Virus record (IMG/VR): IMGVR_UViG_3300036823_000383
Location: 9,434-73,433 of that record
DNA: 64,000 bases
Direction: 5' to 3' (one strand)
From: a virus
Shown: positions 1 through 64,000 of the stretch, piece after piece
Layout: the number at the start of each line of letters is the position of its first letter
Position numbering within the stretch: the stretch's first letter is position 1
The notes under the pieces: model-generated
Databases searched by the model: none
The model's input: the letters and a program-made list of their open reading frames with translations, nothing else
Told to the model about the DNA's origin: nothing
Position numbers and translations under genes: made by a program

Positions 1-2
1 GG

Positions 3-419
3 GTCGCGACCCCTGCGACGCCCATGGCGCTCGTCAACGCCACGTGGTCGGGCCCGTTGGGCCAGGACGACGGCGGTCAGCCCCGGGGGTTCCGCGACAT
101 GAAGCGCGAGGCCTCCGTCTCCGGCGCCGAGGTCCGCGTGCGTTACGCCGTCGAAGTGAGCGACCGTGCGGTCGCCAGTCGCGCCGCCGAGGAGTATCGC
201 GCCGAGCTCCTCGCGAACGGCGCAGTGAGCGTCATCCTCGAGGAAGAGGTCATCGCGACGACGCGCGCCCGCGTCCCCGAGATCACGAGCGCCCTGACGA
301 TCGCCGAGAAGCTCTCGACGCTTTGGGCTGCGCGCGGCGAGGAGATTCCGGCGCCGGCGCGCGAGCGGCTGTTCACGAAGGTGACTGCTCTGGAGGAGGA
401 AGCCCGTGCTGCAGCTTGA
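3..419 (+). CDS. C-terminal part of SbcD/Mre11-like nuclease (5' truncated by window edge)
   Basis: Frame open from window start; overlaps the start of the SbcC-like gene; catalytic motifs lie outside the window, so the call is positional. Confidence 0.55.
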   Translation, partial: VATPATPMALVNATWSGPLGQDDGGQPRGFRDMKREASVSGAEVRVRYAVEVSDRAVASRAAEEYRAELLANGAVSVILEEEVIATTRARVPEITSALTIAEKLSTLWAARGEEIPAPARERLFTKVTALEEEARAAA

Positions 420-2853
420 GCGCGTCGAGTATCACAACGTCGGTCCGTTCTCGGACTTCGTCGTCGATCTGTCGAAGTACGCCGACAAGCTCCTGATCGC
501 CGTCTGCGGCGAAAACGGGGTGGGGAAGTCCTTCTTCCTCGAGTCCGCGTTCGCCGGTGCGATGTATCGGACGATGCCCACTCAGGGCACGCTCGTGAAG
601 CGAGCCACGGCGAAGGACTCGTGGATGCAATCCACGCTCGTGAACGGTGCTACGCGGACGTTTCGGCATGTCCTCGACGGCGTGTCCGGCAAGTCCGAGG
701 CCGTCGTCCTCGACGAGCATGGCATCTCGGTCCTGCCGGACTCGAAGGTGCGGTCGTTCGACGCTTGGGCGGCGAAGCACTGCCCGCCGCCGGAGGTCAC
801 GTTCGCCTCGCTCTTCGCCGCGCAGAACTCATCGGGGTTCCTCGGCGCGAAGCCCGCTGAGCGCAAGGCCATCCTGCTCCGGGTGCTCGGCATCGAGCGG
901 CTCGAGCTCCTCGCCGCTCGCGCCCGCGAGCACGTCCGCGACACGCGGGTTGCGATCAACACGCTCACCAGCCGGATCGACGACGAGAAGCGGCGCGCCA
1001 CCGGCGATCCGGCCGAGATCGAGAAGGAATTAGACGCAGCTCGAGCCGGCGTCGCGACCGCTGAGCAGTCCCTTGTCGCCGCCCGTGCTGCTGTCGATGC
1101 CGCGCGAGCGGGCGCCGTGCTCATCGAGCAGCGGACCTGGGAGTTCAACGCCGTCCGAGACCGCCGTGAGGAACTCTTTACACGCCTTGCGGCGAAGCGC
1201 TCGGAGATCGCTGACATCGAGGAACGGATCGCCAACAACCGGAACATCCTCATCGACGCGGTGAAGATCCGCGCGGCAGAGACTCGGCTCGTCGAACTCC
1301 GCGCCGAAGCTGCATCGCTCGAGACGTCGGTTCGGACGCACGAAGTCGCTCGCCTTACCGCGGTGCGGGAGCGCGACGGGCACGAGCGTTCGCGAGTCGC
1401 CGCAGAGGGCAGGGCAGCCGACGCGCGGGCTCGGCGCGCTCGGGCCGAGAAGCGGCTCGCGGATCGGTCGGTCATCGAGGAGGCCGCCCGCGTCCTCCCA
1501 GCCCGGCGTGAGGCGCTCGCGTCCGCGACGGAGGCCGTCGAAGCAGCTCGTCAGGCGCTCGAGGAGCTCCGCGGGCAGCGCCTCGACGGCGCCGCGGAGC
1601 GGATCGGTTCGCTCCGCCAGGGTCTGACGAACATCGCCGGGGATTGGGAACCGGACACGGGACTCGATTACGCCAAGCAGGAAGCACTCAATCGCCTCTC
1701 ACTCGATGACGATGCGGTCGAGGAGGCGAGAGAATTCCCAGCCCGGCTCCGAGCTGCCGAGCAGGCCGTCCGCGAGGCGGATGACGCCAGGGCGCACGAG
1801 GAAATCGCCGTCCGTCGGTTCGAGCCACTCGCGGCCCGCGTCAGCGATCTGGCTGCTGCCGAGCAGGATACGAAGGACGCTGACGAGGCGGCGAACAAGG
1901 CCATCGAGGAGGCCGACGCCGCGAGAGTCGCCCGAGGACTGGCGGATGCGACGGCCGTGGACCGTGAGGAGCAGCGTGCCGCCGCGCAGGCCCGGGTGGT
2001 GGTGCTCGACCAGGAGATCGCCGTCGCCGTTCCGCTGGCCGCGCGAGTGACGAAGCTCGCCGAAGCAACGGCGCGCATCGCGACCCACGAGCAACGTCTC
2101 GCGTCCGTCCGAGCGGAGCTCGCTCAGATCGATACCGACCTGACGGCCACACCCGAGCCGTCGGCGCCTCCCCCGATTCCCGACGTCGCTGCGTGCGCGT
2201 CAGCCGCGGACGCCGCGGAGAGCGAGGCGAGGCGCGCCGCGACGTCAGTCGCAGCCCTGGAGCAGCGTCTCGCGGACGCCCGCGCCTCCGAGGAGCGCCT
2301 CGCCGTTCTCACGAACGAACGAGGGGAGCACGACGACGAGCTCGCGGAGTGGACCCGGCTCGCCGCGGACATCGGGCGGGACGGCATCCAGGCGCTCGAG
2401 ATCGACGCCGCCGGGCCCGAGCTCACGGAGATGGTGAACGACCTGCTCCATTCGTGCTTCGGCACTCGCTGGACGATATCCATCGAGACAACGCGGCTCT
2501 CGGCCGACGGCAAGCGTCAGCTCGAAGGCTGCGAGGTGATGGTGATCGACACGGTGTCCGGGCGCACCGCCGAGGCGGCCGACTTCAGCGGCGGTGAGAA
2601 AGCCATTCTTGAGACGGCGACGAGTCTCGGCCTGATGATGCTCGCCTGCAAGCGGGCGGGGTCGAAGGACTGCACTCTCGTCCGTGACGAGTCCGGCGCG
2701 GCCGTCTCGAAGGGCAACGTGCGGGCCTACGTGGCGATGCTCCGGCGGGCCGCGGAGCGTGTCGGCGCGCGTCACGTCCTGCTCGTCTCGCACGTGCCCG
2801 AGGTGGTCGAGCTGTGCGACGACCGCATCAACATCCCGAGAGCGGCGGCGTGA
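406..2853 (+). CDS. SbcC/Rad50-like SMC-family ATPase
   Basis: Walker A GENGVGKS, long coiled coil, signature FSGGEK, Walker B LVRDES, H-loop LVSH. Confidence 0.92.
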   Translation: MLQLERVEYHNVGPFSDFVVDLSKYADKLLIAVCGENGVGKSFFLESAFAGAMYRTMPTQGTLVKRATAKDSWMQSTLVNGATRTFRHVLDGVSGKSEAVVLDEHGISVLPDSKVRSFDAWAAKHCPPPEVTFASLFAAQNSSGFLGAKPAERKAILLRVLGIERLELLAARAREHVRDTRVAINTLTSRIDDEKRRATGDPAEIEKELDAARAGVATAEQSLVAARAAVDAARAGAVLIEQRTWEFNAVRDRREELFTRLAAKRSEIADIEERIANNRNILIDAVKIRAAETRLVELRAEAASLETSVRTHEVARLTAVRERDGHERSRVAAEGRAADARARRARAEKRLADRSVIEEAARVLPARREALASATEAVEAARQALEELRGQRLDGAAERIGSLRQGLTNIAGDWEPDTGLDYAKQEALNRLSLDDDAVEEAREFPARLRAAEQAVREADDARAHEEIAVRRFEPLAARVSDLAAAEQDTKDADEAANKAIEEADAARVARGLADATAVDREEQRAAAQARVVVLDQEIAVAVPLAARVTKLAEATARIATHEQRLASVRAELAQIDTDLTATPEPSAPPPIPDVAACASAADAAESEARRAATSVAALEQRLADARASEERLAVLTNERGEHDDELAEWTRLAADIGRDGIQALEIDAAGPELTEMVNDLLHSCFGTRWTISIETTRLSADGKRQLEGCEVMVIDTVSGRTAEAADFSGGEKAILETATSLGLMMLACKRAGSKDCTLVRDESGAAVSKGNVRAYVAMLRRAAERVGARHVLLVSHVPEVVELCDDRINIPRAAA

Positions 2854-3038
2854 ACGCGCAGTGGTTCGAAGTGACGACGGTTCTCGGCAAGACGTTCCGC
2901 GTGCTCGTCGTCAACGAGCGCGTTGCCGCGACGACGTGTCCGGAGGAGGCCGACGTCGGGTCGCTCTGGGCGGACGAGTGCCGCGACTTCGACCTGGCGG
3001 GCTGGACCGTGCGCCAGCTCCCGAGGGATCGGTCGTGA
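2850..3038 (+). CDS. hypothetical protein
   Basis: GTGA overlap with neighbours at both ends. Confidence 0.6.
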   Translation: MNAQWFEVTTVLGKTFRVLVVNERVAATTCPEEADVGSLWADECRDFDLAGWTVRQLPRDRS

Positions 3039-3226
3039 CCTGGTTCCGCTGCACCTGGGTCGACCGGTGCGAGACGTACGTCCGCATGGTCGCGGTTGCC
3101 GAAGGCCGCATCGCGGGCAGCGACATCGCTTACCCGTTCGGATTCGGCAGGGAGTGGAAGGAGGCCAGCGCCTTCGCTCTCCGGATGGGGTGGACGATCG
3201 AGCGTCTCGAGCCGGCCGAGGAATGA
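3035..3226 (+). CDS. hypothetical protein
   Basis: GTGA/ATGA overlaps at both ends. Confidence 0.6.
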   Translation: MTWFRCTWVDRCETYVRMVAVAEGRIAGSDIAYPFGFGREWKEASAFALRMGWTIERLEPAEE

Positions 3227-3600
3227 ACAAGAAGTGGCTCCTATCCAAGGACATCTACGGTCGCGAGCACGACCCGATCACGCGCGAGCGCGATCCCGAA
3301 TCCGATCCGAAGCACCTCGCGTGGATCCGTTCGCTCCCGTGCGCTGTGCTCGCACATCCGTTGCCAGGCTCGACGCGGTGCCGCTTCCCGGTCGAGGCGC
3401 ATCATCCGACGGGGGCAGGCCTGGCACTACGCGATGGGGACGCGGGCGCGATCCCGCTGTGCGGAAAACATCATCGCGAGGAGCTGCACCTCTTCGCCGG
3501 ATCGTTCCTCGGCTGGTCGAAAGAACGCATCCACGAGTGGGAGCGCGCGATGTCTGACTTGTACGAGCGCCTTGGGGTGCTGCGAAGGGAACTGCGATGA
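3223..3600 (+). CDS. DUF968-like / HNH-type putative nuclease
   Basis: HLAWIRSLPC..C...EAHH...AIPLCGKHH..LH pattern. Confidence 0.75.
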   Translation: MNKKWLLSKDIYGREHDPITRERDPESDPKHLAWIRSLPCAVLAHPLPGSTRCRFPVEAHHPTGAGLALRDGDAGAIPLCGKHHREELHLFAGSFLGWSKERIHEWERAMSDLYERLGVLRRELR

Positions 3601-4502
3601 GCGAACGAGCCGGCTACCTCCACGTCCACGACATGAGCGTGCACGTGTGGGAGGACACCGTCGAAGAGAAGGGGATCCGTGAAGTGTACGGTTCGATCCT
3701 CGCTGGCCTCCGAGGAAGGGGCTTCGCGACGAGACGCGACCCCGACGTGGAAAGGAGATGGCCCACGCTCGCCCCGTGGAATCACGTGGGCGAGAAGCGT
3801 GGCATCGAGTTCCACGCGAACACCTCGGGGCGGCACATCGAGCTGAGCTTCTTTCAAAACGTCAACCGCGGGCCGAACCCGAACTCCAACGGGGGCCGCT
3901 ACGACTTCGACAAGTTCGCTCGACTGCCTCGGTACATGCGTCTGCACGCCGTCGCCGAAGTCGTGGCGGTGCTTGAGAAGCTGCGCCTGAACTATGGCTA
4001 CGCGCTGAGCGCCGCACTCCGGAGCTCTGAGCCACTCGGGCGCGCCGTACTCCGCGTGCAGGAAGGTCGCCTCGACGAGGGCGATGCACTTGGCGCGTTC
4101 AACCGTTCGTGGTCGGCAGATCGTTTCGTCCGTGGCCCGGACGGCTGGCCCGCGAAGAGCGAGTTCAAGTCGTGGCCCTACTACGACCGAGACGGCATCG
4201 AGCTGCAGAGCGGTGACGTCCGGTACGCTCGCGTCGATGGGCGGCTCGTCCGTGGGACGGCGCACCCCGGCGTAAACGGGCAGTGGTTCCTCGTCTCACA
4301 CGGCGAAAGCCTCGGCTCGCACCTGCACGCGAAGGCCCTCTTTCGGTGCGAGCACCCGGAGCTGGAGCCACGACGCCTCGTCCTGGGGCAGCCCGAGCGG
4401 CTTCATCGTGAGCTCGAAAAGCTGACCAAGGCGCGGTCGTATCGGCGAGTTGCCGCCGTGGGTGCGACGCTCGCCCGCCTCGAATCGGGAGCGGCAGCGT
4501 GA
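3597..4502 (+). CDS. phage hypothetical protein (301 aa)
   Basis: Long ORF coupled at both ends, protein-like composition. Confidence 0.8.
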   Translation: MSERAGYLHVHDMSVHVWEDTVEEKGIREVYGSILAGLRGRGFATRRDPDVERRWPTLAPWNHVGEKRGIEFHANTSGRHIELSFFQNVNRGPNPNSNGGRYDFDKFARLPRYMRLHAVAEVVAVLEKLRLNYGYALSAALRSSEPLGRAVLRVQEGRLDEGDALGAFNRSWSADRFVRGPDGWPAKSEFKSWPYYDRDGIELQSGDVRYARVDGRLVRGTAHPGVNGQWFLVSHGESLGSHLHAKALFRCEHPELEPRRLVLGQPERLHRELEKLTKARSYRRVAAVGATLARLESGAAA

Positions 4503-6088
4503 GACCTCCTGTCCTACGCGCCACGTTCGAGCCCACCGAGATGCTCGTCGACAACTTCGCCGGGGGCGGCGGGGCGTCCGAGGGTATCAAACGCGCCGTC
4601 CGCGCCCCGGACGTCGCGATCAATCACAACCCGGTCGCGCTCGCGATGCACCGCGCGAACCATCCAGAGACGCGGCACTACTGCGAAGACATCTGGGCAG
4701 CGGAGCCGCGCGAGGTGTGCTCCGGGCGTCGCGTCGGTTGGATCTGGTTCTCGCCCGACTGCACGTTCTTCTCAAAGGCTCGCGGAGCGAAGCCGATGCG
4801 GGACGCCGAGAGACGCGTGCGCGGGCTGGCATGGGTCGTTCCTCGCTGGATCCGAGCGGTGTGGCCTCGCGGGTTCCTGCTCGAAAACGTCGAAGAGTTC
4901 GAGGATTGGGGACCGCTCGGAGAAGATGGGCTTCCTGACAAGGGGCGCGCCGGGCGCACGTTCCGCGCGTGGGTCGCGCAGATCCGCGGGCTTGGGTACG
5001 CCGTCGAGTGGCGTCAACTCGTTTGCGCGGACTACGGCTCGCCGACTACTCGAAAGCGGCTGTACCTCATCGGTCGCCGCGACGGTCAGCCGATCGTTTG
5101 GCCGGAGCCGACGCACGGAAAGCATCGTCCGCAGCCGTGGCGCGCGACGTCCGAGATCATCGATTGGAGCCTCCCCGTCCGGTCGGTCTTCGGTCGCAAG
5201 AAACCGCTGGCGGAAGCGACGATGCGTCGAATCGCGAAGGGCCTGCAGCGCTACGTCGTCAATGCGCCGAACCCGTTCGTGATTCCCGTGACGCACCAGG
5301 GTGACTCCCGCGTGTATTCGATCGACGGTCCGTTGCCCACGGTGACGGGCGCGCACCGCGGCGAGCTTGCTCTGGTCAATCCGTTCGTCGTTCGGACCGG
5401 GCACTACTCCACCAAAACGGGCGCCGGCATCGAAGAAGGGCGCGGATGCGGCACCTTCCGGGGGCAGCCTCTCGACACGCCCCTCGGGACGATCTGCCGA
5501 ACGAATGACAAGAACCTCGTCTGTCCGATTATCACGAAGCACTACGGCGACCCGGACCGAGTCGCTGGAGGCGGGACCGTAGTCGGGCACTCCGTCGATC
5601 GCCCGCTCGGGACGGTGACGTCACGGGACCACCACTCGCTGACAACGGCCTGGCTCACGAAGTACTACGGCACGGCAACCGGCTCGTCGATGGACGCGCC
5701 GCTGCCCACGATCACTGCGAACGATCGCGGGGGCGGCCACCTCGCCGAGGTCCGGGCCTTCCTGATCAAGTACTACGGCGCGCAGTCCGGACAGCAGCAA
5801 AGCCTGTTCGACCCACTGCACACGGTGACGAGCAAGGCGCGCTTCGCCCTCGTGACGGTGTACGGGGAACTCTACGAGATCGTCGACATTGGGATGCGAA
5901 TGCTGGCGCCTCGCGAGCTGTTCAGCGCGCAAGGCTTCGGCCCCGAGTACATCATCGATCTGGAGCACAACGGGAAGCGGCTCACGAAAAGTGACCAGAC
6001 AGAGCTCTGCGGCAACAGCCAGAGCCCCGACGTCGCCGAGGCACTCCTCGCGGCAAACACGGGACGGACCAGGTCGGTGGCAGCGTGA
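4499..6088 (+). CDS. DNA (cytosine-5) methyltransferase
   Basis: Motif I FAGGGG, catalytic SPDC, ENV, RKRLY, C-terminal GNS. Confidence 0.95.
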   Translation: MRPPVLRATFEPTEMLVDNFAGGGGASEGIKRAVRAPDVAINHNPVALAMHRANHPETRHYCEDIWAAEPREVCSGRRVGWIWFSPDCTFFSKARGAKPMRDAERRVRGLAWVVPRWIRAVWPRGFLLENVEEFEDWGPLGEDGLPDKGRAGRTFRAWVAQIRGLGYAVEWRQLVCADYGSPTTRKRLYLIGRRDGQPIVWPEPTHGKHRPQPWRATSEIIDWSLPVRSVFGRKKPLAEATMRRIAKGLQRYVVNAPNPFVIPVTHQGDSRVYSIDGPLPTVTGAHRGELALVNPFVVRTGHYSTKTGAGIEEGRGCGTFRGQPLDTPLGTICRTNDKNLVCPIITKHYGDPDRVAGGGTVVGHSVDRPLGTVTSRDHHSLTTAWLTKYYGTATGSSMDAPLPTITANDRGGGHLAEVRAFLIKYYGAQSGQQQSLFDPLHTVTSKARFALVTVYGELYEIVDIGMRMLAPRELFSAQGFGPEYIIDLEHNGKRLTKSDQTELCGNSQSPDVAEALLAANTGRTRSVAA

Positions 6089-6894
6089 TCGCCTCCGTCT
6101 GCCAGCGCTGGCGCGATCGCGCGGGCTCCTACCGCCCTGCGGGCGAGCCCATCCGGACGAGCGCGTACGACGTTGCAGAGATCACGACGGACCGGGAGGC
6201 GCGCGCCTTCGTCGAGCGGCACCACTATAGCGGCTCGTACCCGGCGGCCCTGCGGCGCTTCGGGCTCTACCGTGGCGCCGAGCTCGTCGGCGTGGCCGTG
6301 CTGTCACAGCCCGCGAGCCAGGCCGCGCTCGATGCCGCGCTCCCATTCGCCGACGACGGCCGCGCGGAGCTCGGGCGCTTCGTGCTCCTCGACGAGGTCC
6401 CCGCGAACGGGGAGAGCTGGTTCCTTGCCCGCTGCTTCGAGCTGGCGCGCCGTGAGGGGTTCGTCGCCATCGTGGCGCACTCCGACCCCGAGCCGCGTCG
6501 CGCCGCCGGTGCCGTCGTCTTCGTCGGGCACATCGGCACGATCTACCAGGCGACGAACGCGACCTACGTGGGGCGCACGGCGCGCCGCACGCGGCGGATG
6601 TTCGCCGACGGTACCGTTCTGTCGGACGCGGCGCTCTCGAAGCTCCGTAGTCGACGGAAGGGCTGGCGCTACGCGACGGAGCTCCTCATGGCGCACGGCG
6701 CGCCCCCGCCGGCTCGAGAGCTCATGCCCGGCGCGGACTGGCGTGCATGGGTGCGTGAGGCCGTAGACGCCACCACGACCGCCTTCCGACACGGCGGCAA
6801 CCATCGCTACGTGTGGGCGCTCGATCGCCGCCTGCGGCGCGCGCTTCCCGCATCGATGGCGTACCCGAAGTGGGAAAGCGCGGTGGCAGCGTGA
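6085..6894 (+). CDS. Mom-family adenine modification protein (GNAT-like)
   Basis: FVERHHYSG, ELGRFVLLDEVPANGESWFLARC, HSDP, GHIGTIYQATN motifs typical of Mu Mom homologues. Confidence 0.85.
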   Translation: MIASVCQRWRDRAGSYRPAGEPIRTSAYDVAEITTDREARAFVERHHYSGSYPAALRRFGLYRGAELVGVAVLSQPASQAALDAALPFADDGRAELGRFVLLDEVPANGESWFLARCFELARREGFVAIVAHSDPEPRRAAGAVVFVGHIGTIYQATNATYVGRTARRTRRMFADGTVLSDAALSKLRSRRKGWRYATELLMAHGAPPPARELMPGADWRAWVREAVDATTTAFRHGGNHRYVWALDRRLRRALPASMAYPKWESAVAA

Positions 6895-6914
6895 AGGTCG
6901 AGTGGATGAACGGG

Positions 6915-7709
6915 CTATTCCTCATCTTCCACGTCCGTCTTTTCGCGTTCAGCCGCGGCGGATTCGTCAGCCATTTTGTCTATGGCCTGCTTGAAACGCT
7001 GACCCGCCTTGACTTCCTCAGCAGTAAGCGGTCGCCCGGCCCTCTCCATTTCGAGAAGGTCGATCATGGCATGGCGCTTGAACCTCTCCGTCTTTGTGGG
7101 GTCTCGCAAGAGCCTGAGAATCAAATCACCGTCGCTTTTCGGTGGCGTGCGCTCTCTTCGAAGCGCACGAACGGTCTCGAGAATCTCCTTCAGCATGTCG
7201 TCCGTTTGCCGAGGAGGCGGCGCATCCGGTGCATCGCCCAGGTTGGCGAGAACATTCTCCAGTGTTGGCCACGCGCCGTTGAACAGGCGCTCCAGTCGAG
7301 CATCCGGCAATGGATCGGGAAGCTGCGAGTTGATGGTGCGGATCAACTCCAGCGTGCCTTCCTTCGTCGCCTTCTTGATCTGAAACTGCGTCAGCGGACC
7401 CGGCTCGAGGTCCTCGGTCTCCATGCGCACGAGGTACGGGCAAACAAGCGCGGCGTCGAACTGCTTCGCGAGTGCGCCCGCCTCGAAGAGCAACCACGGC
7501 TGCCGCTGGTTCTCGGGTGTTACGACGAGGATGCCGACCTTGGATTCCGCGAGCACCGTGGCGACCTGGTCGCTCCATCGCGCACCAGCGCGGATCCCTT
7601 CAGAGGACATCCATGGCTTCGCCGCCTGGAGAACGTCCCCGATCCACGTATGCAGCTCCTTCGCAACCGTTTGGCTGCGCCCCTTCGACCAGCTGATGAA
7701 AACCCTCAT
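6915..7709 (-). CDS. TIR-domain protein with helical C-terminal extension
   Basis: MRVFISWS, PWMSSEGIRAGARW, PWLLFEAGAL (catalytic Glu present), PGPLTQFQ. Confidence 0.9.
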   Translation of the reverse strand: MRVFISWSKGRSQTVAKELHTWIGDVLQAAKPWMSSEGIRAGARWSDQVATVLAESKVGILVVTPENQRQPWLLFEAGALAKQFDAALVCPYLVRMETEDLEPGPLTQFQIKKATKEGTLELIRTINSQLPDPLPDARLERLFNGAWPTLENVLANLGDAPDAPPPRQTDDMLKEILETVRALRRERTPPKSDGDLILRLLRDPTKTERFKRHAMIDLLEMERAGRPLTAEEVKAGQRFKQAIDKMADESAAAEREKTDVEDEE

Positions 7710-7717
7710 TATCGCGG

Positions 7718-7723
7718 AGCGTA
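7718..7723 (-). promoter_or_regulatory. putative -10 element (TACGCT) 8 nt before TIR ATG
   Basis: TANNNT hexamer, no Shine-Dalgarno before the ATG. Confidence 0.45.
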
Positions 7724-7765
7724 CCGCGGACAGTTCCCCTCGCGAACACTTCCGGAGCAACCGGC

Positions 7766-7882
7766 ATGAAAAGCCTTCGAATCTCGTTGGAGATGTTCGC
7801 CGAAGAGCTCGAAGACGACCGCGACGAGGCAGAGGCGTGGCGCGAGGAGACGACGGAGCTGCTCAAGGAGACCGAGCCGTGA
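7766..7882 (+). CDS. small acidic protein (38 aa)
   Basis: GGAG upstream; stop overlaps next GTG. Confidence 0.5.
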   Translation: MKSLRISLEMFAEELEDDRDEAEAWREETTELLKETEP

Positions 7883-8355
7883 CCCGCTGTCTCGTTGATG
7901 ACTGCGCCGGAGAGCTCCGCGTCGGGCTCGATGGAGGGATCGGCTGCTCGACCTGCCAGCGCGCGTTCGGGTCGGAGTCTTTGTTCCGCCAGATCGACCA
8001 GCTGCGAGCGGTTGCCGCCGGCGCGCCGTCCGTCATCGAGGAACTCTCACGTCTGCGCACGCTCATCAACACGCCTCGGATCGACGACTTTCTCGAAGCT
8101 GTCCGGCTCGAAGCGGCGCACCAAGCGGAGCGCTTCGGCGTCGTGCACGACGGCGGCAAGGCGCCATCGGATTGGTTCTGGCTCCTCGGCTTCCTCTCGG
8201 GCAAGGCGCTCGCGGCCGCGGTGAAAGGCGACACCGACAAGGCGTTGCACCACTGCATCTCGTCGGCAGCGGTGCTGCTGAACTGGCACGCGCATCTGTC
8301 GGGTGCGCGTCGCGGCATGCGGCCGGGCATCGCGCCGCCGGAGGACATCCGATGA
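7879..8355 (+). CDS. phage protein, possibly MazG-like all-alpha fold
   Basis: EAAHQAERFG..HDGGKAPSDWFWLLG motif; coupled at both ends. Confidence 0.6.
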   Translation: MTRCLVDDCAGELRVGLDGGIGCSTCQRAFGSESLFRQIDQLRAVAAGAPSVIEELSRLRTLINTPRIDDFLEAVRLEAAHQAERFGVVHDGGKAPSDWFWLLGFLSGKALAAAVKGDTDKALHHCISSAAVLLNWHAHLSGARRGMRPGIAPPEDIR

Positions 8356-8603
8356 GCACGTTCTGGTGCTGGGAGGCGGAGAACGAAGAGTCTGACGATG
8401 CGGAGCAGGTCGACGCTTACGATGCCGAGTGCGCCGCTGAGAAGTACATCGAGAGCCGGTGGTCCGACTTCGATCACCCTGAGACGTCGTCGGTGGACGT
8501 GCGCGATGCGCAGGGGACCGTGACGCGCTGGACGGTCACGACCGAGCCGACGGTCGTCTTTCATGCGTCCCGCAAGAAGCTCGACGTCAAGGAGTTGCCG
8601 TGA
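8352..8603 (+). CDS. hypothetical acidic protein
   Basis: GGAGG RBS, ATGA overlap. Confidence 0.7.
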   Translation: MSTFWCWEAENEESDDAEQVDAYDAECAAEKYIESRWSDFDHPETSSVDVRDAQGTVTRWTVTTEPTVVFHASRKKLDVKELP

Positions 8604-8743
8604 ATCCCGCTCCGACGCTTCCCATCATCGAAGCCGGCGTCGAGTGCACGCGCGTGGTGCACGGCGTCGGCGTGGCCGTCCTCGTTCGGCGCGATGAGCA
8701 CGGTTTCATCTTCCGCCGCACCTACCGGAGGAACCGTCGATGA
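8600..8743 (+). CDS. hypothetical protein (47 aa)
   Basis: GTGA/ATGA overlaps; below ORF-track cutoff. Confidence 0.55.
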   Translation: MNPAPTLPIIEAGVECTRVVHGVGVAVLVRRDEHGFIFRRTYRRNRR

Positions 8744-9174
8744 AAGACGAGTGGACCGCCGAGGAATGGGCGGCGATGGTGCCGGCAGACGTCGGACTCA
8801 CCCGCAAGCCCGCGGTGAAGTACGAGTGCGACGGCTCGTGCGGGCACGTGTTCCGATGCCGCTCGCCGGGGATGCGTTTCGCGTGCGGCCGCTGGTTCTG
8901 CGCATGCCCGGGCGGCTCGGACGACAACCGATGCGCGGAGTGCTGGTGCCGGCTCGACCGGGCGGCGCCGGGACTGATCCGCAAGCTGCTGCGCGGCTCA
9001 GCGTGGCTCGCCGAGACGACGCTCTGCAGGCTCATCGCGGGCGAGGACGAGCATCCGGTGGTCGTCGATGCGCTGTTTCAGCTCGTCGTCGACAAGCAGA
9101 TCGAGTGGTTCGGCGACAACGCGCGCCGTGGCGCTCCGCTCCGGTACCGGCTCACGCGTCGAAAGGCCGCCTGA
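8740..9174 (+). CDS. Cys-rich hypothetical protein
   Basis: Several Cys pairs; GGAGG RBS; coupled. Confidence 0.65.
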   Translation: MKDEWTAEEWAAMVPADVGLTRKPAVKYECDGSCGHVFRCRSPGMRFACGRWFCACPGGSDDNRCAECWCRLDRAAPGLIRKLLRGSAWLAETTLCRLIAGEDEHPVVVDALFQLVVDKQIEWFGDNARRGAPLRYRLTRRKAA

Positions 9175-9431
9175 TGAGCACCGTCGACGAGCATCCCGTC
9201 CACCGCGCAGCCCGCCAGCTCGCCGAGTGGGCCTACTGCGACTCGATGATCGAGCTCAATCGCTCGAAGCTCCGGGAGCTTTTGAGCGAGGACGAGCAGA
9301 CGTCGGGGTACCTGCCCAGCGACGAGCAGTGCATGCAGTTCATTTGCGGTGGTGACGACGGCGCTCCTCCCCCTGACCTGGTCCGCGACTTCCCAAAGAC
9401 GCACGCCTGGCTCGAGGAGTTCTGGTCGTGA
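9174..9431 (+). CDS. hypothetical protein
   Basis: TGATG overlap. Confidence 0.65.
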   Translation: MSTVDEHPVHRAARQLAEWAYCDSMIELNRSKLRELLSEDEQTSGYLPSDEQCMQFICGGDDGAPPPDLVRDFPKTHAWLEEFWS

Positions 9432-9736
9432 TCCTGGTCGACGAGCTGGTGGTATGGCCGCACGCGAAACACCGCTGTTTCAAGGGCGGGTCAGCCCACC
9501 TGACGACTGACGGTGACATCGAGGAGCTTCACGCTTTCGCGAAGCGGATCGGTCTCCGCCGCTCGTGGTTCCAGGATCACCCGTCGCACCCGCACTACGA
9601 CCTGTCTCCAAAGCGGCACGCGGCTGCAATGAAGGCCGGCGCGCACTTCGTTCCGGCGTTCGACCAGGCACGGATGCGGATCGCGGCGCGCCGCGCGAAG
9701 GAGCAAGCGAGGCTCGAAAGGGAACTCGGAGCATGA
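9428..9736 (+). CDS. DUF4031-family protein
   Basis: HL..D..EELHAFAKRIGLRRSWFQ...PHYDL motif. Confidence 0.85.
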   Translation: MILVDELVVWPHAKHRCFKGGSAHLTTDGDIEELHAFAKRIGLRRSWFQDHPSHPHYDLSPKRHAAAMKAGAHFVPAFDQARMRIAARRAKEQARLERELGA

Positions 9737-10038
9737 ACTTCTACGATCTCGGGCTCGAGGCTGTCACCGATGTCGACGGCTGGGCGGTGTTCTCCGGCTG
9801 CGATGGAGAGGATCCGCGCTTCGTCTCGTTCCACGTCGACGAGTCAGACGCGTGCGAGTGCGTTCGCCGGATGAAGAGCGACCCCGAACGGAGCGACGAC
9901 GTCGCTGCGGAGCTCGCAGTGCTCACCAGCGACATGGGTGTGGTTTCGGCGAACGACTTCGAGCTGCAGACGCATGAGCAGCTTCGCGCTCGGATCGAGC
10001 AGGCCAGAGCCGCCGGGCTGGCGGACGAGCTGCGATGA
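9733..10038 (+). CDS. hypothetical protein
   Basis: ATGA overlaps at both ends. Confidence 0.65.
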   Translation: MNFYDLGLEAVTDVDGWAVFSGCDGEDPRFVSFHVDESDACECVRRMKSDPERSDDVAAELAVLTSDMGVVSANDFELQTHEQLRARIEQARAAGLADELR

Positions 10039-10526
10039 GTTCCTCGACGAAGTGCCCGGGCTGCTGTCGCGCCGTCGGTCACGACTGGAGCTGTCGCTTC
10101 TGTGGTCCGCAGGAGGACCAGCGAACCGCTGACGACTGTCTGCGGTGCTGCGTGGCGACCCTGATCGGGGTTCCGTACGAGGGTGTTCCGCACTTCGTCG
10201 AGCTCGCCGGCCCGGACGCTTGGCTCGCGCTGCTCTGGTGGTGCGAGTGGCAGGGGCTCGTTTTCGAGTGGGACTCGGACGACCCCGGCGTGCCTTGCAT
10301 CGCAAAGGGGCCGAGCCCGCGCGACCCCGCTGCGAGGACGCACGCCGTAATCTGGTCGAGCGGCGGCGTCGTCTTCGACCCGCATGCGTCGCGTGACGGG
10401 CTCGCAGGGGCGCCGTCGATGTTCGCTCTGATTCGGCCAAAAGAGGCGCAACCGCGGGGCGAGGGCGCCGATTGCCCGCCGTGCGACGCCAGCGCCGATC
10501 CGTTCGAGGAGGCGAAGGAACCATGA
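10035..10526 (+). CDS. papain/C39-like putative peptidase
   Basis: DCLRCCVATL ... THAVIW ... FDP gives a Cys-His-Asp order. Confidence 0.55.
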   Translation: MSSSTKCPGCCRAVGHDWSCRFCGPQEDQRTADDCLRCCVATLIGVPYEGVPHFVELAGPDAWLALLWWCEWQGLVFEWDSDDPGVPCIAKGPSPRDPAARTHAVIWSSGGVVFDPHASRDGLAGAPSMFALIRPKEAQPRGEGADCPPCDASADPFEEAKEP

Positions 10527-11065
10527 CGAAGAGACTGGCGAAGGCCATCACGATGCTGAGCAAGCTGGACGAGGAGCAGACTGAGGAGCTGGCGAGAGCT
10601 CTACCGCCAGAAGCTCTCCTGTCGGCGCTTTGCGCTCTCGAGGGTTCACAGCGATCCACGTTGCTCGCGGAGTTACGCTGGGACGATTCCGGCGGGAAGT
10701 ACTACAACAAAGCGCGCGTGTACGGCGCCGTCGCGGCTCAATACCGCGAGACTCTCGAACACCTGGCGAGGGCGGGCAGCGAGCGCGCCAAGGCGGCGTT
10801 GCTCTGGCGTGAATCCGAGCTGGGAGGCGTCCCTCGCGCGGAGCTCGAGGCGTTCGAAGCGCTCATGCGTTTGTCGCCGGCGGTTCCGGTACCGATGGTC
10901 CTCCACTGCCCGGAGTGCAGGGCCCGCCACGTCGACGAAGGCGAGTTCGCGACGAAGGTCCACCACACCCAATCTTGCCAGTCGTGCGGGCTGACGTGGC
11001 GCCCGGCCGTCGTCGCCACGATCGGCGTGCAGTTTCTCCCAGGGTTCAAGAACGAGACCCCATGA
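10523..11065 (+). CDS. hypothetical protein with C-terminal Zn-ribbon
   Basis: HCPEC...H...CQSC. Confidence 0.7.
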   Translation: MTKRLAKAITMLSKLDEEQTEELARALPPEALLSALCALEGSQRSTLLAELRWDDSGGKYYNKARVYGAVAAQYRETLEHLARAGSERAKAALLWRESELGGVPRAELEAFEALMRLSPAVPVPMVLHCPECRARHVDEGEFATKVHHTQSCQSCGLTWRPAVVATIGVQFLPGFKNETP

Positions 11066-12825
11066 AGACGCTCCGAATCTCAGACACGTTCGCGCCGCCC
11101 GTGGAGTGGCTACAGCTCTCGACGGTGACGTACGGCGCCTCCGGCTCGGGCAAGAGCGCCTTCGGGCGCACGCTCGCGGAGGAGGCCCACGCCGCGGGTA
11201 TGCGGTTCGTCGTGATCGACGTGAAGGGCGACTACTACGGCCTGAAGAGCAGCGCGGACGGGAAGCGCGAAGGGCTCCCTATCGTCGTGTTCGGCGGCGA
11301 CCACGCGGACGTCCCGCTAGACATCAACGCGGGCGCGGTCTTCGGTGAGACGATCGCGCAGCTCGCGCAGAGCGGCATCCTGGACCTGGAGCACTTCCCG
11401 AAGGACAAGCGCCTCGGCTTCCTCGCGGACTTCTTCGCGGCGCTCTATCACCACAACCGCGAGCCGCTCCTGGTGCTCCTCGACGAGGCCCAGGACTACG
11501 CGCCCCAAACGCCTCGCGGGCAGCTCGGGAGGGACGCCGCGCGCTGCCTCTCCGCCGTCGAGGACCTCACGAAGATGGGACGGAAGCACGGCATCGGCCG
11601 AGTCTTCTTCACGCAGCGAGGGAGCGGGCTGAACAAGGAGGTCTCCGAGATCTGTGACGTCCTCGTGGCGTTCCGCACGCCGGGCACGCTCGACCAGGAT
11701 CGGGTCAAGACGTGGCTCGGCTCGAGCGGCTCGAAGGCTCAGGTGCAGGAGGCCATGGCGCGGATTGATGGGCTGCCGACAGGGACGGCGCTCTTCGCGA
11801 GCTCGCACCCGGCGGTGCGCCACTTCGGCGTGCATGCGGTCCGGATTCCCGTGACGTTCGACTCAAGCGCGACGCCGACGCTCGGGCGACGGAAGCAGGA
11901 GCCGACGAGGCTCGCGACGCCGGCGCTCGACGAACTCCGCGCGCGCCTCGCATCGACCATCGAGCGCGTTCAGGCGGATGATCCGAAGGCCCTCCGAGCG
12001 CGGATAGCGGAGCTAGAGAAGCGGTCGCGCCCCCACTTCGAATCGTGTCCGATGAACCCCGCCTGGTCGGGAACGGTCTGCAAGGGGCTGAACGACAAGT
12101 GCACGTGCGGCAAGCCTCCGGCGACGAAGGTCGAGCGCATCGAGGTACCGGTGCTCGGCGACGCTCCAGTCGGAGCTTTGGTCAGCAGCGCCGAGACCAT
12201 GCGCATGCTCGGCGTCGACCTGGTCGAGACCGCCCGCGTCATTCGTGAGGCGCTCGATCGAGCACAAGGGGCCGCCATTGCTCCTCAGGGCGCGTTCCGT
12301 CCGGTCAGCGCGGGCTACGAGCCCCGGCCCCGGCTGGCCCATCCCGAGAGCGTTCATGCGGCGCCACGAGCGCCGGCGCCATCGAAGGGAAAGCCGGCGC
12401 TCGACCGACGCATCCTGACGCTGCTTGCGCAGTACCAGGGTAAGGGCATGGACCAGGCGCGCCTCGCGCTGCACCTCGGTCTCCACCAGCGCAACAAGGG
12501 GCTCGCCAACACGCTCGGTCGACTGCGCACCGTCGGCTTCGTGCGCGGCCACGAGATCACGGAAACGGGGCTCACGGCGCTCGGCCCCTTCGCGGCGCTG
12601 CCGACGGGCCAACGACTCTTCGATTGGTGGTTCAACCAAAAGCTACGCCCGACGGAGGCTCGTGTGCTGCAGGCGATCTCCGAGCGCGACGACTGGACGC
12701 GCGAGGACCTCGCCTCGCGTCTCGGCGTGCACGAGCGCAACAAGGGGCTGGCGAACGCGATCGGGAAGCTGCGGTCGCTCCGACTCGTCGACGGGATGAG
12801 ATTGTCAGAGGAACTCGTCGGATGA
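11062..12825 (+). CDS. HerA/FtsK-like (DUF87-type) ATPase with tandem C-terminal winged HTH
   Basis: GASGSGKS, VIDVKGDY, LLDEAQ, GRKHG, TQR; duplicated H.RNKGLAN..G.LR motif. Confidence 0.88.
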   Translation: MKTLRISDTFAPPVEWLQLSTVTYGASGSGKSAFGRTLAEEAHAAGMRFVVIDVKGDYYGLKSSADGKREGLPIVVFGGDHADVPLDINAGAVFGETIAQLAQSGILDLEHFPKDKRLGFLADFFAALYHHNREPLLVLLDEAQDYAPQTPRGQLGRDAARCLSAVEDLTKMGRKHGIGRVFFTQRGSGLNKEVSEICDVLVAFRTPGTLDQDRVKTWLGSSGSKAQVQEAMARIDGLPTGTALFASSHPAVRHFGVHAVRIPVTFDSSATPTLGRRKQEPTRLATPALDELRARLASTIERVQADDPKALRARIAELEKRSRPHFESCPMNPAWSGTVCKGLNDKCTCGKPPATKVERIEVPVLGDAPVGALVSSAETMRMLGVDLVETARVIREALDRAQGAAIAPQGAFRPVSAGYEPRPRLAHPESVHAAPRAPAPSKGKPALDRRILTLLAQYQGKGMDQARLALHLGLHQRNKGLANTLGRLRTVGFVRGHEITETGLTALGPFAALPTGQRLFDWWFNQKLRPTEARVLQAISERDDWTREDLASRLGVHERNKGLANAIGKLRSLRLVDGMRLSEELVG

Positions 12826-12953
12826 CGATCACCCTTACCATCCCTGCGCTGCTCATCACGCTCGTGCAGCTCGTCGGGCTCGTTCTCCTCATCGCGCTGG
12901 CGTTCGTCGGTGCGGTATTCCTGTGGGCCTTTCGGAAAGGGTTCTGGCGATGA
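12822..12953 (+). CDS. small membrane protein
   Basis: 43 aa, hydrophobic, coupled. Confidence 0.6.
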   Translation: MTITLTIPALLITLVQLVGLVLLIALAFVGAVFLWAFRKGFWR

Positions 12954-13840
12954 CTGACCGCGCCGCCGCCATCAAGGCCACGACCGAGGTCAGCCGCGTC
13001 GTCGAGGAGCTCCTGCGAGAGAACGCGAGCCTGAAACGCGCCAGCGAGCAGCGCCAGGAGCTCATCAGTGGCATCGCGTCCGTGCTCGGGTGCGATCCGA
13101 ACCTGGCATCGATCGCGCTCCGCGCCGCTGCCGTCCACCGCGAGCTCTCCGAGATGACGAAGCGGGCGGAGACGGCGGAGCAAGCCGAGGCGCGTTGCCG
13201 CGAGATGTACGGAGACGCCTTCCACGCCGCACTCGCGAAAGAGGACCAGCTTGCCACCGTCACGGCCGAGCGGGACAACAACGCGGAGCCGATGGCTCGC
13301 ATCGTCGACCTTCCCGCAAAGACTTCGACACGCCGTTGCATCAAGACGAGTAACCCATGCGGCACTGACACGTGGATGGCCGGCTACGAGTGCAAGTGCG
13401 CCGAGTGCCAGACTTGGCTCGGGGAGTACGCCCCGTCCGTCCCCGCAGTGCCCGCTCACGTTGCGGGTGGGGAGAGCGACGAGTGGGACGACGCGAAGAT
13501 TGACGAGTTGCTCAATCGCGGCTCGCACATGTGGCTAGAAGTGAAGTCGGCGCTGGTATGCATGAAGCGCCGCAATGCCCGCATCGCGTCGCTCGAAGCC
13601 GCCTCAACCGTCACGATCAACGGCGAGACCATGTCGACGAGCGAGGCGCTCCGAATCTCGCGGAACAACACGTGGCACGCGCGGGAGGCGCTTGAGCGGT
13701 TGCGCGAGGAACTCGCCACGTTGCGCGCTCGGGAGACGGACGTGGCGAAGAGGCAACGGGAGAGCGATATCGCGCACCGCGGGCACCACTCGCCGATGGA
13801 TTGGCCCCTCGTCACCGCGCCGAAAGGAGACAGGACGTGA
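12950..13840 (+). CDS. coiled-coil mosaic hypothetical protein
   Basis: Coupled ORF; internal NPCGTDTW..CKCAEC module. Confidence 0.7.
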   Translation: MTDRAAAIKATTEVSRVVEELLRENASLKRASEQRQELISGIASVLGCDPNLASIALRAAAVHRELSEMTKRAETAEQAEARCREMYGDAFHAALAKEDQLATVTAERDNNAEPMARIVDLPAKTSTRRCIKTSNPCGTDTWMAGYECKCAECQTWLGEYAPSVPAVPAHVAGGESDEWDDAKIDELLNRGSHMWLEVKSALVCMKRRNARIASLEAASTVTINGETMSTSEALRISRNNTWHAREALERLREELATLRARETDVAKRQRESDIAHRGHHSPMDWPLVTAPKGDRT

Positions 13841-14076
13841 AGACGCGCAAAGAACTCGACGGGGAATGGCTGGACGCCGCCTTTGCTCTACGACGCGGAG
13901 AGACGCCGGATTTGGGTGCTCTGGTCAGGGAGGAGCGCGCCGTCGTCGACAGGCAAGTCGCGGCGAAGGCAATCCGGTGGGCGGCGAAAGAACGCGAGCA
14001 CGTCTACCCGCAGGCCATGGGGTTTCTCCGGGAGCTCGCGGACCGCCTCGAAAGCGGCGAAGTGGAGATCGAATGA
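13837..14076 (+). CDS. hypothetical protein
   Basis: AGGAG RBS, GTGA overlap. Confidence 0.6.
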   Translation: MKTRKELDGEWLDAAFALRRGETPDLGALVREERAVVDRQVAAKAIRWAAKEREHVYPQAMGFLRELADRLESGEVEIE

Positions 14077-14198
14077 AACCCCTCCGCATCCTCCTTGCCG
14101 GCGTGCTCTGCATCGTCGGCTGGATCGGGCTCGCGGCCATGGCGCTGGCGTTCGCGGTGTTTGATGCGGCTACGGGAGAGGAACGAGCCCGGCTTTGA
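14073..14198 (+). CDS. small membrane protein
   Basis: Hydrophobic 41 aa, coupled. Confidence 0.55.
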   Translation: MKPLRILLAGVLCIVGWIGLAAMALAFAVFDAATGEERARL

Positions 14199-14395
14199 CC
14201 CCCGCCGACGTCACGGACCGCGTCGACGCTCTCCGCCGGAGCGCGCGCGGACACGAGGGCGCGGATGGCTGGGCCGGCGTGGAGGGCCAGATCTGGCGCG
14301 ACGCCCTCTCCGCGATCGCCGACGGGTGCACCGAGCCGGAGGAGATGGCGCGCGCTGCGCTCGAGACGGAGAAGATCGACTTCTCTCGGTGGTGA
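14195..14395 (+). CDS. hypothetical protein; last gene of + strand operon
   Basis: TTGA overlap. Confidence 0.65.
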   Translation: MTPADVTDRVDALRRSARGHEGADGWAGVEGQIWRDALSAIADGCTEPEEMARAALETEKIDFSRW

Positions 14396-14397
14396 GG

Positions 14398-15182
14398 TCA
14401 CTTCGCGCAGCCGCAAACCCCGCCGTGATGCGAACAGCAGCCCTGGTGGCTCCCGCTGCAAGTGCAAGTCGGTGACAGCATGCCGTCGCAGCACCGGAGC
14501 GATCCGTCGCCGTCATCGTCGTCGCTCACCGCGGTCGCCCGCGCGCGGGCGGGGGGCGGCGGAGGCGGCGTCTCCGCAATCTTGGCGAGCTTCTCGGACT
14601 CCTTCTCGTCGCCGATGGCTTCCGACATCTGCATGACGATCTCGGCGCAGTTGCGGGGCCGTAGTCGCGGACGCAGGTGCGGACGCGCTGCTCGCGTCCG
14701 GACGGTCCGAGCAGCTTGATGTACGCGACATCCTTGTCGTGCTCCGCCTGCTTCACCGCGGCGGCTTGCGCTTCGCGCACGCGCTGCTCGTTCTCGCGTT
14801 GCTCGTGGGCGGCGATCTCTGCCGATTCGCGGAGCTTCTCACGCTGCTGCTGCTCGGCGATTGCGCGTTCTTGTCGCTCGTTCCCCTCCCGTATTTGCCG
14901 CTCTTCATCGGCACGCCGCCGTTCCTCGCGCCAATGGTTGGCGAGCCGCGAGGCGACTCCAAGGTCAGCGTTGGCGTCGTCGCACCGGATGTACCCGATG
15001 GTGTTTTCCTTGCACCGCGCCACCCTAGCCGCGGCCTCAGACTCGAGCGCCTCGCACGACTCGAGCGAGGCGCATCCGAGCTTCAGCTTGTCCGGGAAGT
15101 CGTCCGTCTGAAGAAAGACCGAGGCGCACCCCAGCAACGAGATACAAACGACGACGGACGCGACGTGGATACTCCGCCCCAT
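14398..15182 (-). pseudogene. frameshifted lipoprotein (coiled coil plus Cys/His-rich C-terminus)
   Basis: Lipobox SLLGC; one extra C in the C4 run (+ strand 14655-14658) joins the two ORFs. Confidence 0.7.
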
Positions 15183-15316
15183 GATCCATCGGTAAAGCAC
15201 GAGACGCGCGCGGAACGGAATCCTGCCGTTTCGTTCAGGATAGCGGCCACCTCTGTGGTCGCCGTACAGTCGTGGCGATCCGTCCTTCGACGGACACCAC
15301 AAAGAAGGGGGGCGCG

Positions 15317-15493
15317 ATGCCCGACGATCCGAACAAGCGTGGACCAGCAGACCGCGAGCGCATCAACATCCACGAGCCATGGGAGCTTCGCTATTGGGCC
15401 GATCACTTCGGCGTGACGGAGCAGCAGATCATCGACTGCGTGAAGAAGGTCGGCGTGATGGTGAAGGACGTGAAGAAGTGTCTCGGTAAGTGA
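15317..15493 (+). CDS. DUF3606-family protein
   Basis: D..KRGPADRERINIHEPWELRYWADHFGVT....AV-like..VG pattern. Confidence 0.85.
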   Translation: MPDDPNKRGPADRERINIHEPWELRYWADHFGVTEQQIIDCVKKVGVMVKDVKKCLGK

Positions 15494-15499
15494 AAGCCA

Positions 15500-15527
15500 G
15501 GCCCCTCGCTGGACAGGGCGAGGGGCC
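15500..15527. terminator. hairpin between convergent genes
   Basis: GGCCCCTCGC / GCGAGGGGCC 10-bp perfect stem. Confidence 0.65.
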
Positions 15528-15529
15528 GT

Positions 15530-15739
15530 TCACGCCGTCCCGGAGCCTGGCGGCACGTCGTGGCCTGGCGCCTCCCACGTCCAGAACAGGATGATCCGCT
15601 CCGTCTCGTTCGTGTCGCGGCACGCGGCCGTCCCCACGAGCCGCCATTCCGGCTGCGGATTTTCGAAAGGCTCGACGGGGTCCGGCGGCTTCTCGCTCGA
15701 GGGGTCATAGCTCTCGAACATCGTTCGGTACCGCATCAC
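15530..15739 (-). CDS. hypothetical protein
   Basis: 69-aa ORF ending at the hairpin. Confidence 0.5.
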   Translation of the reverse strand: MMRYRTMFESYDPSSEKPPDPVEPFENPQPEWRLVGTAACRDTNETERIILFWTWEAPGHDVPPGSGTA

Positions 15740-16052
15740 TTTTCCCTAGCGCGCGAGCGCGCCGGCGGCAGCCCGCTATCCTCCCGGACCTGCCGCACCC
15801 GACCCACTCAGGCGACTGCCCTCACGCCCCGAGCTGCTCAGCGGCGCTCGGCTGCTGCCACGAGTACGCGCGCGTGCCGTCCTCGTGGGGCGTCCTCACG
15901 GGGCTCGTCCGCGGCGTCTGGGTGGCGCACACCTGGTCCCACCCGCGAGAGGCGACCATCCATCGCTCGACGGCGGGCGAGCCGCTGGACGCGCCACCGA
16001 GGTGGGCGAGGTAACGCGCAACCGGGTCCCCGAGGCTGCCGACGAGGGCGCC

Positions 16053-16244
16053 ATGCTCACCGTCATCCTTGCCGCGCCCGGCGTCTACCGGGCGGAGCTC
16101 CGCGCCGCCGACGGCTCGCTCATCTGCCGTCTCGTTGGACCAGCGTGGTGGCTCCTCGAGCAGCTCGAGCACACCATGCCGGCGCCGCCCGCCGTTGACC
16201 CCTGCTCGATTGTTCCTTCTCAGGAGGCTCCTCGCGGATGGTAA
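16053..16244 (+). CDS. hypothetical protein
   Basis: GAGG before ATG; 63 aa. Confidence 0.45.
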   Translation: MLTVILAAPGVYRAELRAADGSLICRLVGPAWWLLEQLEHTMPAPPAVDPCSIVPSQEAPRGW

Positions 16245-16276
16245 CTTTGAAGCATGAACCAGGGGACCTCGTCGCC

Positions 16277-16954
16277 ATGAAGCTCATCGGATTCTCGTTT
16301 GCTGCGTTACTGCTGGTGAGCTGCGGTGCTCGCACGAACCTCGGCGAGGCCGTGAGCGATGGCCCGCAAGACGGCGCCGTCGTCGTCGGCGCTGGCGGTT
16401 TCGTCGGTACCGGCGGCGTCAGCGTCGTGTTGCCACCGGGCTCGGGCGGAGCTCGCCCGCTCGGCTCTGGCGGCTCGCGGCCGTCGGCTGGCGGCTTCCC
16501 GACGGGCGCCGGCGGGCACGGCGCAGGAGGCGTCGTCGTGGGCGCTGGCGGCTTCGTGGGCGCCGGCGGCACGACGATCGGGAGCGGAGGCCAGGTGATG
16601 GCGTCGGGCGGCACCGTCGGCGCGGGCGGCGCCATCGAGCCCGTCGACGCGGGCCCGAACTACTGCGACCCGGCGATCCAATGCGCGGGACGGAAGTGCC
16701 GCGGCGTCATCGACTGCGGACACCTTCAGCAGATCGACTGCTCGCAGTACGTGACGTGCGCGTCGGACGAGTACTGCCGCGGCCTCGACTTCCTAGGGTA
16801 CTGCACGTCGGTGTTCGCGGGACTCGGCTGCGGCCCGGGCGGCGCGGTGCGCATCTGCGTCGGCAGCACCTGCGAGGACTGCACGCTGCCTCCGGAGGAG
16901 CCAGGGTGTGCGACGCCGGATAACGGCGCCTCGTACCTCTGCCCGTCGAAATGA
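16277..16954 (+). CDS. Gly-rich/Cys-rich lipoprotein
   Basis: Lipobox LLVSC, Gly-rich linker, Cys-rich C-terminal domain. Confidence 0.8.
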   Translation: MKLIGFSFAALLLVSCGARTNLGEAVSDGPQDGAVVVGAGGFVGTGGVSVVLPPGSGGARPLGSGGSRPSAGGFPTGAGGHGAGGVVVGAGGFVGAGGTTIGSGGQVMASGGTVGAGGAIEPVDAGPNYCDPAIQCAGRKCRGVIDCGHLQQIDCSQYVTCASDEYCRGLDFLGYCTSVFAGLGCGPGGAVRICVGSTCEDCTLPPEEPGCATPDNGASYLCPSK

Positions 16955-16957
16955 CGA

Positions 16958-16987
16958 AGGCCCCCAGCTCCGAAGAGCCAGGGGCCT
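16958..16987 (-). terminator. hairpin ending the - strand operon
   Basis: Minus strand AGGCCCCTGGCTC-TTCG-GAGCTGGGGGCCT: cUUCGg tetraloop, fully paired with G-U pairs. Confidence 0.75.
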
Positions 16988-17010
16988 ACCGCATTACCAG
17001 TAAGCGTCGG

Positions 17011-18438
17011 TCAGAGACCGCTGACGCGCGCGGGCGCGAGGCTCTTCGCCGGAGTGCCGCCGTTGCCGAGCTGCTTCTGAGAGTTGTCACCCCAGCAGTA
17101 GAAGTGCGCGTTGTTCAGGTCGCACGTCGCGCCGGGGAGCGCGGCCGGCGCCGCGACGAAGAGCGTACCGGACCCGTGTCCTGAGACGGCAACGGGCGTC
17201 GTCGACAGGTGTGGGCTCGTCGGGCTGTTCGAATAGTCGAACCCGTCGCCGAGTTCGCCATCGTCACCTAAGCCCCAGCACGACGCCGCTCCACTCGACG
17301 TGACCGCGCACGTCGTGAATTCGCTGGCGCTCATGTTCTGGACGCCGCTTGACAGACCCGACACCGAGACGGGCACGTTGCTGTCGTGATCGTTCATGCC
17401 GGATGTGTCGATGGTCCCGTTACCAAGCTCGCCGCCCGGGTTGTAACCCCAGCACTTCGCAGCGCCGCTCTGCACCGCACAGCTCCACCCGATCCCGACG
17501 GTTGCCCAGGTCACGCCGCTCGACATGCCGCTGACCGCGACGGCCGTCAGCGACGACGTGTTCGCCCCATTCCCGAGCCCTCCGTAAGAGCCGTCGCCCC
17601 AGCACTTCAGCGCGCCGCTGACGATCGCGCATGAATCCGCGCGACCCGTGGCCACCATCGTGGCGCCGGAGATACCAGATACCGCAACGGGTGCCGTTCG
17701 AGACGTCGTCGTACCGTCCCCGATCTGACCGAAGTAGTTGTCCCCCCAGCACTTGACGGCTCCCGTCGAGAGCGTTGCGCAAGTGGTGAAGTCGCCCGAC
17801 GAGAGCTGCACGACGCCGCTGGTGAGCCCGGAAACGGATTGGCCGACGGTGCGACTGGTGAGAGTGCCGTCGCCGATCTGCCCGTCCGAGTTGTGTCCCC
17901 AGCATACGGCGGCCCCGTTCACGATGGCACACGCATGATAGGCGCCGCACACGACGCTCGTCGCGCCTCCGCTCGCGTTCGTCACCGGCACGGGAACGAG
18001 TGAGTCGAGAGTGCCTCCGTTCCCGAGCTGGCCGGCGGAGCCTTCGCCCCAGCACACGACGCCGCCGGAAGCGATCGCGCAACCGAAGTCACCGCCCTGG
18101 CAAATCTCCGTGTCGCCTACGAAGATCGATTGCGGAGCTGTTTCGACGGTACCGCCCGAGAAGGTGCCGATCGCCTTGAACGTGTGAGCACCGGGAGCGA
18201 CCGTCGGGAATCCTACGCTCGTGTTCCACGGCGAACCGAACGACGTCGACATAAGAACGCCGTCCACGTAGTAGTCGACCTTCGTGGCATCCGCCGACGC
18301 TGTGGCAGCGTACGAGGTGTTACCGCCGTGAAGGACAGCGCTTGCGCTGATCGAGCACGTCCCGGTGCACGCTGCCTGGCTCGGCGTGGCGTAAGCGAGA
18401 GCAATTGCTAACAGTGCGAATAATTTCAATGATTTCAT
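17011..18438 (-). CDS. secreted Ig-like plus RCC1-repeat beta-propeller protein
   Basis: Signal peptide; seven C-WG.N..GQLGNG-type repeats; AAAGGAG RBS. Confidence 0.9.
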   Translation of the reverse strand: MKSLKLFALLAIALAYATPSQAACTGTCSISASAVLHGGNTSYAATASADATKVDYYVDGVLMSTSFGSPWNTSVGFPTVAPGAHTFKAIGTFSGGTVETAPQSIFVGDTEICQGGDFGCAIASGGVVCWGEGSAGQLGNGGTLDSLVPVPVTNASGGATSVVCGAYHACAIVNGAAVCWGHNSDGQIGDGTLTSRTVGQSVSGLTSGVVQLSSGDFTTCATLSTGAVKCWGDNYFGQIGDGTTTSRTAPVAVSGISGATMVATGRADSCAIVSGALKCWGDGSYGGLGNGANTSSLTAVAVSGMSSGVTWATVGIGWSCAVQSGAAKCWGYNPGGELGNGTIDTSGMNDHDSNVPVSVSGLSSGVQNMSASEFTTCAVTSSGAASCWGLGDDGELGDGFDYSNSPTSPHLSTTPVAVSGHGSGTLFVAAPAALPGATCDLNNAHFYCWGDNSQKQLGNGGTPAKSLAPARVSGL

Positions 18439-18488
18439 TTCTTCTCCTTTGACCAATGAGCTGGTCGCTCAGGGCCGTCGGCCGACGG

Positions 18489-18734
18489 TCACTTCGGATT
18501 TCGCTGTTTCGCGCGCCACCGCTCCATTTCGCGGGCGCACTTTTCCGCCGCGCGGATGCGCGCCGCGGGCACGTCGAAGCGCTGCGCCATCCGAGCCCAC
18601 GCGATGACCGTCTCGGGCGCGCAGAGATCGGACGCCCGCAAGACGAACGCCGGCTCATCCGGGTCCAGCAAGAGGCCCGATGGCGCCGGCTGGCTCGGGC
18701 GGTTCCCCCGGGGCGGCGGCCTCGTCGACCCCAT
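18489..18734 (-). CDS. hypothetical protein
   Basis: DEPAFVLRASD.CAP..V..WA pattern; TAATG overlap. Confidence 0.65.
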   Translation of the reverse strand: MGSTRPPPRGNRPSQPAPSGLLLDPDEPAFVLRASDLCAPETVIAWARMAQRFDVPAARIRAAEKCAREMERWRAKQRNPK

Positions 18735-19267
18735 TAGGGCTCGTCGTCGTCGGGCTTGCCGGCGTAGTGAGGGAACGGCTCGGCGATCGCGATCGGCTGA
18801 AACGCCGTCGGCGTGTCCTCGCCGCGCTCACGCTGTCGCTGTCGGCGCTCCTCGTAGACGTCCTGCCCGCCGCCGGCGGCGCGGACCTGGTCCCGTGGGC
18901 TCGGCGCGAACGCCTCGAGCGCCGTCGTGTGCGGCAGCCCGCGGGCGCGCTCGGCTAGCATCTGCCGCTGGAGTTCGGCCTCGTGCTCCTTCTTCGTGCG
19001 GCTGTCCACGATCATGCTGAGCGTCGGCTGCTCCTCGCGGAAGCGCATCGACGGCCTGCCGTAGAGCGCCGTCTCGGCGTCGGCGATCCGCTTCTCGCGG
19101 GCGAGCTGCTCACCCTTCCAGAGGTTCTTGTACTGCAGGGCTTCAGCTTCCGCTTTGAGGAGCGGCCGCCGGATGAACCAGTGAAACGCGCCCATCAGTA
19201 CGCTGCCCGTAGCTCCGCTCCCGGCAATCACCTTCAGCCAGGACATCACCTCGGGATCGATCGCCAT
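18734..19267 (-). CDS. N-terminal TM protein (possible holin/lysis accessory)
   Basis: One hydrophobic segment; near the endolysin. Confidence 0.55.
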   Translation of the reverse strand: MAIDPEVMSWLKVIAGSGATGSVLMGAFHWFIRRPLLKAEAEALQYKNLWKGEQLAREKRIADAETALYGRPSMRFREEQPTLSMIVDSRTKKEHEAELQRQMLAERARGLPHTTALEAFAPSPRDQVRAAGGGQDVYEERRQRQRERGEDTPTAFQPIAIAEPFPHYAGKPDDDEP

Positions 19268-19274
19268 CGTTGCC

Positions 19275-19643
19275 TCACTCGCCGTCGAGGTGCCCGAGGG
19301 GAGGCGCCGTGTTCTTCGCGACGACGGCGCGGAGTCGATCAGCCTCGCCGGGGAGCTCCATTCGGACGAGGAGATCTATCAGCGTGTTGATGGAGATCGT
19401 GATGTTCGCCTCGTTGAAGCCGAAGCGCGTGTTGCCATCGCCGAGGCGCTGGTCGTTCTTCTGGCGCCACTCGTCGACTTCCTTGCGCCACAGGTCGATC
19501 TCGTCGAAGCGGTCGTGCGCTCGCGTGAGCATCGCCTCTATGCGGTCGAGTTGCGACAGCTCCGGAAGCGGATCGGCGGGCGGATTCGGGTCCGCCTGCA
19601 GAGGGAATTGCTCGGGCGCGCTAGCGTCGTCTCGTTCGCTCAT
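19275..19643 (-). CDS. hypothetical protein
   Basis: ATGA overlap with endolysin. Confidence 0.65.
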   Translation of the reverse strand: MSERDDASAPEQFPLQADPNPPADPLPELSQLDRIEAMLTRAHDRFDEIDLWRKEVDEWRQKNDQRLGDGNTRFGFNEANITISINTLIDLLVRMELPGEADRLRAVVAKNTAPPLGHLDGE

Positions 19644-20218
19644 GATGCTCCCTCCGGGGGCAGGACGTCGGGCTGAACCTCGCCCGTCTCGTGCCCGATG
19701 ACGCCGAGCGCCTTAATGAGCGCGGCGTAGTAGTCCTCGATGTTGAGGCGGTCCCCGTTCGGGTTTGCGTGCGTGTGCAGCCCGAGGAAGTAGTGTTCGT
19801 CGTACATCCCCGTCGTCGCTTGCAGGAAGTCGTTGCACGCGAGCGCGTCCGTCACCTCGGACGACCGGCAGATCGTATCGACAAGCCGCTTGAAGCCCAG
19901 CGCGGGCGTCGGGTCGCCCGCGAACCAAGTCGTGTACGGGACGACCTTGCCCGCGGCGTCGTCGAACTTCGAGTCGACGTGCTTGAAGGAGTACTGGTCG
20001 GGGTGCGTCGTCGTGATCGCTCCCATGTTGTTGCTGCCGGCGCCTTCGCCCTCTTTCCACCCCGCGCCGTAATTCGTCTCGTGCCAAGCGACGAGCCGGC
20101 AGAAGAGCGACTTCGCGGCCGTCATGCCCGGAAGGGCATCGACGATCGACTTGGCTTGGGTGTGGGTGAGCATCAGAGCAAGTTCCGTAACCAAGGCGGC
20201 AGCCTCGGCGTGATCCAT
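19640..20218 (-). CDS. putative endolysin, glucosaminidase (GH73)/lysozyme-like
   Basis: VAWHETNYG ... NNMGAI ... F ... HYF resembles the FlgJ-type ET.WG / NN.FGI pattern. Confidence 0.65.
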   Translation of the reverse strand: MDHAEAAALVTELALMLTHTQAKSIVDALPGMTAAKSLFCRLVAWHETNYGAGWKEGEGAGSNNMGAITTTHPDQYSFKHVDSKFDDAAGKVVPYTTWFAGDPTPALGFKRLVDTICRSSEVTDALACNDFLQATTGMYDEHYFLGLHTHANPNGDRLNIEDYYAALIKALGVIGHETGEVQPDVLPPEGAS

Positions 20219-20263
20219 GCGGCGCAGAGCACGAGCACGAGGCTCACTCGCGCGTTCGGCGCG

Positions 20264-20284
20264 GCGGACTCGGCTCGAGTCCGC
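20264..20284. terminator. intergenic hairpin
   Basis: GCGGACTCG-GCT-CGAGTCCGC directly after a stop codon; no U tract. Confidence 0.4.
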
Positions 20285-20285
20285 G

Positions 20286-21236
20286 TCACAGCGGCGCGTT
20301 CGCGGCGATGCCCGCCGAAGCCGCGGCCTCGGCTTCTTTCGCCGTCATGCCGGCGTGGTACTTCGCCGCGATCCCGGCGTTGGCCCACGCCTGGAACTGC
20401 GCGAGCGTCGGCGACGCCTTGGGCACCGGCACGTTGCCGCCGAATGCGTTGAAGTCTGCCAGCAGCCCGGCCCAGTCGAAGCCGCTTGCGGCTTTCGTCT
20501 GGCCCTTGCCGATGAGGTCCGGGGTGAGGAGCGCGTACGCCTCGCCGCCCGCGTGCGAGACGGCGTACTTCTTCAGCGCGGCCCAGGTGAGCGTGATGAT
20601 GAGCCCCCACGTCGCAATCTGAACGCCCGCGGCGTTGTAGCCGACGATTACGACGCAGTGTCCGTTCTCGGGGTTCGGTGCGCCCGCGACGTCCCACACC
20701 GCGCTGTCGTTCGCGGGGAAGGGCGAGATCCACTCATCGGGTAGCGCCATGCCGAGCACGACAGTCTCGAAGAGCTCGAGCGCCTGCATGACCTGCGTCT
20801 TGTTCGTCGCGTCGACGACGACCCAGCCGGACGCCTTCGTGCCGTTCGGGAAGCCCGTCTTGACGGCGTAGTTGAGGGCGGTCTCCTCGTCGCAGCCACG
20901 ATCCGTGCTCGGGTCCTTCGGGTTGTAACCGCCGATCGCCGAGTACCACTTGATGATGTCGGGGAGCGCCGTGTGGTAGAGCGCGCCGGCGTTGCCGGTG
21001 AAGACGGCGAGCGAGTGTCCGAAGAGTCCCGCGATGACGCAGTCGCCGAGCCGGTCATTCCCCATCACGTCGCGCAGAGCGGCGAGCGCCTTCGAGGAAT
21101 ACGAGCATGTCGCCGCCGGGGTCGGGAGCGAGACGGCGTAGCGCGCGAAGTGCAAGCGCGGTCCGACCGCCACCGGCGGGGTCCGCCCGAACTTGACGTT
21201 GCGGTTCAGGTGCTGCGCGTAGACCTCTTTGAGCAT
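20286..21236 (-). CDS. papain-like (C1) cysteine peptidase
   Basis: GNDRLGDCVIAG, GHCVVIVGY, ATWG. Confidence 0.8.
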   Translation of the reverse strand: MLKEVYAQHLNRNVKFGRTPPVAVGPRLHFARYAVSLPTPAATCSYSSKALAALRDVMGNDRLGDCVIAGLFGHSLAVFTGNAGALYHTALPDIIKWYSAIGGYNPKDPSTDRGCDEETALNYAVKTGFPNGTKASGWVVVDATNKTQVMQALELFETVVLGMALPDEWISPFPANDSAVWDVAGAPNPENGHCVVIVGYNAAGVQIATWGLIITLTWAALKKYAVSHAGGEAYALLTPDLIGKGQTKAASGFDWAGLLADFNAFGGNVPVPKASPTLAQFQAWANAGIAAKYHAGMTAKEAEAAASAGIAANAPL

Positions 21237-21247
21237 GACGTTCCCTT

Positions 21248-21577
21248 TCAGTGCGCGCCGCCGTCGCGGACGACGAGCGCAGAGATGTTGTCGGCTGCGG
21301 ACAGCCCGGAGGAGATCGCGGCGTCAGGCCCGTCCTCGAGGAACGGCTCGCACGCGGCTTCGAACACGAGCGTCACGCGCTCGACCGGTAGGCCCTGCGC
21401 GGCCGCGCTCTCCGCGAGCTGGGCGGCGCGCTGACGCGCAAAGCGCTCGCAGCTGTCGGGGGTGCCCCCGTCCCGCGAGACCGGAGCCGGAGGCGGCACC
21501 GGCACCGGGGCAGGCGAGGGCACGACCGTGCACGAGCACACGGTGAGCAGACACGCGAGAATGAGCAGTCGTGCCAA
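21248..21577 (-). CDS. Pro-rich lipoprotein (possible o-spanin)
   Basis: TTG start after GGAGG; LLTVCSC lipobox. Confidence 0.6.
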   Translation of the reverse strand: MARLLILACLLTVCSCTVVPSPAPVPVPPPAPVSRDGGTPDSCERFARQRAAQLAESAAAQGLPVERVTLVFEAACEPFLEDGPDAAISSGLSAADNISALVVRDGGAH

Positions 21578-21593
21578 GGGGTCCTCCAGCGCG

Positions 21594-22217
21594 TCAGGCG
21601 TAGACCGTGACGCCGACGTTCGTGGTGTTGCCGCCGACAGCCGCCGCCTTGATCCGTCGGACGGCGACGGGTTCGATTGCGTGCGCTGCGACCTGGATGG
21701 CGTCGATCGCGTTGTCATCGCCCTGCGCCACGATCACGCCGGCCGCGTGGCCCTTAACGGAACGGAAGACCGAGCCGATCGCGACGATGTCGCCGACGCC
21801 GATCCGGAACTGTCCGAGCGCGTCGTTCTGACCGGGGAAGGAGACGACGCAGAGCGTCGGGTCGTCGAATGCCACGGCGCCGCGGATCGTCTCGCCACCG
21901 TTCGCCGCGGTGAGCAGGAAGTCTTCCGACGTAGTAACCCCGGCGACCGTTCCGGTGGCGGTGACCTTGTTGCCCGCGCCCGTCTTGTACGACCCCGTGT
22001 GAGCCGCCGTGGAGATGGTCAGCGTCCGAGGAGCGACGCGGTAACCCGCCGCTTTGAGGGTGGCCTCCGTGCCAGTGTAGGCGGTGTTTCCGGTCCCGTA
22101 GACGATCGGTGAGGTGCTCGTTGCCGCTGCGTTCAAGAGGCCCGACAGGTCATCGACGGTCCCGCGGGTGAACGATCCGGGAGAACCAAAGAGATCCTGC
22201 GGCGAGGTGCCGAGCAT
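21594..22217 (-). CDS. putative virion structural protein
   Basis: Beta-rich Gly/Thr/Ala composition; late motif upstream. Confidence 0.6.
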   Translation of the reverse strand: MLGTSPQDLFGSPGSFTRGTVDDLSGLLNAAATSTSPIVYGTGNTAYTGTEATLKAAGYRVAPRTLTISTAAHTGSYKTGAGNKVTATGTVAGVTTSEDFLLTAANGGETIRGAVAFDDPTLCVVSFPGQNDALGQFRIGVGDIVAIGSVFRSVKGHAAGVIVAQGDDNAIDAIQVAAHAIEPVAVRRIKAAAVGGNTTNVGVTVYA

Positions 22218-22256
22218 GGGCCGCCCCTACGTTGCGGCCGCGTTGCCTGGCAAGGC

Positions 22257-22931
22257 TCAGGCCGACGTTTTCACCAGCTGGTAGGCGCGCGTTCCCGGGC
22301 GGCTCTTCGCATCGATGCGCCACCGCTCGCGGAGCTCGCCGAAGACCTGGTCCACCTCGCCCGTCTTCCGGTCCCGGCGAATCTGGTACCCGCGCGGCCG
22401 CGTCTCGAACGGCTGCTTCACGAGGCCCATGTGATCGTAGGGCGGCGGCGCGCCGACGATGAAGAAGTTGGGGAGTAGGAAGTTCGAGACGAGGATCCCG
22501 TCGATCGGGTACGAGTCGCCTTCGACGGCGTCGACGAGCTCGCGGGCGACGTCGTATCCGTCTGGGCCCGGTACCCACAGCGCCGTGTTCGGGTTCCCGG
22601 CCATCTCGCTGACCTCGTGCGAGAAGCCGACGGACGGCGCCTCGCCGGCCTGCGTCAGCGTCCCGACGAAGACGTACGAGACCGGAACGCCGCGCTCGTC
22701 CTTGTCGTGGTAGGCGCCCGCTCCTGCAACGTCGGAAAGGTCACGCGCCTTCACGATGCGCATTCCTGGCAGAACAAACCGGGGCGACGGCAGGAACTCG
22801 ATGGTCGGAGTGGGCCAGCCCCACGCGGGCGCCACGTGCTCGCGTTGCTGCTTCGCGCAGACCGTCGCGATCTCGAGCAGCTCGCCGCTCGACAGGGACG
22901 TCGACTCGTTAATGAACGCGGCGTCGATCAT
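22257..22931 (-). CDS. putative metallopeptidase-like protein
   Basis: GAYH ... SHEVSE ... ELVDAVE ... VSNFLLPNFF. Confidence 0.6.
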   Translation of the reverse strand: MIDAAFINESTSLSSGELLEIATVCAKQQREHVAPAWGWPTPTIEFLPSPRFVLPGMRIVKARDLSDVAGAGAYHDKDERGVPVSYVFVGTLTQAGEAPSVGFSHEVSEMAGNPNTALWVPGPDGYDVARELVDAVEGDSYPIDGILVSNFLLPNFFIVGAPPPYDHMGLVKQPFETRPRGYQIRRDRKTGEVDQVFGELRERWRIDAKSRPGTRAYQLVKTSA

Positions 22932-23221
22932 GGCTCACACCACGCGTCCGACGAGCACATGAGCTCGCCGGCTTGGCACCGCGGGGTCGCGGCGGGTCCG
23001 GACAGCTGTGCCATGCCCGCCGTGCAGAACCGACCGCAGTCGTACTGGCTTCTCGCCGGACGGGCGCAGAGCGTCGCCGCGCTGGCACACGCTTCCGCGC
23101 ACCGGCCGCCGGCGTCCGCGTGCACGGGCGGTGGCTTCTGACCCGTCCCCGCGCGGTCCTGATGGCATCCCGTCGCGCCCCCGAAGAAGAGCAGGAGCGC
23201 GAGGAGCAGGAGCGCCCTCAC
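22928..23221 (-). CDS. small Cys-rich lipoprotein
   Basis: Hydrophobic N-terminus ending GATGC; multiple Cys; coupled. Confidence 0.7.
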   Translation of the reverse strand: MRALLLLALLLFFGGATGCHQDRAGTGQKPPPVHADAGGRCAEACASAATLCARPARSQYDCGRFCTAGMAQLSGPAATPRCQAGELMCSSDAWCEP

Positions 23222-23868
23222 TGAGCGTCGCCGACGGCCGGCGTCGGGGCGTCCGAACAGTCCTGCGCCCATTCCGTCGCGGCATCCGAGGAGAACTTCG
23301 TCGCTGCCACCGCGAGCGCTGCGAATGCGCCGGCCGTTGACGCGAGCCCGATGCGCCAGCCCTTGTCGGAGACGATGCCGGCAGCGACGCCGGTGCCCCC
23401 CGAGACGATGCCATCGGCCCACGCGGCGCGCGTGAAGAGCTGATGGTCACTGTCGAGCGAATCGCAGTGGTGCTGATCGCGCGGAGGCGCGGCGGTCCCG
23501 AGCATCATGCGAGGCTTTGCCGCCTCCTCGAAGGAGCCCGCGCAGCCGGTGATCGCAACGAGCGCCGCGAGAAGAACGAGCATCGTCACCGCAGCGGACC
23601 GAGGCGGCGCGCTCGCGAGCTTCGCCATCAGCGCGGCGCGCTCGTCCGGACCCATGACTCGAGCGATCTTCGAGAGTGGCGCGACCTTGATTCGCGACAG
23701 CCGCGTGAAGACCCAGGAGATGACGCCGAACGCCATGCCGGCGAGGGTGAGGGCTTGAGCATCCGTCATCCCCAGCGATGGCAGGTACTTCGCTGCCAGT
23801 ATCGCGATCACGCCCGCCAGAAACTTTATCCATCCCGCCGTGTTGACGGGCTCGTCGCCGTTCATCAT
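23218..23868 (-). CDS. multi-pass membrane protein (holin-like N-terminus, internal lipobox)
   Basis: Two N-terminal TM segments, then LVAITGC, then two more hydrophobic segments. Confidence 0.65.
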   Translation of the reverse strand: MMNGDEPVNTAGWIKFLAGVIAILAAKYLPSLGMTDAQALTLAGMAFGVISWVFTRLSRIKVAPLSKIARVMGPDERAALMAKLASAPPRSAAVTMLVLLAALVAITGCAGSFEEAAKPRMMLGTAAPPRDQHHCDSLDSDHQLFTRAAWADGIVSGGTGVAAGIVSDKGWRIGLASTAGAFAALAVAATKFSSDAATEWAQDCSDAPTPAVGDAQ

Positions 23869-23882
23869 GTTGCGTCTCCCTT

Positions 23883-24656
23883 TCAGAGTCCGCGCAGCGC
23901 CGATCGCAACGCGGGGTAGATGTCGTTTCCGAGCTTCGTGTAGCCCGTGGGCGTCGGATGAATCCCGTCGCATAGATCCCCACCGACGAGCGTCGTCGTC
24001 GCCCGGTATAGCTGAATACCTTCCTCGCCGAGGGTGTCCCACACGCCGGTTCTCGTGGTCGTAAGCGACGTGTTGTTCGCCGCCGGCGCAGTGCCGCTGA
24101 AGACTGTGTTGACGACGAAACGCGCCTGAGGCTCACGCGAATGGATCTGCTCGATCAGCGACTGGTAGTTCGCAGCGAACGAGCCGCTGTCCTCGGCGTT
24201 CGTTCCCAGGTTCAACATGATCACCTGCACACCGTGCAGCGGCTTGCCCGTGCCGAGGTAGTTGGTGATCGTATTGGTAGTGAAACCGCTGCCGTTGGTC
24301 GACGGCGCACCGGGCAGCTTGTCGTTGCACGAGTCGCCGTTGATGCCCTCGTGGTGCCGCGTCGGCGCGTACGAAGCCGTCGAGTTGTTCTGCTGCCCCA
24401 GCCACTGAATCGAGGTGTACCCGTCAGCGATCGCGAGCGTATCGAGCGCGGAGCGGTAGCCGTTGTAGACAGTGTCCGTCGTCGTCGATGTGCAGTCGTA
24501 CCCGCGAGTGATCGAATCCCCGGTCATCAGGACCGAGGCGTCAGCACCGAGAGGAGAGGTACCGAGTCTTGCGTCGGCCCCGCAGCATCCAGTCGCTAGT
24601 AGGAGGCCACCGATGAAGGTGTTAGCCCTACGCAGCGACGCCGCGGGGCCGATCAG
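23883..24656 (-). CDS. SGNH/GDSL hydrolase, probable lipoprotein with CTG start
   Basis: GDSIT, HEGING, NLGTN, DGIHP; frame open upstream of ATG 24527 to a CTGA overlap. Confidence 0.8.
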   Translation of the reverse strand: MIGPAASLRRANTFIGGLLLATGCCGADARLGTSPLGADASVLMTGDSITRGYDCTSTTTDTVYNGYRSALDTLAIADGYTSIQWLGQQNNSTASYAPTRHHEGINGDSCNDKLPGAPSTNGSGFTTNTITNYLGTGKPLHGVQVIMLNLGTNAEDSGSFAANYQSLIEQIHSREPQARFVVNTVFSGTAPAANNTSLTTTRTGVWDTLGEEGIQLYRATTTLVGGDLCDGIHPTPTGYTKLGNDIYPALRSALRGL

Positions 24657-26053
24657 AATCTCCCTGCTGGGAAGTCGACCCGCAGCGAGGTGTAGTCGGC
24701 CTTCATCATGTTGGTCGCCGCGGTGCCCGTGTTCTTGAAGACGCCCACTGCCATGCCGAGCAGCGTGCTATTCGGCAGGTTCGTGGTGACCGTCGCCTTC
24801 AGCGCCTTGTCCACGTAGAACGCGACGCTAGATGATCCAGGGTAGGTGACCACCTGCAGCTCGTTGTAGGTCGCAGCAACCAGCGAGATGGTGGTGTCCA
24901 CCGGTGTTCCGACACCTCCCGTGGTGCACCCGGCGAGCCAGTCCGTCGTGTTGACTGCGCTCGTCGTGTCGTAGATGAAGCCACACCCATCAGCGAAGAT
25001 TTTCTGAGACGGAGCGCGTTGCTTCATGAGCCCCGCGTTGATCGCAAACGTGTTCGTGCCGTTCGAAAGAACGGGTGCCGTGATGCGAGTGGTCAGACTG
25101 AAGCCGACGTTGCTAGTGGAGTAGACGATCGACTCGCCGCCGTCCGCGGCGGTATTGGATGCGGTCCACGCATTTGCGATACCGCACATGCCGGTTGCGG
25201 TGGACGTACCGGATGCGCACAGAATCTCGCCTACCGCGGAGGCGGAGTTCGTGCTTTGCGCGGCGACGGTAACACCGGTCCCGCTCGTGAATCGCGCCCA
25301 CCCGGCGGACCCAGGCGCATTCGCGACGGCCGCGTTTTCCGTAAGATCGTCCACGTGCACGATGACTTCGTCGGGACCTGCTTTCGCGTCGGTTCGCAGC
25401 AGGAACACCGGAGACGTGCCGACGGTCACCGACGGACCGAGGTAGCTGTATTCGCCGCCTGCGCGGCGATTCCCAAGCTTCACGCGCACGCGCGCCCCCG
25501 GGAACTCCGCCGCCTGATCGAGATTCGGGTGGCGCGTGACGACGAACGTAGATCCGGCGCCGCCGAGGTTGGTCGCGCAGTACACACCGTTCTCGAACCG
25601 GTTCGTTCTCTGCTGAATCAGAAAGCAGTCGCCCGAGCCGAGCGTGACGCCGTCGATCGGGGGCAGCACCCCGTTTGAGTTTTCCGTCAGCGTCGAGTTG
25701 ACACCGCTGGAGCCGTTTGAATATGTGCTCGCCGGTAGATCTGCGACGGCTGCCGCCTGGACGGCGATGCCTCTGGAGTCGATGTAATTCTTCGTCGCAA
25801 GATCTTGCGGGAGCGTCGGGTCTGCGCCGCTATGGACGGGGTGCCCGTTCAGGTCCATGTCCCCGGTGGTGTGCGAGATGGTGATGTTGCCCGCGTTGTC
25901 GACGACGGCGCCGAACACCGTCTTCTTCAGAACGCAGCCGAGGACGACGTCGCCCTTCGCGTCGAGGCAGTTCGCATTCGGGGGAGGCCCCGACGGGGCG
26001 CATCCGGCCAGCACCAGCAACGCACAGAGCAGCGCAAATAGACGCTTGTTCAT
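24653..26053 (-). CDS. tail-fibre-like protein with lipoprotein signal
   Basis: LVLAGC lipobox; DLATKNYID..IDGVTL..ENGVY fibre module; beta-sandwich-like C-terminus. Confidence 0.75.
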   Translation of the reverse strand: MNKRLFALLCALLVLAGCAPSGPPPNANCLDAKGDVVLGCVLKKTVFGAVVDNAGNITISHTTGDMDLNGHPVHSGADPTLPQDLATKNYIDSRGIAVQAAAVADLPASTYSNGSSGVNSTLTENSNGVLPPIDGVTLGSGDCFLIQQRTNRFENGVYCATNLGGAGSTFVVTRHPNLDQAAEFPGARVRVKLGNRRAGGEYSYLGPSVTVGTSPVFLLRTDAKAGPDEVIVHVDDLTENAAVANAPGSAGWARFTSGTGVTVAAQSTNSASAVGEILCASGTSTATGMCGIANAWTASNTAADGGESIVYSTSNVGFSLTTRITAPVLSNGTNTFAINAGLMKQRAPSQKIFADGCGFIYDTTSAVNTTDWLAGCTTGGVGTPVDTTISLVAATYNELQVVTYPGSSSVAFYVDKALKATVTTNLPNSTLLGMAVGVFKNTGTAATNMMKADYTSLRVDFPAGRF

Positions 26054-26217
26054 GCTCCTACCTCGACCTCATCGTTCGCGTCGTTGGTCTCAACGACGTC
26101 GTTGGTGTTGTCCACGCCGACGATGTCCTTCGTGTTCGTCGGTCCCCCGCCACCGCTCGATGGAAGCGCGTGAGGAGAGAGCAACGAGAGGCATCCGAGG
26201 CCCACGAAGAACGCCAT
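26050..26217 (-). CDS. 55-aa protein sharing its C-terminal motif with the upstream fibre
   Basis: Hand translation MAFFVGLGC...DANDEVEVGA; late motif upstream; ATGA overlap. Confidence 0.7.
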   Translation of the reverse strand: MAFFVGLGCLSLLSPHALPSSGGGGPTNTKDIVGVDNTNDVVETNDANDEVEVGA

Positions 26218-26280
26218 TCGCGGGGCCCTACACCGCTGCGGTTCCCGATTCCTAGGCCGCGAGGTCTTTTCCGAACGGCC

Positions 26281-28053
26281 TTACGCGCCGACCTTGACGT
26301 CGTCGCTTGCGCTATCGACTTCGATCACGTCGCTGTTCACGCCGATGACGTCGGTGGTGTTGCTGGTCGGGATCGGGAACGTCTGGACTTCGACGCTGTA
26401 GGTGCCGTTGACGTCGCTGCGCGTTGAGGACCCCGTGGTGCGGCACAGGAGAGTCGTCGTTCCGAGCGAGAAAATTGCCCCCGGCATCGACGGAATCCCG
26501 GTGATCGTGGTCGCCGCGCCTCCAGGATCTTGCAGGACTGCGTTTGCGCCGCCCTTCCTGCTGAACCATTGCACGTGCTCGTACAGGTAGTAGTCGGTGC
26601 CGGAATTGGCATACATCCAGAAGCGAACGCGCGTTATCGCGTTGTCGGCTAACGGGACCGTCGCGAGCGTGATCGGGGACAGCGACGCGACGGCGAACGG
26701 ACCGGCAAAAGTCAGCTTGGTGAGCGGCGTCGTGTTGTCGAAGAAGAGATTGATTCCGTTCGCGCCGTCGCAGAGCAAACCAACGAGCGCCGTCAGGATG
26801 TCCTCGACGGTGGCGCCGTTCAGGTGAAACTTCGGAACCGGAGTGCCGCCGTGGAAGGCGTGCTGCACCTCGCCTTCGTTGTCCGGCGTGACGGCGTACG
26901 CGGTGCTACTCGAGCCGTCCGAGTGGAGCGTCCCGAGAGCCAGCGTTCCGTCGCCGTGAATATCGGCGACGCCACCGAGCACCGTGAGCCCGGTGCCGTC
27001 CTTGCCGTAGAGCATCGACGCGGCCGCGATGCCCTGCGTTGCAGGGACCCAGTCGCCGAAGTCGGCGTCCCACACGATCATCTCGTCGGCGTAAGTGCCC
27101 GACCCGATGAGGTCCTTCAGCTTCGGGCGAGGGTGCACGTGCGCGGCATCAGCCGCCTTCCCGCTTGCGCCCGCGGCGGCGCTGGCGGCGAGCGCTTGGA
27201 TGTCGCCGACCAACCCCGCGGTGACGGTGATCGTTCGGTTCGCAGAGAGGTCGCCTCCGCCCGTCGCGAGGCCTGCGGCGCTGACCGTTCGCGTCGTCGG
27301 CGGCGCCCCGACCTGCGTCGCGGTGTAGTCCCCTGTCTGCGCCGTGACGCCGCCGACGCGCCCGAACACGGACGAGACGGGCGAAGAAATGCCGGGCAGG
27401 TGCGAGATGCCGAGGACGCCCGTGACCGCGCTGTCGTCGGCGAGGTTGATGGCGCCGGCCTTGCCGAGCTTCCCGCTTGTGCCGTTGAACAGCACTGGGC
27501 GTCCGTCGACCGAGCTGCTCGGTCCGGAAAAGTCTCCGCCGCCTACTGGCGCGCCGTTGCTCCCGGGGACGCCGGGCCCGCACATGGTGAGATTGCCCGC
27601 GCCATCGACGGTTCCGACGGGGAAGTCGCCAGCTGAATAGGAGCCAACTCGTTCGCAGCGCCCCGTCGTCGGGCCGACGCGGACGAGCCCGTTGCTGTTC
27701 GCGGCAAGCCCAGTGACGGACGCCGGCAGCACGCCGAGCAGGGCGCAGAATCCCGAGGTCCCGCGAAGAGTCGCCTGCAGCAAGACGCCGTAGACGCTGC
27801 CTGCGTTCGAGAGAGACTCGGTGAGCGCGCGCTTCACGGTCGGCGCGGCCGGCGGTACGGGTCCGTTTTGCCCGACGACGACAACGTCACCGAGGGCGCC
27901 GTCCTGCGCGTCGTCGGCGGCGAGGATCACCTGCGTTGCGACCACGCCTCCGAGCAGCGCGATCCGCTCGCGGCGGTCGTACTCGTCGAGCTGCTGTTGC
28001 AGCTTCGCGACGCTCACGTCGCTCACAGCGGCTGCTCCGTTACCTCGAGCCAC
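26281..28053 (-). CDS. tail fibre protein
   Basis: VSSVFGRVGGVTAQTGDY, GLATGGGDLSANRTI, ADAAHVH fibre motifs; position after baseplate. Confidence 0.75.
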   Translation of the reverse strand: MARGNGAAAVSDVSVAKLQQQLDEYDRRERIALLGGVVATQVILAADDAQDGALGDVVVVGQNGPVPPAAPTVKRALTESLSNAGSVYGVLLQATLRGTSGFCALLGVLPASVTGLAANSNGLVRVGPTTGRCERVGSYSAGDFPVGTVDGAGNLTMCGPGVPGSNGAPVGGGDFSGPSSSVDGRPVLFNGTSGKLGKAGAINLADDSAVTGVLGISHLPGISSPVSSVFGRVGGVTAQTGDYTATQVGAPPTTRTVSAAGLATGGGDLSANRTITVTAGLVGDIQALAASAAAGASGKAADAAHVHPRPKLKDLIGSGTYADEMIVWDADFGDWVPATQGIAAASMLYGKDGTGLTVLGGVADIHGDGTLALGTLHSDGSSSTAYAVTPDNEGEVQHAFHGGTPVPKFHLNGATVEDILTALVGLLCDGANGINLFFDNTTPLTKLTFAGPFAVASLSPITLATVPLADNAITRVRFWMYANSGTDYYLYEHVQWFSRKGGANAVLQDPGGAATTITGIPSMPGAIFSLGTTTLLCRTTGSSTRSDVNGTYSVEVQTFPIPTSNTTDVIGVNSDVIEVDSASDDVKVGA

Positions 28054-28889
28054 GCGTCGTACAAGTAAAACCCAGCCTGCTGCTGGTTCAGCTTCACCGC
28101 GATCGCGCCGCTGTTCACCTCGATGGACGGCAGCCAGTCCGTGTCAGCGACCTGCGTGCCGCCGGTGGACTTCGACGTGATGATGGCGCTCGCACTCGCC
28201 GCGACCGTGCCACCAGAATCCGTTGTGAAACGCCGCTTGATCGCCCAGATCGACTCACCGCCTCCGGACTTCACGGCCGACACGTTCAGGCTCGCGATGC
28301 ATGTGCGGCTCTTCGTCGGGACGATGGGGCCGACGAACGAGATGCCGACGGCGACCGTCGAGCCGTGCGCGAACTTCTTCCGCACCGGAAACGAGTTCTG
28401 CACCTGCGCGTCGAGCGTGCGATTCCAGCCGACCGCCTCGAACTCGCCGCGCTCGCCTGGAATGGTCTCCCGGTACGAATCGGGGAAGGCGTTCAGCGCG
28501 ATCCCGCGTTCGAAGACGATCTCACCCGAGTCCGTGAGCGCGCGGCAGCGGCAGATCCAAGACGCCGCGCCACCGCCCGGGAGACCCGTGCCCGGCGGCA
28601 TCGGTAGGTGGACAACGTCCTGGGGACCAGCGGGCGTGACCCTCGTCGCGCCCGACTCGGTGAACAGCAACGCCGTCGGCCACCACTCGCGCGCCGACTT
28701 GGATGCGAGCGGCGAGCTTGGGTCGGATGCGTCGTAGAGCTCGTACGTCACCGATGTGACTCCGGCAGCTGGGTTCGTCTCGAGCGTGAGCGCGAGCGTA
28801 TCTCCAGATCTGGAGCGGTAGATCCGGTCGCCGCTGACGGGGTCCTCGCTCGGCGTACCTTGGATCGTGAAGGCGGCGAGGTTGTCCAC
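28023..28889 (-). CDS. putative tail protein
   Basis: GTG 7 nt after late motif; position. Confidence 0.6.
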   Translation of the reverse strand: MDNLAAFTIQGTPSEDPVSGDRIYRSRSGDTLALTLETNPAAGVTSVTYELYDASDPSSPLASKSAREWWPTALLFTESGATRVTPAGPQDVVHLPMPPGTGLPGGGAASWICRCRALTDSGEIVFERGIALNAFPDSYRETIPGERGEFEAVGWNRTLDAQVQNSFPVRKKFAHGSTVAVGISFVGPIVPTKSRTCIASLNVSAVKSGGGESIWAIKRRFTTDSGGTVAASASAIITSKSTGGTQVADTDWLPSIEVNSGAIAVKLNQQQAGFYLYDAWLEVTEQPL

Positions 28890-28923
28890 GCGCCGCCCCC
28901 TACACCGGCATCTTCGCTTCTTG

Positions 28924-29307
28924 CTAGGCGGTGGGCCCGCGCCTCCGCGGCGCCTCCTCGAGCGAGTCACCGGCGACGTTGAACGTCAGCGCGCCGAAGG
29001 CCCGGTTGTGCCCGAGCTCCCTGACCATGACCATGTGAGCGCCCCCCGAGATCGGGATGACGACGAGCTGATCGAGGCGCGCTCGGGTGAGTACCTGCCG
29101 CCGGTACCCGTCGACGGTCGGTGCCTGGACGAGCACTTCGAGCGGGAGCACGACGCCGCCGTCGGCATCCGCGCTGGAGTAGTCGACGTTCACGATGCAC
29201 GCGACGCCGGCGGCCGGGCTCTGCGTCGTGACGTCGAGCGACAGCTTAAAGCGGTTCGTCCCGACATTGTCGGGCGAGAAGTCCGCGAGAAAGGGCTGGT
29301 CGCTCAT
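28924..29307 (-). CDS. putative tail protein
   Basis: ATGA-coupled ORF. Confidence 0.6.
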   Translation of the reverse strand: MSDQPFLADFSPDNVGTNRFKLSLDVTTQSPAAGVACIVNVDYSSADADGGVVLPLEVLVQAPTVDGYRRQVLTRARLDQLVVIPISGGAHMVMVRELGHNRAFGALTFNVAGDSLEEAPRRRGPTA

Positions 29308-30425
29308 TCGGTTGTCACGTCGAAGTGGGCGTACACCGAGCCGCCGCCGGGAGTCATCATGGCGAGCATGTAGTGGCCGGCGCGCGACAGGGTGAGCTTG
29401 CAGACGCCGGAGAGACCTAGGTCCGGGAAGACGGGCAGCTCCATCGAGGAGCCGTCGAGCGGCCATTCGACGTACCAAGGCACGTAAGCGGCAGTCGAGA
29501 TTTGCGGGTCGACGCCGGCGCCGGCGCTCTCGACGGCCTCGACGACGACGCTCACCGGGAAGCGAGCGTCGATCCGGAGCGACCGCAGCGGGTGTCCCGC
29601 GGCTGCATTCAGACGCGTCAGGCGGTCGCCGTCAGGCGGGTCCTGCCAGTCGACGACATCCGGCGCGACGAAGCGCTCGATCGTCGGCGCGAGCCCGAAC
29701 AGCGGAGGTAGAGTGCTCTCGAGCCACGCCACCTCGGTGTCAGTGAGCCTCCTGGTGAAGAACAGGGCTCGGCCGACGGTGCCGCCGAAGGAAGTCAGTC
29801 CTCCGCCGAAGAGCTTCGTTCCCGAACCGAGGAAGTCTGTCGGCGTGTAAGCCGCGGAGAAGAGCGCGGCGCAGTTCTTCCGCCAGTCGACCGTCGGCGA
29901 CGCGAGAGCTGTGGCCTTGCCGAACCGCACGACGTGGAGCTGCGGACCGTCCGACGTGGGCGGCCCGCTCCCGCCTCCGCCGATGTCGGACCAGGACACG
30001 TTCCCAGCCCCGTTGTTCAGCTTCACTTGGAGCAGGCCGTCGTAGAACACGAGCTTCGGCTGAACGCCCGTGAACGTTCCATCCACGATGAAGACCAGCG
30101 TGTACTCGCCGGCCACGACGCCCGGGAGCGGAGCGAGCGTCGTCGGAGAAAGGTCGCTCGCTGTCGTGAGGACGAGCCCGCCCGCGCCGCCGAATGCCGA
30201 CGGATCCGCGGCGATTGCAGCCCCCTCGACGACCGCGTTCCACCACGTGTGGACGGAGTCGCCGTTCTGGAATCGGCGTAGAGAAGACGGCGCGCGGTTC
30301 ACCACGTCGACGACCACGCCCGCCGCAGTCCTCACGTCACCTGAGCTCGTGCGGGCGTCGAACGACAAGAGGCACGCCGGCATGTCCTCCGGCGAGGTGA
30401 TGAAGCGCAGGTCGAACGCCGGCAT
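29304..30425 (-). CDS. LamG/ConA-like tail protein
   Basis: FGGTVGRALFFTRRLTDTEV resembles a LamG C-terminal motif. Confidence 0.6.
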   Translation of the reverse strand: MPAFDLRFITSPEDMPACLLSFDARTSSGDVRTAAGVVVDVVNRAPSSLRRFQNGDSVHTWWNAVVEGAAIAADPSAFGGAGGLVLTTASDLSPTTLAPLPGVVAGEYTLVFIVDGTFTGVQPKLVFYDGLLQVKLNNGAGNVSWSDIGGGGSGPPTSDGPQLHVVRFGKATALASPTVDWRKNCAALFSAAYTPTDFLGSGTKLFGGGLTSFGGTVGRALFFTRRLTDTEVAWLESTLPPLFGLAPTIERFVAPDVVDWQDPPDGDRLTRLNAAAGHPLRSLRIDARFPVSVVVEAVESAGAGVDPQISTAAYVPWYVEWPLDGSSMELPVFPDLGLSGVCKLTLSRAGHYMLAMMTPGGGSVYAHFDVTTE

Positions 30426-31633
30426 CAGAGCCCCGCGGCATGCGAGCCGAGCAGCCGGCTCCGGTACAGCTGCCCGTTCATGCCGAAGAAGAGGCGCCCC
30501 TTGATCGCGCGAACGCAGAACGACGACAGCGCGGCGACGGTGGGCGAGGACCGGTAGATCCGCGTCGCGAGGATCCACGTCGCGCCGCGATCGATCGAGA
30601 AGTAGATCTGCCCGAGAGGGAAGGACGCGACGAAGACGCCGTAAAGCGCGGTGAGGCACCGAGGGGAGGCCAAGGTGAGAGTGTTTCCAGATGGCCTTGC
30701 CGTGCCTGTCACCCAAACGTCGCCGTCGATCGACGTGGCGATGAAGTTGCCGACGCCGGCCGTCGAGACCGCCAAGAACACGCCATCTCCGAACGTGTGC
30801 GTGTATGCGCCGGCCGTGAATGTCGTCGTGCTAGCGGTCCACGTGACGCCGTCGTCGGAATAGGCGAGCTTCGTCTGCGCTATCCAGCTCGCGACGAGCC
30901 GTCCATTCGATCGCTGCGAAATCTTCAGGCCGGCATTGGACCCGGTGATGGCGGCCGGCGGCGTGCGCTGCGTGGCTACCGGCGTCGCAGTGTTCGTGAG
31001 CGTAGCGATGTACGGGGTCGACGACGTCTTGCCGATCGCTACGAACAGGTCGTGCACCTGGTCATAGAAGATCGCGTCGATGGACGTCGGGCTCCCAGGG
31101 AGCGTGACGGTGGCGCCGGTGATGGCGAGCGACGACGACGTCCCGGATCGGAGATCGGCGGACCTCATCGAGCCGTCCGAGGCACCGAACAACGTGATGA
31201 TGTCGCTCGATGCGCAGCACTGGAAGTTGTGTGACCCGAACCCCGACGTGGTCGGGTCCTGCCACGACGCGCCGCCGTCGGTCGACAGCTTCACCTCACC
31301 AGCGGCAGACGAATCGACGAGCGCCATGAAGCCGTCACCCTGCGAGCAGACGTCGTCCGGCTGGCTTCCGACGGTGGAGTCGGTGGACGCGGGGATGAGA
31401 TCCATCGCAGCGCCGAGCCACTTCGCTCCGAACGTCGAGAAGAAAGCGTCCTCGTTCCGGTCCGAGACGGCGAGCCCGCCTCCTGAGATTCGGATCGGAG
31501 CGATCGGCGAAACCTTGCCACCCGCGTAGCCGTCTACGGCCCGTGATATGTTCAGGTCGATCTGCGTGAAGGTCGCCCCGGTGATCCTCACGTTGTCGCC
31601 GATGCCCGTCGGCCAGACGCGTGCGAAGGTCAT
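30425..31633 (-). CDS. Asp-box (BNR) beta-propeller tail protein
   Basis: STDGGASW, SDDGVTW, SIDGDVW, SIDRGATW. Confidence 0.75.
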   Translation of the reverse strand: MTFARVWPTGIGDNVRITGATFTQIDLNISRAVDGYAGGKVSPIAPIRISGGGLAVSDRNEDAFFSTFGAKWLGAAMDLIPASTDSTVGSQPDDVCSQGDGFMALVDSSAAGEVKLSTDGGASWQDPTTSGFGSHNFQCCASSDIITLFGASDGSMRSADLRSGTSSSLAITGATVTLPGSPTSIDAIFYDQVHDLFVAIGKTSSTPYIATLTNTATPVATQRTPPAAITGSNAGLKISQRSNGRLVASWIAQTKLAYSDDGVTWTASTTTFTAGAYTHTFGDGVFLAVSTAGVGNFIATSIDGDVWVTGTARPSGNTLTLASPRCLTALYGVFVASFPLGQIYFSIDRGATWILATRIYRSSPTVAALSSFCVRAIKGRLFFGMNGQLYRSRLLGSHAAGL

Positions 31634-32352
31634 GAGTCCGTTACTCCTGCGCACCCTGTCAGGGAGCTCGTTGTGAAAAACCCCACCTCGGTGATCACCG
31701 ATCCTTCGGCCCACGCGGGCAGAGCATCGGCCAGGATTTCCTCGCCGCGTCGGATGAGCGAGAGCTCTTTCGAGCCCGGGGGGATCCCCGCTCCGATGTC
31801 GAGGACAGCGACCACGATGTCGCGGTCGCTAAAGTTCGGGTAGTCGGACCAGGTTCGCTCGCCGCTGACGCCGCGCGAGAAAGGGTCGGCGCCGGGCACG
31901 TACGGAGCGAAGGCGCGACCCATGAGCGTCACGCGACTAGTGGACCACGGCGTGTCCAAGACGGAGAAGCGCGCATCGAGCGCGCGCAGCGTGGCGGTGA
32001 GGATCGGTATCTCGGACGACTGCACGTCGACCCACCTGCTCGAAGCGTCCGCTCGGCGCTGGACGTCGGTCTCGTCGACCGACGGCACGATGCCGAGGAT
32101 GTCCTCGTAGGCCGGGAGCGCGTCTTGGGCGAGACTCGGAAAGGCCTGGAGCGCGGCGCGCTCGTCGAACGCGGCCGACGCCGCGAGCCCGATCGACATC
32201 GAGATGAGTCGGAGCGCGTCGATGCTGTCTTCGTCCTCGGAGGTGCCGCCGTCGCCGAGCGCGCTTCGCAGCGCTTTGTAGCTTTTCTCGACCGGCGAGT
32301 CGTCGCCGCCGAGGTCGACCGGCATCATCGACGGCCAACCGAGCCCGCTCAC
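31630..32352 (-). CDS. baseplate protein (Mu gp48/P2 gpI-like)
   Basis: LPAYEDILGI..ETDVQRR ... LPAW; downstream of baseplate J. Confidence 0.7.
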   Translation of the reverse strand: MSGLGWPSMMPVDLGGDDSPVEKSYKALRSALGDGGTSEDEDSIDALRLISMSIGLAASAAFDERAALQAFPSLAQDALPAYEDILGIVPSVDETDVQRRADASSRWVDVQSSEIPILTATLRALDARFSVLDTPWSTSRVTLMGRAFAPYVPGADPFSRGVSGERTWSDYPNFSDRDIVVAVLDIGAGIPPGSKELSLIRRGEEILADALPAWAEGSVITEVGFFTTSSLTGCAGVTDS

Positions 32353-32846
32353 AGGATCACCACGAGCACGGCGCCGTCGACGGCCGCGAACGTGCCTCCG
32401 CCGAACTCCTTCAGGGCGATCGAGATGGTCGACCCCGACACGGATGCTGCGGCGTCGCGCACCGTCGTGCGGTTCACTGGGAAGGCGAGAGCGCACACGA
32501 TCGACGTGGACTGCTGGACGCCGTTCTCGTCGGGGTAGCTGGAAGCGTACTGGAGAGAAAGGGCTCCGACGCCGGTCCGCCCCGGGATTGGCGGTAGATA
32601 CGGCGCGCCGGTCTTGGTGTTCGGGTTCCAGCTCTCGGCGCGCGCGGAGATGACCGGCGTCACGCCGCCGGTCGAGTCGATCAGCGCCCACGCGCGAAAG
32701 CTGGTGAGTCCCAAGCCCGCGAGCTGGAACCTCACGAGGTTCAGCATATCGGCGCCGATCTGCGTCTCGGGGTTCGTGACGGGCTTCTGGTCGCGCAGCT
32801 GCGGTCCAAAGCTGTCGAGGCTCGGGCGTCGAGGAGAACCGCTCAT
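32349..32846 (-). CDS. baseplate-region hypothetical protein
   Basis: Coupled ORF. Confidence 0.65.
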   Translation of the reverse strand: MSGSPRRPSLDSFGPQLRDQKPVTNPETQIGADMLNLVRFQLAGLGLTSFRAWALIDSTGGVTPVISARAESWNPNTKTGAPYLPPIPGRTGVGALSLQYASSYPDENGVQQSTSIVCALAFPVNRTTVRDAAASVSGSTISIALKEFGGGTFAAVDGAVLVVIL

Positions 32847-34420
32847 TGCGCGTAGACTCCGAAGTCGTTGAGGGTCAGCAGCCGAGGGCCTTCCTGCGAG
32901 ATGTCAGGAGGGAGCGTCGGTGTCGTGTGGCTCACGAAGCGCAGGGACACACCCGAGAGCGCGCGCCCGAGCGCGTCGAAGAGGCTCGTACCGATCGACT
33001 CGCCAGCCTCGTAGGGGAACTCGTCCGCGGGCTCGGGCCACCGGTATGCGCGGCCCGCGCGCGGGCTCGTGGCAAGGTCGATCATCTCGCCAGGTCCGAG
33101 CGAATCGAAGTACGACTCGGCGGCTTCGGCGATCGACTCCAGCAACGGCGTGTAGGGGCAGACCACGCTGTTGACCGTGAGCGTTGCCGGGGCGTTGTCG
33201 CTGAGCTGCACGACGTACTCGGTTCCCGACACCAAGGTCACGCTGGCGACGAGCGGGAGCTTTTCGAAGCGGCTCGTTGTCGCGTTCCACACCATCATCG
33301 CCGGGCCGACGCCGGTCGACGGAACGACTGCGCTGTTCACGTGGAAGTGGGTCGCGTCCGGCAGTGAAGTGACTCGGCAGAACGCGTCGACGGACGTGTC
33401 CGTCCCGATCGGTGATGGCCACGGTGTGGCGTCCGCCCATCCACCGGTGGTCTTCGTGCGCATCTTGAGCGCCATCGACATGCTGATCGGGTCGGATACA
33501 GCGGCGTGCAGCAGCACGTATGGGCGCGCCGGGACGACCGGGGACGAGGGGGGCGTCAGGTAGTTCCGCGCCAGCGTCAGGACGGCGTTGGCGGAGTCCA
33601 CGCGGGCAGTCGGCCCTTGGGTGCTGCGTTTCCCGACAATGACGACGCACACGGAGCCGGCGTTGAAGAGACACGGGTAGACGAAGGCCGTCCGGATCGC
33701 CGTCGAGACGCCGCGTGCCCACGCGCGGAACTGCGCGCGGTTCCCGCTCGCCGGCTTCCTGCGGATGCGGTCCAGCAGCCGATCGAGCACGTCCGCGTCA
33801 TTCTCCGCATCGAAGCCACCGGCGAAGTCCGTCGAAGTGGTGCCGGTCGGGCCAGCTCCCAAAGGCACGTTCGCGCCCTTCGACAGCGTCGTGCCGCTCT
33901 CGGGGTTCGTTCCCTTGCCGCCCTTGACGGCGACCATGGTGAGCGTCGCAATGCCGCTCACAGCGCGGACGGTCGAGCTCGCCTGGTAGGTGTTGCCCTG
34001 TGGGTCGGTCGCGGTGAAGACCGCCGGGTCGCCGAGCAGCGTGGACCCGACGAAGATCGACCCAGTCGTAGCAGGCCAGCTCACCTGACCCGCGCCGCTA
34101 GATGCCGGCAGCGGGGTTACGTCCCACTCGGCGCAGTGGAACCCGCGTAACCAAGTCGATGTTGCCGACGAGGGGTTCGTCTGCTGCGCCGTGAAGCGCG
34201 CGCGCTGCTGCCCTGACTGCAGCCCGAGATCGAGCGCGTCGAAACGCAGGTAGTCTCGGCTGCCATCCTGCGTCGCCTGACGGATCTCCTCCTCGGTGAA
34301 GAAGTCCTTCGTGTCGGGATTGACGAGCCGCCTAAGGCCGTTGCGGAAGTTCGCGAGCATCTCGTCGCGGAGTACTCCGCGCGCGAAGGTAACGAAGGCT
34401 GGCTCGCTCGGCGTGGTCAT
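32843..34420 (-). CDS. baseplate J/gp47-like protein
   Basis: GGFDAENDADVLDRLL..PASGNRAQFRAWA..AFVYP..GSV. Confidence 0.9.
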   Translation of the reverse strand: MTTPSEPAFVTFARGVLRDEMLANFRNGLRRLVNPDTKDFFTEEEIRQATQDGSRDYLRFDALDLGLQSGQQRARFTAQQTNPSSATSTWLRGFHCAEWDVTPLPASSGAGQVSWPATTGSIFVGSTLLGDPAVFTATDPQGNTYQASSTVRAVSGIATLTMVAVKGGKGTNPESGTTLSKGANVPLGAGPTGTTSTDFAGGFDAENDADVLDRLLDRIRRKPASGNRAQFRAWARGVSTAIRTAFVYPCLFNAGSVCVVIVGKRSTQGPTARVDSANAVLTLARNYLTPPSSPVVPARPYVLLHAAVSDPISMSMALKMRTKTTGGWADATPWPSPIGTDTSVDAFCRVTSLPDATHFHVNSAVVPSTGVGPAMMVWNATTSRFEKLPLVASVTLVSGTEYVVQLSDNAPATLTVNSVVCPYTPLLESIAEAAESYFDSLGPGEMIDLATSPRAGRAYRWPEPADEFPYEAGESIGTSLFDALGRALSGVSLRFVSHTTPTLPPDISQEGPRLLTLNDFGVYAQ

Positions 34421-34890
34421 TGGGCGAGCCTCGACGCAATGTTGGACGGATCCCGAAGGGGTGTGCTGCGCTCACGGGCCGAATCGGATGCGCGGAGGTT
34501 CGTCCACCTCACGGTGACCTCGGCCCAGTCGTCGTCCGAGGCGACGTCGACACCGATGAGCTTGATGTCGCGGCGGTCGATCAGACGTTTCAGCGCGATC
34601 CGTGCCTCGGACTCGAGTCGCCGCGTGGCGCCCTGGTCGAGCTTCCTCACGTCGACGAAGCGCGCTCCCACCTCCGCGACGCACGCGCCCGACTTCCGAA
34701 CGGTCGTGAGGGCCGTCAGCACCTGCTCGTCGATCGGGTGCAGGCCCTGGAAAAGGCTCAGCACCTCGAGCGTGCGCAGGTCGACCAGGTCCGCGAGCAC
34801 GCCGGGGGGAGCGGTCGGGACGGTGTCCGTCGTCGCCGGCACGAACTGCCCGAGCGGCGAGACTCCGATCGGCGGGATGACGAGCGGCAC
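34417..34890 (-). CDS. baseplate wedge/sheath initiator (gp46/gp25-like)
   Basis: Size and position before J; EARIALKRLI. Confidence 0.65.
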   Translation of the reverse strand: MPLVIPPIGVSPLGQFVPATTDTVPTAPPGVLADLVDLRTLEVLSLFQGLHPIDEQVLTALTTVRKSGACVAEVGARFVDVRKLDQGATRRLESEARIALKRLIDRRDIKLIGVDVASDDDWAEVTVRWTNLRASDSARERSTPLRDPSNIASRLAQ

Positions 34891-34923
34891 GCGGCCGCCC
34901 CTACACCGCCGCGCGCTGCTACG

Positions 34924-35793
34924 TCACGGGCAGGCGAGCGGGCACGAATCGTCGGCCGCCAGCTTGACCGCCTCGTAGCGGACCCAGGCCGGATCGGCGA
35001 TCGGCGCGGTCAGCACCGTCACGGCCGTCGAGGGGGCATGGTCTACGGTGGGTCCCGTTACCACGAGGCACGCGCTGCGTTCGCACTTCCCGCTGATGTC
35101 GGTGGAGAACTGCCGCGCCGAGCTCGAGCTCGTGAATCGCACGCACTGCCGGTACCCGACGTTGAAGAGGAGGTCCGGCGTGCTGCCGCCGCAGTTCGCG
35201 AGCGGCGCGCAAACGGACGGCGCCCCATTGACCTCGCGTTGCTGTGGCTGGCTTGGAAGGACAAGCGACTCGTCGTCGGCATACGTGTCCACGACCGTGC
35301 TGGCGCATGACTCGTAGCTGTCGCACTTGAATTGCCCGCTCGCAGGGTATCCGGACGGAGCACTGTCGGCCGTCCACCCGCACGCGCTGTCGCAGTCCTG
35401 GCCGGCGGCGCTCGGTGGCTTGCACGCATCATGGCTCGTCGGCTTCGGTAGGGCGCCGCCCGCACCGCTGTCCTTGGTCGCCTGCCGTCCACCGGCACCA
35501 GCGTCCTCGGCGCCCGAGCCTGCGCCGCTGTCGCCGGCAGGAGCGCCGCCGGCGCCACTATCGGCGAGATCGCCGCCCGCGCCGGGAGGCGGATCATCGG
35601 TGTGCGTCGCGCCGCCGGTACCGACGACATCTGCGCGCGCGCCGCCCGCGGCGTCCGCCAGCTCCATCGCCGCCGCGCCGCCGCTCGCCGTCGCGTTGCC
35701 GGCGTCCTGCTCCGAAGCCGCGGGTGGGCTCCCAGATCCGCAGGCCACGAGGAACCATCCGAGACCGAGAATCGCTACCGCCCCACGAGTCAT
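34924..35793 (-). CDS. Gly-rich/Cys-rich lipoprotein (moron)
   Basis: FLVAC lipobox; DAG/DSG linker; Cys-rich domain. Confidence 0.75.
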   Translation of the reverse strand: MTRGAVAILGLGWFLVACGSGSPPAASEQDAGNATASGGAAAMELADAAGGARADVVGTGGATHTDDPPPGAGGDLADSGAGGAPAGDSGAGSGAEDAGAGGRQATKDSGAGGALPKPTSHDACKPPSAAGQDCDSACGWTADSAPSGYPASGQFKCDSYESCASTVVDTYADDESLVLPSQPQQREVNGAPSVCAPLANCGGSTPDLLFNVGYRQCVRFTSSSSARQFSTDISGKCERSACLVVTGPTVDHAPSTAVTVLTAPIADPAWVRYEAVKLAADDSCPLACP

Positions 35794-35909
35794 TTGTATC
35801 AAGCCTGAATGCGGCAACCGAGGCTGTCGATACTGCTCGCGCGGTCACCGCCAGAGAGGGAGCCTCAAACGCGTGACTTCACGCGTGAAAGTGACGACCA
35901 TGATCGGTC

Positions 35910-36263
35910 ATGACCAGAACGAAGCGAGCGTTACTTGGAGCCGCCGGCGGGCTCGGCGCGTGGTTCCTTGTCGTGAAGGTGTTCGGATTCGGACAGGCGG
36001 ACGCCTACGTCGAGTGCGTGCAGACACTTGCTGGGCTTAGCTGCACCGTGACCCACCGTGCCGGACGATCATCGGCGAAGGTTTGTTGGGACGTCGTGTC
36101 GACTTGTGCGAACGGCGTCGTTGCGACGGGATCCGGGTGTGGCTCGGTCACTCCCGAAGCCAAGACGGTCGTCATTATCCCATGGTCTGAGGTTCGGAAC
36201 TGGAGCGCCTGCGACGCGGTTCGCTCGGTGTCCATGACGAATATGAAGGTCGAGCTTCAGTAG
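35910..36263 (+). CDS. exported Cys-containing protein (inverted moron)
   Basis: Signal/anchor N-terminus; six Cys; no real gene on the opposite strand. Confidence 0.7.
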   Translation: MTRTKRALLGAAGGLGAWFLVVKVFGFGQADAYVECVQTLAGLSCTVTHRAGRSSAKVCWDVVSTCANGVVATGSGCGSVTPEAKTVVIIPWSEVRNWSACDAVRSVSMTNMKVELQ

Positions 36264-36268
36264 ACCTT

Positions 36269-36493
36269 TCACGCCGCGTGGTCGAGCGGGCAATTCGGGA
36301 ATGGCAGCGTCGGGGGCGTGGGCGGCGCGGGTAGCGACGGCGACGGGATCGGCAACGGCCCGACGTCGAGTGAGGGCATGCCGGGCAGCGGCGGTGGCGC
36401 GGGCAGCGTCGGGGGCGTGGGCGGCGCGGGTAGCGACGGCGACGGGATCGGCAACGGCCCGACGTCGAGTGAGGGGAACGCGCACGCGCTCAT
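36269..36493 (-). CDS. small Pro-rich protein with internal duplication
   Basis: ATGA overlap with spike gene; 74 aa. Confidence 0.6.
   Translation of the reverse strand: MSACAFPSLDVGPLPIPSPSLPAPPTPPTLPAPPPLPGMPSLDVGPLPIPSPSLPAPPTPPTLPFPNCPLDHAA
36303..36475. repeat. 74-bp exact direct repeat (36303-36376, 36402-36475)
   Basis: Read directly; offset 99 bp, in frame. Confidence 0.95.
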
Positions 36494-37170
36494 GGCGAAT
36501 AGAAGAAGCTCAACGAGGGAGGCATCGCGGGACCGCCGGCGAAGGGGAGCGCCGTCGCCGTGTTCGCGCCCACTGCGACGCTGCCGTTGATCGAGCACTT
36601 CGCTGCAACCACGTTGAACTCTCCGGGTTTCAGAGTGAGCCACGTCGAGGCGTCAGCCCGCATCGTGATGCCGGTGTCCTTCGCCAGCGTCACGGCGTAG
36701 CCGTCACCATGCACGAGCGAGATGCTTTCCTGTTTCGGGTCCAGCGCGACGGCGAGCGCCTTCGTCGGCGCGCCTCCGCTGAAAGCGTACGGAACGTAGA
36801 TCGTCGCGATCGTGTTCTTGTCCGAGTCGTCCGTATCGCTCAGCGACAGGAAGCCCCCACCGTATCCCGCAAGCGCGATCGTCCCCGACGCGAGGCCATT
36901 CGGGAACGCGCCGTCGAGGCGCGTGTCGCGGTAGGCGATCGGCACGACGCGATCGCCCGCGCGGAGCGCCACGACGTCGACGTGGTTGTCACCGTCCTCG
37001 TCGCGAGGGCGGCCGAGCAGTCCGAGACCGCCGTACGCGAGCTGGTCGTCCGCCTCCTCGTCGCCAGGCCCCGCCATCGTCAGGAGCACGCTTTTGGTTT
37101 TCGCCGCGAGCGACGTCGAGACGACGCGGAAGAATCCCGCCGTGAAGTCGAACAGCGTCGACGAGCTCAT
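36490..37170 (-). CDS. baseplate spike (Mu gp45/gpV-like)
   Basis: GLLGRP..VVAL..DTRL OB-fold pattern then beta-helix; position. Confidence 0.7.
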   Translation of the reverse strand: MSSSTLFDFTAGFFRVVSTSLAAKTKSVLLTMAGPGDEEADDQLAYGGLGLLGRPRDEDGDNHVDVVALRAGDRVVPIAYRDTRLDGAFPNGLASGTIALAGYGGGFLSLSDTDDSDKNTIATIYVPYAFSGGAPTKALAVALDPKQESISLVHGDGYAVTLAKDTGITMRADASTWLTLKPGEFNVVAAKCSINGSVAVGANTATALPFAGGPAMPPSLSFFYSP

Positions 37171-37481
37171 GCGTCGCGCACCCCGCCGTTTTCGATGAAG
37201 CCGTGCCAGCCGCACGCGACCGTCTTCCCTTCATCGTCCACGAGGTTAATCGAAGGCGACAAGGTCAGGTCGGCGCAGCTCGTTCCTGATGCCTGCCATC
37301 TCGGACGCGGTAGAGCCGCCTCGGGAACGCCACGGTCGCGAAACCAGACGAGCAAACCGTGGTCGCCGCAGCCGGGACACACTTCGAGAACGATCCCCTG
37401 CGCGTCCGCCGCGGAGTCGACGTGCCCAAACCCCCCGTCCCTCCACACGACGAATCGGGCATCCAGATCGACGAGTCTCAC
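37167..37481 (-). CDS. DUF6527-like small Cys/His protein
   Basis: CPGC ... LTLSPSI ... CGWHGFIENG; coupled at both ends. Confidence 0.65.
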   Translation of the reverse strand: MRLVDLDARFVVWRDGGFGHVDSAADAQGIVLEVCPGCGDHGLLVWFRDRGVPEAALPRPRWQASGTSCADLTLSPSINLVDDEGKTVACGWHGFIENGGVRDA

Positions 37482-38620
37482 GAGAGCCTCCAAACGCCCT
37501 GCTTCAGGAGCGTGATGCGCGAGGTGTCGCCCCCGTCGGTACCCTCGCCGGGGCGCCGCTCGAGACACACTCGGGTGAGGTAGTACGGCCCGAGCGCGCC
37601 GCCGGCGATGTCCGTCGCGACGTCGCCGACCGTATCGGGCGCGAAGTTGATGAGGGTGCGCCCGTCCCAATACGAGAGCCCGTCCGCGGATATATCGAGC
37701 GCGTCCTTCCGCTGGCTGCGCGCGGAGAGCTCGCGATGCGCGGCGGCCTGAGCGAGCGCGTCGGTGCCCATTTGCTGCCCTGGGATCAAGATGGGCCGCG
37801 TGAAGCCCGCGGCCGTCACGTCGAGGTCCACGGCGTTGCCCTGCGTCTTGCCGATTGGGAAGCCGTCGCTGTCGTAGCGGGTGCCGTTCACCTGCACGAT
37901 GTTCGGGATGCCGGAGAAGTCCTTCGCGCGCTCGATGTCGAGCACGTTGTTGATGCTCGCCGAGTCGCCACGGAAGTGGCGGAAGTCGTAGATCGACGGC
38001 TGCTCGTCGTCGGGCGCGGAGACCACGATCTTCCCGTCGGGGCTGTCCCAATGCATCATCCCGAAGCGCCGAAGGTGACGGTCGGCGGCCTGGAAGATCG
38101 TCTCCGGGAGCTGCACGCGGGCCTGCTGCTCCTGGACCTTGTCGGGCGGGGTGAGCGGTTCCTTCGTCGACTTCGACGGCTTCCCCGTGATCAGGTCGCG
38201 CGCGGCGTTGCCCTTGAAGACGAAGTCCGACGCCGTGTATCCGAGCGGCGCGTAGAGCTTCACGAGCCAATCGGCGAGGGTGATGTCCTTCACCTTCAGG
38301 TTCGGATTGCCGCTGCAGAAGTTCGCGTCGGCGAGCTTCGTCCGCGCCGTCATCCGGATCGCTGCGCCGCCCGTGACGTCACCCTTCACGTTGTTCAGCT
38401 CGAGCCGCCCGGTCAGCACGATGCGGCCGTTGACCTTCACCTGGTACTGCTTGCCAAGGGCAACGAAGTCCTCGAGCTCATCCCAGGTGCCATCGTCGCC
38501 GACCTCGAACGCCGCCTCGCTCGGCTGCGTCAGGTCGTTCGTGATGGCGAGCGAGGTGAAGGCGTCGAACTCGCCCTGGCCGATCGCCTCCACCGACACG
38601 ACGTCGAGCGGGCGCGCCAT
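37478..38620 (-). CDS. baseplate hub (Mu gp44/gpP-like)
   Basis: Size, position, QLPETIFQAADR, WDSPDGKIV. Confidence 0.8.
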   Translation of the reverse strand: MARPLDVVSVEAIGQGEFDAFTSLAITNDLTQPSEAAFEVGDDGTWDELEDFVALGKQYQVKVNGRIVLTGRLELNNVKGDVTGGAAIRMTARTKLADANFCSGNPNLKVKDITLADWLVKLYAPLGYTASDFVFKGNAARDLITGKPSKSTKEPLTPPDKVQEQQARVQLPETIFQAADRHLRRFGMMHWDSPDGKIVVSAPDDEQPSIYDFRHFRGDSASINNVLDIERAKDFSGIPNIVQVNGTRYDSDGFPIGKTQGNAVDLDVTAAGFTRPILIPGQQMGTDALAQAAAHRELSARSQRKDALDISADGLSYWDGRTLINFAPDTVGDVATDIAGGALGPYYLTRVCLERRPGEGTDGGDTSRITLLKQGVWRLS

Positions 38621-39621
38621 CAGACGTACACCCTGACGATGGTGCCAGGGTCGATCGATAGCGGGTCCTCGATGCGGTACTGGTTCAGGTCGAGGAGGTC
38701 CTCGGCGGGCTGCCCGAGCTCAGCGGCGATGTCGAACAGCGTGCGCCGCTTGTCGAAGGTGCGCGTGGTCGTGGCTCGCTTTTGCCTCGAGACGGCGTCG
38801 CTTTCGGCGGAGCTCGCCATGTCGAGGAGTACCGAAAGCTTCCGCGCGAGGCGCGAGCTCGCGGGGTCGGTGAACATCGAGCGCGCCTCCTCCGTCTTGT
38901 CCGAGAAGGTCGTGATGAGGTTCTCGATGTTCCGACGGATGAGCCCGGCCGTAGCGATCGCGTCATCGAGCACCGTGTCGGGGTAGTTCAAGATCCCCTG
39001 CAGCTGGTTCACCGCGTCGACGAGCGCGTCGAGCGAGCCATCCCAGACGCCGGCCTGCTGCGCGTCGAAAACTGCCTCCTGCACGATGCGCGGCCCGCTC
39101 GATCTCGCCGAGGGTCGCGTGACCTTGCTGCCGTCGATCGAGTCCTCGTTGTCCTCGACGAACGTGAACACCACGCCCGCGGCGTCGCGCTCGGCGTTCG
39201 CGTCCTCGGTGCGCTTGTACGTCAGCGCACGCGCGCGAACGCGACCAGTCGTGGGCAGAATGAGATCGCCCGTCTCCTGCGCATCGAAGGAGTCGAGGAT
39301 CTGGTTCAGCACGTCCGGGTACTGGTTCTGCGAGTCGTCCAGCCCGGGCTCGTCGATGGTGTTGTTCTGGAAGAGGCAGGTGACGGTCCACTGGCGCTCC
39401 TTGCCGCCGGTCGAGTCGATCTTCACGCCCTTCCGGTACGGGCGCTGCCGGAGGACGAGGCGGTTGCCGCCCTCCTCCTCGATGCGCTGCACGGAGAATG
39501 CGATGGGATCGCCGCCCGCAACAGCCCACGTCGCGACGTCGAAGCCCTCCCACACCTCGGTCGCCGGGTTGTCGGCGATCGGGTTCTTCTTCCGCGCGGC
39601 GTTTAAGTCTGCTGCTCCCAT
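38620..39621 (-). CDS. Mu gp43-like DNA circularisation N-terminal domain protein with LysM-like end
   Basis: GGNRLVLRQRPYRKG..DSTG, GDLILPT.G, TLFDIA..LN..IEDPL. Confidence 0.8.
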   Translation of the reverse strand: MGAADLNAARKKNPIADNPATEVWEGFDVATWAVAGGDPIAFSVQRIEEEGGNRLVLRQRPYRKGVKIDSTGGKERQWTVTCLFQNNTIDEPGLDDSQNQYPDVLNQILDSFDAQETGDLILPTTGRVRARALTYKRTEDANAERDAAGVVFTFVEDNEDSIDGSKVTRPSARSSGPRIVQEAVFDAQQAGVWDGSLDALVDAVNQLQGILNYPDTVLDDAIATAGLIRRNIENLITTFSDKTEEARSMFTDPASSRLARKLSVLLDMASSAESDAVSRQKRATTTRTFDKRRTLFDIAAELGQPAEDLLDLNQYRIEDPLSIDPGTIVRVYV

Positions 39622-39624
39622 GGG

Positions 39625-41694
39625 TCACCGGTTCGAAGGGGTAGGGGTGCTGCCCGGCACGTTCGGCAGACCCGCCACGGGGCCGCGTGAGCCGTTCCCG
39701 CCTGCGCCCCCCGGAGGCTTGATGCCGTTCAACGCCGCTGCAGCCGTGCGAGCGCCGCTGACGAGGTCCCGTAGAACCTTGCTGACGTCGTTCGCTGAGC
39801 GCGCCGTCTTCTTCAGGCCGTCGGCCGCATCTCGTCCGGCGGCGCCGGCGGACTTCGACTCCGGCTCCTGCGGCTTGAGCTGGACGGGCGGTGGCGGCAC
39901 GAGGGAAGGCGGCGCGTTCTTCACCTTGAAGGCCATCTCGCGGTCGTAGTCGGCGCCGCTGACCGCTTTCGACGGACCGGTCATCGCTTCGCCGATCGCA
40001 GCGAAGATCCCGCCTTGCCCCTTCGTCTCGTCGACGAGCTTCTTCAGGTTGTAGATCGTCGCGATCACGCCACCGGCTGCGGCGAGCCCCACCCCGGCAA
40101 CGGCGGCAGTTCCCCCGGCGGCGACGGCAGCGCCGGCGCCCGCGAGCAACCCCCCGCCTCCGGCTGCGGCGGCCGTGCCGGCGCCCGCTGCTGCCACCGG
40201 AGCCGCCATCTGAGCGGCTTCGGCGGCGCCGACGAACCACTCGGGCATCGTCGTAGCGGCGGCCTCTGCAGCTGCCGCACCGCCCGTCGCTGCTGCCTCG
40301 CCGGCAGCTGCGGCCGCCCCACCGCCTTTGAGCGCACCGAGCAGCGCCTTCCCGCCGGCGAGCGCGAGCCCACCCGCGATGACGCCGCCGACGTCGGACG
40401 CGACCTTGCCACCGACGATGGCCGCGCCCGTCGCGACCGGGTGATCGACGGCGACACCGACGAACTCGGCGAGCTTGTCGGCGAGCTTCGGCATCGCCGC
40501 CGAGATCTTGTCCATCGCCGCGAGGACCTCGGGGCGCTCGAACGCCTTCGTGAAGCGGTTGAGCGCCGCGTCGAGGTTCCTCGATGGCTCGTTCAGGCGC
40601 GCCTTCGCCTGCGCCTCGAGCTCCGCCGCGGTGAGCGTTATCTTGCCGGCCTGGTCGAGATAGTGGTGATACGCGTCGAGACCCGCCTGGGTCTTCTGCT
40701 TCACCGTGCCCTGCATCTCGTTGAAGGCCTTCGAGTAGACCTCGCCGAACTGCGAGATGAGCTTCAGCTGGTCGCCGCTGAACGCCTTCGCGAGGATCTC
40801 TTTCTTGCCGCCCGAGTGGCCGAGGATCTTCTCGATCGCGTCCTTGTCGGTGACGCCCTTATGGGCAAGCTTCACGTGGAGCGTCTTCTCGACCTCCTTC
40901 ACCTTGTCGGTCGCGCCGAGCGTGTCGAGGAGCCCGGCGACGGCGCCGATGCTCTTCTTCAGGCTGCCCGTCGCACCGTCGGCGACGTTGAGCATGGCGC
41001 CGATGCGCTCGAAGCCCTTCTCGCCCTGGAGCCCGAGCTGCTTCGCGCTGGCGCCGACGATGGATAGCTTCTCGCCCATCGCCTCGATCGAGATGCCGCC
41101 CTTGTTGCCCATCGCGATCGCCGCGGCCATCGCCTGCGGGAGCTCCTCCTTCGTGATGGCGAACTTCTCGTTCAGCTGACCAGCGACGACGGTGAGCGCC
41201 TGCATGCTCGCGCCCGTCGCGGTCTGCGCTTTGGCCACCTCTTCGGTCGCGGCCTTCGCGTACTCGACGTCGCCGATGTCCTCGTAGAGCCCCTTGAAGC
41301 TCGCGGCGACCGCGGTGTTCGACTGCTTCCAGCGGTCGCCGACGCCCTCGATGTCCTTCTGAATGTCCCGCCAATCCGTCGCCGCGCCCGTGCCAGCCTG
41401 GATCGCGAATGCGAGATCTCGATACGACGAGACGAGCGCGAGCGCGTTCTTCACGCCGCCGCCGAGTGTGAGCGCGCCACCGAGCGTGACGGCGGTCTTC
41501 AGCGTGGACGCGATCTCGGAGCCGAGATTCCGGATCGAGTCGACGCCCGCCTTCGCCCCATCGCTGAGCGCGCGCTTCAGCGCGTTGCCGGATTCCGCGG
41601 ACGTGCGCTTCGTCTCGTCGCCCATCCGACGGAGGCCGGCGACGTAGCTCGAGGACTCGAGCGTCGCCCGTACCGCTGCGTCGCGCGTCGCCAC
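39625..41694 (-). CDS. tape measure protein
   Basis: 689 aa Ala/Gly-rich helical, after chaperone. Confidence 0.85.
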   Translation of the reverse strand: MATRDAAVRATLESSSYVAGLRRMGDETKRTSAESGNALKRALSDGAKAGVDSIRNLGSEIASTLKTAVTLGGALTLGGGVKNALALVSSYRDLAFAIQAGTGAATDWRDIQKDIEGVGDRWKQSNTAVAASFKGLYEDIGDVEYAKAATEEVAKAQTATGASMQALTVVAGQLNEKFAITKEELPQAMAAAIAMGNKGGISIEAMGEKLSIVGASAKQLGLQGEKGFERIGAMLNVADGATGSLKKSIGAVAGLLDTLGATDKVKEVEKTLHVKLAHKGVTDKDAIEKILGHSGGKKEILAKAFSGDQLKLISQFGEVYSKAFNEMQGTVKQKTQAGLDAYHHYLDQAGKITLTAAELEAQAKARLNEPSRNLDAALNRFTKAFERPEVLAAMDKISAAMPKLADKLAEFVGVAVDHPVATGAAIVGGKVASDVGGVIAGGLALAGGKALLGALKGGGAAAAAGEAAATGGAAAAEAAATTMPEWFVGAAEAAQMAAPVAAAGAGTAAAAGGGGLLAGAGAAVAAGGTAAVAGVGLAAAGGVIATIYNLKKLVDETKGQGGIFAAIGEAMTGPSKAVSGADYDREMAFKVKNAPPSLVPPPPVQLKPQEPESKSAGAAGRDAADGLKKTARSANDVSKVLRDLVSGARTAAAALNGIKPPGGAGGNGSRGPVAGLPNVPGSTPTPSNR

Positions 41695-41729
41695 GGCCGG
41701 CCCCTACTCCGCGAGGGGTGTCCGTGTCG

Positions 41730-41975
41730 CTACCGCGGGCGGAGGCGCTTCAGCCCGAACCCTTTGAGCACGAGTGAGCCGTACTCGAGGAAGGCATCTA
41801 TGTCCTCACCCCGCGCGCCCCGCATCGTGTCGAGTAACTGCTGCGGGGTGATCAGCCCGCAGTCGATGGCTCCGACGACCCAGGCGAGGACCTGGCCTTC
41901 AGATAGGCCAAGTGCAGCTGCGCCATAGTGATGAAATAGATCTCCTGCGTAGCGTCGTCGAATGCGAATAAAGGG
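41730..41975 (-). other. -1 programmed frameshift site (C CCT TTA at 41975-41969) and GT extension
   Basis: In-frame X XXY YYZ heptamer; -1 frame open to TAG at 41732-41730. Confidence 0.8.
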
Positions 41976-42517
41976 GCGAGGTTCTGCCTTGCGACGAGCG
42001 CGGCGCTGAGCGCCGTCATCTCCTCAGCGCGCATGCCCCCGAGCTTCGGGTCGAGCACGCGTCGGTACTGCGCGAGCTTCCCGTTCACCTGCTCGAGCGA
42101 TGGCCGGTCGTAGCTCTTCTCGAGCTCGCGCGCATCGAACGCGAGTTGCTCGTACGGGAACTTCGGAGAGCGGATCGCGAACCAGAGCTTGCAGAGCTCC
42201 TCGAGATCTTCGAAGAGGATCTTGTCCTTTTCCGGGTCGATCTTGTCGCTCTTCGCGATGCCGTATGCCTCGACACGGGCCTTCCGCATGTCCGGTCCTC
42301 GGAGCACGCGGAGAACGATCGGCTCGGCGACGAACGTGCCGGTCTTCGGGTCCCGCTTGTAGATCTCGTCGGGGAATCCGATGCTCCCGTCGGCTAGCTC
42401 GATCGCGCCGAGGTCATCCCACTTCTTCGCGGCGACCTGCTCCCAGACATGGGCTCGGTCGTCCTCGCGGAGCTTCTCGTTCCCCGCCAGCGTTGCGAAT
42501 GGATCGGCTTCGCTCAT
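41852..42517 (-). CDS. tail assembly chaperone (G)
   Basis: Between tube and tape measure genes. Confidence 0.75.
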   Translation of the reverse strand: MSEADPFATLAGNEKLREDDRAHVWEQVAAKKWDDLGAIELADGSIGFPDEIYKRDPKTGTFVAEPIVLRVLRGPDMRKARVEAYGIAKSDKIDPEKDKILFEDLEELCKLWFAIRSPKFPYEQLAFDARELEKSYDRPSLEQVNGKLAQYRRVLDPKLGGMRAEEMTALSAALVARQNLAPLFAFDDATQEIYFITMAQLHLAYLKARSSPGSSEPSTAG

Positions 42518-42563
42518 GCCCGATCACCGTACGGGCAAAACGGTGTCGCGGTCCAGGGCGCGG

Positions 42564-42938
42564 CTAGACGTACTCGCCCTTGCCGATGAGGTGGCAGGAG
42601 TACTTGATGGCGTCGTCGACGCTGCCCTCCGCGGGCCGCTCGGTGAACGCCCCGGTGAAGGTCATCGTCTCACCGGGGAACTTCACCCGGATCTGCACGA
42701 TGGTGAGCGCCTTCACGGCCTTCAGGTAGTCGCGCTCGAAGCCGTCCTCGTCGACGAGTGCGTCGAAGGAGACCTCGCCTTCCTCCGGGCCCTTGGTGAT
42801 GCCCGCGGGACTGCGCTTCAGCGTGTGCTGCAGCTTCGCGTTGTTCTTGATGTTCGTCTTGACGTTGACGGCCTGCACCAGGTCGCCGGCGCCGAACGCG
42901 ACGCGAGCTTTCGGATAGACCTTGAAGTCGTCGGACAT
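42564..42938 (-). CDS. tail tube protein
   Basis: 124 aa directly after sheath. Confidence 0.75.
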   Translation of the reverse strand: MSDDFKVYPKARVAFGAGDLVQAVNVKTNIKNNAKLQHTLKRSPAGITKGPEEGEVSFDALVDEDGFERDYLKAVKALTIVQIRVKFPGETMTFTGAFTERPAEGSVDDAIKYSCHLIGKGEYV

Positions 42939-42948
42939 CGCGCTCTCC

Positions 42949-44478
42949 TCAGTTGAACCGCTGCCCGACCACGCCGAACTTGGCGAGCGGCTTCACGATC
43001 TTGAAAGGGATGACGAGGTTCACCTGCGTCTCGTCTCCGTCGTCGACGGCGACGATCAGCGAGCCATCGGCAACGGCCGCTTCGAACGCCTGGAGCTGCA
43101 CGACGCCCTTCTTCACCCAGACCTGGCGGATCCGACTGACGACCCACGCGCGGACGTCGCGCTCCTCGATGACGCCCTCGATGTCCGGCGGGTCGCCGTC
43201 CGGAGGAACGTCCCGCATGATCTTCGCCCGCGGGAAGACGAGCGGCAGGTTGTCACGGATGTCGCGAACGACGATGAATGCGCCGTCGACGTTCTGCACG
43301 TCCAGGCACCGACGGTCCGCGCCGCCAGAGGCGTCGAGGCTGTACGTCGTGATGGGACGAATCAGGACGGGGTCACCGCTGACGTTGTATGCGACGAGGG
43401 ATACGCCGTTGCCGAGCGCGTCCTCGCTCGTCGCGAGCACCGGGTTGTCCGTGATCGGGTCGATGGAGCCGTAGATGCCGTCGAGCACCTCGCCGATCCG
43501 ATTGCCCGCCGGATCGATCGACACGACCGCGAGCCGAGCGCCCGCCTCGCGCCCGGAGATCTCGCAGGGGAGCGAGAGGGCGTTCGGCACGTCGACATCT
43601 TCGAACAGCGGTGAATTGAGGCCGATGGCCCCGACCTTCGTAGCGCTGAGCGCTCCGGTGCTCGCGATGATGCATTGCTGCAGCTTCGCGTTGAGCCCGC
43701 TCCCCACGTTGCCCATGATCGTCCGGATGCGCTTCGCATTCGCGGTTCCCGACGCGGACTGCGCGTCGACGTTGCTGAGGCACGGGACGATGTAGTGGTA
43801 TTCCTTGCCGCCCGCGGCCGTCGCGATCGCCGTGTAGTCCGGGTCGCTGCTGCCGCCGGACAAAGCAGTGAGGGTCGCAGCGCCTGCAACGGCTTCCGTG
43901 CCGTTCTGCGCGGCGTTCAGCTTCACACGCACCTTGCAGTCGTTCCCGTTGTTGCCGGTGACCTTGAAGGTCAGCGTGGTGACGCCAGTGCCGCCCGACG
44001 ATGCCGTGAGCGGCAGGTCCGTCGTTTTCGAGCTGATGGTCGCGATCGCGTTCGCCTTGAACGTGTCCGCGGATTGTCCGGCGAGCCACGGCACGTCGAT
44101 CGAGCGACCGGCGATGAGCCAGTTCACGCTCTGGTCGGCGACGGGAGATCCCGACGCGGTGATCGAGAGAGTGGCGCTGCCCGTTCCGGCGGTCGGCGCG
44201 CCGAAGTCGACGACGGCCGTTGGGTACTTCCGGTAGATCTGTTTCGCCGCAAGATGACCCACGGAGCCGGAGCCGTACGCGAGCGACGCCGTTGCCTCGC
44301 CGCCACCGGCGCGGATCTCGGTGTCGACCGTGAGGTTGCCGGAGCTCGCCTTCGGCGCGAGCAAGAGCACACGGAGCGGCGCGGAGCCGGGGCCCGCTGC
44401 GCCGGCGAGAAGATCGACGGAGACGTAGACGCCGGGCGTGAGGGTCGCCGGGCTGACTGCCTTCGGAATGGTCATCAT
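42949..44478 (-). CDS. contractile tail sheath protein
   Basis: TPGVYV, LAYGSGS, LGNGVSLV, IRPITTY (Mu gpL-like). Confidence 0.9.
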   Translation of the reverse strand: MMTIPKAVSPATLTPGVYVSVDLLAGAAGPGSAPLRVLLLAPKASSGNLTVDTEIRAGGGEATASLAYGSGSVGHLAAKQIYRKYPTAVVDFGAPTAGTGSATLSITASGSPVADQSVNWLIAGRSIDVPWLAGQSADTFKANAIATISSKTTDLPLTASSGGTGVTTLTFKVTGNNGNDCKVRVKLNAAQNGTEAVAGAATLTALSGGSSDPDYTAIATAAGGKEYHYIVPCLSNVDAQSASGTANAKRIRTIMGNVGSGLNAKLQQCIIASTGALSATKVGAIGLNSPLFEDVDVPNALSLPCEISGREAGARLAVVSIDPAGNRIGEVLDGIYGSIDPITDNPVLATSEDALGNGVSLVAYNVSGDPVLIRPITTYSLDASGGADRRCLDVQNVDGAFIVVRDIRDNLPLVFPRAKIMRDVPPDGDPPDIEGVIEERDVRAWVVSRIRQVWVKKGVVQLQAFEAAVADGSLIVAVDDGDETQVNLVIPFKIVKPLAKFGVVGQRFN

Positions 44479-45038
44479 TCGCTCCCAGCGCGACGACGCG
44501 CCTTAACGGGCGGCGCTTCAGCCGCGGTATCGATGAGCTCGACCGCCTTCGCGGGCGCGGGTTCCGGCGCGACTTGAGCCGGCGGGAGATCGCCGCTCCC
44601 TGGAAGCTGGTCGGCTGGTCCGAGGAGCGGCGTCTCGGTCTGCTCGAGCGTGCCTTTGACGATCTCGGCCTTGGCGGCTTCCGCCTTGGCGGCTTCCGCC
44701 TTGGCGAGTTCCGCCTTCTGCTCGGGCGAGGCGCTCTCTTCAGCCTGCGCTTTGCAGAAGGTTTCGAACTCTTCCTTCGTCTGAAGCTTCAGCGACCCCG
44801 CGGCGAGCTCCGTCTGCCAGGCCTTGAGGTGCGCCTGTACATCGGCAGCCGGGATGAGGTGGACCTCGTCCGTGAGCCACTCGAGCTCGTCGAGCTCCTG
44901 GCTGCCGTCGGGGCGCGCGCGCATCTTCGCGCGCACGCCAATCCACTGCGGCTTCGTCGTCGGGCTCCCCGAACCAGGACGACCGACGATGTGCCCCTCG
45001 ACGGAGCTGACGTAGAGATCGCCTTCCGGAACCTTCAC
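44475..45038 (-). CDS. hypothetical protein with KAEAA repeats
   Basis: GTG 7 nt after late motif; ATGA overlap with sheath. Confidence 0.7.
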   Translation of the reverse strand: MKVPEGDLYVSSVEGHIVGRPGSGSPTTKPQWIGVRAKMRARPDGSQELDELEWLTDEVHLIPAADVQAHLKAWQTELAAGSLKLQTKEEFETFCKAQAEESASPEQKAELAKAEAAKAEAAKAEIVKGTLEQTETPLLGPADQLPGSGDLPPAQVAPEPAPAKAVELIDTAAEAPPVKARRRAGSE

Positions 45039-45045
45039 GCTCGCG

Positions 45046-45076
45046 GCCCTACTCCGCCGCGAGCGCGCTATGTCAA
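45046..45076 (-). promoter_or_regulatory. promoter TTGACA-N18-GTAGGG
   Basis: Perfect -35; same spacing as at 51860-51889. Confidence 0.7.
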
Positions 45077-45082
45077 GCTGGC

Positions 45083-45271
45083 CTACTCCGGGTCACGCTG
45101 CTTCGGGAGGACGCAGATCGCTCTCTGGTCGCTCGCGCACGCGTCGCAGAGCTGGCGCAGCACACGGCGCCGGCCCGCTTCCTTGCGGGCCTCGTCGTCC
45201 CCGTGCCACGCGCGCACGCCAGGCACCGCGCCACCGACGCAGTTCTCGACGCCGTTCGGGCAGGTCGCCAC
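45083..45271 (-). CDS. small Cys-rich protein, probably leaderless
   Basis: TATACT (45284-45279) 7 nt before GTG. Confidence 0.5.
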   Translation of the reverse strand: MATCPNGVENCVGGAVPGVRAWHGDDEARKEAGRRRVLRQLCDACASDQRAICVLPKQRDPE

Positions 45272-45313
45272 GGCGGGGAGTATACGGGCGGATGAACCGC
45301 GCGCCCGCGACCA

Positions 45314-46309
45314 TCAGGGATCCTGCGGGATTGTTGTTTTGACGTTCGTCGTCGTAGGCAGCGGGTTCGGGTCCGTCGGCAGGTTCGTGTCCGGGTTCAC
45401 GGAGCTGATATTCGCCGTCCGCCACGTCGCGAAGGTGCGCGGATCGTACTTCGAGTAGACGCGCGTCGTCGCGAGCCGCACGCCGTAGACGTAATACTGC
45501 TGGTAGAACGGCGTCCGCCCAGCGAGACGGAAGCGGGAGCGGATCTGCACGCCGTCGATGTCGCTCACGCGAATCCCGAGCACGTCGTCGAACCAGATCT
45601 GGTCAAATAGAAGGTCGCTGCAGTTCTCGAGGATCCTCATCCCCTCGGCGCGCCGTCGCATATCGGAGTCTTGCCGCGAGGTGATGACGAGGAGAGACCA
45701 CTGCTCCTTGTACGCGAGGCGCCCACGCGCGACGCGCGCGGTGCCGCGGTTCATCGTGCTCATCGTCAGGCCGTCGGCTGACTCGCTGCCCTCCCACACG
45801 AGCACGAGCGCCGGCGTCGCGCCGATGGCGGACGAGAACAGCTCGAGGTCCAGATTCGGCGCTCCTACCGATTCGTAAATCGCGGCGTACTGGACGAGGT
45901 CCTCGCCGAAGATCGGCACGTCGGTGCCGCCGGCGAGGGGGTTCGCGACCGTGACGAAGAGCGGGTTCGCGATCTGGTCGAGCCCATCGGGAACCGCACC
46001 GTCGAGCCACTGCAGCTTCGTGCCCGCGGGCAGGTTCTGCTTCACGCCGCCGCACAGCGACTCGACGTCGATCGTCTGGGAGCCGGTCACCTGCCAGCTC
46101 CCGTCGGCGTTCGCTGGATTCGGGAGCACGCGATAGATGAGGTCCGGACGGATCGAGCCGTTGATTACGGCCGCGAGCCACATGTTCCGGCCGATCGCTA
46201 CGGGCGCGGTCAGCGGCGGATTGAACGACGCCTTGCCGCCCGCGCGTGTCCCGCACAGGCGACCGACGATGCCGATCAGGCCCCGCGCCTGATCAAGGGT
46301 TGTTGCCAC
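45314..46309 (-). CDS. tail terminator-like protein with inserted baseplate-J-like barrel
   Basis: Position; TPALVLVWEG..WSLLVIT..ILE..DLL pattern. Confidence 0.6.
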   Translation of the reverse strand: MATTLDQARGLIGIVGRLCGTRAGGKASFNPPLTAPVAIGRNMWLAAVINGSIRPDLIYRVLPNPANADGSWQVTGSQTIDVESLCGGVKQNLPAGTKLQWLDGAVPDGLDQIANPLFVTVANPLAGGTDVPIFGEDLVQYAAIYESVGAPNLDLELFSSAIGATPALVLVWEGSESADGLTMSTMNRGTARVARGRLAYKEQWSLLVITSRQDSDMRRRAEGMRILENCSDLLFDQIWFDDVLGIRVSDIDGVQIRSRFRLAGRTPFYQQYYVYGVRLATTRVYSKYDPRTFATWRTANISSVNPDTNLPTDPNPLPTTTNVKTTIPQDP

Positions 46310-46430
46310 GCTTCTCCGTCTGCCGGACCGCGACGACGGGGCGCTTCGGTCCCTGCGAGACGGCCAGCTTCTTCGGCTTCGGAACGGCCTTCACCACGCT
46401 CGGCCCGTCGCGCTTCTCGGTGAGTCGCAT
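46293..46430 (-). CDS. small basic protein (45 aa)
   Basis: ATG 6 nt after late motif; hand translation MRLTEKRDG... Confidence 0.45.
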   Translation of the reverse strand: MRLTEKRDGPSVVKAVPKPKKLAVSQGPKRPVVAVRQTEKRGNNP

Positions 46431-46463
46431 AACGCGTCCCTACACCGCGGGACCGACATCGAG

Positions 46464-46880
46464 CTACCCGATGACCTCTCGCAGGAAGAGGTCCACGATC
46501 TCGTCGCTCGCGCCGTCGATGTCGATGTCGAGGAAGTCGCGCACCGGCATGATGCCCTTGCTCGAGTGCCCGCTCTTCTCGGGCGGCAGGTGATAGACGC
46601 CGTACGGCACGTCCGTGAACGCCGTCGCCCAGTCCTCGCCGTAGTCGGGCTGGATGCTGCCCGCGAGCACGCCCGTGTCGTTGAGGGTCTTCCCGCCCTC
46701 GAGGAGTGCCCGGAGGCTCGGCTTCCACTGCCCGCGGCCCTCCGAATAGAACTCGTAGTCGACGGCGTCGACGAGTACCTGAGCCGCCGACGGCATGAGC
46801 GCGCGCACGTTGCCGCCGCGGGCAATCCACTCGTCGAGGACGCCGTCGAGTTCGCTGGTGTCGAAGCCGACCTTCACCAT
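46464..46880 (-). CDS. virion morphogenesis protein (Mu gpG/P2 gpS-like)
   Basis: WKPS..KTLNDTGVLAGSI..PYGVYH..MPVRDFL. Confidence 0.85.
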   Translation of the reverse strand: MVKVGFDTSELDGVLDEWIARGGNVRALMPSAAQVLVDAVDYEFYSEGRGQWKPSLRALLEGGKTLNDTGVLAGSIQPDYGEDWATAFTDVPYGVYHLPPEKSGHSSKGIMPVRDFLDIDIDGASDEIVDLFLREVIG

Positions 46881-47380
46881 CAGAAGCCGCCGCGCGGGCT
46901 CCGGCTCCGTCCCGACGGTGCGAAGACGAACGGCTTCTCGCCCGAGCGCAACGACGGCCGGATGAGTCCACCCGTCTGCTTGTTCTGCTGGCCGCTCGGC
47001 GTTGCCAGCCCGCCCTTCGACATCTTGTCGATATCGGTCTTCGCTGCCGTGTAGCGCGCCCAGTAGCGGCCCTTGCCGTCCTCGGCGATGAACTCGCCCT
47101 TCGTCTCGGACGCGAGCTCACAGGCTATCCACGCCATCTTCGCGCGCAGGCTGACGTCGGGGCCGTGGGCGCCTGGCGTGCCGACCATCGCCGTCACCTG
47201 GTCGAGCGTGAATGCGCGAAGAAGCAGCGCGAGCGCTTCGCCCTCGGCCTCGGCGAGGATCTCGTCGATGACGCTTTGCTCGGCTCTTCCGTCTCCGTCC
47301 CGATCGAAGATCTGGTCGACGCGCGCCGCGGTGATGCGGCTGTCGAGATCGGCCCGGGAAAGGAACTGGGGCGTCGCCAT
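46880..47380 (-). CDS. head-tail adaptor (Mu gp36/DUF1320-like)
   Basis: FLSRADL..ILAEAEGE..RY.AA pattern; position. Confidence 0.75.
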   Translation of the reverse strand: MATPQFLSRADLDSRITAARVDQIFDRDGDGRAEQSVIDEILAEAEGEALALLLRAFTLDQVTAMVGTPGAHGPDVSLRAKMAWIACELASETKGEFIAEDGKGRYWARYTAAKTDIDKMSKGGLATPSGQQNKQTGGLIRPSLRSGEKPFVFAPSGRSRSPRGGF

Positions 47381-47418
47381 GGGACGCCCCTACCGCGCGA
47401 CGATGACCCGGGTGAAGG

Positions 47419-47865
47419 TCAGTCGACGACGTGCGTCTCGGCGACGACGTGGCCCTGCCGCTCGAGCTCGGCGAGCTCGCTCTGGCTGAAGCCCGTCACC
47501 GGGTTGCCCGGCGTCATCACGGTCTCGCCGTGTCGGAGAACACACTGCGCGATGTGGCGCCCCGTGTGCCGGCGCTCCTTCGGAGGCGGGAGCGGAGCGA
47601 GCTGGCTCATCCCCTCGTCGTCGTCGCCTTCGTCGCCCTCGTCGCTGTCCGCGCCGGAACCGTCGTCATCGGAGTCCGCGTCGTCGGGGGTGGAGTCGTC
47701 ATCCGACGTCCCGTCGGGGGCGTCGGCCTCGTTGCCCGTTGCGTCGGCGGTGTCCGTCTCGGCTTCGGCGCCGGTGACCGGAGCGCCGCTCGCGCCCTCC
47801 ACCGTGCCCGTGGCGGTTGCGGTTTCGCTCGTCGTCTTTGCGTTCTTGGCGCGTCGTCGTCCCAT
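47419..47865 (-). CDS. acidic low-complexity protein after capsid
   Basis: ATG 7 nt after late motif. Confidence 0.7.
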   Translation of the reverse strand: MGRRRAKNAKTTSETATATGTVEGASGAPVTGAEAETDTADATGNEADAPDGTSDDDSTPDDADSDDDGSGADSDEGDEGDDDEGMSQLAPLPPPKERRHTGRHIAQCVLRHGETVMTPGNPVTGFSQSELAELERQGHVVAETHVVD

Positions 47866-47955
47866 GGCTGCGCCCCTACCACGCGACTTCCGTCCCCCAA
47901 AGGCAGAGGCCGACGTCCCGTCGGGGGCGTCGGCCTCGTTGCCCGTTGCGTCGGC
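47703..47955. repeat. 46-bp exact direct repeat (47703-47748, 47910-47955)
   Basis: Read directly; offset 207 bp. Confidence 0.95.
47906..47937 (-). terminator. hairpin after major capsid gene
   Basis: GAGGCCGACG / CGTCGGCCTC stem followed by TGCCTTT. Confidence 0.6.
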
Positions 47956-49047
47956 TCAGACGTACGCGCCGGTCGCGATGACGCCGGCGATCGTCGACGT
48001 GATCACGCCGATTTCGCCCATCGACGCGACGACCATCGTGCCGCCGTAAGGCCCGCGGTTCTCGACGCGGAACTCCCGCGTCTCGAAGCCGGTGCCGTTC
48101 GGCCCGCGCCGACGGAAGGTGTAGGAAGTGGCGACTTCCTCGCCGTCGACCGGCACGCTCTGGTCGGGAACCACGATGCCCGACACGACGCCCTTCGGGA
48201 AGATGAAGTCGAGGCCACCGGTGGTCTCGTTCTTCACCTTGCCGGCGACCACGCGGATCGTTCCGACACCGGGGATGTCGAAGTCGATCTTCTGCTTACT
48301 CGCCTTGTTGAGCTGCTGAATCGCCCCACCGAGGATCGCATCGCCGTTGAACTGGCGATAGTGGTCCTTCACCTTGGGGTGCCGGACGAAGGCGTTCGCG
48401 AGCTGCCGGTTCATCGCGTAGAACGCGATCTCCTGAGCGCTCTGTTCGCCCATCGTCTGGATGTCGAGGATCGGGTCTGACGCCGTACCTCCGTTCCAGT
48501 TCTGCCCGGCGCCGATCACGTAGCGGTTCGCCGCTGCGAGGTTCGCTGCCGTGACGAGAAGGCCGCCCGTGCCGAGAATGTCGATCTCGCGATCGAGCAT
48601 CAGCGCCTTGCTGCAGCGCTTACCGGCCGCGACGCGCGGCTTGTAGTTCGGGTTCGTCGCGTTCGCCTCGGTCTGGTCCGGGATGAACGAGCCGATGAAC
48701 CGGTCGATGACCTTGTAGGTCGTCAGGCTCGAGCTCGGATCCACCTCGGGGACCATGCCCTGAGCGGAACCCTTCACGTCGACGCGACGATAGGTGTCGT
48801 CCGACGAGAAGGTTCGGAACTTGTCCTGGTCCTTGTCGACCAGCATGATCGGGCTCACGTCGTCGGCGCGCATGTCCGCGTTCCGATAGCCGGCGAGGTA
48901 CGTCGGCAGCTCGGTGGGATCGTGCACGTCCGAGGGGAGCAGTGACAGCTTCACGCTGCCGTAGCCCTGGGACGCAAAGAAGCGCTGGGCGGCTTCGGTG
49001 ACTGCCTCGACCGAGTTGCCCGAGGCGCGGAATTCTCCGGGTTTCAT
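47956..49047 (-). CDS. major capsid protein
   Basis: CAGGAG RBS; LAGYRN..ADDVSP, WNGGTASDPILDI, SYTFRR; position. Confidence 0.85.
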   Translation of the reverse strand: MKPGEFRASGNSVEAVTEAAQRFFASQGYGSVKLSLLPSDVHDPTELPTYLAGYRNADMRADDVSPIMLVDKDQDKFRTFSSDDTYRRVDVKGSAQGMVPEVDPSSSLTTYKVIDRFIGSFIPDQTEANATNPNYKPRVAAGKRCSKALMLDREIDILGTGGLLVTAANLAAANRYVIGAGQNWNGGTASDPILDIQTMGEQSAQEIAFYAMNRQLANAFVRHPKVKDHYRQFNGDAILGGAIQQLNKASKQKIDFDIPGVGTIRVVAGKVKNETTGGLDFIFPKGVVSGIVVPDQSVPVDGEEVATSYTFRRRGPNGTGFETREFRVENRGPYGGTMVVASMGEIGVITSTIAGVIATGAYV

Positions 49048-49075
49048 GATTGGCTCCTGTACTTCCTGCTCTGGG

Positions 49076-49465
49076 TCAGACCGAGGTGGTGATGCCGACT
49101 CCGAGGGTGACCTCGAAGAGATCGCTGAGGACGGCCGAGCGCTCGGCCATGCCGATGACGCTGACCTTGTCCGCGGTGGCCGCGACGATCTTGCCCGTCG
49201 CGTCCGGGCCGACGCGCTGGCCACGCGTGATGGTGCCGCCCGCGAGGGCGATGAACGTTCCGACCACGCCGATGTCGCCGTAGTCGTTGACGGCGATGTC
49301 GGAGCGCGCGATGCCGTAGACGAGGTCGGTCGTTGCCGCCGTCGGCACGACGCAGTCGTCGGTGGCCGTGTCGAGCTTGACCGGCGTCCCTTTCGGGATG
49401 ATGGAACCCGAAGAGTTCTTCTTGCTCTTCGAGAGAATGGGCAGTTCGCGGGGCTGAAAGGACAT
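49076..49465 (-). CDS. capsid cement/decoration protein (DUF2190-like)
   Basis: AGGTITRGQRVGPDATGK..IGMA motif. Confidence 0.75.
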   Translation of the reverse strand: MSFQPRELPILSKSKKNSSGSIIPKGTPVKLDTATDDCVVPTAATTDLVYGIARSDIAVNDYGDIGVVGTFIALAGGTITRGQRVGPDATGKIVAATADKVSVIGMAERSAVLSDLFEVTLGVGITTSV

Positions 49466-49518
49466 GGTGGTCTCCTTGGTTGCTGCTCTTGGCTGCTACG
49501 TGGCCTCTGGCGGCTTCC

Positions 49519-51372
49519 TCAGCGGACCGCGCTCAGGTTGACGAACTTGCCCGTGCGCTTCGCCTCGCAGGCGGCGATGAACACGGTGTCGTAGTCCATG
49601 TTCTCCGCGCCCTTCACGGTGGCGCGGAAAGCGTTCACCGAACGCTCGGTGTCGTTGGCGCCGGGGTACATCGACAGATCGACGACGTCCGTGCGCGTGG
49701 TCGGCGCAGTGCGCGGCGCGGTCGCGATCGTCCGTCCGCCGCCGGCGGGCGTCTTCGCGCCGGCACCGGTCGAGGTCCGGAGGACCGGGTTCTCGAGACC
49801 CTCGTTCCCCTCGCCGGGCGCGGGGTACTTCTCGAGGAACGCCTTGCGACCCTTCGTCGCGTGGAAGAGCTGAAGCACTTCCTTCTGCGACTCGTCGCCG
49901 CCGAAGTACGTGCGGCACGCGGCCGCGACGTCGGTCGTCTGCTCTTCCTCGGTGCGGGCCGAGTTGATGTCCTGAAGGCTCTTCAGCTCGGGCATCACCT
50001 GCTCGAGCGTCGCGGCCGCCGCCATCGTGTCCGAGATGCGCTGCACGGCCGCATCGGGATTCTCGACGCCGCCGGCCTTGAAGAGCGCCATCAGCTGGTC
50101 GGTCAGCGACGCCGCACTCGCCTCGAGCTTCCGCTTGTCGGCCTTGTCGGCCACGAGCTTCGCGCTCACGAGCGCCTTGATCGCATCGAGCAGGGCGACC
50201 CGCTGCGCCGCGACCTTCGCGATGCCCGCCGCGCGATCGGCGAGGCGCTCGTCGCTGATGTCCGGATCCAGCCCGAGCGCCGACACGAAGGCCGTGCGGA
50301 TCGAGAGGAGAGACATGACGGAGTTGCCGATGGCGTCGTCGGTCTCTTTGACGCCGAGCTTCGAGGCGAGGAGTTTGCTGAGGGACATGGTGGATCTCTC
50401 CTGAGGGTTCCTGGATGCAGTGGCTGCGGCGGGCGCCGCTGCGGCGTCGCCAGGATCGGTTTCGGTTTCGGTGGCGCTGTCGTCGGTGACGGCGCCCGGG
50501 GTGAACAGCAGGAGCGCCTGCGCCATCACGTCGAAAGCGAGCGTGAGGGCGGGCAGTCCGAGGATCGTGCGGATGCCGCCGATGATGTCGTCGACGTCGA
50601 TGCCGGTCATGTCGGCACCGGTCGCGAGCAGCGAAGCGAGCGTCTCGAGCTGACCGCGGATTTCTTCCGCCGTCGCCGTGACGGGCAGGCCGAGGCAGCG
50701 GCGGATGCTCGACTGCGCCTCTTCGGGCGTTCCAGCCGAGTAGTAGTAGTCGAGCCGGACGCGCTCCTGCGTCGGAGCATCCTTCGCCGCGGCGAGGTCA
50801 GTCATGCCCTCGATGAAGGGCTGATTGGTGAGCGCCACCGACGTGAGCAGCGGACCGATCGGCTTCGCCGTCTTGCCGTCGATCGCGTTCAGCGCGACGG
50901 CGACGGAAGCGGACTTGTACTGCCCGTTCTTGACGTAGCTCTTCGCGGGCTCGAGCCAGCGGGTGAGGGCCCAGAGCTCGGCGCCGCTCGTGCCGGTACG
51001 GGTCTCGAGATCGAGCACCCAGCCCTGCGCGGGCGCGCCCGTCGCCGGGATCGTGCCGCTCGTCGCCTCGTACTCGGAGGCGTGGTGGAAGTCCCACGGG
51101 ATGACGTCCGAGGTGCCCTTGCCGTCCGAACCGGCGAGGAACCAGGGGTGCGCGTGGAAGTTCGCGACGATGGCGTCGAACGTCTCCTTCGTCAGCTTGA
51201 AGGGGAGTTCGCCGCCGCCGTAGCCCTTGTAGTCGCCCTCGAGAGCGACCTGCTGCCACTTCGGTCCGTCGCCCACGGCGTCTGCGGAGAGCAGGAACGC
51301 GAGGCGCACCGTCCTCGTCGTCTCGCGAGCGAGACGGAGGTGTTGCGGCGTGGAGCGACGACGGAGTGCCAC
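49519..51372 (-). CDS. Mu gpI-like prohead protease/scaffold
   Basis: PWDFHH, APAQGW, YKSAS, SVALTNQPF; start position uncertain. Confidence 0.9.
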   Translation of the reverse strand: MALRRRSTPQHLRLARETTRTVRLAFLLSADAVGDGPKWQQVALEGDYKGYGGGELPFKLTKETFDAIVANFHAHPWFLAGSDGKGTSDVIPWDFHHASEYEATSGTIPATGAPAQGWVLDLETRTGTSGAELWALTRWLEPAKSYVKNGQYKSASVAVALNAIDGKTAKPIGPLLTSVALTNQPFIEGMTDLAAAKDAPTQERVRLDYYYSAGTPEEAQSSIRRCLGLPVTATAEEIRGQLETLASLLATGADMTGIDVDDIIGGIRTILGLPALTLAFDVMAQALLLFTPGAVTDDSATETETDPGDAAAAPAAATASRNPQERSTMSLSKLLASKLGVKETDDAIGNSVMSLLSIRTAFVSALGLDPDISDERLADRAAGIAKVAAQRVALLDAIKALVSAKLVADKADKRKLEASAASLTDQLMALFKAGGVENPDAAVQRISDTMAAAATLEQVMPELKSLQDINSARTEEEQTTDVAAACRTYFGGDESQKEVLQLFHATKGRKAFLEKYPAPGEGNEGLENPVLRTSTGAGAKTPAGGGRTIATAPRTAPTTRTDVVDLSMYPGANDTERSVNAFRATVKGAENMDYDTVFIAACEAKRTGKFVNLSAVR

Positions 51373-51374
51373 GT

Positions 51375-51812
51375 TTAGCCGCGATCCTCTCGAGAAACCT
51401 GGTCGAGCAGGACGTAGTAGACGTGGATCCTGCACTGGCCGGCGGTGAGGGTGCTGAGATTCACGTTCGACGTGAACGAGGCTCGCGGCGTCTTGCCGCC
51501 GGCGAACTGCGGGCAGCCGTCTGCCGCGCCGTTGCCGACGCGGTTGATGGTTCCGAGGTTGTTTGCACCACCGACCATCAGCGTGGTCGTGGCGCCGCTG
51601 AAGCCAAGGTCGACCTTCAACGTGCCGCTGGCGCCGTCGGTGAAGGCGGTCGTCGCGTTCGCATCGACGCCGACGATCGATGCATCCGCGGGCAGCGCCG
51701 ACGCGAAGTCGAGGAACTTCGTCATAGCCGCGGCGGTGATGTCCCCGAACGCGACGTCGAACGCTTGCTTTCGGATGCGGGCGTTGAACGCCTTGAGTTC
51801 TCGATCGAGCAT
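51375..51812 (-). CDS. putative head decoration protein
   Basis: GGAG RBS; beta-rich 145 aa. Confidence 0.6.
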   Translation of the reverse strand: MLDRELKAFNARIRKQAFDVAFGDITAAAMTKFLDFASALPADASIVGVDANATTAFTDGASGTLKVDLGFSGATTTLMVGGANNLGTINRVGNGAADGCPQFAGGKTPRASFTSNVNLSTLTAGQCRIHVYYVLLDQVSREDRG

Positions 51813-51858
51813 CGGGTTTCTTCTCCAGCGGTTGAGGTGCCAGCCCTCGACGTTCGCG

Positions 51859-51889
51859 GCCCTACTCCGCGGTCTGCGCCGCGTGTCAA
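51859..51889 (-). promoter_or_regulatory. promoter TTGACA-N18-GTAGGG
   Basis: Intergenic, perfect -35, about 47 nt before an ATG that has its own RBS. Confidence 0.75.
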
Positions 51890-51915
51890 GGACGTCTCGG
51901 CGCGATGGCCGACGC

Positions 51916-54900
51916 TCAGACGCCGAAGTCGCCGAGGAGCGAACGCATGCCGCTGCCGCTGAAGCCCGGATCGGGAAGGTCCTGAATCTCACTTCCGTCG
52001 TGCACGGTGAGGCCACGCGCCTTCACCTGCTTCTCGGAGAGCGAGCTCATCCGGTCGCGGCAGTTGTATCCCCACGGCGTCACCGCGTGCTGCCAGAACG
52101 GGTCGCTCGCCTTCAGCACCCAGCCGTCGACGGCGCCGTGAGTCGGTCGCTGCCGCGAATCCTTCACGCCGCGGATCTGCCAGTACGGGCGATCGACGAG
52201 CGCCGCTGGCTGCGTCATCTCGGTGAGCCGCCCGACGGAGTGAGCCTGCGCGATGTTCGTTCGCGCGATCGTCTCGATGTGCGACGAACTCGCGGGCGTC
52301 CACCCGGCGGAGACGATCCGCTCGTTCATGAACTTGGAGAACTGCTTCACGTCGGCGCCCTCGCCGATCATTCGGCCGAGCTCCGCGTGCACGAGGTTCA
52401 GGAGATCCTGCGACTGGAGCCGCGCGACCGTGAACGCGCGACGCTTCGCGCCGGCGGCGAGCGCGTCGAACTTCTCCTTCGTCAGCACGTCCTTCGACTC
52501 GAAGAAGGACTGCGCGGACTTGAAGCTCTTGTCCGCGAAGCCGGGCTTCGCCGGTACCGCGGCCTTGTCTGCCGGGGCGGCGAACTTCGCCGGTGCGATC
52601 TCCACGTCGTGTGCGGCCTCGTAGCTCGAGTCGAGCGCGCCGAGCATCTCGCCGTGGAGTACTCGCCGCGAGAGCGACCGGACGTATTCGTCCAGGTCGA
52701 GCCCGCGCGCCGCGCGGCTCACGGCGCCGTAGATCTGAATCGGGCTGTCGAGTCCACTGCCGGCGGAGATGAGCTTCTTTGCCCACTCGGACGTGCGCAG
52801 CGCGAGCTCCGGGACGGCCTTGGCGATGATCGCCTCGATGGAGCCGTAGACGGAGCTCGGCTGCTTCGCAGCGCAGACGTGCTCGCCATACAGCTCGTGC
52901 GGCGTCAGCATGAGCGCGCGCTCGCCCATCGCCGCGAGAACGACCGGCGCGCGCTCTCCGAAGGCAGCGAATATGCGCTCCGCTCCCTGGTCGGTCACCG
53001 CGCCGCGCGCGAGCAGCACCGCTCGCGAGACGCCGCCTGCCGCGCGTAGGCCGGTCGCGTCCGCCGCGTCGTCGGATGCGGCGCCCGACTGCTGCTCGTC
53101 GGACTCCTCCGAAGAACCTACGGCGGGCGTACCCGGAGCTTTCGGCGCAGGCGGGGGAAGCGGCTTCGGGCCCTTCGGAGGCGGTGGGGCGGGGGATGCC
53201 TTCGGCGGTCCGTCGTTCGAGCTGGGCGGAGGTGGCGACGGCGGATCCTCAGCGGGTTCGACGCCCGCCGCTTCCTTGCCCTGCACCTCGCCCTTGGCGA
53301 GCCGCTTAGCCTCGAACTCTGCGATCGTGAGAGCGCCATCAGGATCGGTCTTCCCGTCTGCGCCGAGGAGAGGACCGAGCCCCTTCGTCTGGCGCGCCTC
53401 GTTCACCGAGACGACCTTCGCGAGATCTGTTGGAGCAAGCTCGAACGCCGCGGGCGGCGCGTCGGTCTTCCCGCCGGCGCCGTCGTTCTCCGTCGTCGCC
53501 TCGCCAGGCTGTGCCGCGAGGTCCCCGGGCTGCTCCGCCTGGCCCTTCGGGTAGACGATGGTGGCTTCCGGTGTCGCGGGGAACTCGCCTCCAGAAGCTC
53601 GCGTCACCATCCGGATGACGGCCTCGTTGTCGGCCGGCTGACGGAAGCCCGAGACCTCGTACGCGTCTTTCAGTGAGACGGGCATGCCGCCTTCGACGGT
53701 CTTCTTCAGACGGTCGAGCTCCTTCTCGCGGTTCTTGAGGTCCGCCTTCAAGACGAGGCGGGGGGCGTGGGCGACTTCCGCGGCGCCGTAGTTTGCCTCG
53801 ATGATCTGGTCGCCGAGGTAGTCCTCGATCACCTCGCTCAGCATGTCCGCGTCGGCGAGCGTGATCATGAGCTGCTCGCTCTGCATCACGACGGATTGGG
53901 TCGAACCGAGCCCCATCGCCTGGGCGTCCGTGGTCCCCGTCTGACCGAGCACGAGTTTGCTGTTCTGCTTGTCGGCCTCTTCGATCGTCTCCTGGTGAAT
54001 GTCGCCCGCCATGCGTTGCGGCTGGGTGACGTTCAGCGAGACGCCACGCGGGAACGCGCCGTACCCGTTGCCGGGAAGCTGCTCGAGGATCTCTTCGATC
54101 GCGTCGATGTCGTTCTCGCCGATGTCGGCGTCCTTGTCGATCACGGCCGTGCGCCACGGCTTCGCGAAGAGCTCGAGCAGGATCATGCGCTCGCGCGCGC
54201 CGAACCGCTTGAAGAACGACCAGTAGAGGCAGCGCCGCGCGAGCCCCTCGCGCTCGATGTAGTCGCCGAAGAGCTGCGGCGTGAACCAGATGAAGTGCCG
54301 CGGCAGATCGCGGAGCGCGATGCCCTCGTCGGTGAAGCCGGTGACGCCCTGGCGCTCGACATAGCGGAGCTCCCGGTTCGGTCCGATGTTGAGTAGGCGC
54401 GGGTGGATCCACTCGAGCCCCGTGACGACCCACTTCACCTGTCCGTAGCGGGGGTGCACGGAACCAGGAACGAGCGTCCAGAGCTTCTCGAGCGCCGAGC
54501 GCCCGTCGAAGAGCCCCCACGCGAGCTGCCGGAACGCGAGCTTCAGATTCGGGATGCGCTCGACCTGAGCCCGGACGACGTCGGCGTAGTAGGTCGCCTT
54601 GTCGGGGTCGACGCCTGGTCCGTCTGCCGGAATGACCTCCAGCGGCAGCGACGCGAGGGCGCCGATCCGCTTCTGGAGGACGGCCGCGAGGTGCGGGTCC
54701 GTGTCGATCGTCTCGCGGGAAAGGTCGCAGAGCGCGCGCGGGGCGCCGAGGTCAGCCTGCTGCAGCGCGCCGGCGATCCGCTCCAGGTTCAGCGATGCGC
54801 CGAAGATCTGCCGCGGGTTCTCTCGCGTGTTCCGGACGCGACGGATGACGCGGTTGCCCAGCTGGTCGAAGCCCGCCGGCGGCGTCGCGGTCGCAATGCG

Positions 54901-54942
54901 CCGCGTGATCGGTGCCGTGGCCTGCCTTCGGACGAGCGCCAT
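51916..54942 (-). CDS. portal (DUF935/Mu gp29-like) fused to MuF minor head protein
   Basis: DPHLAAVLQKR, SKLVLGQT; C-terminal RAFTVA, TIARTN, DSRQRPTH, PWGYNCR. Confidence 0.9.
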   Translation of the reverse strand: MALVRRQATAPITRRIATATPPAGFDQLGNRVIRRVRNTRENPRQIFGASLNLERIAGALQQADLGAPRALCDLSRETIDTDPHLAAVLQKRIGALASLPLEVIPADGPGVDPDKATYYADVVRAQVERIPNLKLAFRQLAWGLFDGRSALEKLWTLVPGSVHPRYGQVKWVVTGLEWIHPRLLNIGPNRELRYVERQGVTGFTDEGIALRDLPRHFIWFTPQLFGDYIEREGLARRCLYWSFFKRFGARERMILLELFAKPWRTAVIDKDADIGENDIDAIEEILEQLPGNGYGAFPRGVSLNVTQPQRMAGDIHQETIEEADKQNSKLVLGQTGTTDAQAMGLGSTQSVVMQSEQLMITLADADMLSEVIEDYLGDQIIEANYGAAEVAHAPRLVLKADLKNREKELDRLKKTVEGGMPVSLKDAYEVSGFRQPADNEAVIRMVTRASGGEFPATPEATIVYPKGQAEQPGDLAAQPGEATTENDGAGGKTDAPPAAFELAPTDLAKVVSVNEARQTKGLGPLLGADGKTDPDGALTIAEFEAKRLAKGEVQGKEAAGVEPAEDPPSPPPPSSNDGPPKASPAPPPPKGPKPLPPPAPKAPGTPAVGSSEESDEQQSGAASDDAADATGLRAAGGVSRAVLLARGAVTDQGAERIFAAFGERAPVVLAAMGERALMLTPHELYGEHVCAAKQPSSVYGSIEAIIAKAVPELALRTSEWAKKLISAGSGLDSPIQIYGAVSRAARGLDLDEYVRSLSRRVLHGEMLGALDSSYEAAHDVEIAPAKFAAPADKAAVPAKPGFADKSFKSAQSFFESKDVLTKEKFDALAAGAKRRAFTVARLQSQDLLNLVHAELGRMIGEGADVKQFSKFMNERIVSAGWTPASSSHIETIARTNIAQAHSVGRLTEMTQPAALVDRPYWQIRGVKDSRQRPTHGAVDGWVLKASDPFWQHAVTPWGYNCRDRMSSLSEKQVKARGLTVHDGSEIQDLPDPGFSGSGMRSLLGDFGV

Positions 54943-54987
54943 TCGCGCGGGCCCTACACCGCGCGGGGCCGCCCACGACAGGGCGCG

Positions 54988-55317
54988 TCAGCTTGACGGG
55001 AAGAACCGCTCTAGTGCCGCGCGCGCGAGCCTCTCGCCGAGCGTCGCCCCCACCGTCGGAACTTTCTTCGAGCAGTCGCACGGCGCCTTCACGGGAGCGG
55101 CCTTGGGCGCGCTCGGCGCCGGCACCGGGTTCCGCGCGGCGCGCGGGTCCTGCTGCCGGAGCTGCGCCGCCGTCGACACCAGCCACGCACGGGTCGTCGC
55201 GAGCGCCGCCTCGCGTTCCTCGGACGTCGCCGCCCTCTCGATCGCGTCGAGCATCGGGAGCTCGGCCTCGAGGAGCGCCGCCGCGTCGCCCGGCAGAAGG
55301 GTGGGGGAGAGCTTCAT
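54988..55317 (-). CDS. hypothetical protein
   Basis: ATGA overlap. Confidence 0.6.
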   Translation of the reverse strand: MKLSPTLLPGDAAALLEAELPMLDAIERAATSEEREAALATTRAWLVSTAAQLRQQDPRAARNPVPAPSAPKAAPVKAPCDCSKKVPTVGATLGERLARAALERFFPSS

Positions 55318-55556
55318 GGGGTCACCGGGTGGCAGGGGACGCACTGCGCGACGCGGTGCCGCTCGCACGGCTCGGCCGCCGGCCGCTTGCGAAGGGTCTG
55401 AATGCGCTCCGCCAGGAGCGCGCTCACCCAGACGACGCGCTTCGTCGCCCAGGGACAGATGCTGCAGCAGCGCACGACGAGGCTCGTGACGCTCGCCGCC
55501 TTCACCTGCTCGGCGTGCGGGAGCAGATCAAAGCAGTCCTGGCAGACCCACTTCAC
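55314..55556 (-). CDS. Cys-rich hypothetical protein
   Basis: CQDC, CSIC; coupled. Confidence 0.55.
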   Translation of the reverse strand: MKWVCQDCFDLLPHAEQVKAASVTSLVVRCCSICPWATKRVVWVSALLAERIQTLRKRPAAEPCERHRVAQCVPCHPVTP

Positions 55557-55921
55557 CGGGGGCCTTCTTCGCCGAACGGCAGACCCGTGTGTCCGTCGAC
55601 CCGCTCATCGTGCTCACGGAGCGCGCGGCGCAACGGCGAAGGAAACGGAGGCTGCTCCCGCGGCGGCGCCAATTGGCTCTCGATGACGCCCTCCGCGTCG
55701 ATCTCGGCGCCCAGGAATTCGACCATCGCTCGCGGCACTTCGTTGGGCTTCGCCTCCCACGTGACACGGCAGACGCTGCCGGAGATGTCCCGCTCCGTGC
55801 CGTCATCGTCGATCGCGAGCACCTTCACGTCGCCGCCCGACGGATAGGTGATCATGGTCGGGCCCACACCGGCGAGCCTCTCCGTCTTCGGTGCCGCGCA
55901 AACAATCTTGATTCGCGTCAT
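55553..55921 (-). CDS. hypothetical protein
   Basis: AGGAG RBS; coupled. Confidence 0.6.
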   Translation of the reverse strand: MTRIKIVCAAPKTERLAGVGPTMITYPSGGDVKVLAIDDDGTERDISGSVCRVTWEAKPNEVPRAMVEFLGAEIDAEGVIESQLAPPREQPPFPSPLRRALREHDERVDGHTGLPFGEEGPR

Positions 55922-56295
55922 GTCGCTCTCCTGACGTCCGCGCGGTCCGCCGCCTGCTCTCGCCTCGCGGCGAGCTCCACGGCGTTTGCCTGGAACTTTT
56001 CCCCCGTCGCGTGGTCCGCGCTGCACGCGTAGTCGTAGAGGCCGCCGTTGCCGCGCACCTTGCTCCGGATCTTCGCCTCCCGCGAACATCCGCTCGTCGA
56101 GCACCGGTAGGCCTTCACCTTGCCGTTCCGGAACGCGACGCCGCGCCGGAGCATGAAGCCGAAGCATCCGCACTTCGTGCACTTCCAGACGGGCGGCGAG
56201 ACGTTCCGCTCGAAGAGCTCGAAGCGGTGGTTCTTCGCGTCGCACACGAAGAACACGGAGTAGGACGACAGACCCTTGATGCGGCGCAGAGCCAT
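55918..56295 (-). CDS. Zn-finger-like hypothetical protein
   Basis: CTKC, CSTSGC, CSADH. Confidence 0.6.
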   Translation of the reverse strand: MALRRIKGLSSYSVFFVCDAKNHRFELFERNVSPPVWKCTKCGCFGFMLRRGVAFRNGKVKAYRCSTSGCSREAKIRSKVRGNGGLYDYACSADHATGEKFQANAVELAARREQAADRADVRRAT

Positions 56296-56625
56296 TCAGA
56301 CGGGAATCTCCGGATCGTTAGGGAAGGACGCGGCCAGGTCAGCAGCAGACGGCGGGGGCGGGAGAGTTGGTCGGTCGTCGGGCTCGATGATGGTGGCCTC
56401 GATTCGGTCCGCCACGGTGCGGACTACCAGGAGGCGGCCTTCCACCTCGAGGAACCCTCGGCCGATGTCCCACGCGCGTTGCGTGCGCGAATGCACCTTG
56501 ATGTGCACCACGTCCGCGATGACTTCCGGGTGCGTGCTACCCGCCGGCGCGACGGCCCAGTAGCGCCCGTGCGCGTCGCCCGGCGCGACGTACCAGATCC
56601 AGAGCGTGCGGGCGCCGTCGCTCAC
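56296..56625 (-). CDS. hypothetical protein
   Basis: Coupled ORF. Confidence 0.6.
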   Translation of the reverse strand: MSDGARTLWIWYVAPGDAHGRYWAVAPAGSTHPEVIADVVHIKVHSRTQRAWDIGRGFLEVEGRLLVVRTVADRIEATIIEPDDRPTLPPPPSAADLAASFPNDPEIPV

Positions 56626-57170
56626 GCTCGGTCCCCGGTCGGTGTTTCATGGCCCAAGATCTGAAGCGTCGCAAGATCTCCCTGCGCACCATGCCGACCG
56701 GAGTCCGAATCTTTTTCGAGCTGCCCGAGCCGGACGTACGCCTCCGCGAGCTTCTCGACGAGCTGCGGAATGACGGAAATGCCCGGCTCGAGCACGTGAG
56801 GCGGCAGCGTTCGCAGCGCGGTCACGGCGGCCTCCCAGTCGGCCCGCGGCATCAGCACGTAGTCCGAGAGTGGCTCCCAGCGCCCCGTCGGACCGTGACC
56901 ATCGACCCACACCCACTCGTGACCAAGGAACTGGCTGGGATCCTGGCACCGCATGGCGAACGGCATGGGCTGGTCGGTCACGCAGACGGGGCACTCGTAC
57001 GGTCCGTCGGGATATTGCACCCATGTGTACCCGCACGGTCTCCGTTCGCGTCCATCGCGATGGACCATCGGCTCGAAATGTCGGCGATGCATCACCACGA
57101 CGGCTCGTGGATCGTAGGGTGCGGCGGCGGCGCGAATGATGCCCGCGGGCGTGATCGGCTTCAGCGTCAC
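56622..57170 (-). CDS. hypothetical protein
   Basis: GTGA overlap; CPVC. Confidence 0.6.
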   Translation of the reverse strand: MTLKPITPAGIIRAAAAPYDPRAVVVMHRRHFEPMVHRDGRERRPCGYTWVQYPDGPYECPVCVTDQPMPFAMRCQDPSQFLGHEWVWVDGHGPTGRWEPLSDYVLMPRADWEAAVTALRTLPPHVLEPGISVIPQLVEKLAEAYVRLGQLEKDSDSGRHGAQGDLATLQILGHETPTGDRA

Positions 57171-57559
57171 GCCGCCCTCACTGCCGCGGCGCGGAGCGCT
57201 TCGATGTCCCGCCGCGCGAGCTCCGACTCGAGCGCCGCGCGCGCTGCCCGCTCCGCCGCCAGGCGTTCTCGGAGCGCCAGGCACCCGCCGCACTCGAACC
57301 GCTCCTCGACGAGCTCGACCTGCGCGAGCTCCCGAAGCGCACGCCGCGCGTCCTTCTCGTCGGGGTCGCCGAAGCGCCGGACGCCCAGGAGCACCGCGAG
57401 CACCGTCCGCCGGCAGAGCTCACGGAGCGAGAGCGAGCGCCGCAGCGCGATGTCCTGCAGGCGTTCCCACTCCGACTCGAGCAGCGGGATCCGGATGGTG
57501 ACGCCGAACACGCGACGCTTTCGTCCTCCGTGCTGGATCTCGTGCGCCGTCACCTTCAC
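57167..57559 (-). CDS. possible ribbon-helix-helix regulator
   Basis: VTIRIP..EWERLQDIA..SLRELCR pattern. Confidence 0.5.
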   Translation of the reverse strand: MKVTAHEIQHGGRKRRVFGVTIRIPLLESEWERLQDIALRRSLSLRELCRRTVLAVLLGVRRFGDPDEKDARRALRELAQVELVEERFECGGCLALRERLAAERAARAALESELARRDIEALRAAAVRAA

Positions 57560-57616
57560 GGCTTCGAGAGTCTCGCACTACACGTCAGCCGTCCAGGGCG
57601 CGGCCGTGCTGTCGTC

Positions 57617-57937
57617 TCACCGAGCGCGCGAGAGACACTCCATCCGAGTGCGCTCGTCGTCGTCGTGCTCGACGACATCCCACGTCACGCGGAAGCAAAC
57701 GATGCCGGGTCGGTCGCTGTCCTCATCACGCCCTATGAGCGTCGCGGTTCCGCTATAGGCCCCGTCGCGGATCGAGATGTCGGAGCGTTCTTCGAATGCT
57801 TTGGTCAGCAGGAAGTCGAGGTCAGAACCAGGGCGCACCGCGACGTCGTCGCCCTTCCCGTCCAGACGCACACCGGGCGGCTCGTCCGTCACGGACGCCC
57901 GCAGCGGTGCAGAGTTCCACAGGCCGCCGGTGCTCAC
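57617..57937 (-). CDS. hypothetical protein
   Basis: GTGA overlap. Confidence 0.55.
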   Translation of the reverse strand: MSTGGLWNSAPLRASVTDEPPGVRLDGKGDDVAVRPGSDLDFLLTKAFEERSDISIRDGAYSGTATLIGRDEDSDRPGIVCFRVTWDVVEHDDDERTRMECLSRAR

Positions 57938-58602
57938 GGCACCATCCCGGCGAGCCACCGCTCGAGGTGCTCCGCGTGCTTCTTGACGAGCACGAGCGCC
58001 GCCTCGCCGGCTGGCGTGATCCACGGATGCCGGATGCTCACGCCGCAGTCGATGAAACCCGCGGTGCACAGAGCATCGAGCGCCAGGTAGCTCCACGGCG
58101 CCGCCGGGAGGAGCGTCTGCATCTCCTCCCACGAACGCGACTCGAGCGGCTTCGCGATGTAGCGGAGCAGCGCTACGACGGCCTCTTCCGAGTCCTCCGA
58201 CATGACGTCGCTGAGCGCGAGCCGGAGCTCGTCCTCATCGGTCGCGTAGCGGTGGCGCCCACCGTCTTTGGAGTATCGGCGGCACGCCGGGCAACTGGTT
58301 GCCTTCGCCGCCGCTTTGGGCGTCGGCTCTGCTTCCGGGAGCCACTCCCAAGCCGCGCCCGTCCACTCTGCGGCGCGTTCGTCACCGCGGTCGAAGCTGA
58401 ACACCGCCCTGATGAACTTCGGGCCATCTGGCAGGTGCATGATCGGTGCCCCGTAGTGGCGCTGTATCGGCCGAATACGGGACTCGATCATGACCGCTCT
58501 GCAGTCCGTGACCGTCTGCCCATCGGGCCCGATTTCTGGCGGAGGAGCGCCGAGCGCGCCCAGCTCCAGCATCGCTTCCTCGCCGTGGGTTAGTTCGCTC
58601 AT
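57934..58602 (-). CDS. hypothetical protein
   Basis: 222-aa ORF in operon. Confidence 0.65.
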   Translation of the reverse strand: MSELTHGEEAMLELGALGAPPPEIGPDGQTVTDCRAVMIESRIRPIQRHYGAPIMHLPDGPKFIRAVFSFDRGDERAAEWTGAAWEWLPEAEPTPKAAAKATSCPACRRYSKDGGRHRYATDEDELRLALSDVMSEDSEEAVVALLRYIAKPLESRSWEEMQTLLPAAPWSYLALDALCTAGFIDCGVSIRHPWITPAGEAALVLVKKHAEHLERWLAGMVP

Positions 58603-58604
58603 CG

Positions 58605-58826
58605 CTAACGCTCCTTGAACACAGGCACGCCGTCGTCGCTGCCAGCTCGGTAGCAGTGCCTCACCGTCGAGACCACGTCGGTCTTCGGTGTCGTCCTCAA
58701 GACCCTGGCGGCCGCGGAGTCATTCATCGCGACTTCGAGCCGTCCGCGCGCGAGCAACTCCGAATCGATCTCGACTTCGTGTCTGCTCTGGTCGCCTAAG
58801 ATAATGATTGCCTTCACGGTCGCCAT
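58605..58826 (-). CDS. hypothetical protein
   Basis: AGGAGG RBS. Confidence 0.65.
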   Translation of the reverse strand: MATVKAIIILGDQSRHEVEIDSELLARGRLEVAMNDSAAARVLRTTPKTDVVSTVRHCYRAGSDDGVPVFKER

Positions 58827-58834
58827 CCTACCTC

Positions 58835-60637
58835 CTAAAACCCGCCGCCACCGCTGCCTCGTTTGAAGGAATAGCTGTTCGATGACCCCCAGCGCTCGTT
58901 CATTCCCTGGAGCGCCGCCGCGTCCGCCTTCGGCACCGCGCCGACTTTGCCGCCCGATCGCTCGATTGTCCGGATGAGGCGGTCGGCGGCCGCGCGCGCG
59001 AAGAAGCCGCCCATGAGTCGATCGCCGGGGTGCTGCCCGGGCCGATACGCGAGGCACTCGTCGACGAAGGCCTGCACCTCGGGGACGCAGACCTTCTTCG
59101 CGTTGGACGGGATGCGCCAGAGCCCGCCGGCGAACTCCGTGAAGAGCGACTCGATCCCCGTGTACTCGTCCGACTTCTTCACGTTCGTCGTGGAGAACCC
59201 GTGCACCTTGATCGTGGCCTTCTGCTTTCGCGCGAACTGCAGCAGGTACTTCTGCGCGCCGACGCTCTCCACCTCGAACATCTTGGGCTCGAAGCGCTCG
59301 TCGAGGTCCACGAGCTTGTCGACGATCTCCGGTCCGGTCATGACGCGCTCGCTCTCGATCGTGAGCAGCATCCGCTCGCCCATCGGTCCGACGCCGAGCA
59401 CGAAAAACGAGTTCCAGTCCGAGTGCTCGTCCTCGCCCCACGCGACGTCGACGCCGATGTAGACCGGCAGCCGCCCGAGCCGGTCCTCGGAGAGGCGCGA
59501 CATCGGCGGCTCGATGACTTTGCAGCCCGGGTACGTCTCCTCCGTCACGTCGTCGAAGCCGCCGTCGATCCACTGGATGTGGCAGCGCTGCTCCTCGTCG
59601 CTCTTCGGCTGGCACATGCGCGAGCGCGCGAACTCCGCCGGCGGCTCCCGGTTCTCGCCGTGCTGGTGGTCCTCGATGCGCTCCGTCGGCCAGCGCTCGG
59701 GGAAGAGCGGGACCTCGTCCTCGTGGTCGAACCACTCCCGCGTCCCTGGAGGGAGCTCGACGTCGGCGTGCTTCGCGTACTCGGGCGAGTCGTGCTCGGT
59801 GAGCCGGAACCAGCCCGGGCGCTTCTCGCTCGGCCGGAGGAGCGGCGTCTGCCAGTCCGTGTTCGCGAGACGGACGTTGCCGAGCAGATCCATGTGCAGC
59901 ACGGGCCAGCCCTGCTGCTCGTCCTCGAGCCAGAACGTGAGGTCGCTCTCGTGCCATGGCACGTTCACGAGGTAGACGGAGCCCTCGTCGCTCACGAGGC
60001 GCGACACGAGCTGCGACGGGAAGTCCTGCTCGAGCTTCGTCCGCTGGGACTTCGTCTGCGTGTTCGTGCGGTCGAGGAGATCGTCCGCGATGATGAGCGA
60101 CGGCTTCTTGCCCTGCGCGGCCGTGTACAGGCCGATTGCCTGCAGCGACGGGTCGAGGCTGCCCTCGCCGCGCTCGACCGTGATGCTCGTCGTCGTCCGC
60201 GCCGCGAGGTCCGACTCCGTGAGGCCGAGCTCGGGGAACGTCATCTGCACGCGAGCGAGCAGGCGTGGCTCTTCGAGGTACGTCCGGAGCAGCCGGAAAG
60301 ACCGCTTCGCGATGTCCTGGATCTTCCCCGCGAGGAGCCCGGATAGGTGCGGGTTCTTGCCGAGCTTCCAGAGCAGGTACGCCGCGACGGAGATCGTCTT
60401 GCCGGTGTCCGTCGGCCAGCGCAGCACGCCGCGGTGATGCGCCTCCATGAAGGCGAACCCGACGCGCTGGTGCGCCGCGCAGCGCATCGGTCCGCCGGCG
60501 TGAGGGCGCTCCGGATTCAGGAACGTCGCCGAGAAGAACTCCGCGGGGTCTGCCTGGCAGCGCGCGCGCCGGCGCGCGAGCCCGCGCTGGAAGGCATCGA
60601 GCTTCGGAGACCGGCCGGTCTCAGCCTCATCCGTCAT
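58835..60637 (-). CDS. terL: terminase large subunit
   Basis: Walker A PTDTGKT, Walker B IIADDL, PWHESD, RNase H IGVD, GDRL. Confidence 0.9.
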   Translation of the reverse strand: MTDEAETGRSPKLDAFQRGLARRRARCQADPAEFFSATFLNPERPHAGGPMRCAAHQRVGFAFMEAHHRGVLRWPTDTGKTISVAAYLLWKLGKNPHLSGLLAGKIQDIAKRSFRLLRTYLEEPRLLARVQMTFPELGLTESDLAARTTTSITVERGEGSLDPSLQAIGLYTAAQGKKPSLIIADDLLDRTNTQTKSQRTKLEQDFPSQLVSRLVSDEGSVYLVNVPWHESDLTFWLEDEQQGWPVLHMDLLGNVRLANTDWQTPLLRPSEKRPGWFRLTEHDSPEYAKHADVELPPGTREWFDHEDEVPLFPERWPTERIEDHQHGENREPPAEFARSRMCQPKSDEEQRCHIQWIDGGFDDVTEETYPGCKVIEPPMSRLSEDRLGRLPVYIGVDVAWGEDEHSDWNSFFVLGVGPMGERMLLTIESERVMTGPEIVDKLVDLDERFEPKMFEVESVGAQKYLLQFARKQKATIKVHGFSTTNVKKSDEYTGIESLFTEFAGGLWRIPSNAKKVCVPEVQAFVDECLAYRPGQHPGDRLMGGFFARAAADRLIRTIERSGGKVGAVPKADAAALQGMNERWGSSNSYSFKRGSGGGGF

Positions 60638-61187
60638 CGCCCACCTCCTCACCCTCGGCGATGATCGCCTCCACCTCGTCGACGTTCATCACGCCCAGGA
60701 GGCCGGCGACCTGCGGGTCGATTCCGCTCAAGCCTCCCAGGTTCGCGATGCCGAGTACGCCCTTCTTCGGCGCGGCCGCGCCCGTGAGCTCCATGATGAA
60801 CCGGTCGGCGGCGCGCGCGTCGTCCCAGCGGCGCTCGCGACGTGCGCGTCCGCTGTCCTCGAGCTGGCGTAGGAAGAGATCCTCCTTCGACGTCTTCAGC
60901 GACTCGACGGCGTGGCGCCGAAGCGTGCGCTTCGCGTTCGAGATCCGCTTCCGGGCCTCGTCCTCGGTGAGCTGGTACTTCGCGCCAAGCAACGCGGACA
61001 GCACTTCGGTCGGCTCCCAGAAGCACGACCGGATCTCGTCGAAGATCGCCACGTCGCGAACGGCGTCCGCCGTCGTCGCGAGCGGCGCTGCCGCCGCCGT
61101 GGACTTCGGCTTCGCTCGAGCCTTCGGCTTCTCCTTCCGCCGCGGTTCAGCGGGCGCAGTCTTCTTTCCGCGGCGGAGGAGAGCCAT
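60627..61187 (-). CDS. putative terminase small subunit
   Basis: Basic helical protein directly upstream of terL. Confidence 0.5.
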   Translation of the reverse strand: MALLRRGKKTAPAEPRRKEKPKARAKPKSTAAAAPLATTADAVRDVAIFDEIRSCFWEPTEVLSALLGAKYQLTEDEARKRISNAKRTLRRHAVESLKTSKEDLFLRQLEDSGRARRERRWDDARAADRFIMELTGAAAPKKGVLGIANLGGLSGIDPQVAGLLGVMNVDEVEAIIAEGEEVGDDG

Positions 61188-61195
61188 GCGCAGGT

Positions 61196-62248
61196 TCAGC
61201 CGCGGGTGCGTCGAATCTTCAGCTCGAGGTTCCCGTGCCGGTCGCGCTTCAGCGTGAATCGCTGGATGACGCCGCACGGCAGCTCCTCGACGCACTCGAT
61301 GTCCTCGGTGAGCTTGCTCGCCGGCTTTCCCGCCGCGGTGAGGAACCGGAGCCGCGACGCCATCGGCGCGACACCCGAAAGCGCGATCTCGTTCTTCGGA
61401 AGCTGCGTCACCGTCGCGGGCTTGCCGGGCTCGCTCGTCGACATGCCCTCGTTCGCCGCCTTCGGCTTCGGCAGGGCAGGGAGGGATAGCCGACGCTCGG
61501 CGAGCTGCGGCGCGTGCTCGGTGTTCGCCGCGGCGTACGCCATGAGCTCGCCTGCTCGCTTCGGCGTGACGAGCCCACCGAACACCGCGGTGACGAACGA
61601 CTCCCACGTCTCGTAGGCGTCCGGGTGCTTCGCCCAGCGGCCGGTCTGCTCGAGCTCCTTCAGCCACTTGCCGGTGCGCCACATCTCCTCGTGAACCGTC
61701 TGCACGGCGCCCTGGAGGCGCTCGCGGAACTGCGCGATCTCGACGACGAGGGACCGTTGCTCGGGCGCGAGATGCGCGATGTCTGCGACGGTCACGATGG
61801 CCATGTCCTCGAGCTTCGTCCTCGACGGCTCCGGCGTCGTCACGACGATCGCCTTCGTTTCGACGACGACGGGCTTCGTCACCACCGTGGCACGCGGCGA
61901 TGACTTCACCTCGGGCTCCGGATCCGCCGGCGGGTCACCGGTCTCGTCGTCGCTCGAGACACCGCAGTAGACGCACTCCGCCGGAATGCTCCCGGTGTCG
62001 ACGAGGCGCATGTCCATGATGCCGCCGCAGACCGTGCAGTCCGCGCACTGCTCCGGATCGCCGTGCTCGCTCATCCACCCGGCGATCGCGCGGACGAGCT
62101 CCTCCTTGCCAGCGAGCTTCGCCGGCGGCACCGGCATCTCGATGAGGTCGTTGAGTCGGTTCGCGCCGACGCGGAGCGTCGCCTCCGTGAGCCGCTCGAG
62201 CCGAATCGACCGGATTGAAGGGCGCGGTTTCGTTGCTGCTTTGGCCAT
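61196..62248 (-). CDS. hypothetical protein with Zn-ribbon
   Basis: CTVC/CVYC; YETWESFV motif; AAAGGA RBS. Confidence 0.75.
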   Translation of the reverse strand: MAKAATKPRPSIRSIRLERLTEATLRVGANRLNDLIEMPVPPAKLAGKEELVRAIAGWMSEHGDPEQCADCTVCGGIMDMRLVDTGSIPAECVYCGVSSDDETGDPPADPEPEVKSSPRATVVTKPVVVETKAIVVTTPEPSRTKLEDMAIVTVADIAHLAPEQRSLVVEIAQFRERLQGAVQTVHEEMWRTGKWLKELEQTGRWAKHPDAYETWESFVTAVFGGLVTPKRAGELMAYAAANTEHAPQLAERRLSLPALPKPKAANEGMSTSEPGKPATVTQLPKNEIALSGVAPMASRLRFLTAAGKPASKLTEDIECVEELPCGVIQRFTLKRDRHGNLELKIRRTRG

Positions 62249-62298
62249 GGGTCTGTCCTTTCTGCGCCCGAGTCCCGCTCGAGCCTGAGAGCTTCACG

Positions 62299-62547
62299 TC
62301 AGCGGCGACGCCGCGCGAAGAAGAGATAGGTGAGGGCGCCCCGGTCCACGGAGTGCCTGAAGTCCCACCGGAGCCGCGACGCCGCGTCGAAGAATGCGGG
62401 CCACTCCGAGGGGTCGTTGGTGCTGGCGACCACGGCCCAGTCCTTCCCCTCGTACGGCGTGAACGCCGCCGCCACGTCGATGACCTCATCGCCGATCCGA
62501 ACGAGACCGCGTTGCTCGTCCTCGGTCGCGACGTAGAGCTCCGCCAT
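62299..62547 (-). CDS. hypothetical protein
   Basis: TGATG overlap. Confidence 0.6.
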   Translation of the reverse strand: MAELYVATEDEQRGLVRIGDEVIDVAAAFTPYEGKDWAVVASTNDPSEWPAFFDAASRLRWDFRHSVDRGALTYLFFARRRR

Positions 62548-62882
62548 CACGCGCCTCCGAGCTTGGCGAACGCCGCCTCGAGCTCCGCCGTGACCGCCGC
62601 GTCCGAGGCCTCCACTGGCACCCACACCTCGATGACCGGCTCCGTCAGCTCGGCCCGGTACATCCGCACCGCGTAGCCGAAGACGGAGCCCGCCTCGTGA
62701 TTGAAGGTCGCCTTGCCGAGCGCGCCGAACTCGACCGCGACTCGGTCGTACTCGGGGTAGGCGAGCGCCACCGACTCGGCGAGCTCGGAACGGCGCACGA
62801 GCGCCGCGTTGACGGCGAGGTCGAACGCCGACGGTTTCGGCTCGCGCCGAGCGTGAGCGCGTCCGGTGCGACGGTCACCCAT
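62547..62882 (-). CDS. hypothetical protein
   Basis: ORF in coupled array. Confidence 0.6.
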   Translation of the reverse strand: MGDRRTGRAHARREPKPSAFDLAVNAALVRRSELAESVALAYPEYDRVAVEFGALGKATFNHEAGSVFGYAVRMYRAELTEPVIEVWVPVEASDAAVTAELEAAFAKLGGA

Positions 62883-63114
62883 CTGCGGCTCCAGTCCGCC
62901 ACGGAATCACCTCGATGTGATGGAAGTGCCCGAAGATGTCGTCGACGATGCGCCCCTGCACCGCGCCCTTGGGCCACTTCAGACCGGCGGGGATGACGAG
63001 ATCCTTGCTGCAGGACGAGTCGCACCCCCGCTCTCGCAGGCGCATCGAGCCGACCACAGCGCCGTCGGCGTCGAGGAACTCGAGCGTCGCGCGCCAGCCG
63101 CCGGGGTGGTTCAT
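62875..63114 (-). CDS. hypothetical protein
   Basis: ATGA overlap. Confidence 0.55.
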   Translation of the reverse strand: MNHPGGWRATLEFLDADGAVVGSMRLRERGCDSSCSKDLVIPAGLKWPKGAVQGRIVDDIFGHFHHIEVIPWRTGAADG

Positions 63115-63359
63115 CGCACCAGCCCTCGGATGATGTTGTCCACGCGTAGCGCCTTCTGCCCTTCGCTCGTGATGTCCGTTTGGACGGCGATTCCGTAGAC
63201 GTCGTGCGGAACGATCTGACTCGCCGCTCGGCCGCACGCTTCGAGCCGGTTGCACGCCGCGTCTACGACAGGGTCGAAGTTCACGAACCGCGGCGCTCCG
63301 GCCGCGATGGCGGAAAGCCCGACCAGCACCCGTCGCTCGGCTTCGTCGAGCATCTTCAC
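63111..63359 (-). CDS. hypothetical protein
   Basis: GTGA overlap. Confidence 0.55.
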   Translation of the reverse strand: MKMLDEAERRVLVGLSAIAAGAPRFVNFDPVVDAACNRLEACGRAASQIVPHDVYGIAVQTDITSEGQKALRVDNIIRGLVR

Positions 63360-64000
63360 GCCGGCTGCGCCTCCGCCGCTCGGTGTCTCATGTCTTCCAT
63401 CGCTCTCGCGGTGGTCGCGTAGAAGTGCGCGGACCGCCCGGTGCTCGCCATGTAGATCATGTGTCCGGCCATGGCCGGACCGCGCTCCGCCTCCAGCTTG
63501 CGACCGGCGTCACCGGCCAGCGTGATTGCCCAGCCCGCGCGGCAGTGGGTCGTCTCGCAGGAATGCCACTGCGACATGTCCAGCTTGCCGGCACCCGACT
63601 CGACGACGGACAGGATTTTCCGGTCGAGATCCGGGACGACGGGCACGTCGGGATGACGCTGCCGGTATCGCTCCGCGCGCTGCCCGTAGCGGGCAGGATC
63701 GACGACTCGAGTGTACGGCTCGGGCGGATCCACCTTCTGCGTTCCGTCCGGCAGATTGTAGGCGTCCGCGAGGTTGGCGTCCGCGAGGTTGGCGTCCGCG
63801 AGGTTGGCGTCCGCGAGGTTGGCGTCCGCGAGGTTGGCGTCCGCGAGGTTGGCGCCCGCGAGGTTGGCGCGCGCGAGGTTGGCGCCCGCGAGGTCGGCGC
63901 CCGCGAGGTTGGCGCCCGCGAGGTTGGCGCGCGCGAGGTCGGCGCCCGCGAGGTCGGCGCCCGCGAGGTCGGCGCCCGCGAGGTTGGCGCGCGCGAGGTT
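63356..64000 (-). CDS. pentapeptide-repeat protein (5' end outside window)
   Basis: A(N/D)LA(D/G/R) repeats then LDMSQWH.CETTHCRAGWA domain. Confidence 0.9.
   Translation of the reverse strand, partial: NLARANLAGADLAGADLAGADLARANLAGANLAGADLAGANLARANLAGANLADANLADANLADANLADANLADANLADAYNLPDGTQKVDPPEPYTRVVDPARYGQRAERYRQRHPDVPVVPDLDRKILSVVESGAGKLDMSQWHSCETTHCRAGWAITLAGDAGRKLEAERGPAMAGHMIYMASTGRSAHFYATTARAMEDMRHRAAEAQPA
63761..64000. repeat. 15-bp tandem repeat encoding pentapeptides
   Basis: GGCG(T/C)CCGCGAGGT(T/C)-type units. Confidence 0.95.

Follow-up and report, generated by a model that had tools for sequence, protein, structure and literature searches.

When the body of a phage protein is that of a tail fibre and its N-terminus is that of a lipoprotein, is the protein built into the virion or sent to the cell envelope? 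This question is raised by P0001, a genuine ORF of 466 codons plus stop within the window, by which we mean the whole stretch of 64,000 nucleotides that was analysed. The source element is a complete Mu-like myovirus prophage of a soil bacterium, and P0001 is its last fibre-type gene, read from the minus strand (the initial annotation had given no strand; Table 1). Neighbouring genes have a GC3 of 0.83–0.93. Two datasets are listed with this stretch, both of them soil-metagenome DNA (one possibly being its source) and neither of them RNA.

Table 1. Positions in the window of P0001, its parts and its adjacent genes.
Feature	Position	Strand	Basis or remark
SGNH/GDSL hydrolase, directly downstream of P0001, no signal peptide	23883..24527	-	PF13472 3.5e-8, PF00657 1.3e-5
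P0001, whole gene, lipoprotein-type N-terminus on fibre-tip body	24653..26053	-	ORF, GC3 0.80, single copy
ConA-like / SO2946-like lectin jelly roll, residues 225-466	24656..25381	-	predicted fold
Beta-rich mid domain, residues 96-224, common to phage tail fibres	25382..25768	-	homology, pLDDT 88
Fibre neck AVVDNAGNITISHTTGDMDLNGHPV...LATKNYIDS, residues 47-95, predicted trimer interface	25769..25915	-	trimer model, P0036 identity
Pro-rich tether (APSGPPPNAN) and C29...C40 loop, residues 19-46	25916..25999	-	pLDDT <50; loop also in P0036
Cys18, predicted lipidated first mature residue, Ala at +2	26000..26002	-	sequence, host lipoprotein machinery
Predicted signal peptide, residues 1-17 (n-region MNKR, h-region LFALLCALLVLA, lipobox LAG/C)	26003..26053	-	sequence, rule scan
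55-aa ORF, TGA overlapping the P0001 ATG (ATGA)	26050..26217	-	GC3 0.77
Shine-Dalgarno-like GAGGTAGGAG just 5' of the ATG	26055..26064	-	read from sequence
590-aa fibre-like protein, directly upstream of P0001	26281..28053	-	GC3 0.84

The PROSITE rule for lipoproteins (PS51257) asks for K or R within the first seven residues, an uncharged stretch, and [AGS]-C with the Cys at positions 15–35. We accordingly looked for a positive n-region, an uncharged h-region and a lipobox of the form [LVI][ASTVI][GAS]C with its Cys at 15–35, and all of these are present in P0001 (Table 1). The N-terminus, MNKRLFALLCALLVLAG followed directly by Cys, is a textbook lipobox, and MNKRLFALLCALLVLAGC stands there just as the initial annotation had quoted it. 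Its claim of a lipobox thus holds: the motif is canonical and agrees with the PS51257-type rule, and the N-terminus cannot be longer, since going upstream from the ATG an in-frame stop is reached after only five codons (open frame of 471 aa). In the window, the rule fitted 15 of 1642 candidate starts (from 254 ORFs of ≥100 aa in all six frames), most of them in frames with coding-type GC3, so that the match is no composition artefact. Because a fibre-tip body here starts with a lipoprotein export signal, its probable destination is the cell envelope and not the virus particle, and export as such appears very likely.

The competing view, which we consider improbable, is that P0001 is a distal tail fibre or receptor-binding protein of the virion, either because translation starts at an in-frame GTG at codon 46 or because the hydrophobic N-terminus does not act as a signal; the protein would then join the virion in the cytoplasm. 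A start at this GTG could indeed yield a form without signal, and the shortest relatives among the matches listed (372–424 aa) have about the size of such a product. The ribosome-binding site of the ATG is the better one, with GAGG at –11 to –8 and AGGAG at –6 to –2, the GTG being preceded only by AAGAAGA.

With respect to the body, the initial annotation had recognised a tail-fibre module, and the motifs it quoted are present: LATKNYIDS lies at residues 85–93 and PIDGVTLGSGDCFLIQQRTNRFENGVYC at residues 132–159. Searches agreed with this reading, in that in 9 of the 11 phage records matched by tblastn the gene concerned bears a tail-fibre annotation (the match covering residues of about 42–228 only) and the PHROGs matches were of fibre or 'head decoration' types only. 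Pfam (hmmscan, E up to 0.1) and NCBIfam returned no family for P0001, and PADLOC returned 0 families among 10 proteins. The mid domain is frequent in phage fibres (5368 matches at E ≤ 0.001), and its homology to true virion fibres is one of the points in favour of a place in the virion. Residues 41–218 align with residues 204–382 of the fibre of Legionella phage LME-1 (E 1.4e-14; 4.4e-20 with the A2 profile), a 658-aa protein present as 18 chains in a cryo-EM structure (PDB 9EFK, chain 'orf22'). The LME-1 virion carries hexameric trimers of tail fibre proteins (PMC12407071), and from the 18 copies we infer that 'orf22' is the LME-1 tail fibre. The two proteins have only the neck and the mid domain in common; P0001 lacks the docking N-terminus and has a lipoprotein signal instead. 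No clear solved fold was found for the mid domain itself, the best Foldseek match against the PDB having an E of 0.21 and the VIA wide search reaching a Z of 4.6 at best (0 chains at Z ≥ 5).

For the C-terminal head, Foldseek searches of the PDB returned 2w68 (E 8e-8) and 2a5z (SO2946; E 1.5e-7, TM by target 0.62). Further matches were A0A6J5NXA2 in BFVD (TM by target 0.85) and an SO2946-like_C cluster in the Atlas (TM 0.83). With a pLDDT of about 90 over residues 310–460, the predicted head is a ConA-like two-sheet jelly roll of the SO2946-like_C type. The resemblance to the SO2946-like C-terminal domain (PF22237; PDB 2A5Z) and to ConA-like lectins, over residues of about 225–466, is one of fold only. 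The same lectin fold recurs in proteins of uncultured phages, several of which are named as fibre-type (Mtd_N, collagen repeat, lambda Stf repeat).

The trimer model, a check put forward in the initial annotation, covered residues 41–230 and was run beside three controls. It scored 0.58, the best control reaching 0.01, and thereby passed these controls; three runs shared at least 80% of contacts, and the partner pLDDT was at least 78. In the calibration of the tool, 20 of 30 proteins with a structure solved as a pair attained the mark, as did 1 of 23 solved as single chains; these counts are only roughly valid here. The interface in the model spans residues 59–94, suggesting that the neck would hold a homotrimer together.

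We then considered whether the signal is shared by relatives, of which 149 matches were listed: 57 full-length ones and 92 with the mid domain alone. A hydrophobic N-terminus was found in 20 of the 57 full-length relatives among the matches listed, about a third, and 6 of these were lipobox-like (P0008, P0018, P0027, P0031, P0075 and P0087, from Logan contigs). It was found in 5 of the 92 mid-domain-only relatives listed. The expectation that the signal would be conserved in homologues was thus borne out in part: it recurs, but it is absent from the other 37 full-length relatives listed. It is also absent from the relative at locus L004, where a Mu-like tail module has a similar gene order and this relative, placed as P0001 is, looks like the sole fibre. 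Both absences speak for the virion-fibre reading of P0001. They also indicate that the body was at root a virion part. Signal-bearing relatives are scattered over the body tree, on which 13 changes of the signal label are needed; when starred branches only are counted, the minimum is 6. Bodies with and without a signal do not differ in Cys content (median 3 in both, p = 0.65).

The leader of P0001 can be followed into a relative, P0036. Directly behind the signal, at residues 47–82, 26 of 36 residues are identical between the two (72%), whereas their bodies agree at only 40 of 125 and 61 of 222 positions (about 30%), from which it follows that the leader acts as a portable module. The closest body relative of P0001 among the matches listed, P0006, has 6 of 36 identical residues in that same segment. 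The stretch at residues 19–46, including the Cys loop, is kept in P0036 as well (8 of 28 identical, motif C.D..GD...GC), which would be pointless if the leader were untranslated and so argues against a start at the GTG. Moreover, P0001 has its signal peptide, tether and Cys loop where a virion-docking N-terminal part would be expected, and the docking N-termini of 17 signal-less relatives found no significant match elsewhere in the window, again at odds with a virion fibre.

Relatives over the full body were scarce in the contig searches. The A5 alignment search gave 58 loci in viral contigs and 1 in genome contigs, all matching in the N-terminal third only (up to query residue 229), and in metagenome contigs 3 of 78 loci extended past this third. 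In the latter set, L003 and L004 could be aligned along almost the entire body, and L005 as far as its contig reached. Single-protein scans of viral contigs with P0001, P0036, P0031 and P0075 found no relative. In the 8.8-Mb host genome P0001 is a single copy (1 match, no second copy of the body), and it was without match at E ≤ 1e-10 in 400 other sampled genomes of the same phylum. Because there is no second copy of the body in the genome, a masking of the phage's own receptor would lack a detectable virion twin.

The position of the gene downstream of a fibre cluster, as had been claimed, was confirmed by the 590-aa fibre-like gene, a gp48-like gene (31630–32691) and Baseplate_J (32843–34420), all upstream of it. 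This last place in the row of tail-fibre genes would suit a virion fibre, but a separate fibre-like gene just upstream does not favour that reading; the 590-aa gene is taken as fibre-like from repeat motifs seen by eye and from its position. The last 29 aa of the 55-aa ORF between the two genes match the C-terminus of the 590-aa protein (14 of 29 identical, E 1e-6 in a single comparison), and this ORF is probably what remains of the 3′ end of a fibre gene acquired along with P0001. Further lipoprotein candidates lie downstream of P0001, one of them Pro-rich and o-spanin-like. Elsewhere in the prophage, a left-arm protein is a phage-type SbcC-like ATPase.

This arrangement bears on a further possibility, that P0001 is a lectin or adhesin of lysogenic conversion that serves the host (by binding polysaccharide, prey or kin) and has no exclusion role. 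We regard this as unlikely. The lectin fold of the head would fit it, and prophage-encoded surface lipoprotein adhesins are known, as with Erp and Rev of the Borrelia cp32 prophages (PMC10016077). A parallel is also offered by the MAT fibres of Bdellovibrio bacteriovorus, which are described as trimeric, fibre-type, cell-displayed proteins with swappable tips, 21 of 21 being phage-fibre-like with a signal peptide (PMC10769870). The sole match to the mid domain in genome contigs, a Polyangiaceae MAG, hints at a myxobacterial setting for such an adhesin. Against a conversion gene stands its location among the late genes of the tail operon. A search for promoter-like sites gave 0 (0.4 being expected by shuffling), and of 7 terminator-like sites (3.2 expected) 0 fell in the two gaps flanking P0001. 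In addition, the ATGA overlap with the fibre-end relic suggests co-translation with late genes.

P0001 and the MAT fibres share a fibre-type protein with a signal, the trimer of P0001 being known by model only. MATs are further described as chromosomal, with 21 per genome, a conserved domain of roughly 130 aa after the signal, and long beta-helical shafts (PMC10769870). By these descriptions P0001 is set apart, as a single prophage gene of 466 aa with a lipobox and without a shaft.

The host genome encodes what lipoprotein export and outer-membrane sorting call for, with hits over the Pfam cut-offs for LspA (PF01252, 1), Lgt (PF01790, 3), LolA (PF03548, 1) and Omp85 (PF01103, 8). The Sec system would carry P0001 across the inner membrane, after which Lgt and LspA would lipidate it and cleave it before Cys18. 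Given the Ala at +2 of the mature protein, transport to the outer membrane by Lol is then most likely. The product would be a homotrimer on three lipid anchors, composed of a tether with the Cys loop, the neck, three mid domains and three lectin heads. Its origin may lie in a fibre tip whose virion-docking N-terminus was swapped for a module of signal, Cys loop and neck. We hold with moderate confidence that P0001 is such a trimeric lectin, that it stems from a fibre tip, is exported and anchored by lipid, and that it acts at the envelope and is not a virion part. We presume a position at the outer membrane, exposed on the surface.

By default, lipoproteins of the outer membrane point into the periplasm in most diderms, which weighs against surface exposure. 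This topology would suit yet another reading, in which P0001 stays periplasmic and there binds peptidoglycan or glycan intermediates, intercepts an incoming tail tip in the manner of Ltp, or assists lysis. The lipoprotein candidates downstream, including the o-spanin-like one, are compatible with it, as is the account of the Ltp lipoprotein of Streptococcus thermophilus phage TP-J34 as a surface exclusion factor encoded by a prophage (PMC3952083). A trimeric fibre-tip lectin would nevertheless be an odd periplasmic tool, and P0001 had no spanin or Ltp homology in Pfam, PHROGs or NCBIfam. We consider a periplasmic role highly improbable. The initial annotation had also offered the addition of fibres to virions after lysis; nothing was found in support of this, and we rejected it for a lipid-anchored trimer that has no docking part.

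An envelope-anchored P0001 would most likely bind a surface glycan. It could then serve as a surface lectin, or as a receptor blocker like Cor and Llp that shuts out further phage or stops progeny from binding cell debris. Of these roles, masking or exclusion is the likeliest, although we propose it only tentatively. Cor (of T1, phi80 and N15) and Llp (of T5) are small proteins that bind a porin. A glycan is a more likely target than a porin for P0001, because it is built of fibre modules with a lectin head. Cor and Llp are documented as exclusion factors of lipoprotein type whose genes lie at the locus of the receptor-binding protein (PMC11990801). P0001 shares with them a lipoprotein gene beside such a locus, lying directly downstream of the 590-aa fibre-like gene, and a proposed receptor-side action at the envelope. 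It differs in its mature protein of 448 aa with fibre modules and lectin head, and neither by size nor by kinship does it belong with them, the latter judged by family searches only (no Cor/Llp-type family matched in Pfam, PHROGs or NCBIfam). Ltp, Erp and Rev are likewise prophage lipoproteins, but they have unrelated folds and different hosts, and no fibre-tip origin is stated in the passages devoted to them. Full-text searches for a fibre-like lipoprotein returned spanin, Cor/Llp, Ltp and Erp cases only, and no published account of a lipoprotein with a fibre-tip body came up in them.

Phage lipoproteins whose genes adjoin receptor-binding genes are known as small receptor blockers, whereas P0001 would itself be a trimeric, lectin-headed fibre tip. 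Its type of body is found both with an export signal and without one, and the tree of bodies calls for 6 or more switches between the two states. It is conceivable, if still doubtful as a general rule, that phages repeatedly convert their own receptor-binding fibre tip into an envelope protein by means of a portable lipoprotein or Sec signal, Cys loop and neck, that the trimeric tip then occupies the surface glycan recognised by such fibres, so that the blocker would be a copy of the receptor-binding protein, and that the resulting exclusion or progeny protection is widespread in phages of soil and freshwater. Automatic pipelines would label such genes "tail fibre", and host-range determinants would therefore be mis-assigned. 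Should the exported form have the receptor glycan as its ligand, superinfection exclusion, or a way of keeping progeny off cell debris, could evolve easily by this simple route, and a link would be formed between phage fibres and cell-surface fibre adhesins such as the MATs of Bdellovibrio.

The initial annotation described a tail-fibre-type body combined with a lipobox-bearing N-terminus, and both were indeed recovered in the 466-aa ORF referred to here as the target (see table). Because its GC3 is 0.80 versus 0.83–0.93 in neighbouring genes, this ORF is considered coding. Upstream of its ATG, which is directly preceded by GAGGTAGGAGC, only 5 codons of open frame are available (whole frame 471 aa). 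The N-terminus, MNKR-LFALLCALLVLA-G↓C18, comprises a charged n-region, a 12-residue h-region, the lipobox LAGC and Ala at +2. A PROSITE-type lipoprotein rule, run on all 1642 candidate starts from 254 six-frame ORFs of ≥100 aa, was satisfied by 15 starts in the window, mostly in frames with coding-type GC3, so that the 68% G+C does not account for the match. An internal in-frame GTG at codon 46 could serve as start for a cytoplasmic form.

Features of the window (positions)
Feature	Position	Strand	Remark
Large terminase	58835-60652	-	
Portal fused to Mu-F-like part	51916-54942	-	1008-aa ORF
Protease	49519-51435	-	
Major head protein	47956-49224	-	
Sheath	42949-44478	-	
Tape measure	39625-41694	-	
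DNA_circ_N and GpP-like hub proteins	–	-	
289-aa ORF	34924-35793	-	canonical lipobox (MTRGAVAILGLGWFLVAC); amid baseplate genes
Baseplate_J	32843-34420	-	
Mu gp48-like gene	31630-32691	-	
590-aa fibre-like protein	26281-28053	-	directly upstream of target
55-aa ORF	26050-26217	-	between 590-aa fibre gene and target
Target	24653-26053	-	466 aa
Mid domain of target	25382-25768	-	residues 96-224
SGNH/GDSL hydrolase	23883-24527	-	directly downstream of target; no signal peptide
Small lipoprotein candidate	23218-23628	-	downstream of target
Small lipoprotein candidate	22928-23221	-	downstream of target
Small lipoprotein candidate	21248-21577	-	downstream of target
481-aa protein	17011-18456	-	signal peptide, Big_7 domain, RCC1 repeats
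815-aa SbcC/AAA_23-like ATPase	406-2853	+	

AlphaFold2 with 24 aligned relatives (pLDDT 77) defined residues 90–466 well and residues 1–90 poorly. Residues ~225–466 were predicted to form a ConA-like jelly roll, for which Foldseek against PDB retrieved the Vibrio sialidase lectin domain (2w68, 8e-8) and SO2946 (2a5z, 1.5e-7), with legume lectins and glucanases ranking next; the protein atlas likewise gave a lectin-type fold. The best BFVD matches were uncultured-phage proteins, several of them named for an SO2946-like C-terminal domain, Mtd_N, collagen repeats or the lambda Stf repeat. Residues 60–230 folded alone at pLDDT 88, with no clear solved counterpart (Foldseek best E 0.21, VIA-wide best Z 4.6). 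By sequence, residues 41–218 matched chain "orf22" of PDB 9EFK (E 1.4e-14; family profile 4.4e-20). In this structure, a portal-tail complex from Legionella phage LME-1, the tail fibre proteins are described as forming hexameric trimers, and the authors left the distal fibre density unmodelled (PMC12407071). Since this chain is present 18 times, it presumably is the LME-1 fibre, and the unmodelled density may include the counterpart of the target's mid domain. In 50,697 phage records, tblastn of the target matched 11, all limited to residues ~42–228, the matched gene being annotated as tail fibre in 9. The target also matched phrog_2647 (1.4e-10, residues 49–276), whose "head decoration" label is at odds with the remaining evidence.

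A three-copy model of residues 41–230 scored 0.58 versus 0.01 for the best of three controls, a mark reached in the tool's calibration by 20 of 30 pair-solved and 1 of 23 single-chain proteins (counts that are only a rough guide here). With runs sharing at least 80% of contacts at pLDDT ≥78, and a predicted interface at residues 59–94 (the GDMDLNGHPV...LATKNYID neck), the modelling supports a trimeric target. That the target is itself a virion fibre appears distinctly unlikely. No docking part was found in it, so that it is not classifiable as a virion tail fibre.

A phmmer search of 1.84 billion representatives returned 5368 proteins at E≤0.001, 1293 at ≤1e-10 and 52 at ≤1e-30. Among the 149 matches listed, 57 were full-length (covering both mid and lectin domains) and 92 shared just the mid domain, frequently in multiple copies within a very long fibre protein. 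This domain is very common, with up to 8 stretches in giant fibre proteins of 2400–3600 aa. Scoring a hydrophobic N-terminus by our own rule (a 12-residue Kyte-Doolittle mean ≥2.0 starting in the first 31 residues) identified 20 of these 57 full-length and 5 of these 92 mid-domain-only relatives. Six of the 20 were lipobox-like (P0008, P0018, P0027, P0031, P0075 and P0087), with P0108 being doubtful. On a body tree of 58 rows (N-termini removed, P0108 scored signal-less), the 20 signal-bearing rows needed 13 changes, and at least 6 are required when just the starred branches are counted; shuffled labels averaged 16.9 changes, and 14 of 500 shuffles were as low as 13. Gain or loss of signals has thus occurred many times. 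Relatives P0015, P0035, P0037 and P0154 (660–680 aa) carry an N-terminal TM-like helix and a long coiled-coil-looking helical stretch before the fibre body, and represent a different anchoring of the same tip.

The leader acts as a module. Relative P0036 shares 26 of 36 residues with the target over positions 47–82 and retains the Cys loop, against 40/125 in the mid domain and 61/222 in the lectin domain. P0006, the closest relative by body (115/240 identical in the lectin domain), starts with a fibre-type N-terminus and has only 6 of those 36 positions identical. Metagenome contig L004 has a tail module of Mu-like type in the same gene order; it ends in a 413-aa relative with a fibre-like N-terminus and no signal, a locus matched in tblastn by the target and one other protein only. 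On contig L005, a short fibre-like gene precedes a relative whose N-terminus is hydrophobic and anchor-like. How the target arrived is suggested by the 55-aa ORF, whose stop overlaps the target start (ATGA) and whose final 29 residues are similar to the C-terminal end of the 590-aa fibre (14/29 identical; E 1e-6, single comparison). This ORF has the appearance of a remnant second fibre 3′ end from cassette recombination, and the target probably came in on a cassette of fibre plus lipoprotein, its translation being coupled to that of a late fibre gene.

On its minus strand the window holds the complete late region of a myovirus, in which the gp48-like gene is followed by five family-less ORFs, the last encoding the 590-aa fibre-like protein, and then by the target. 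The 1008-aa ORF joins a portal (phrog_113) and a Mu-F-like minor head protein/DNA pilot part (phrog_220) in a single frame. The 289-aa ORF, which places a second lipoprotein within the tail module, had no family in Pfam, PHROG or PADLOC. Several small lipoprotein candidates lie downstream of the target; of the three tabulated, one has a Pro-rich stretch behind its Cys and an o-spanin-like appearance, one is Cys-rich, and one begins within a longer membrane-protein ORF. In the 481-aa protein, which lies at the late region's far end, the RCC1 repeats show a 150-nt DNA periodicity (5 copies). The left arm may also be part of the prophage; the nearest protein-atlas clusters of its ATPase are mostly viral. 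Window DNA occurred only in soil-metagenome runs. The host genome, 8.8 Mb in 154 contigs and 100% complete, encodes three Lgt and eight Omp85 besides LspA and LolA, indicating a diderm with a full lipoprotein pathway. The target body is single-copy in this genome, and a sample of 400 further genomes from the host phylum gave no match to it at E≤1e-10.

Export of the target is probable in our assessment: Sec would translocate the protein through the inner membrane, lipidation and cleavage by Lgt and LspA would follow, and Lol would deliver it to the outer membrane, where it would form a trimer whose lectin heads sit on a short tether. A periplasmic role seems quite improbable. The earlier interpretation is supported in part: the lipoprotein signal and fibre-type body hold, and the proposed roles in masking, exclusion or adhesion stay conjectural. 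Receptor masking or exclusion, the likeliest of the functions considered, is possible. Like the receptor blockers Cor and Llp, described as preventing adsorption to lysed-cell debris and superinfection (PMC11990801), the target adjoins a fibre gene, but it falls outside their families, to which Pfam, PHROGs and NCBIfam searches gave no hit. Both its lectin head and the neighbouring SGNH hydrolase, a candidate glycan O-acetyl esterase with a possible link to receptor chemistry, favour a glycan ligand over a porin. A simple decoy-copy model has against it the unshared head (no virion fibre of the prophage has it, the host genome giving a single match to the body), the putative status of surface exposure, the two thirds of full-length relatives among the matches listed that bear no signal, GTG46, and a Cys content that shows no difference between signal-bearing and signal-less relatives. 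An adhesin serving the host is unlikely, yet a live rival given the signal-bearing cell-surface fibres of the Bdellovibrio MAT family (described in PMC10769870) and prophage surface lipoproteins reported as adhesins in Borrelia (PMC10016077) and as an exclusion factor in S. thermophilus (PMC3952083). Full-text literature searches found no description of a lipoprotein with fibre-tip architecture. The simplest reading is a fibre tip re-fitted for export, and the target fits best in a fibre-tip family, as its lipoprotein variant.
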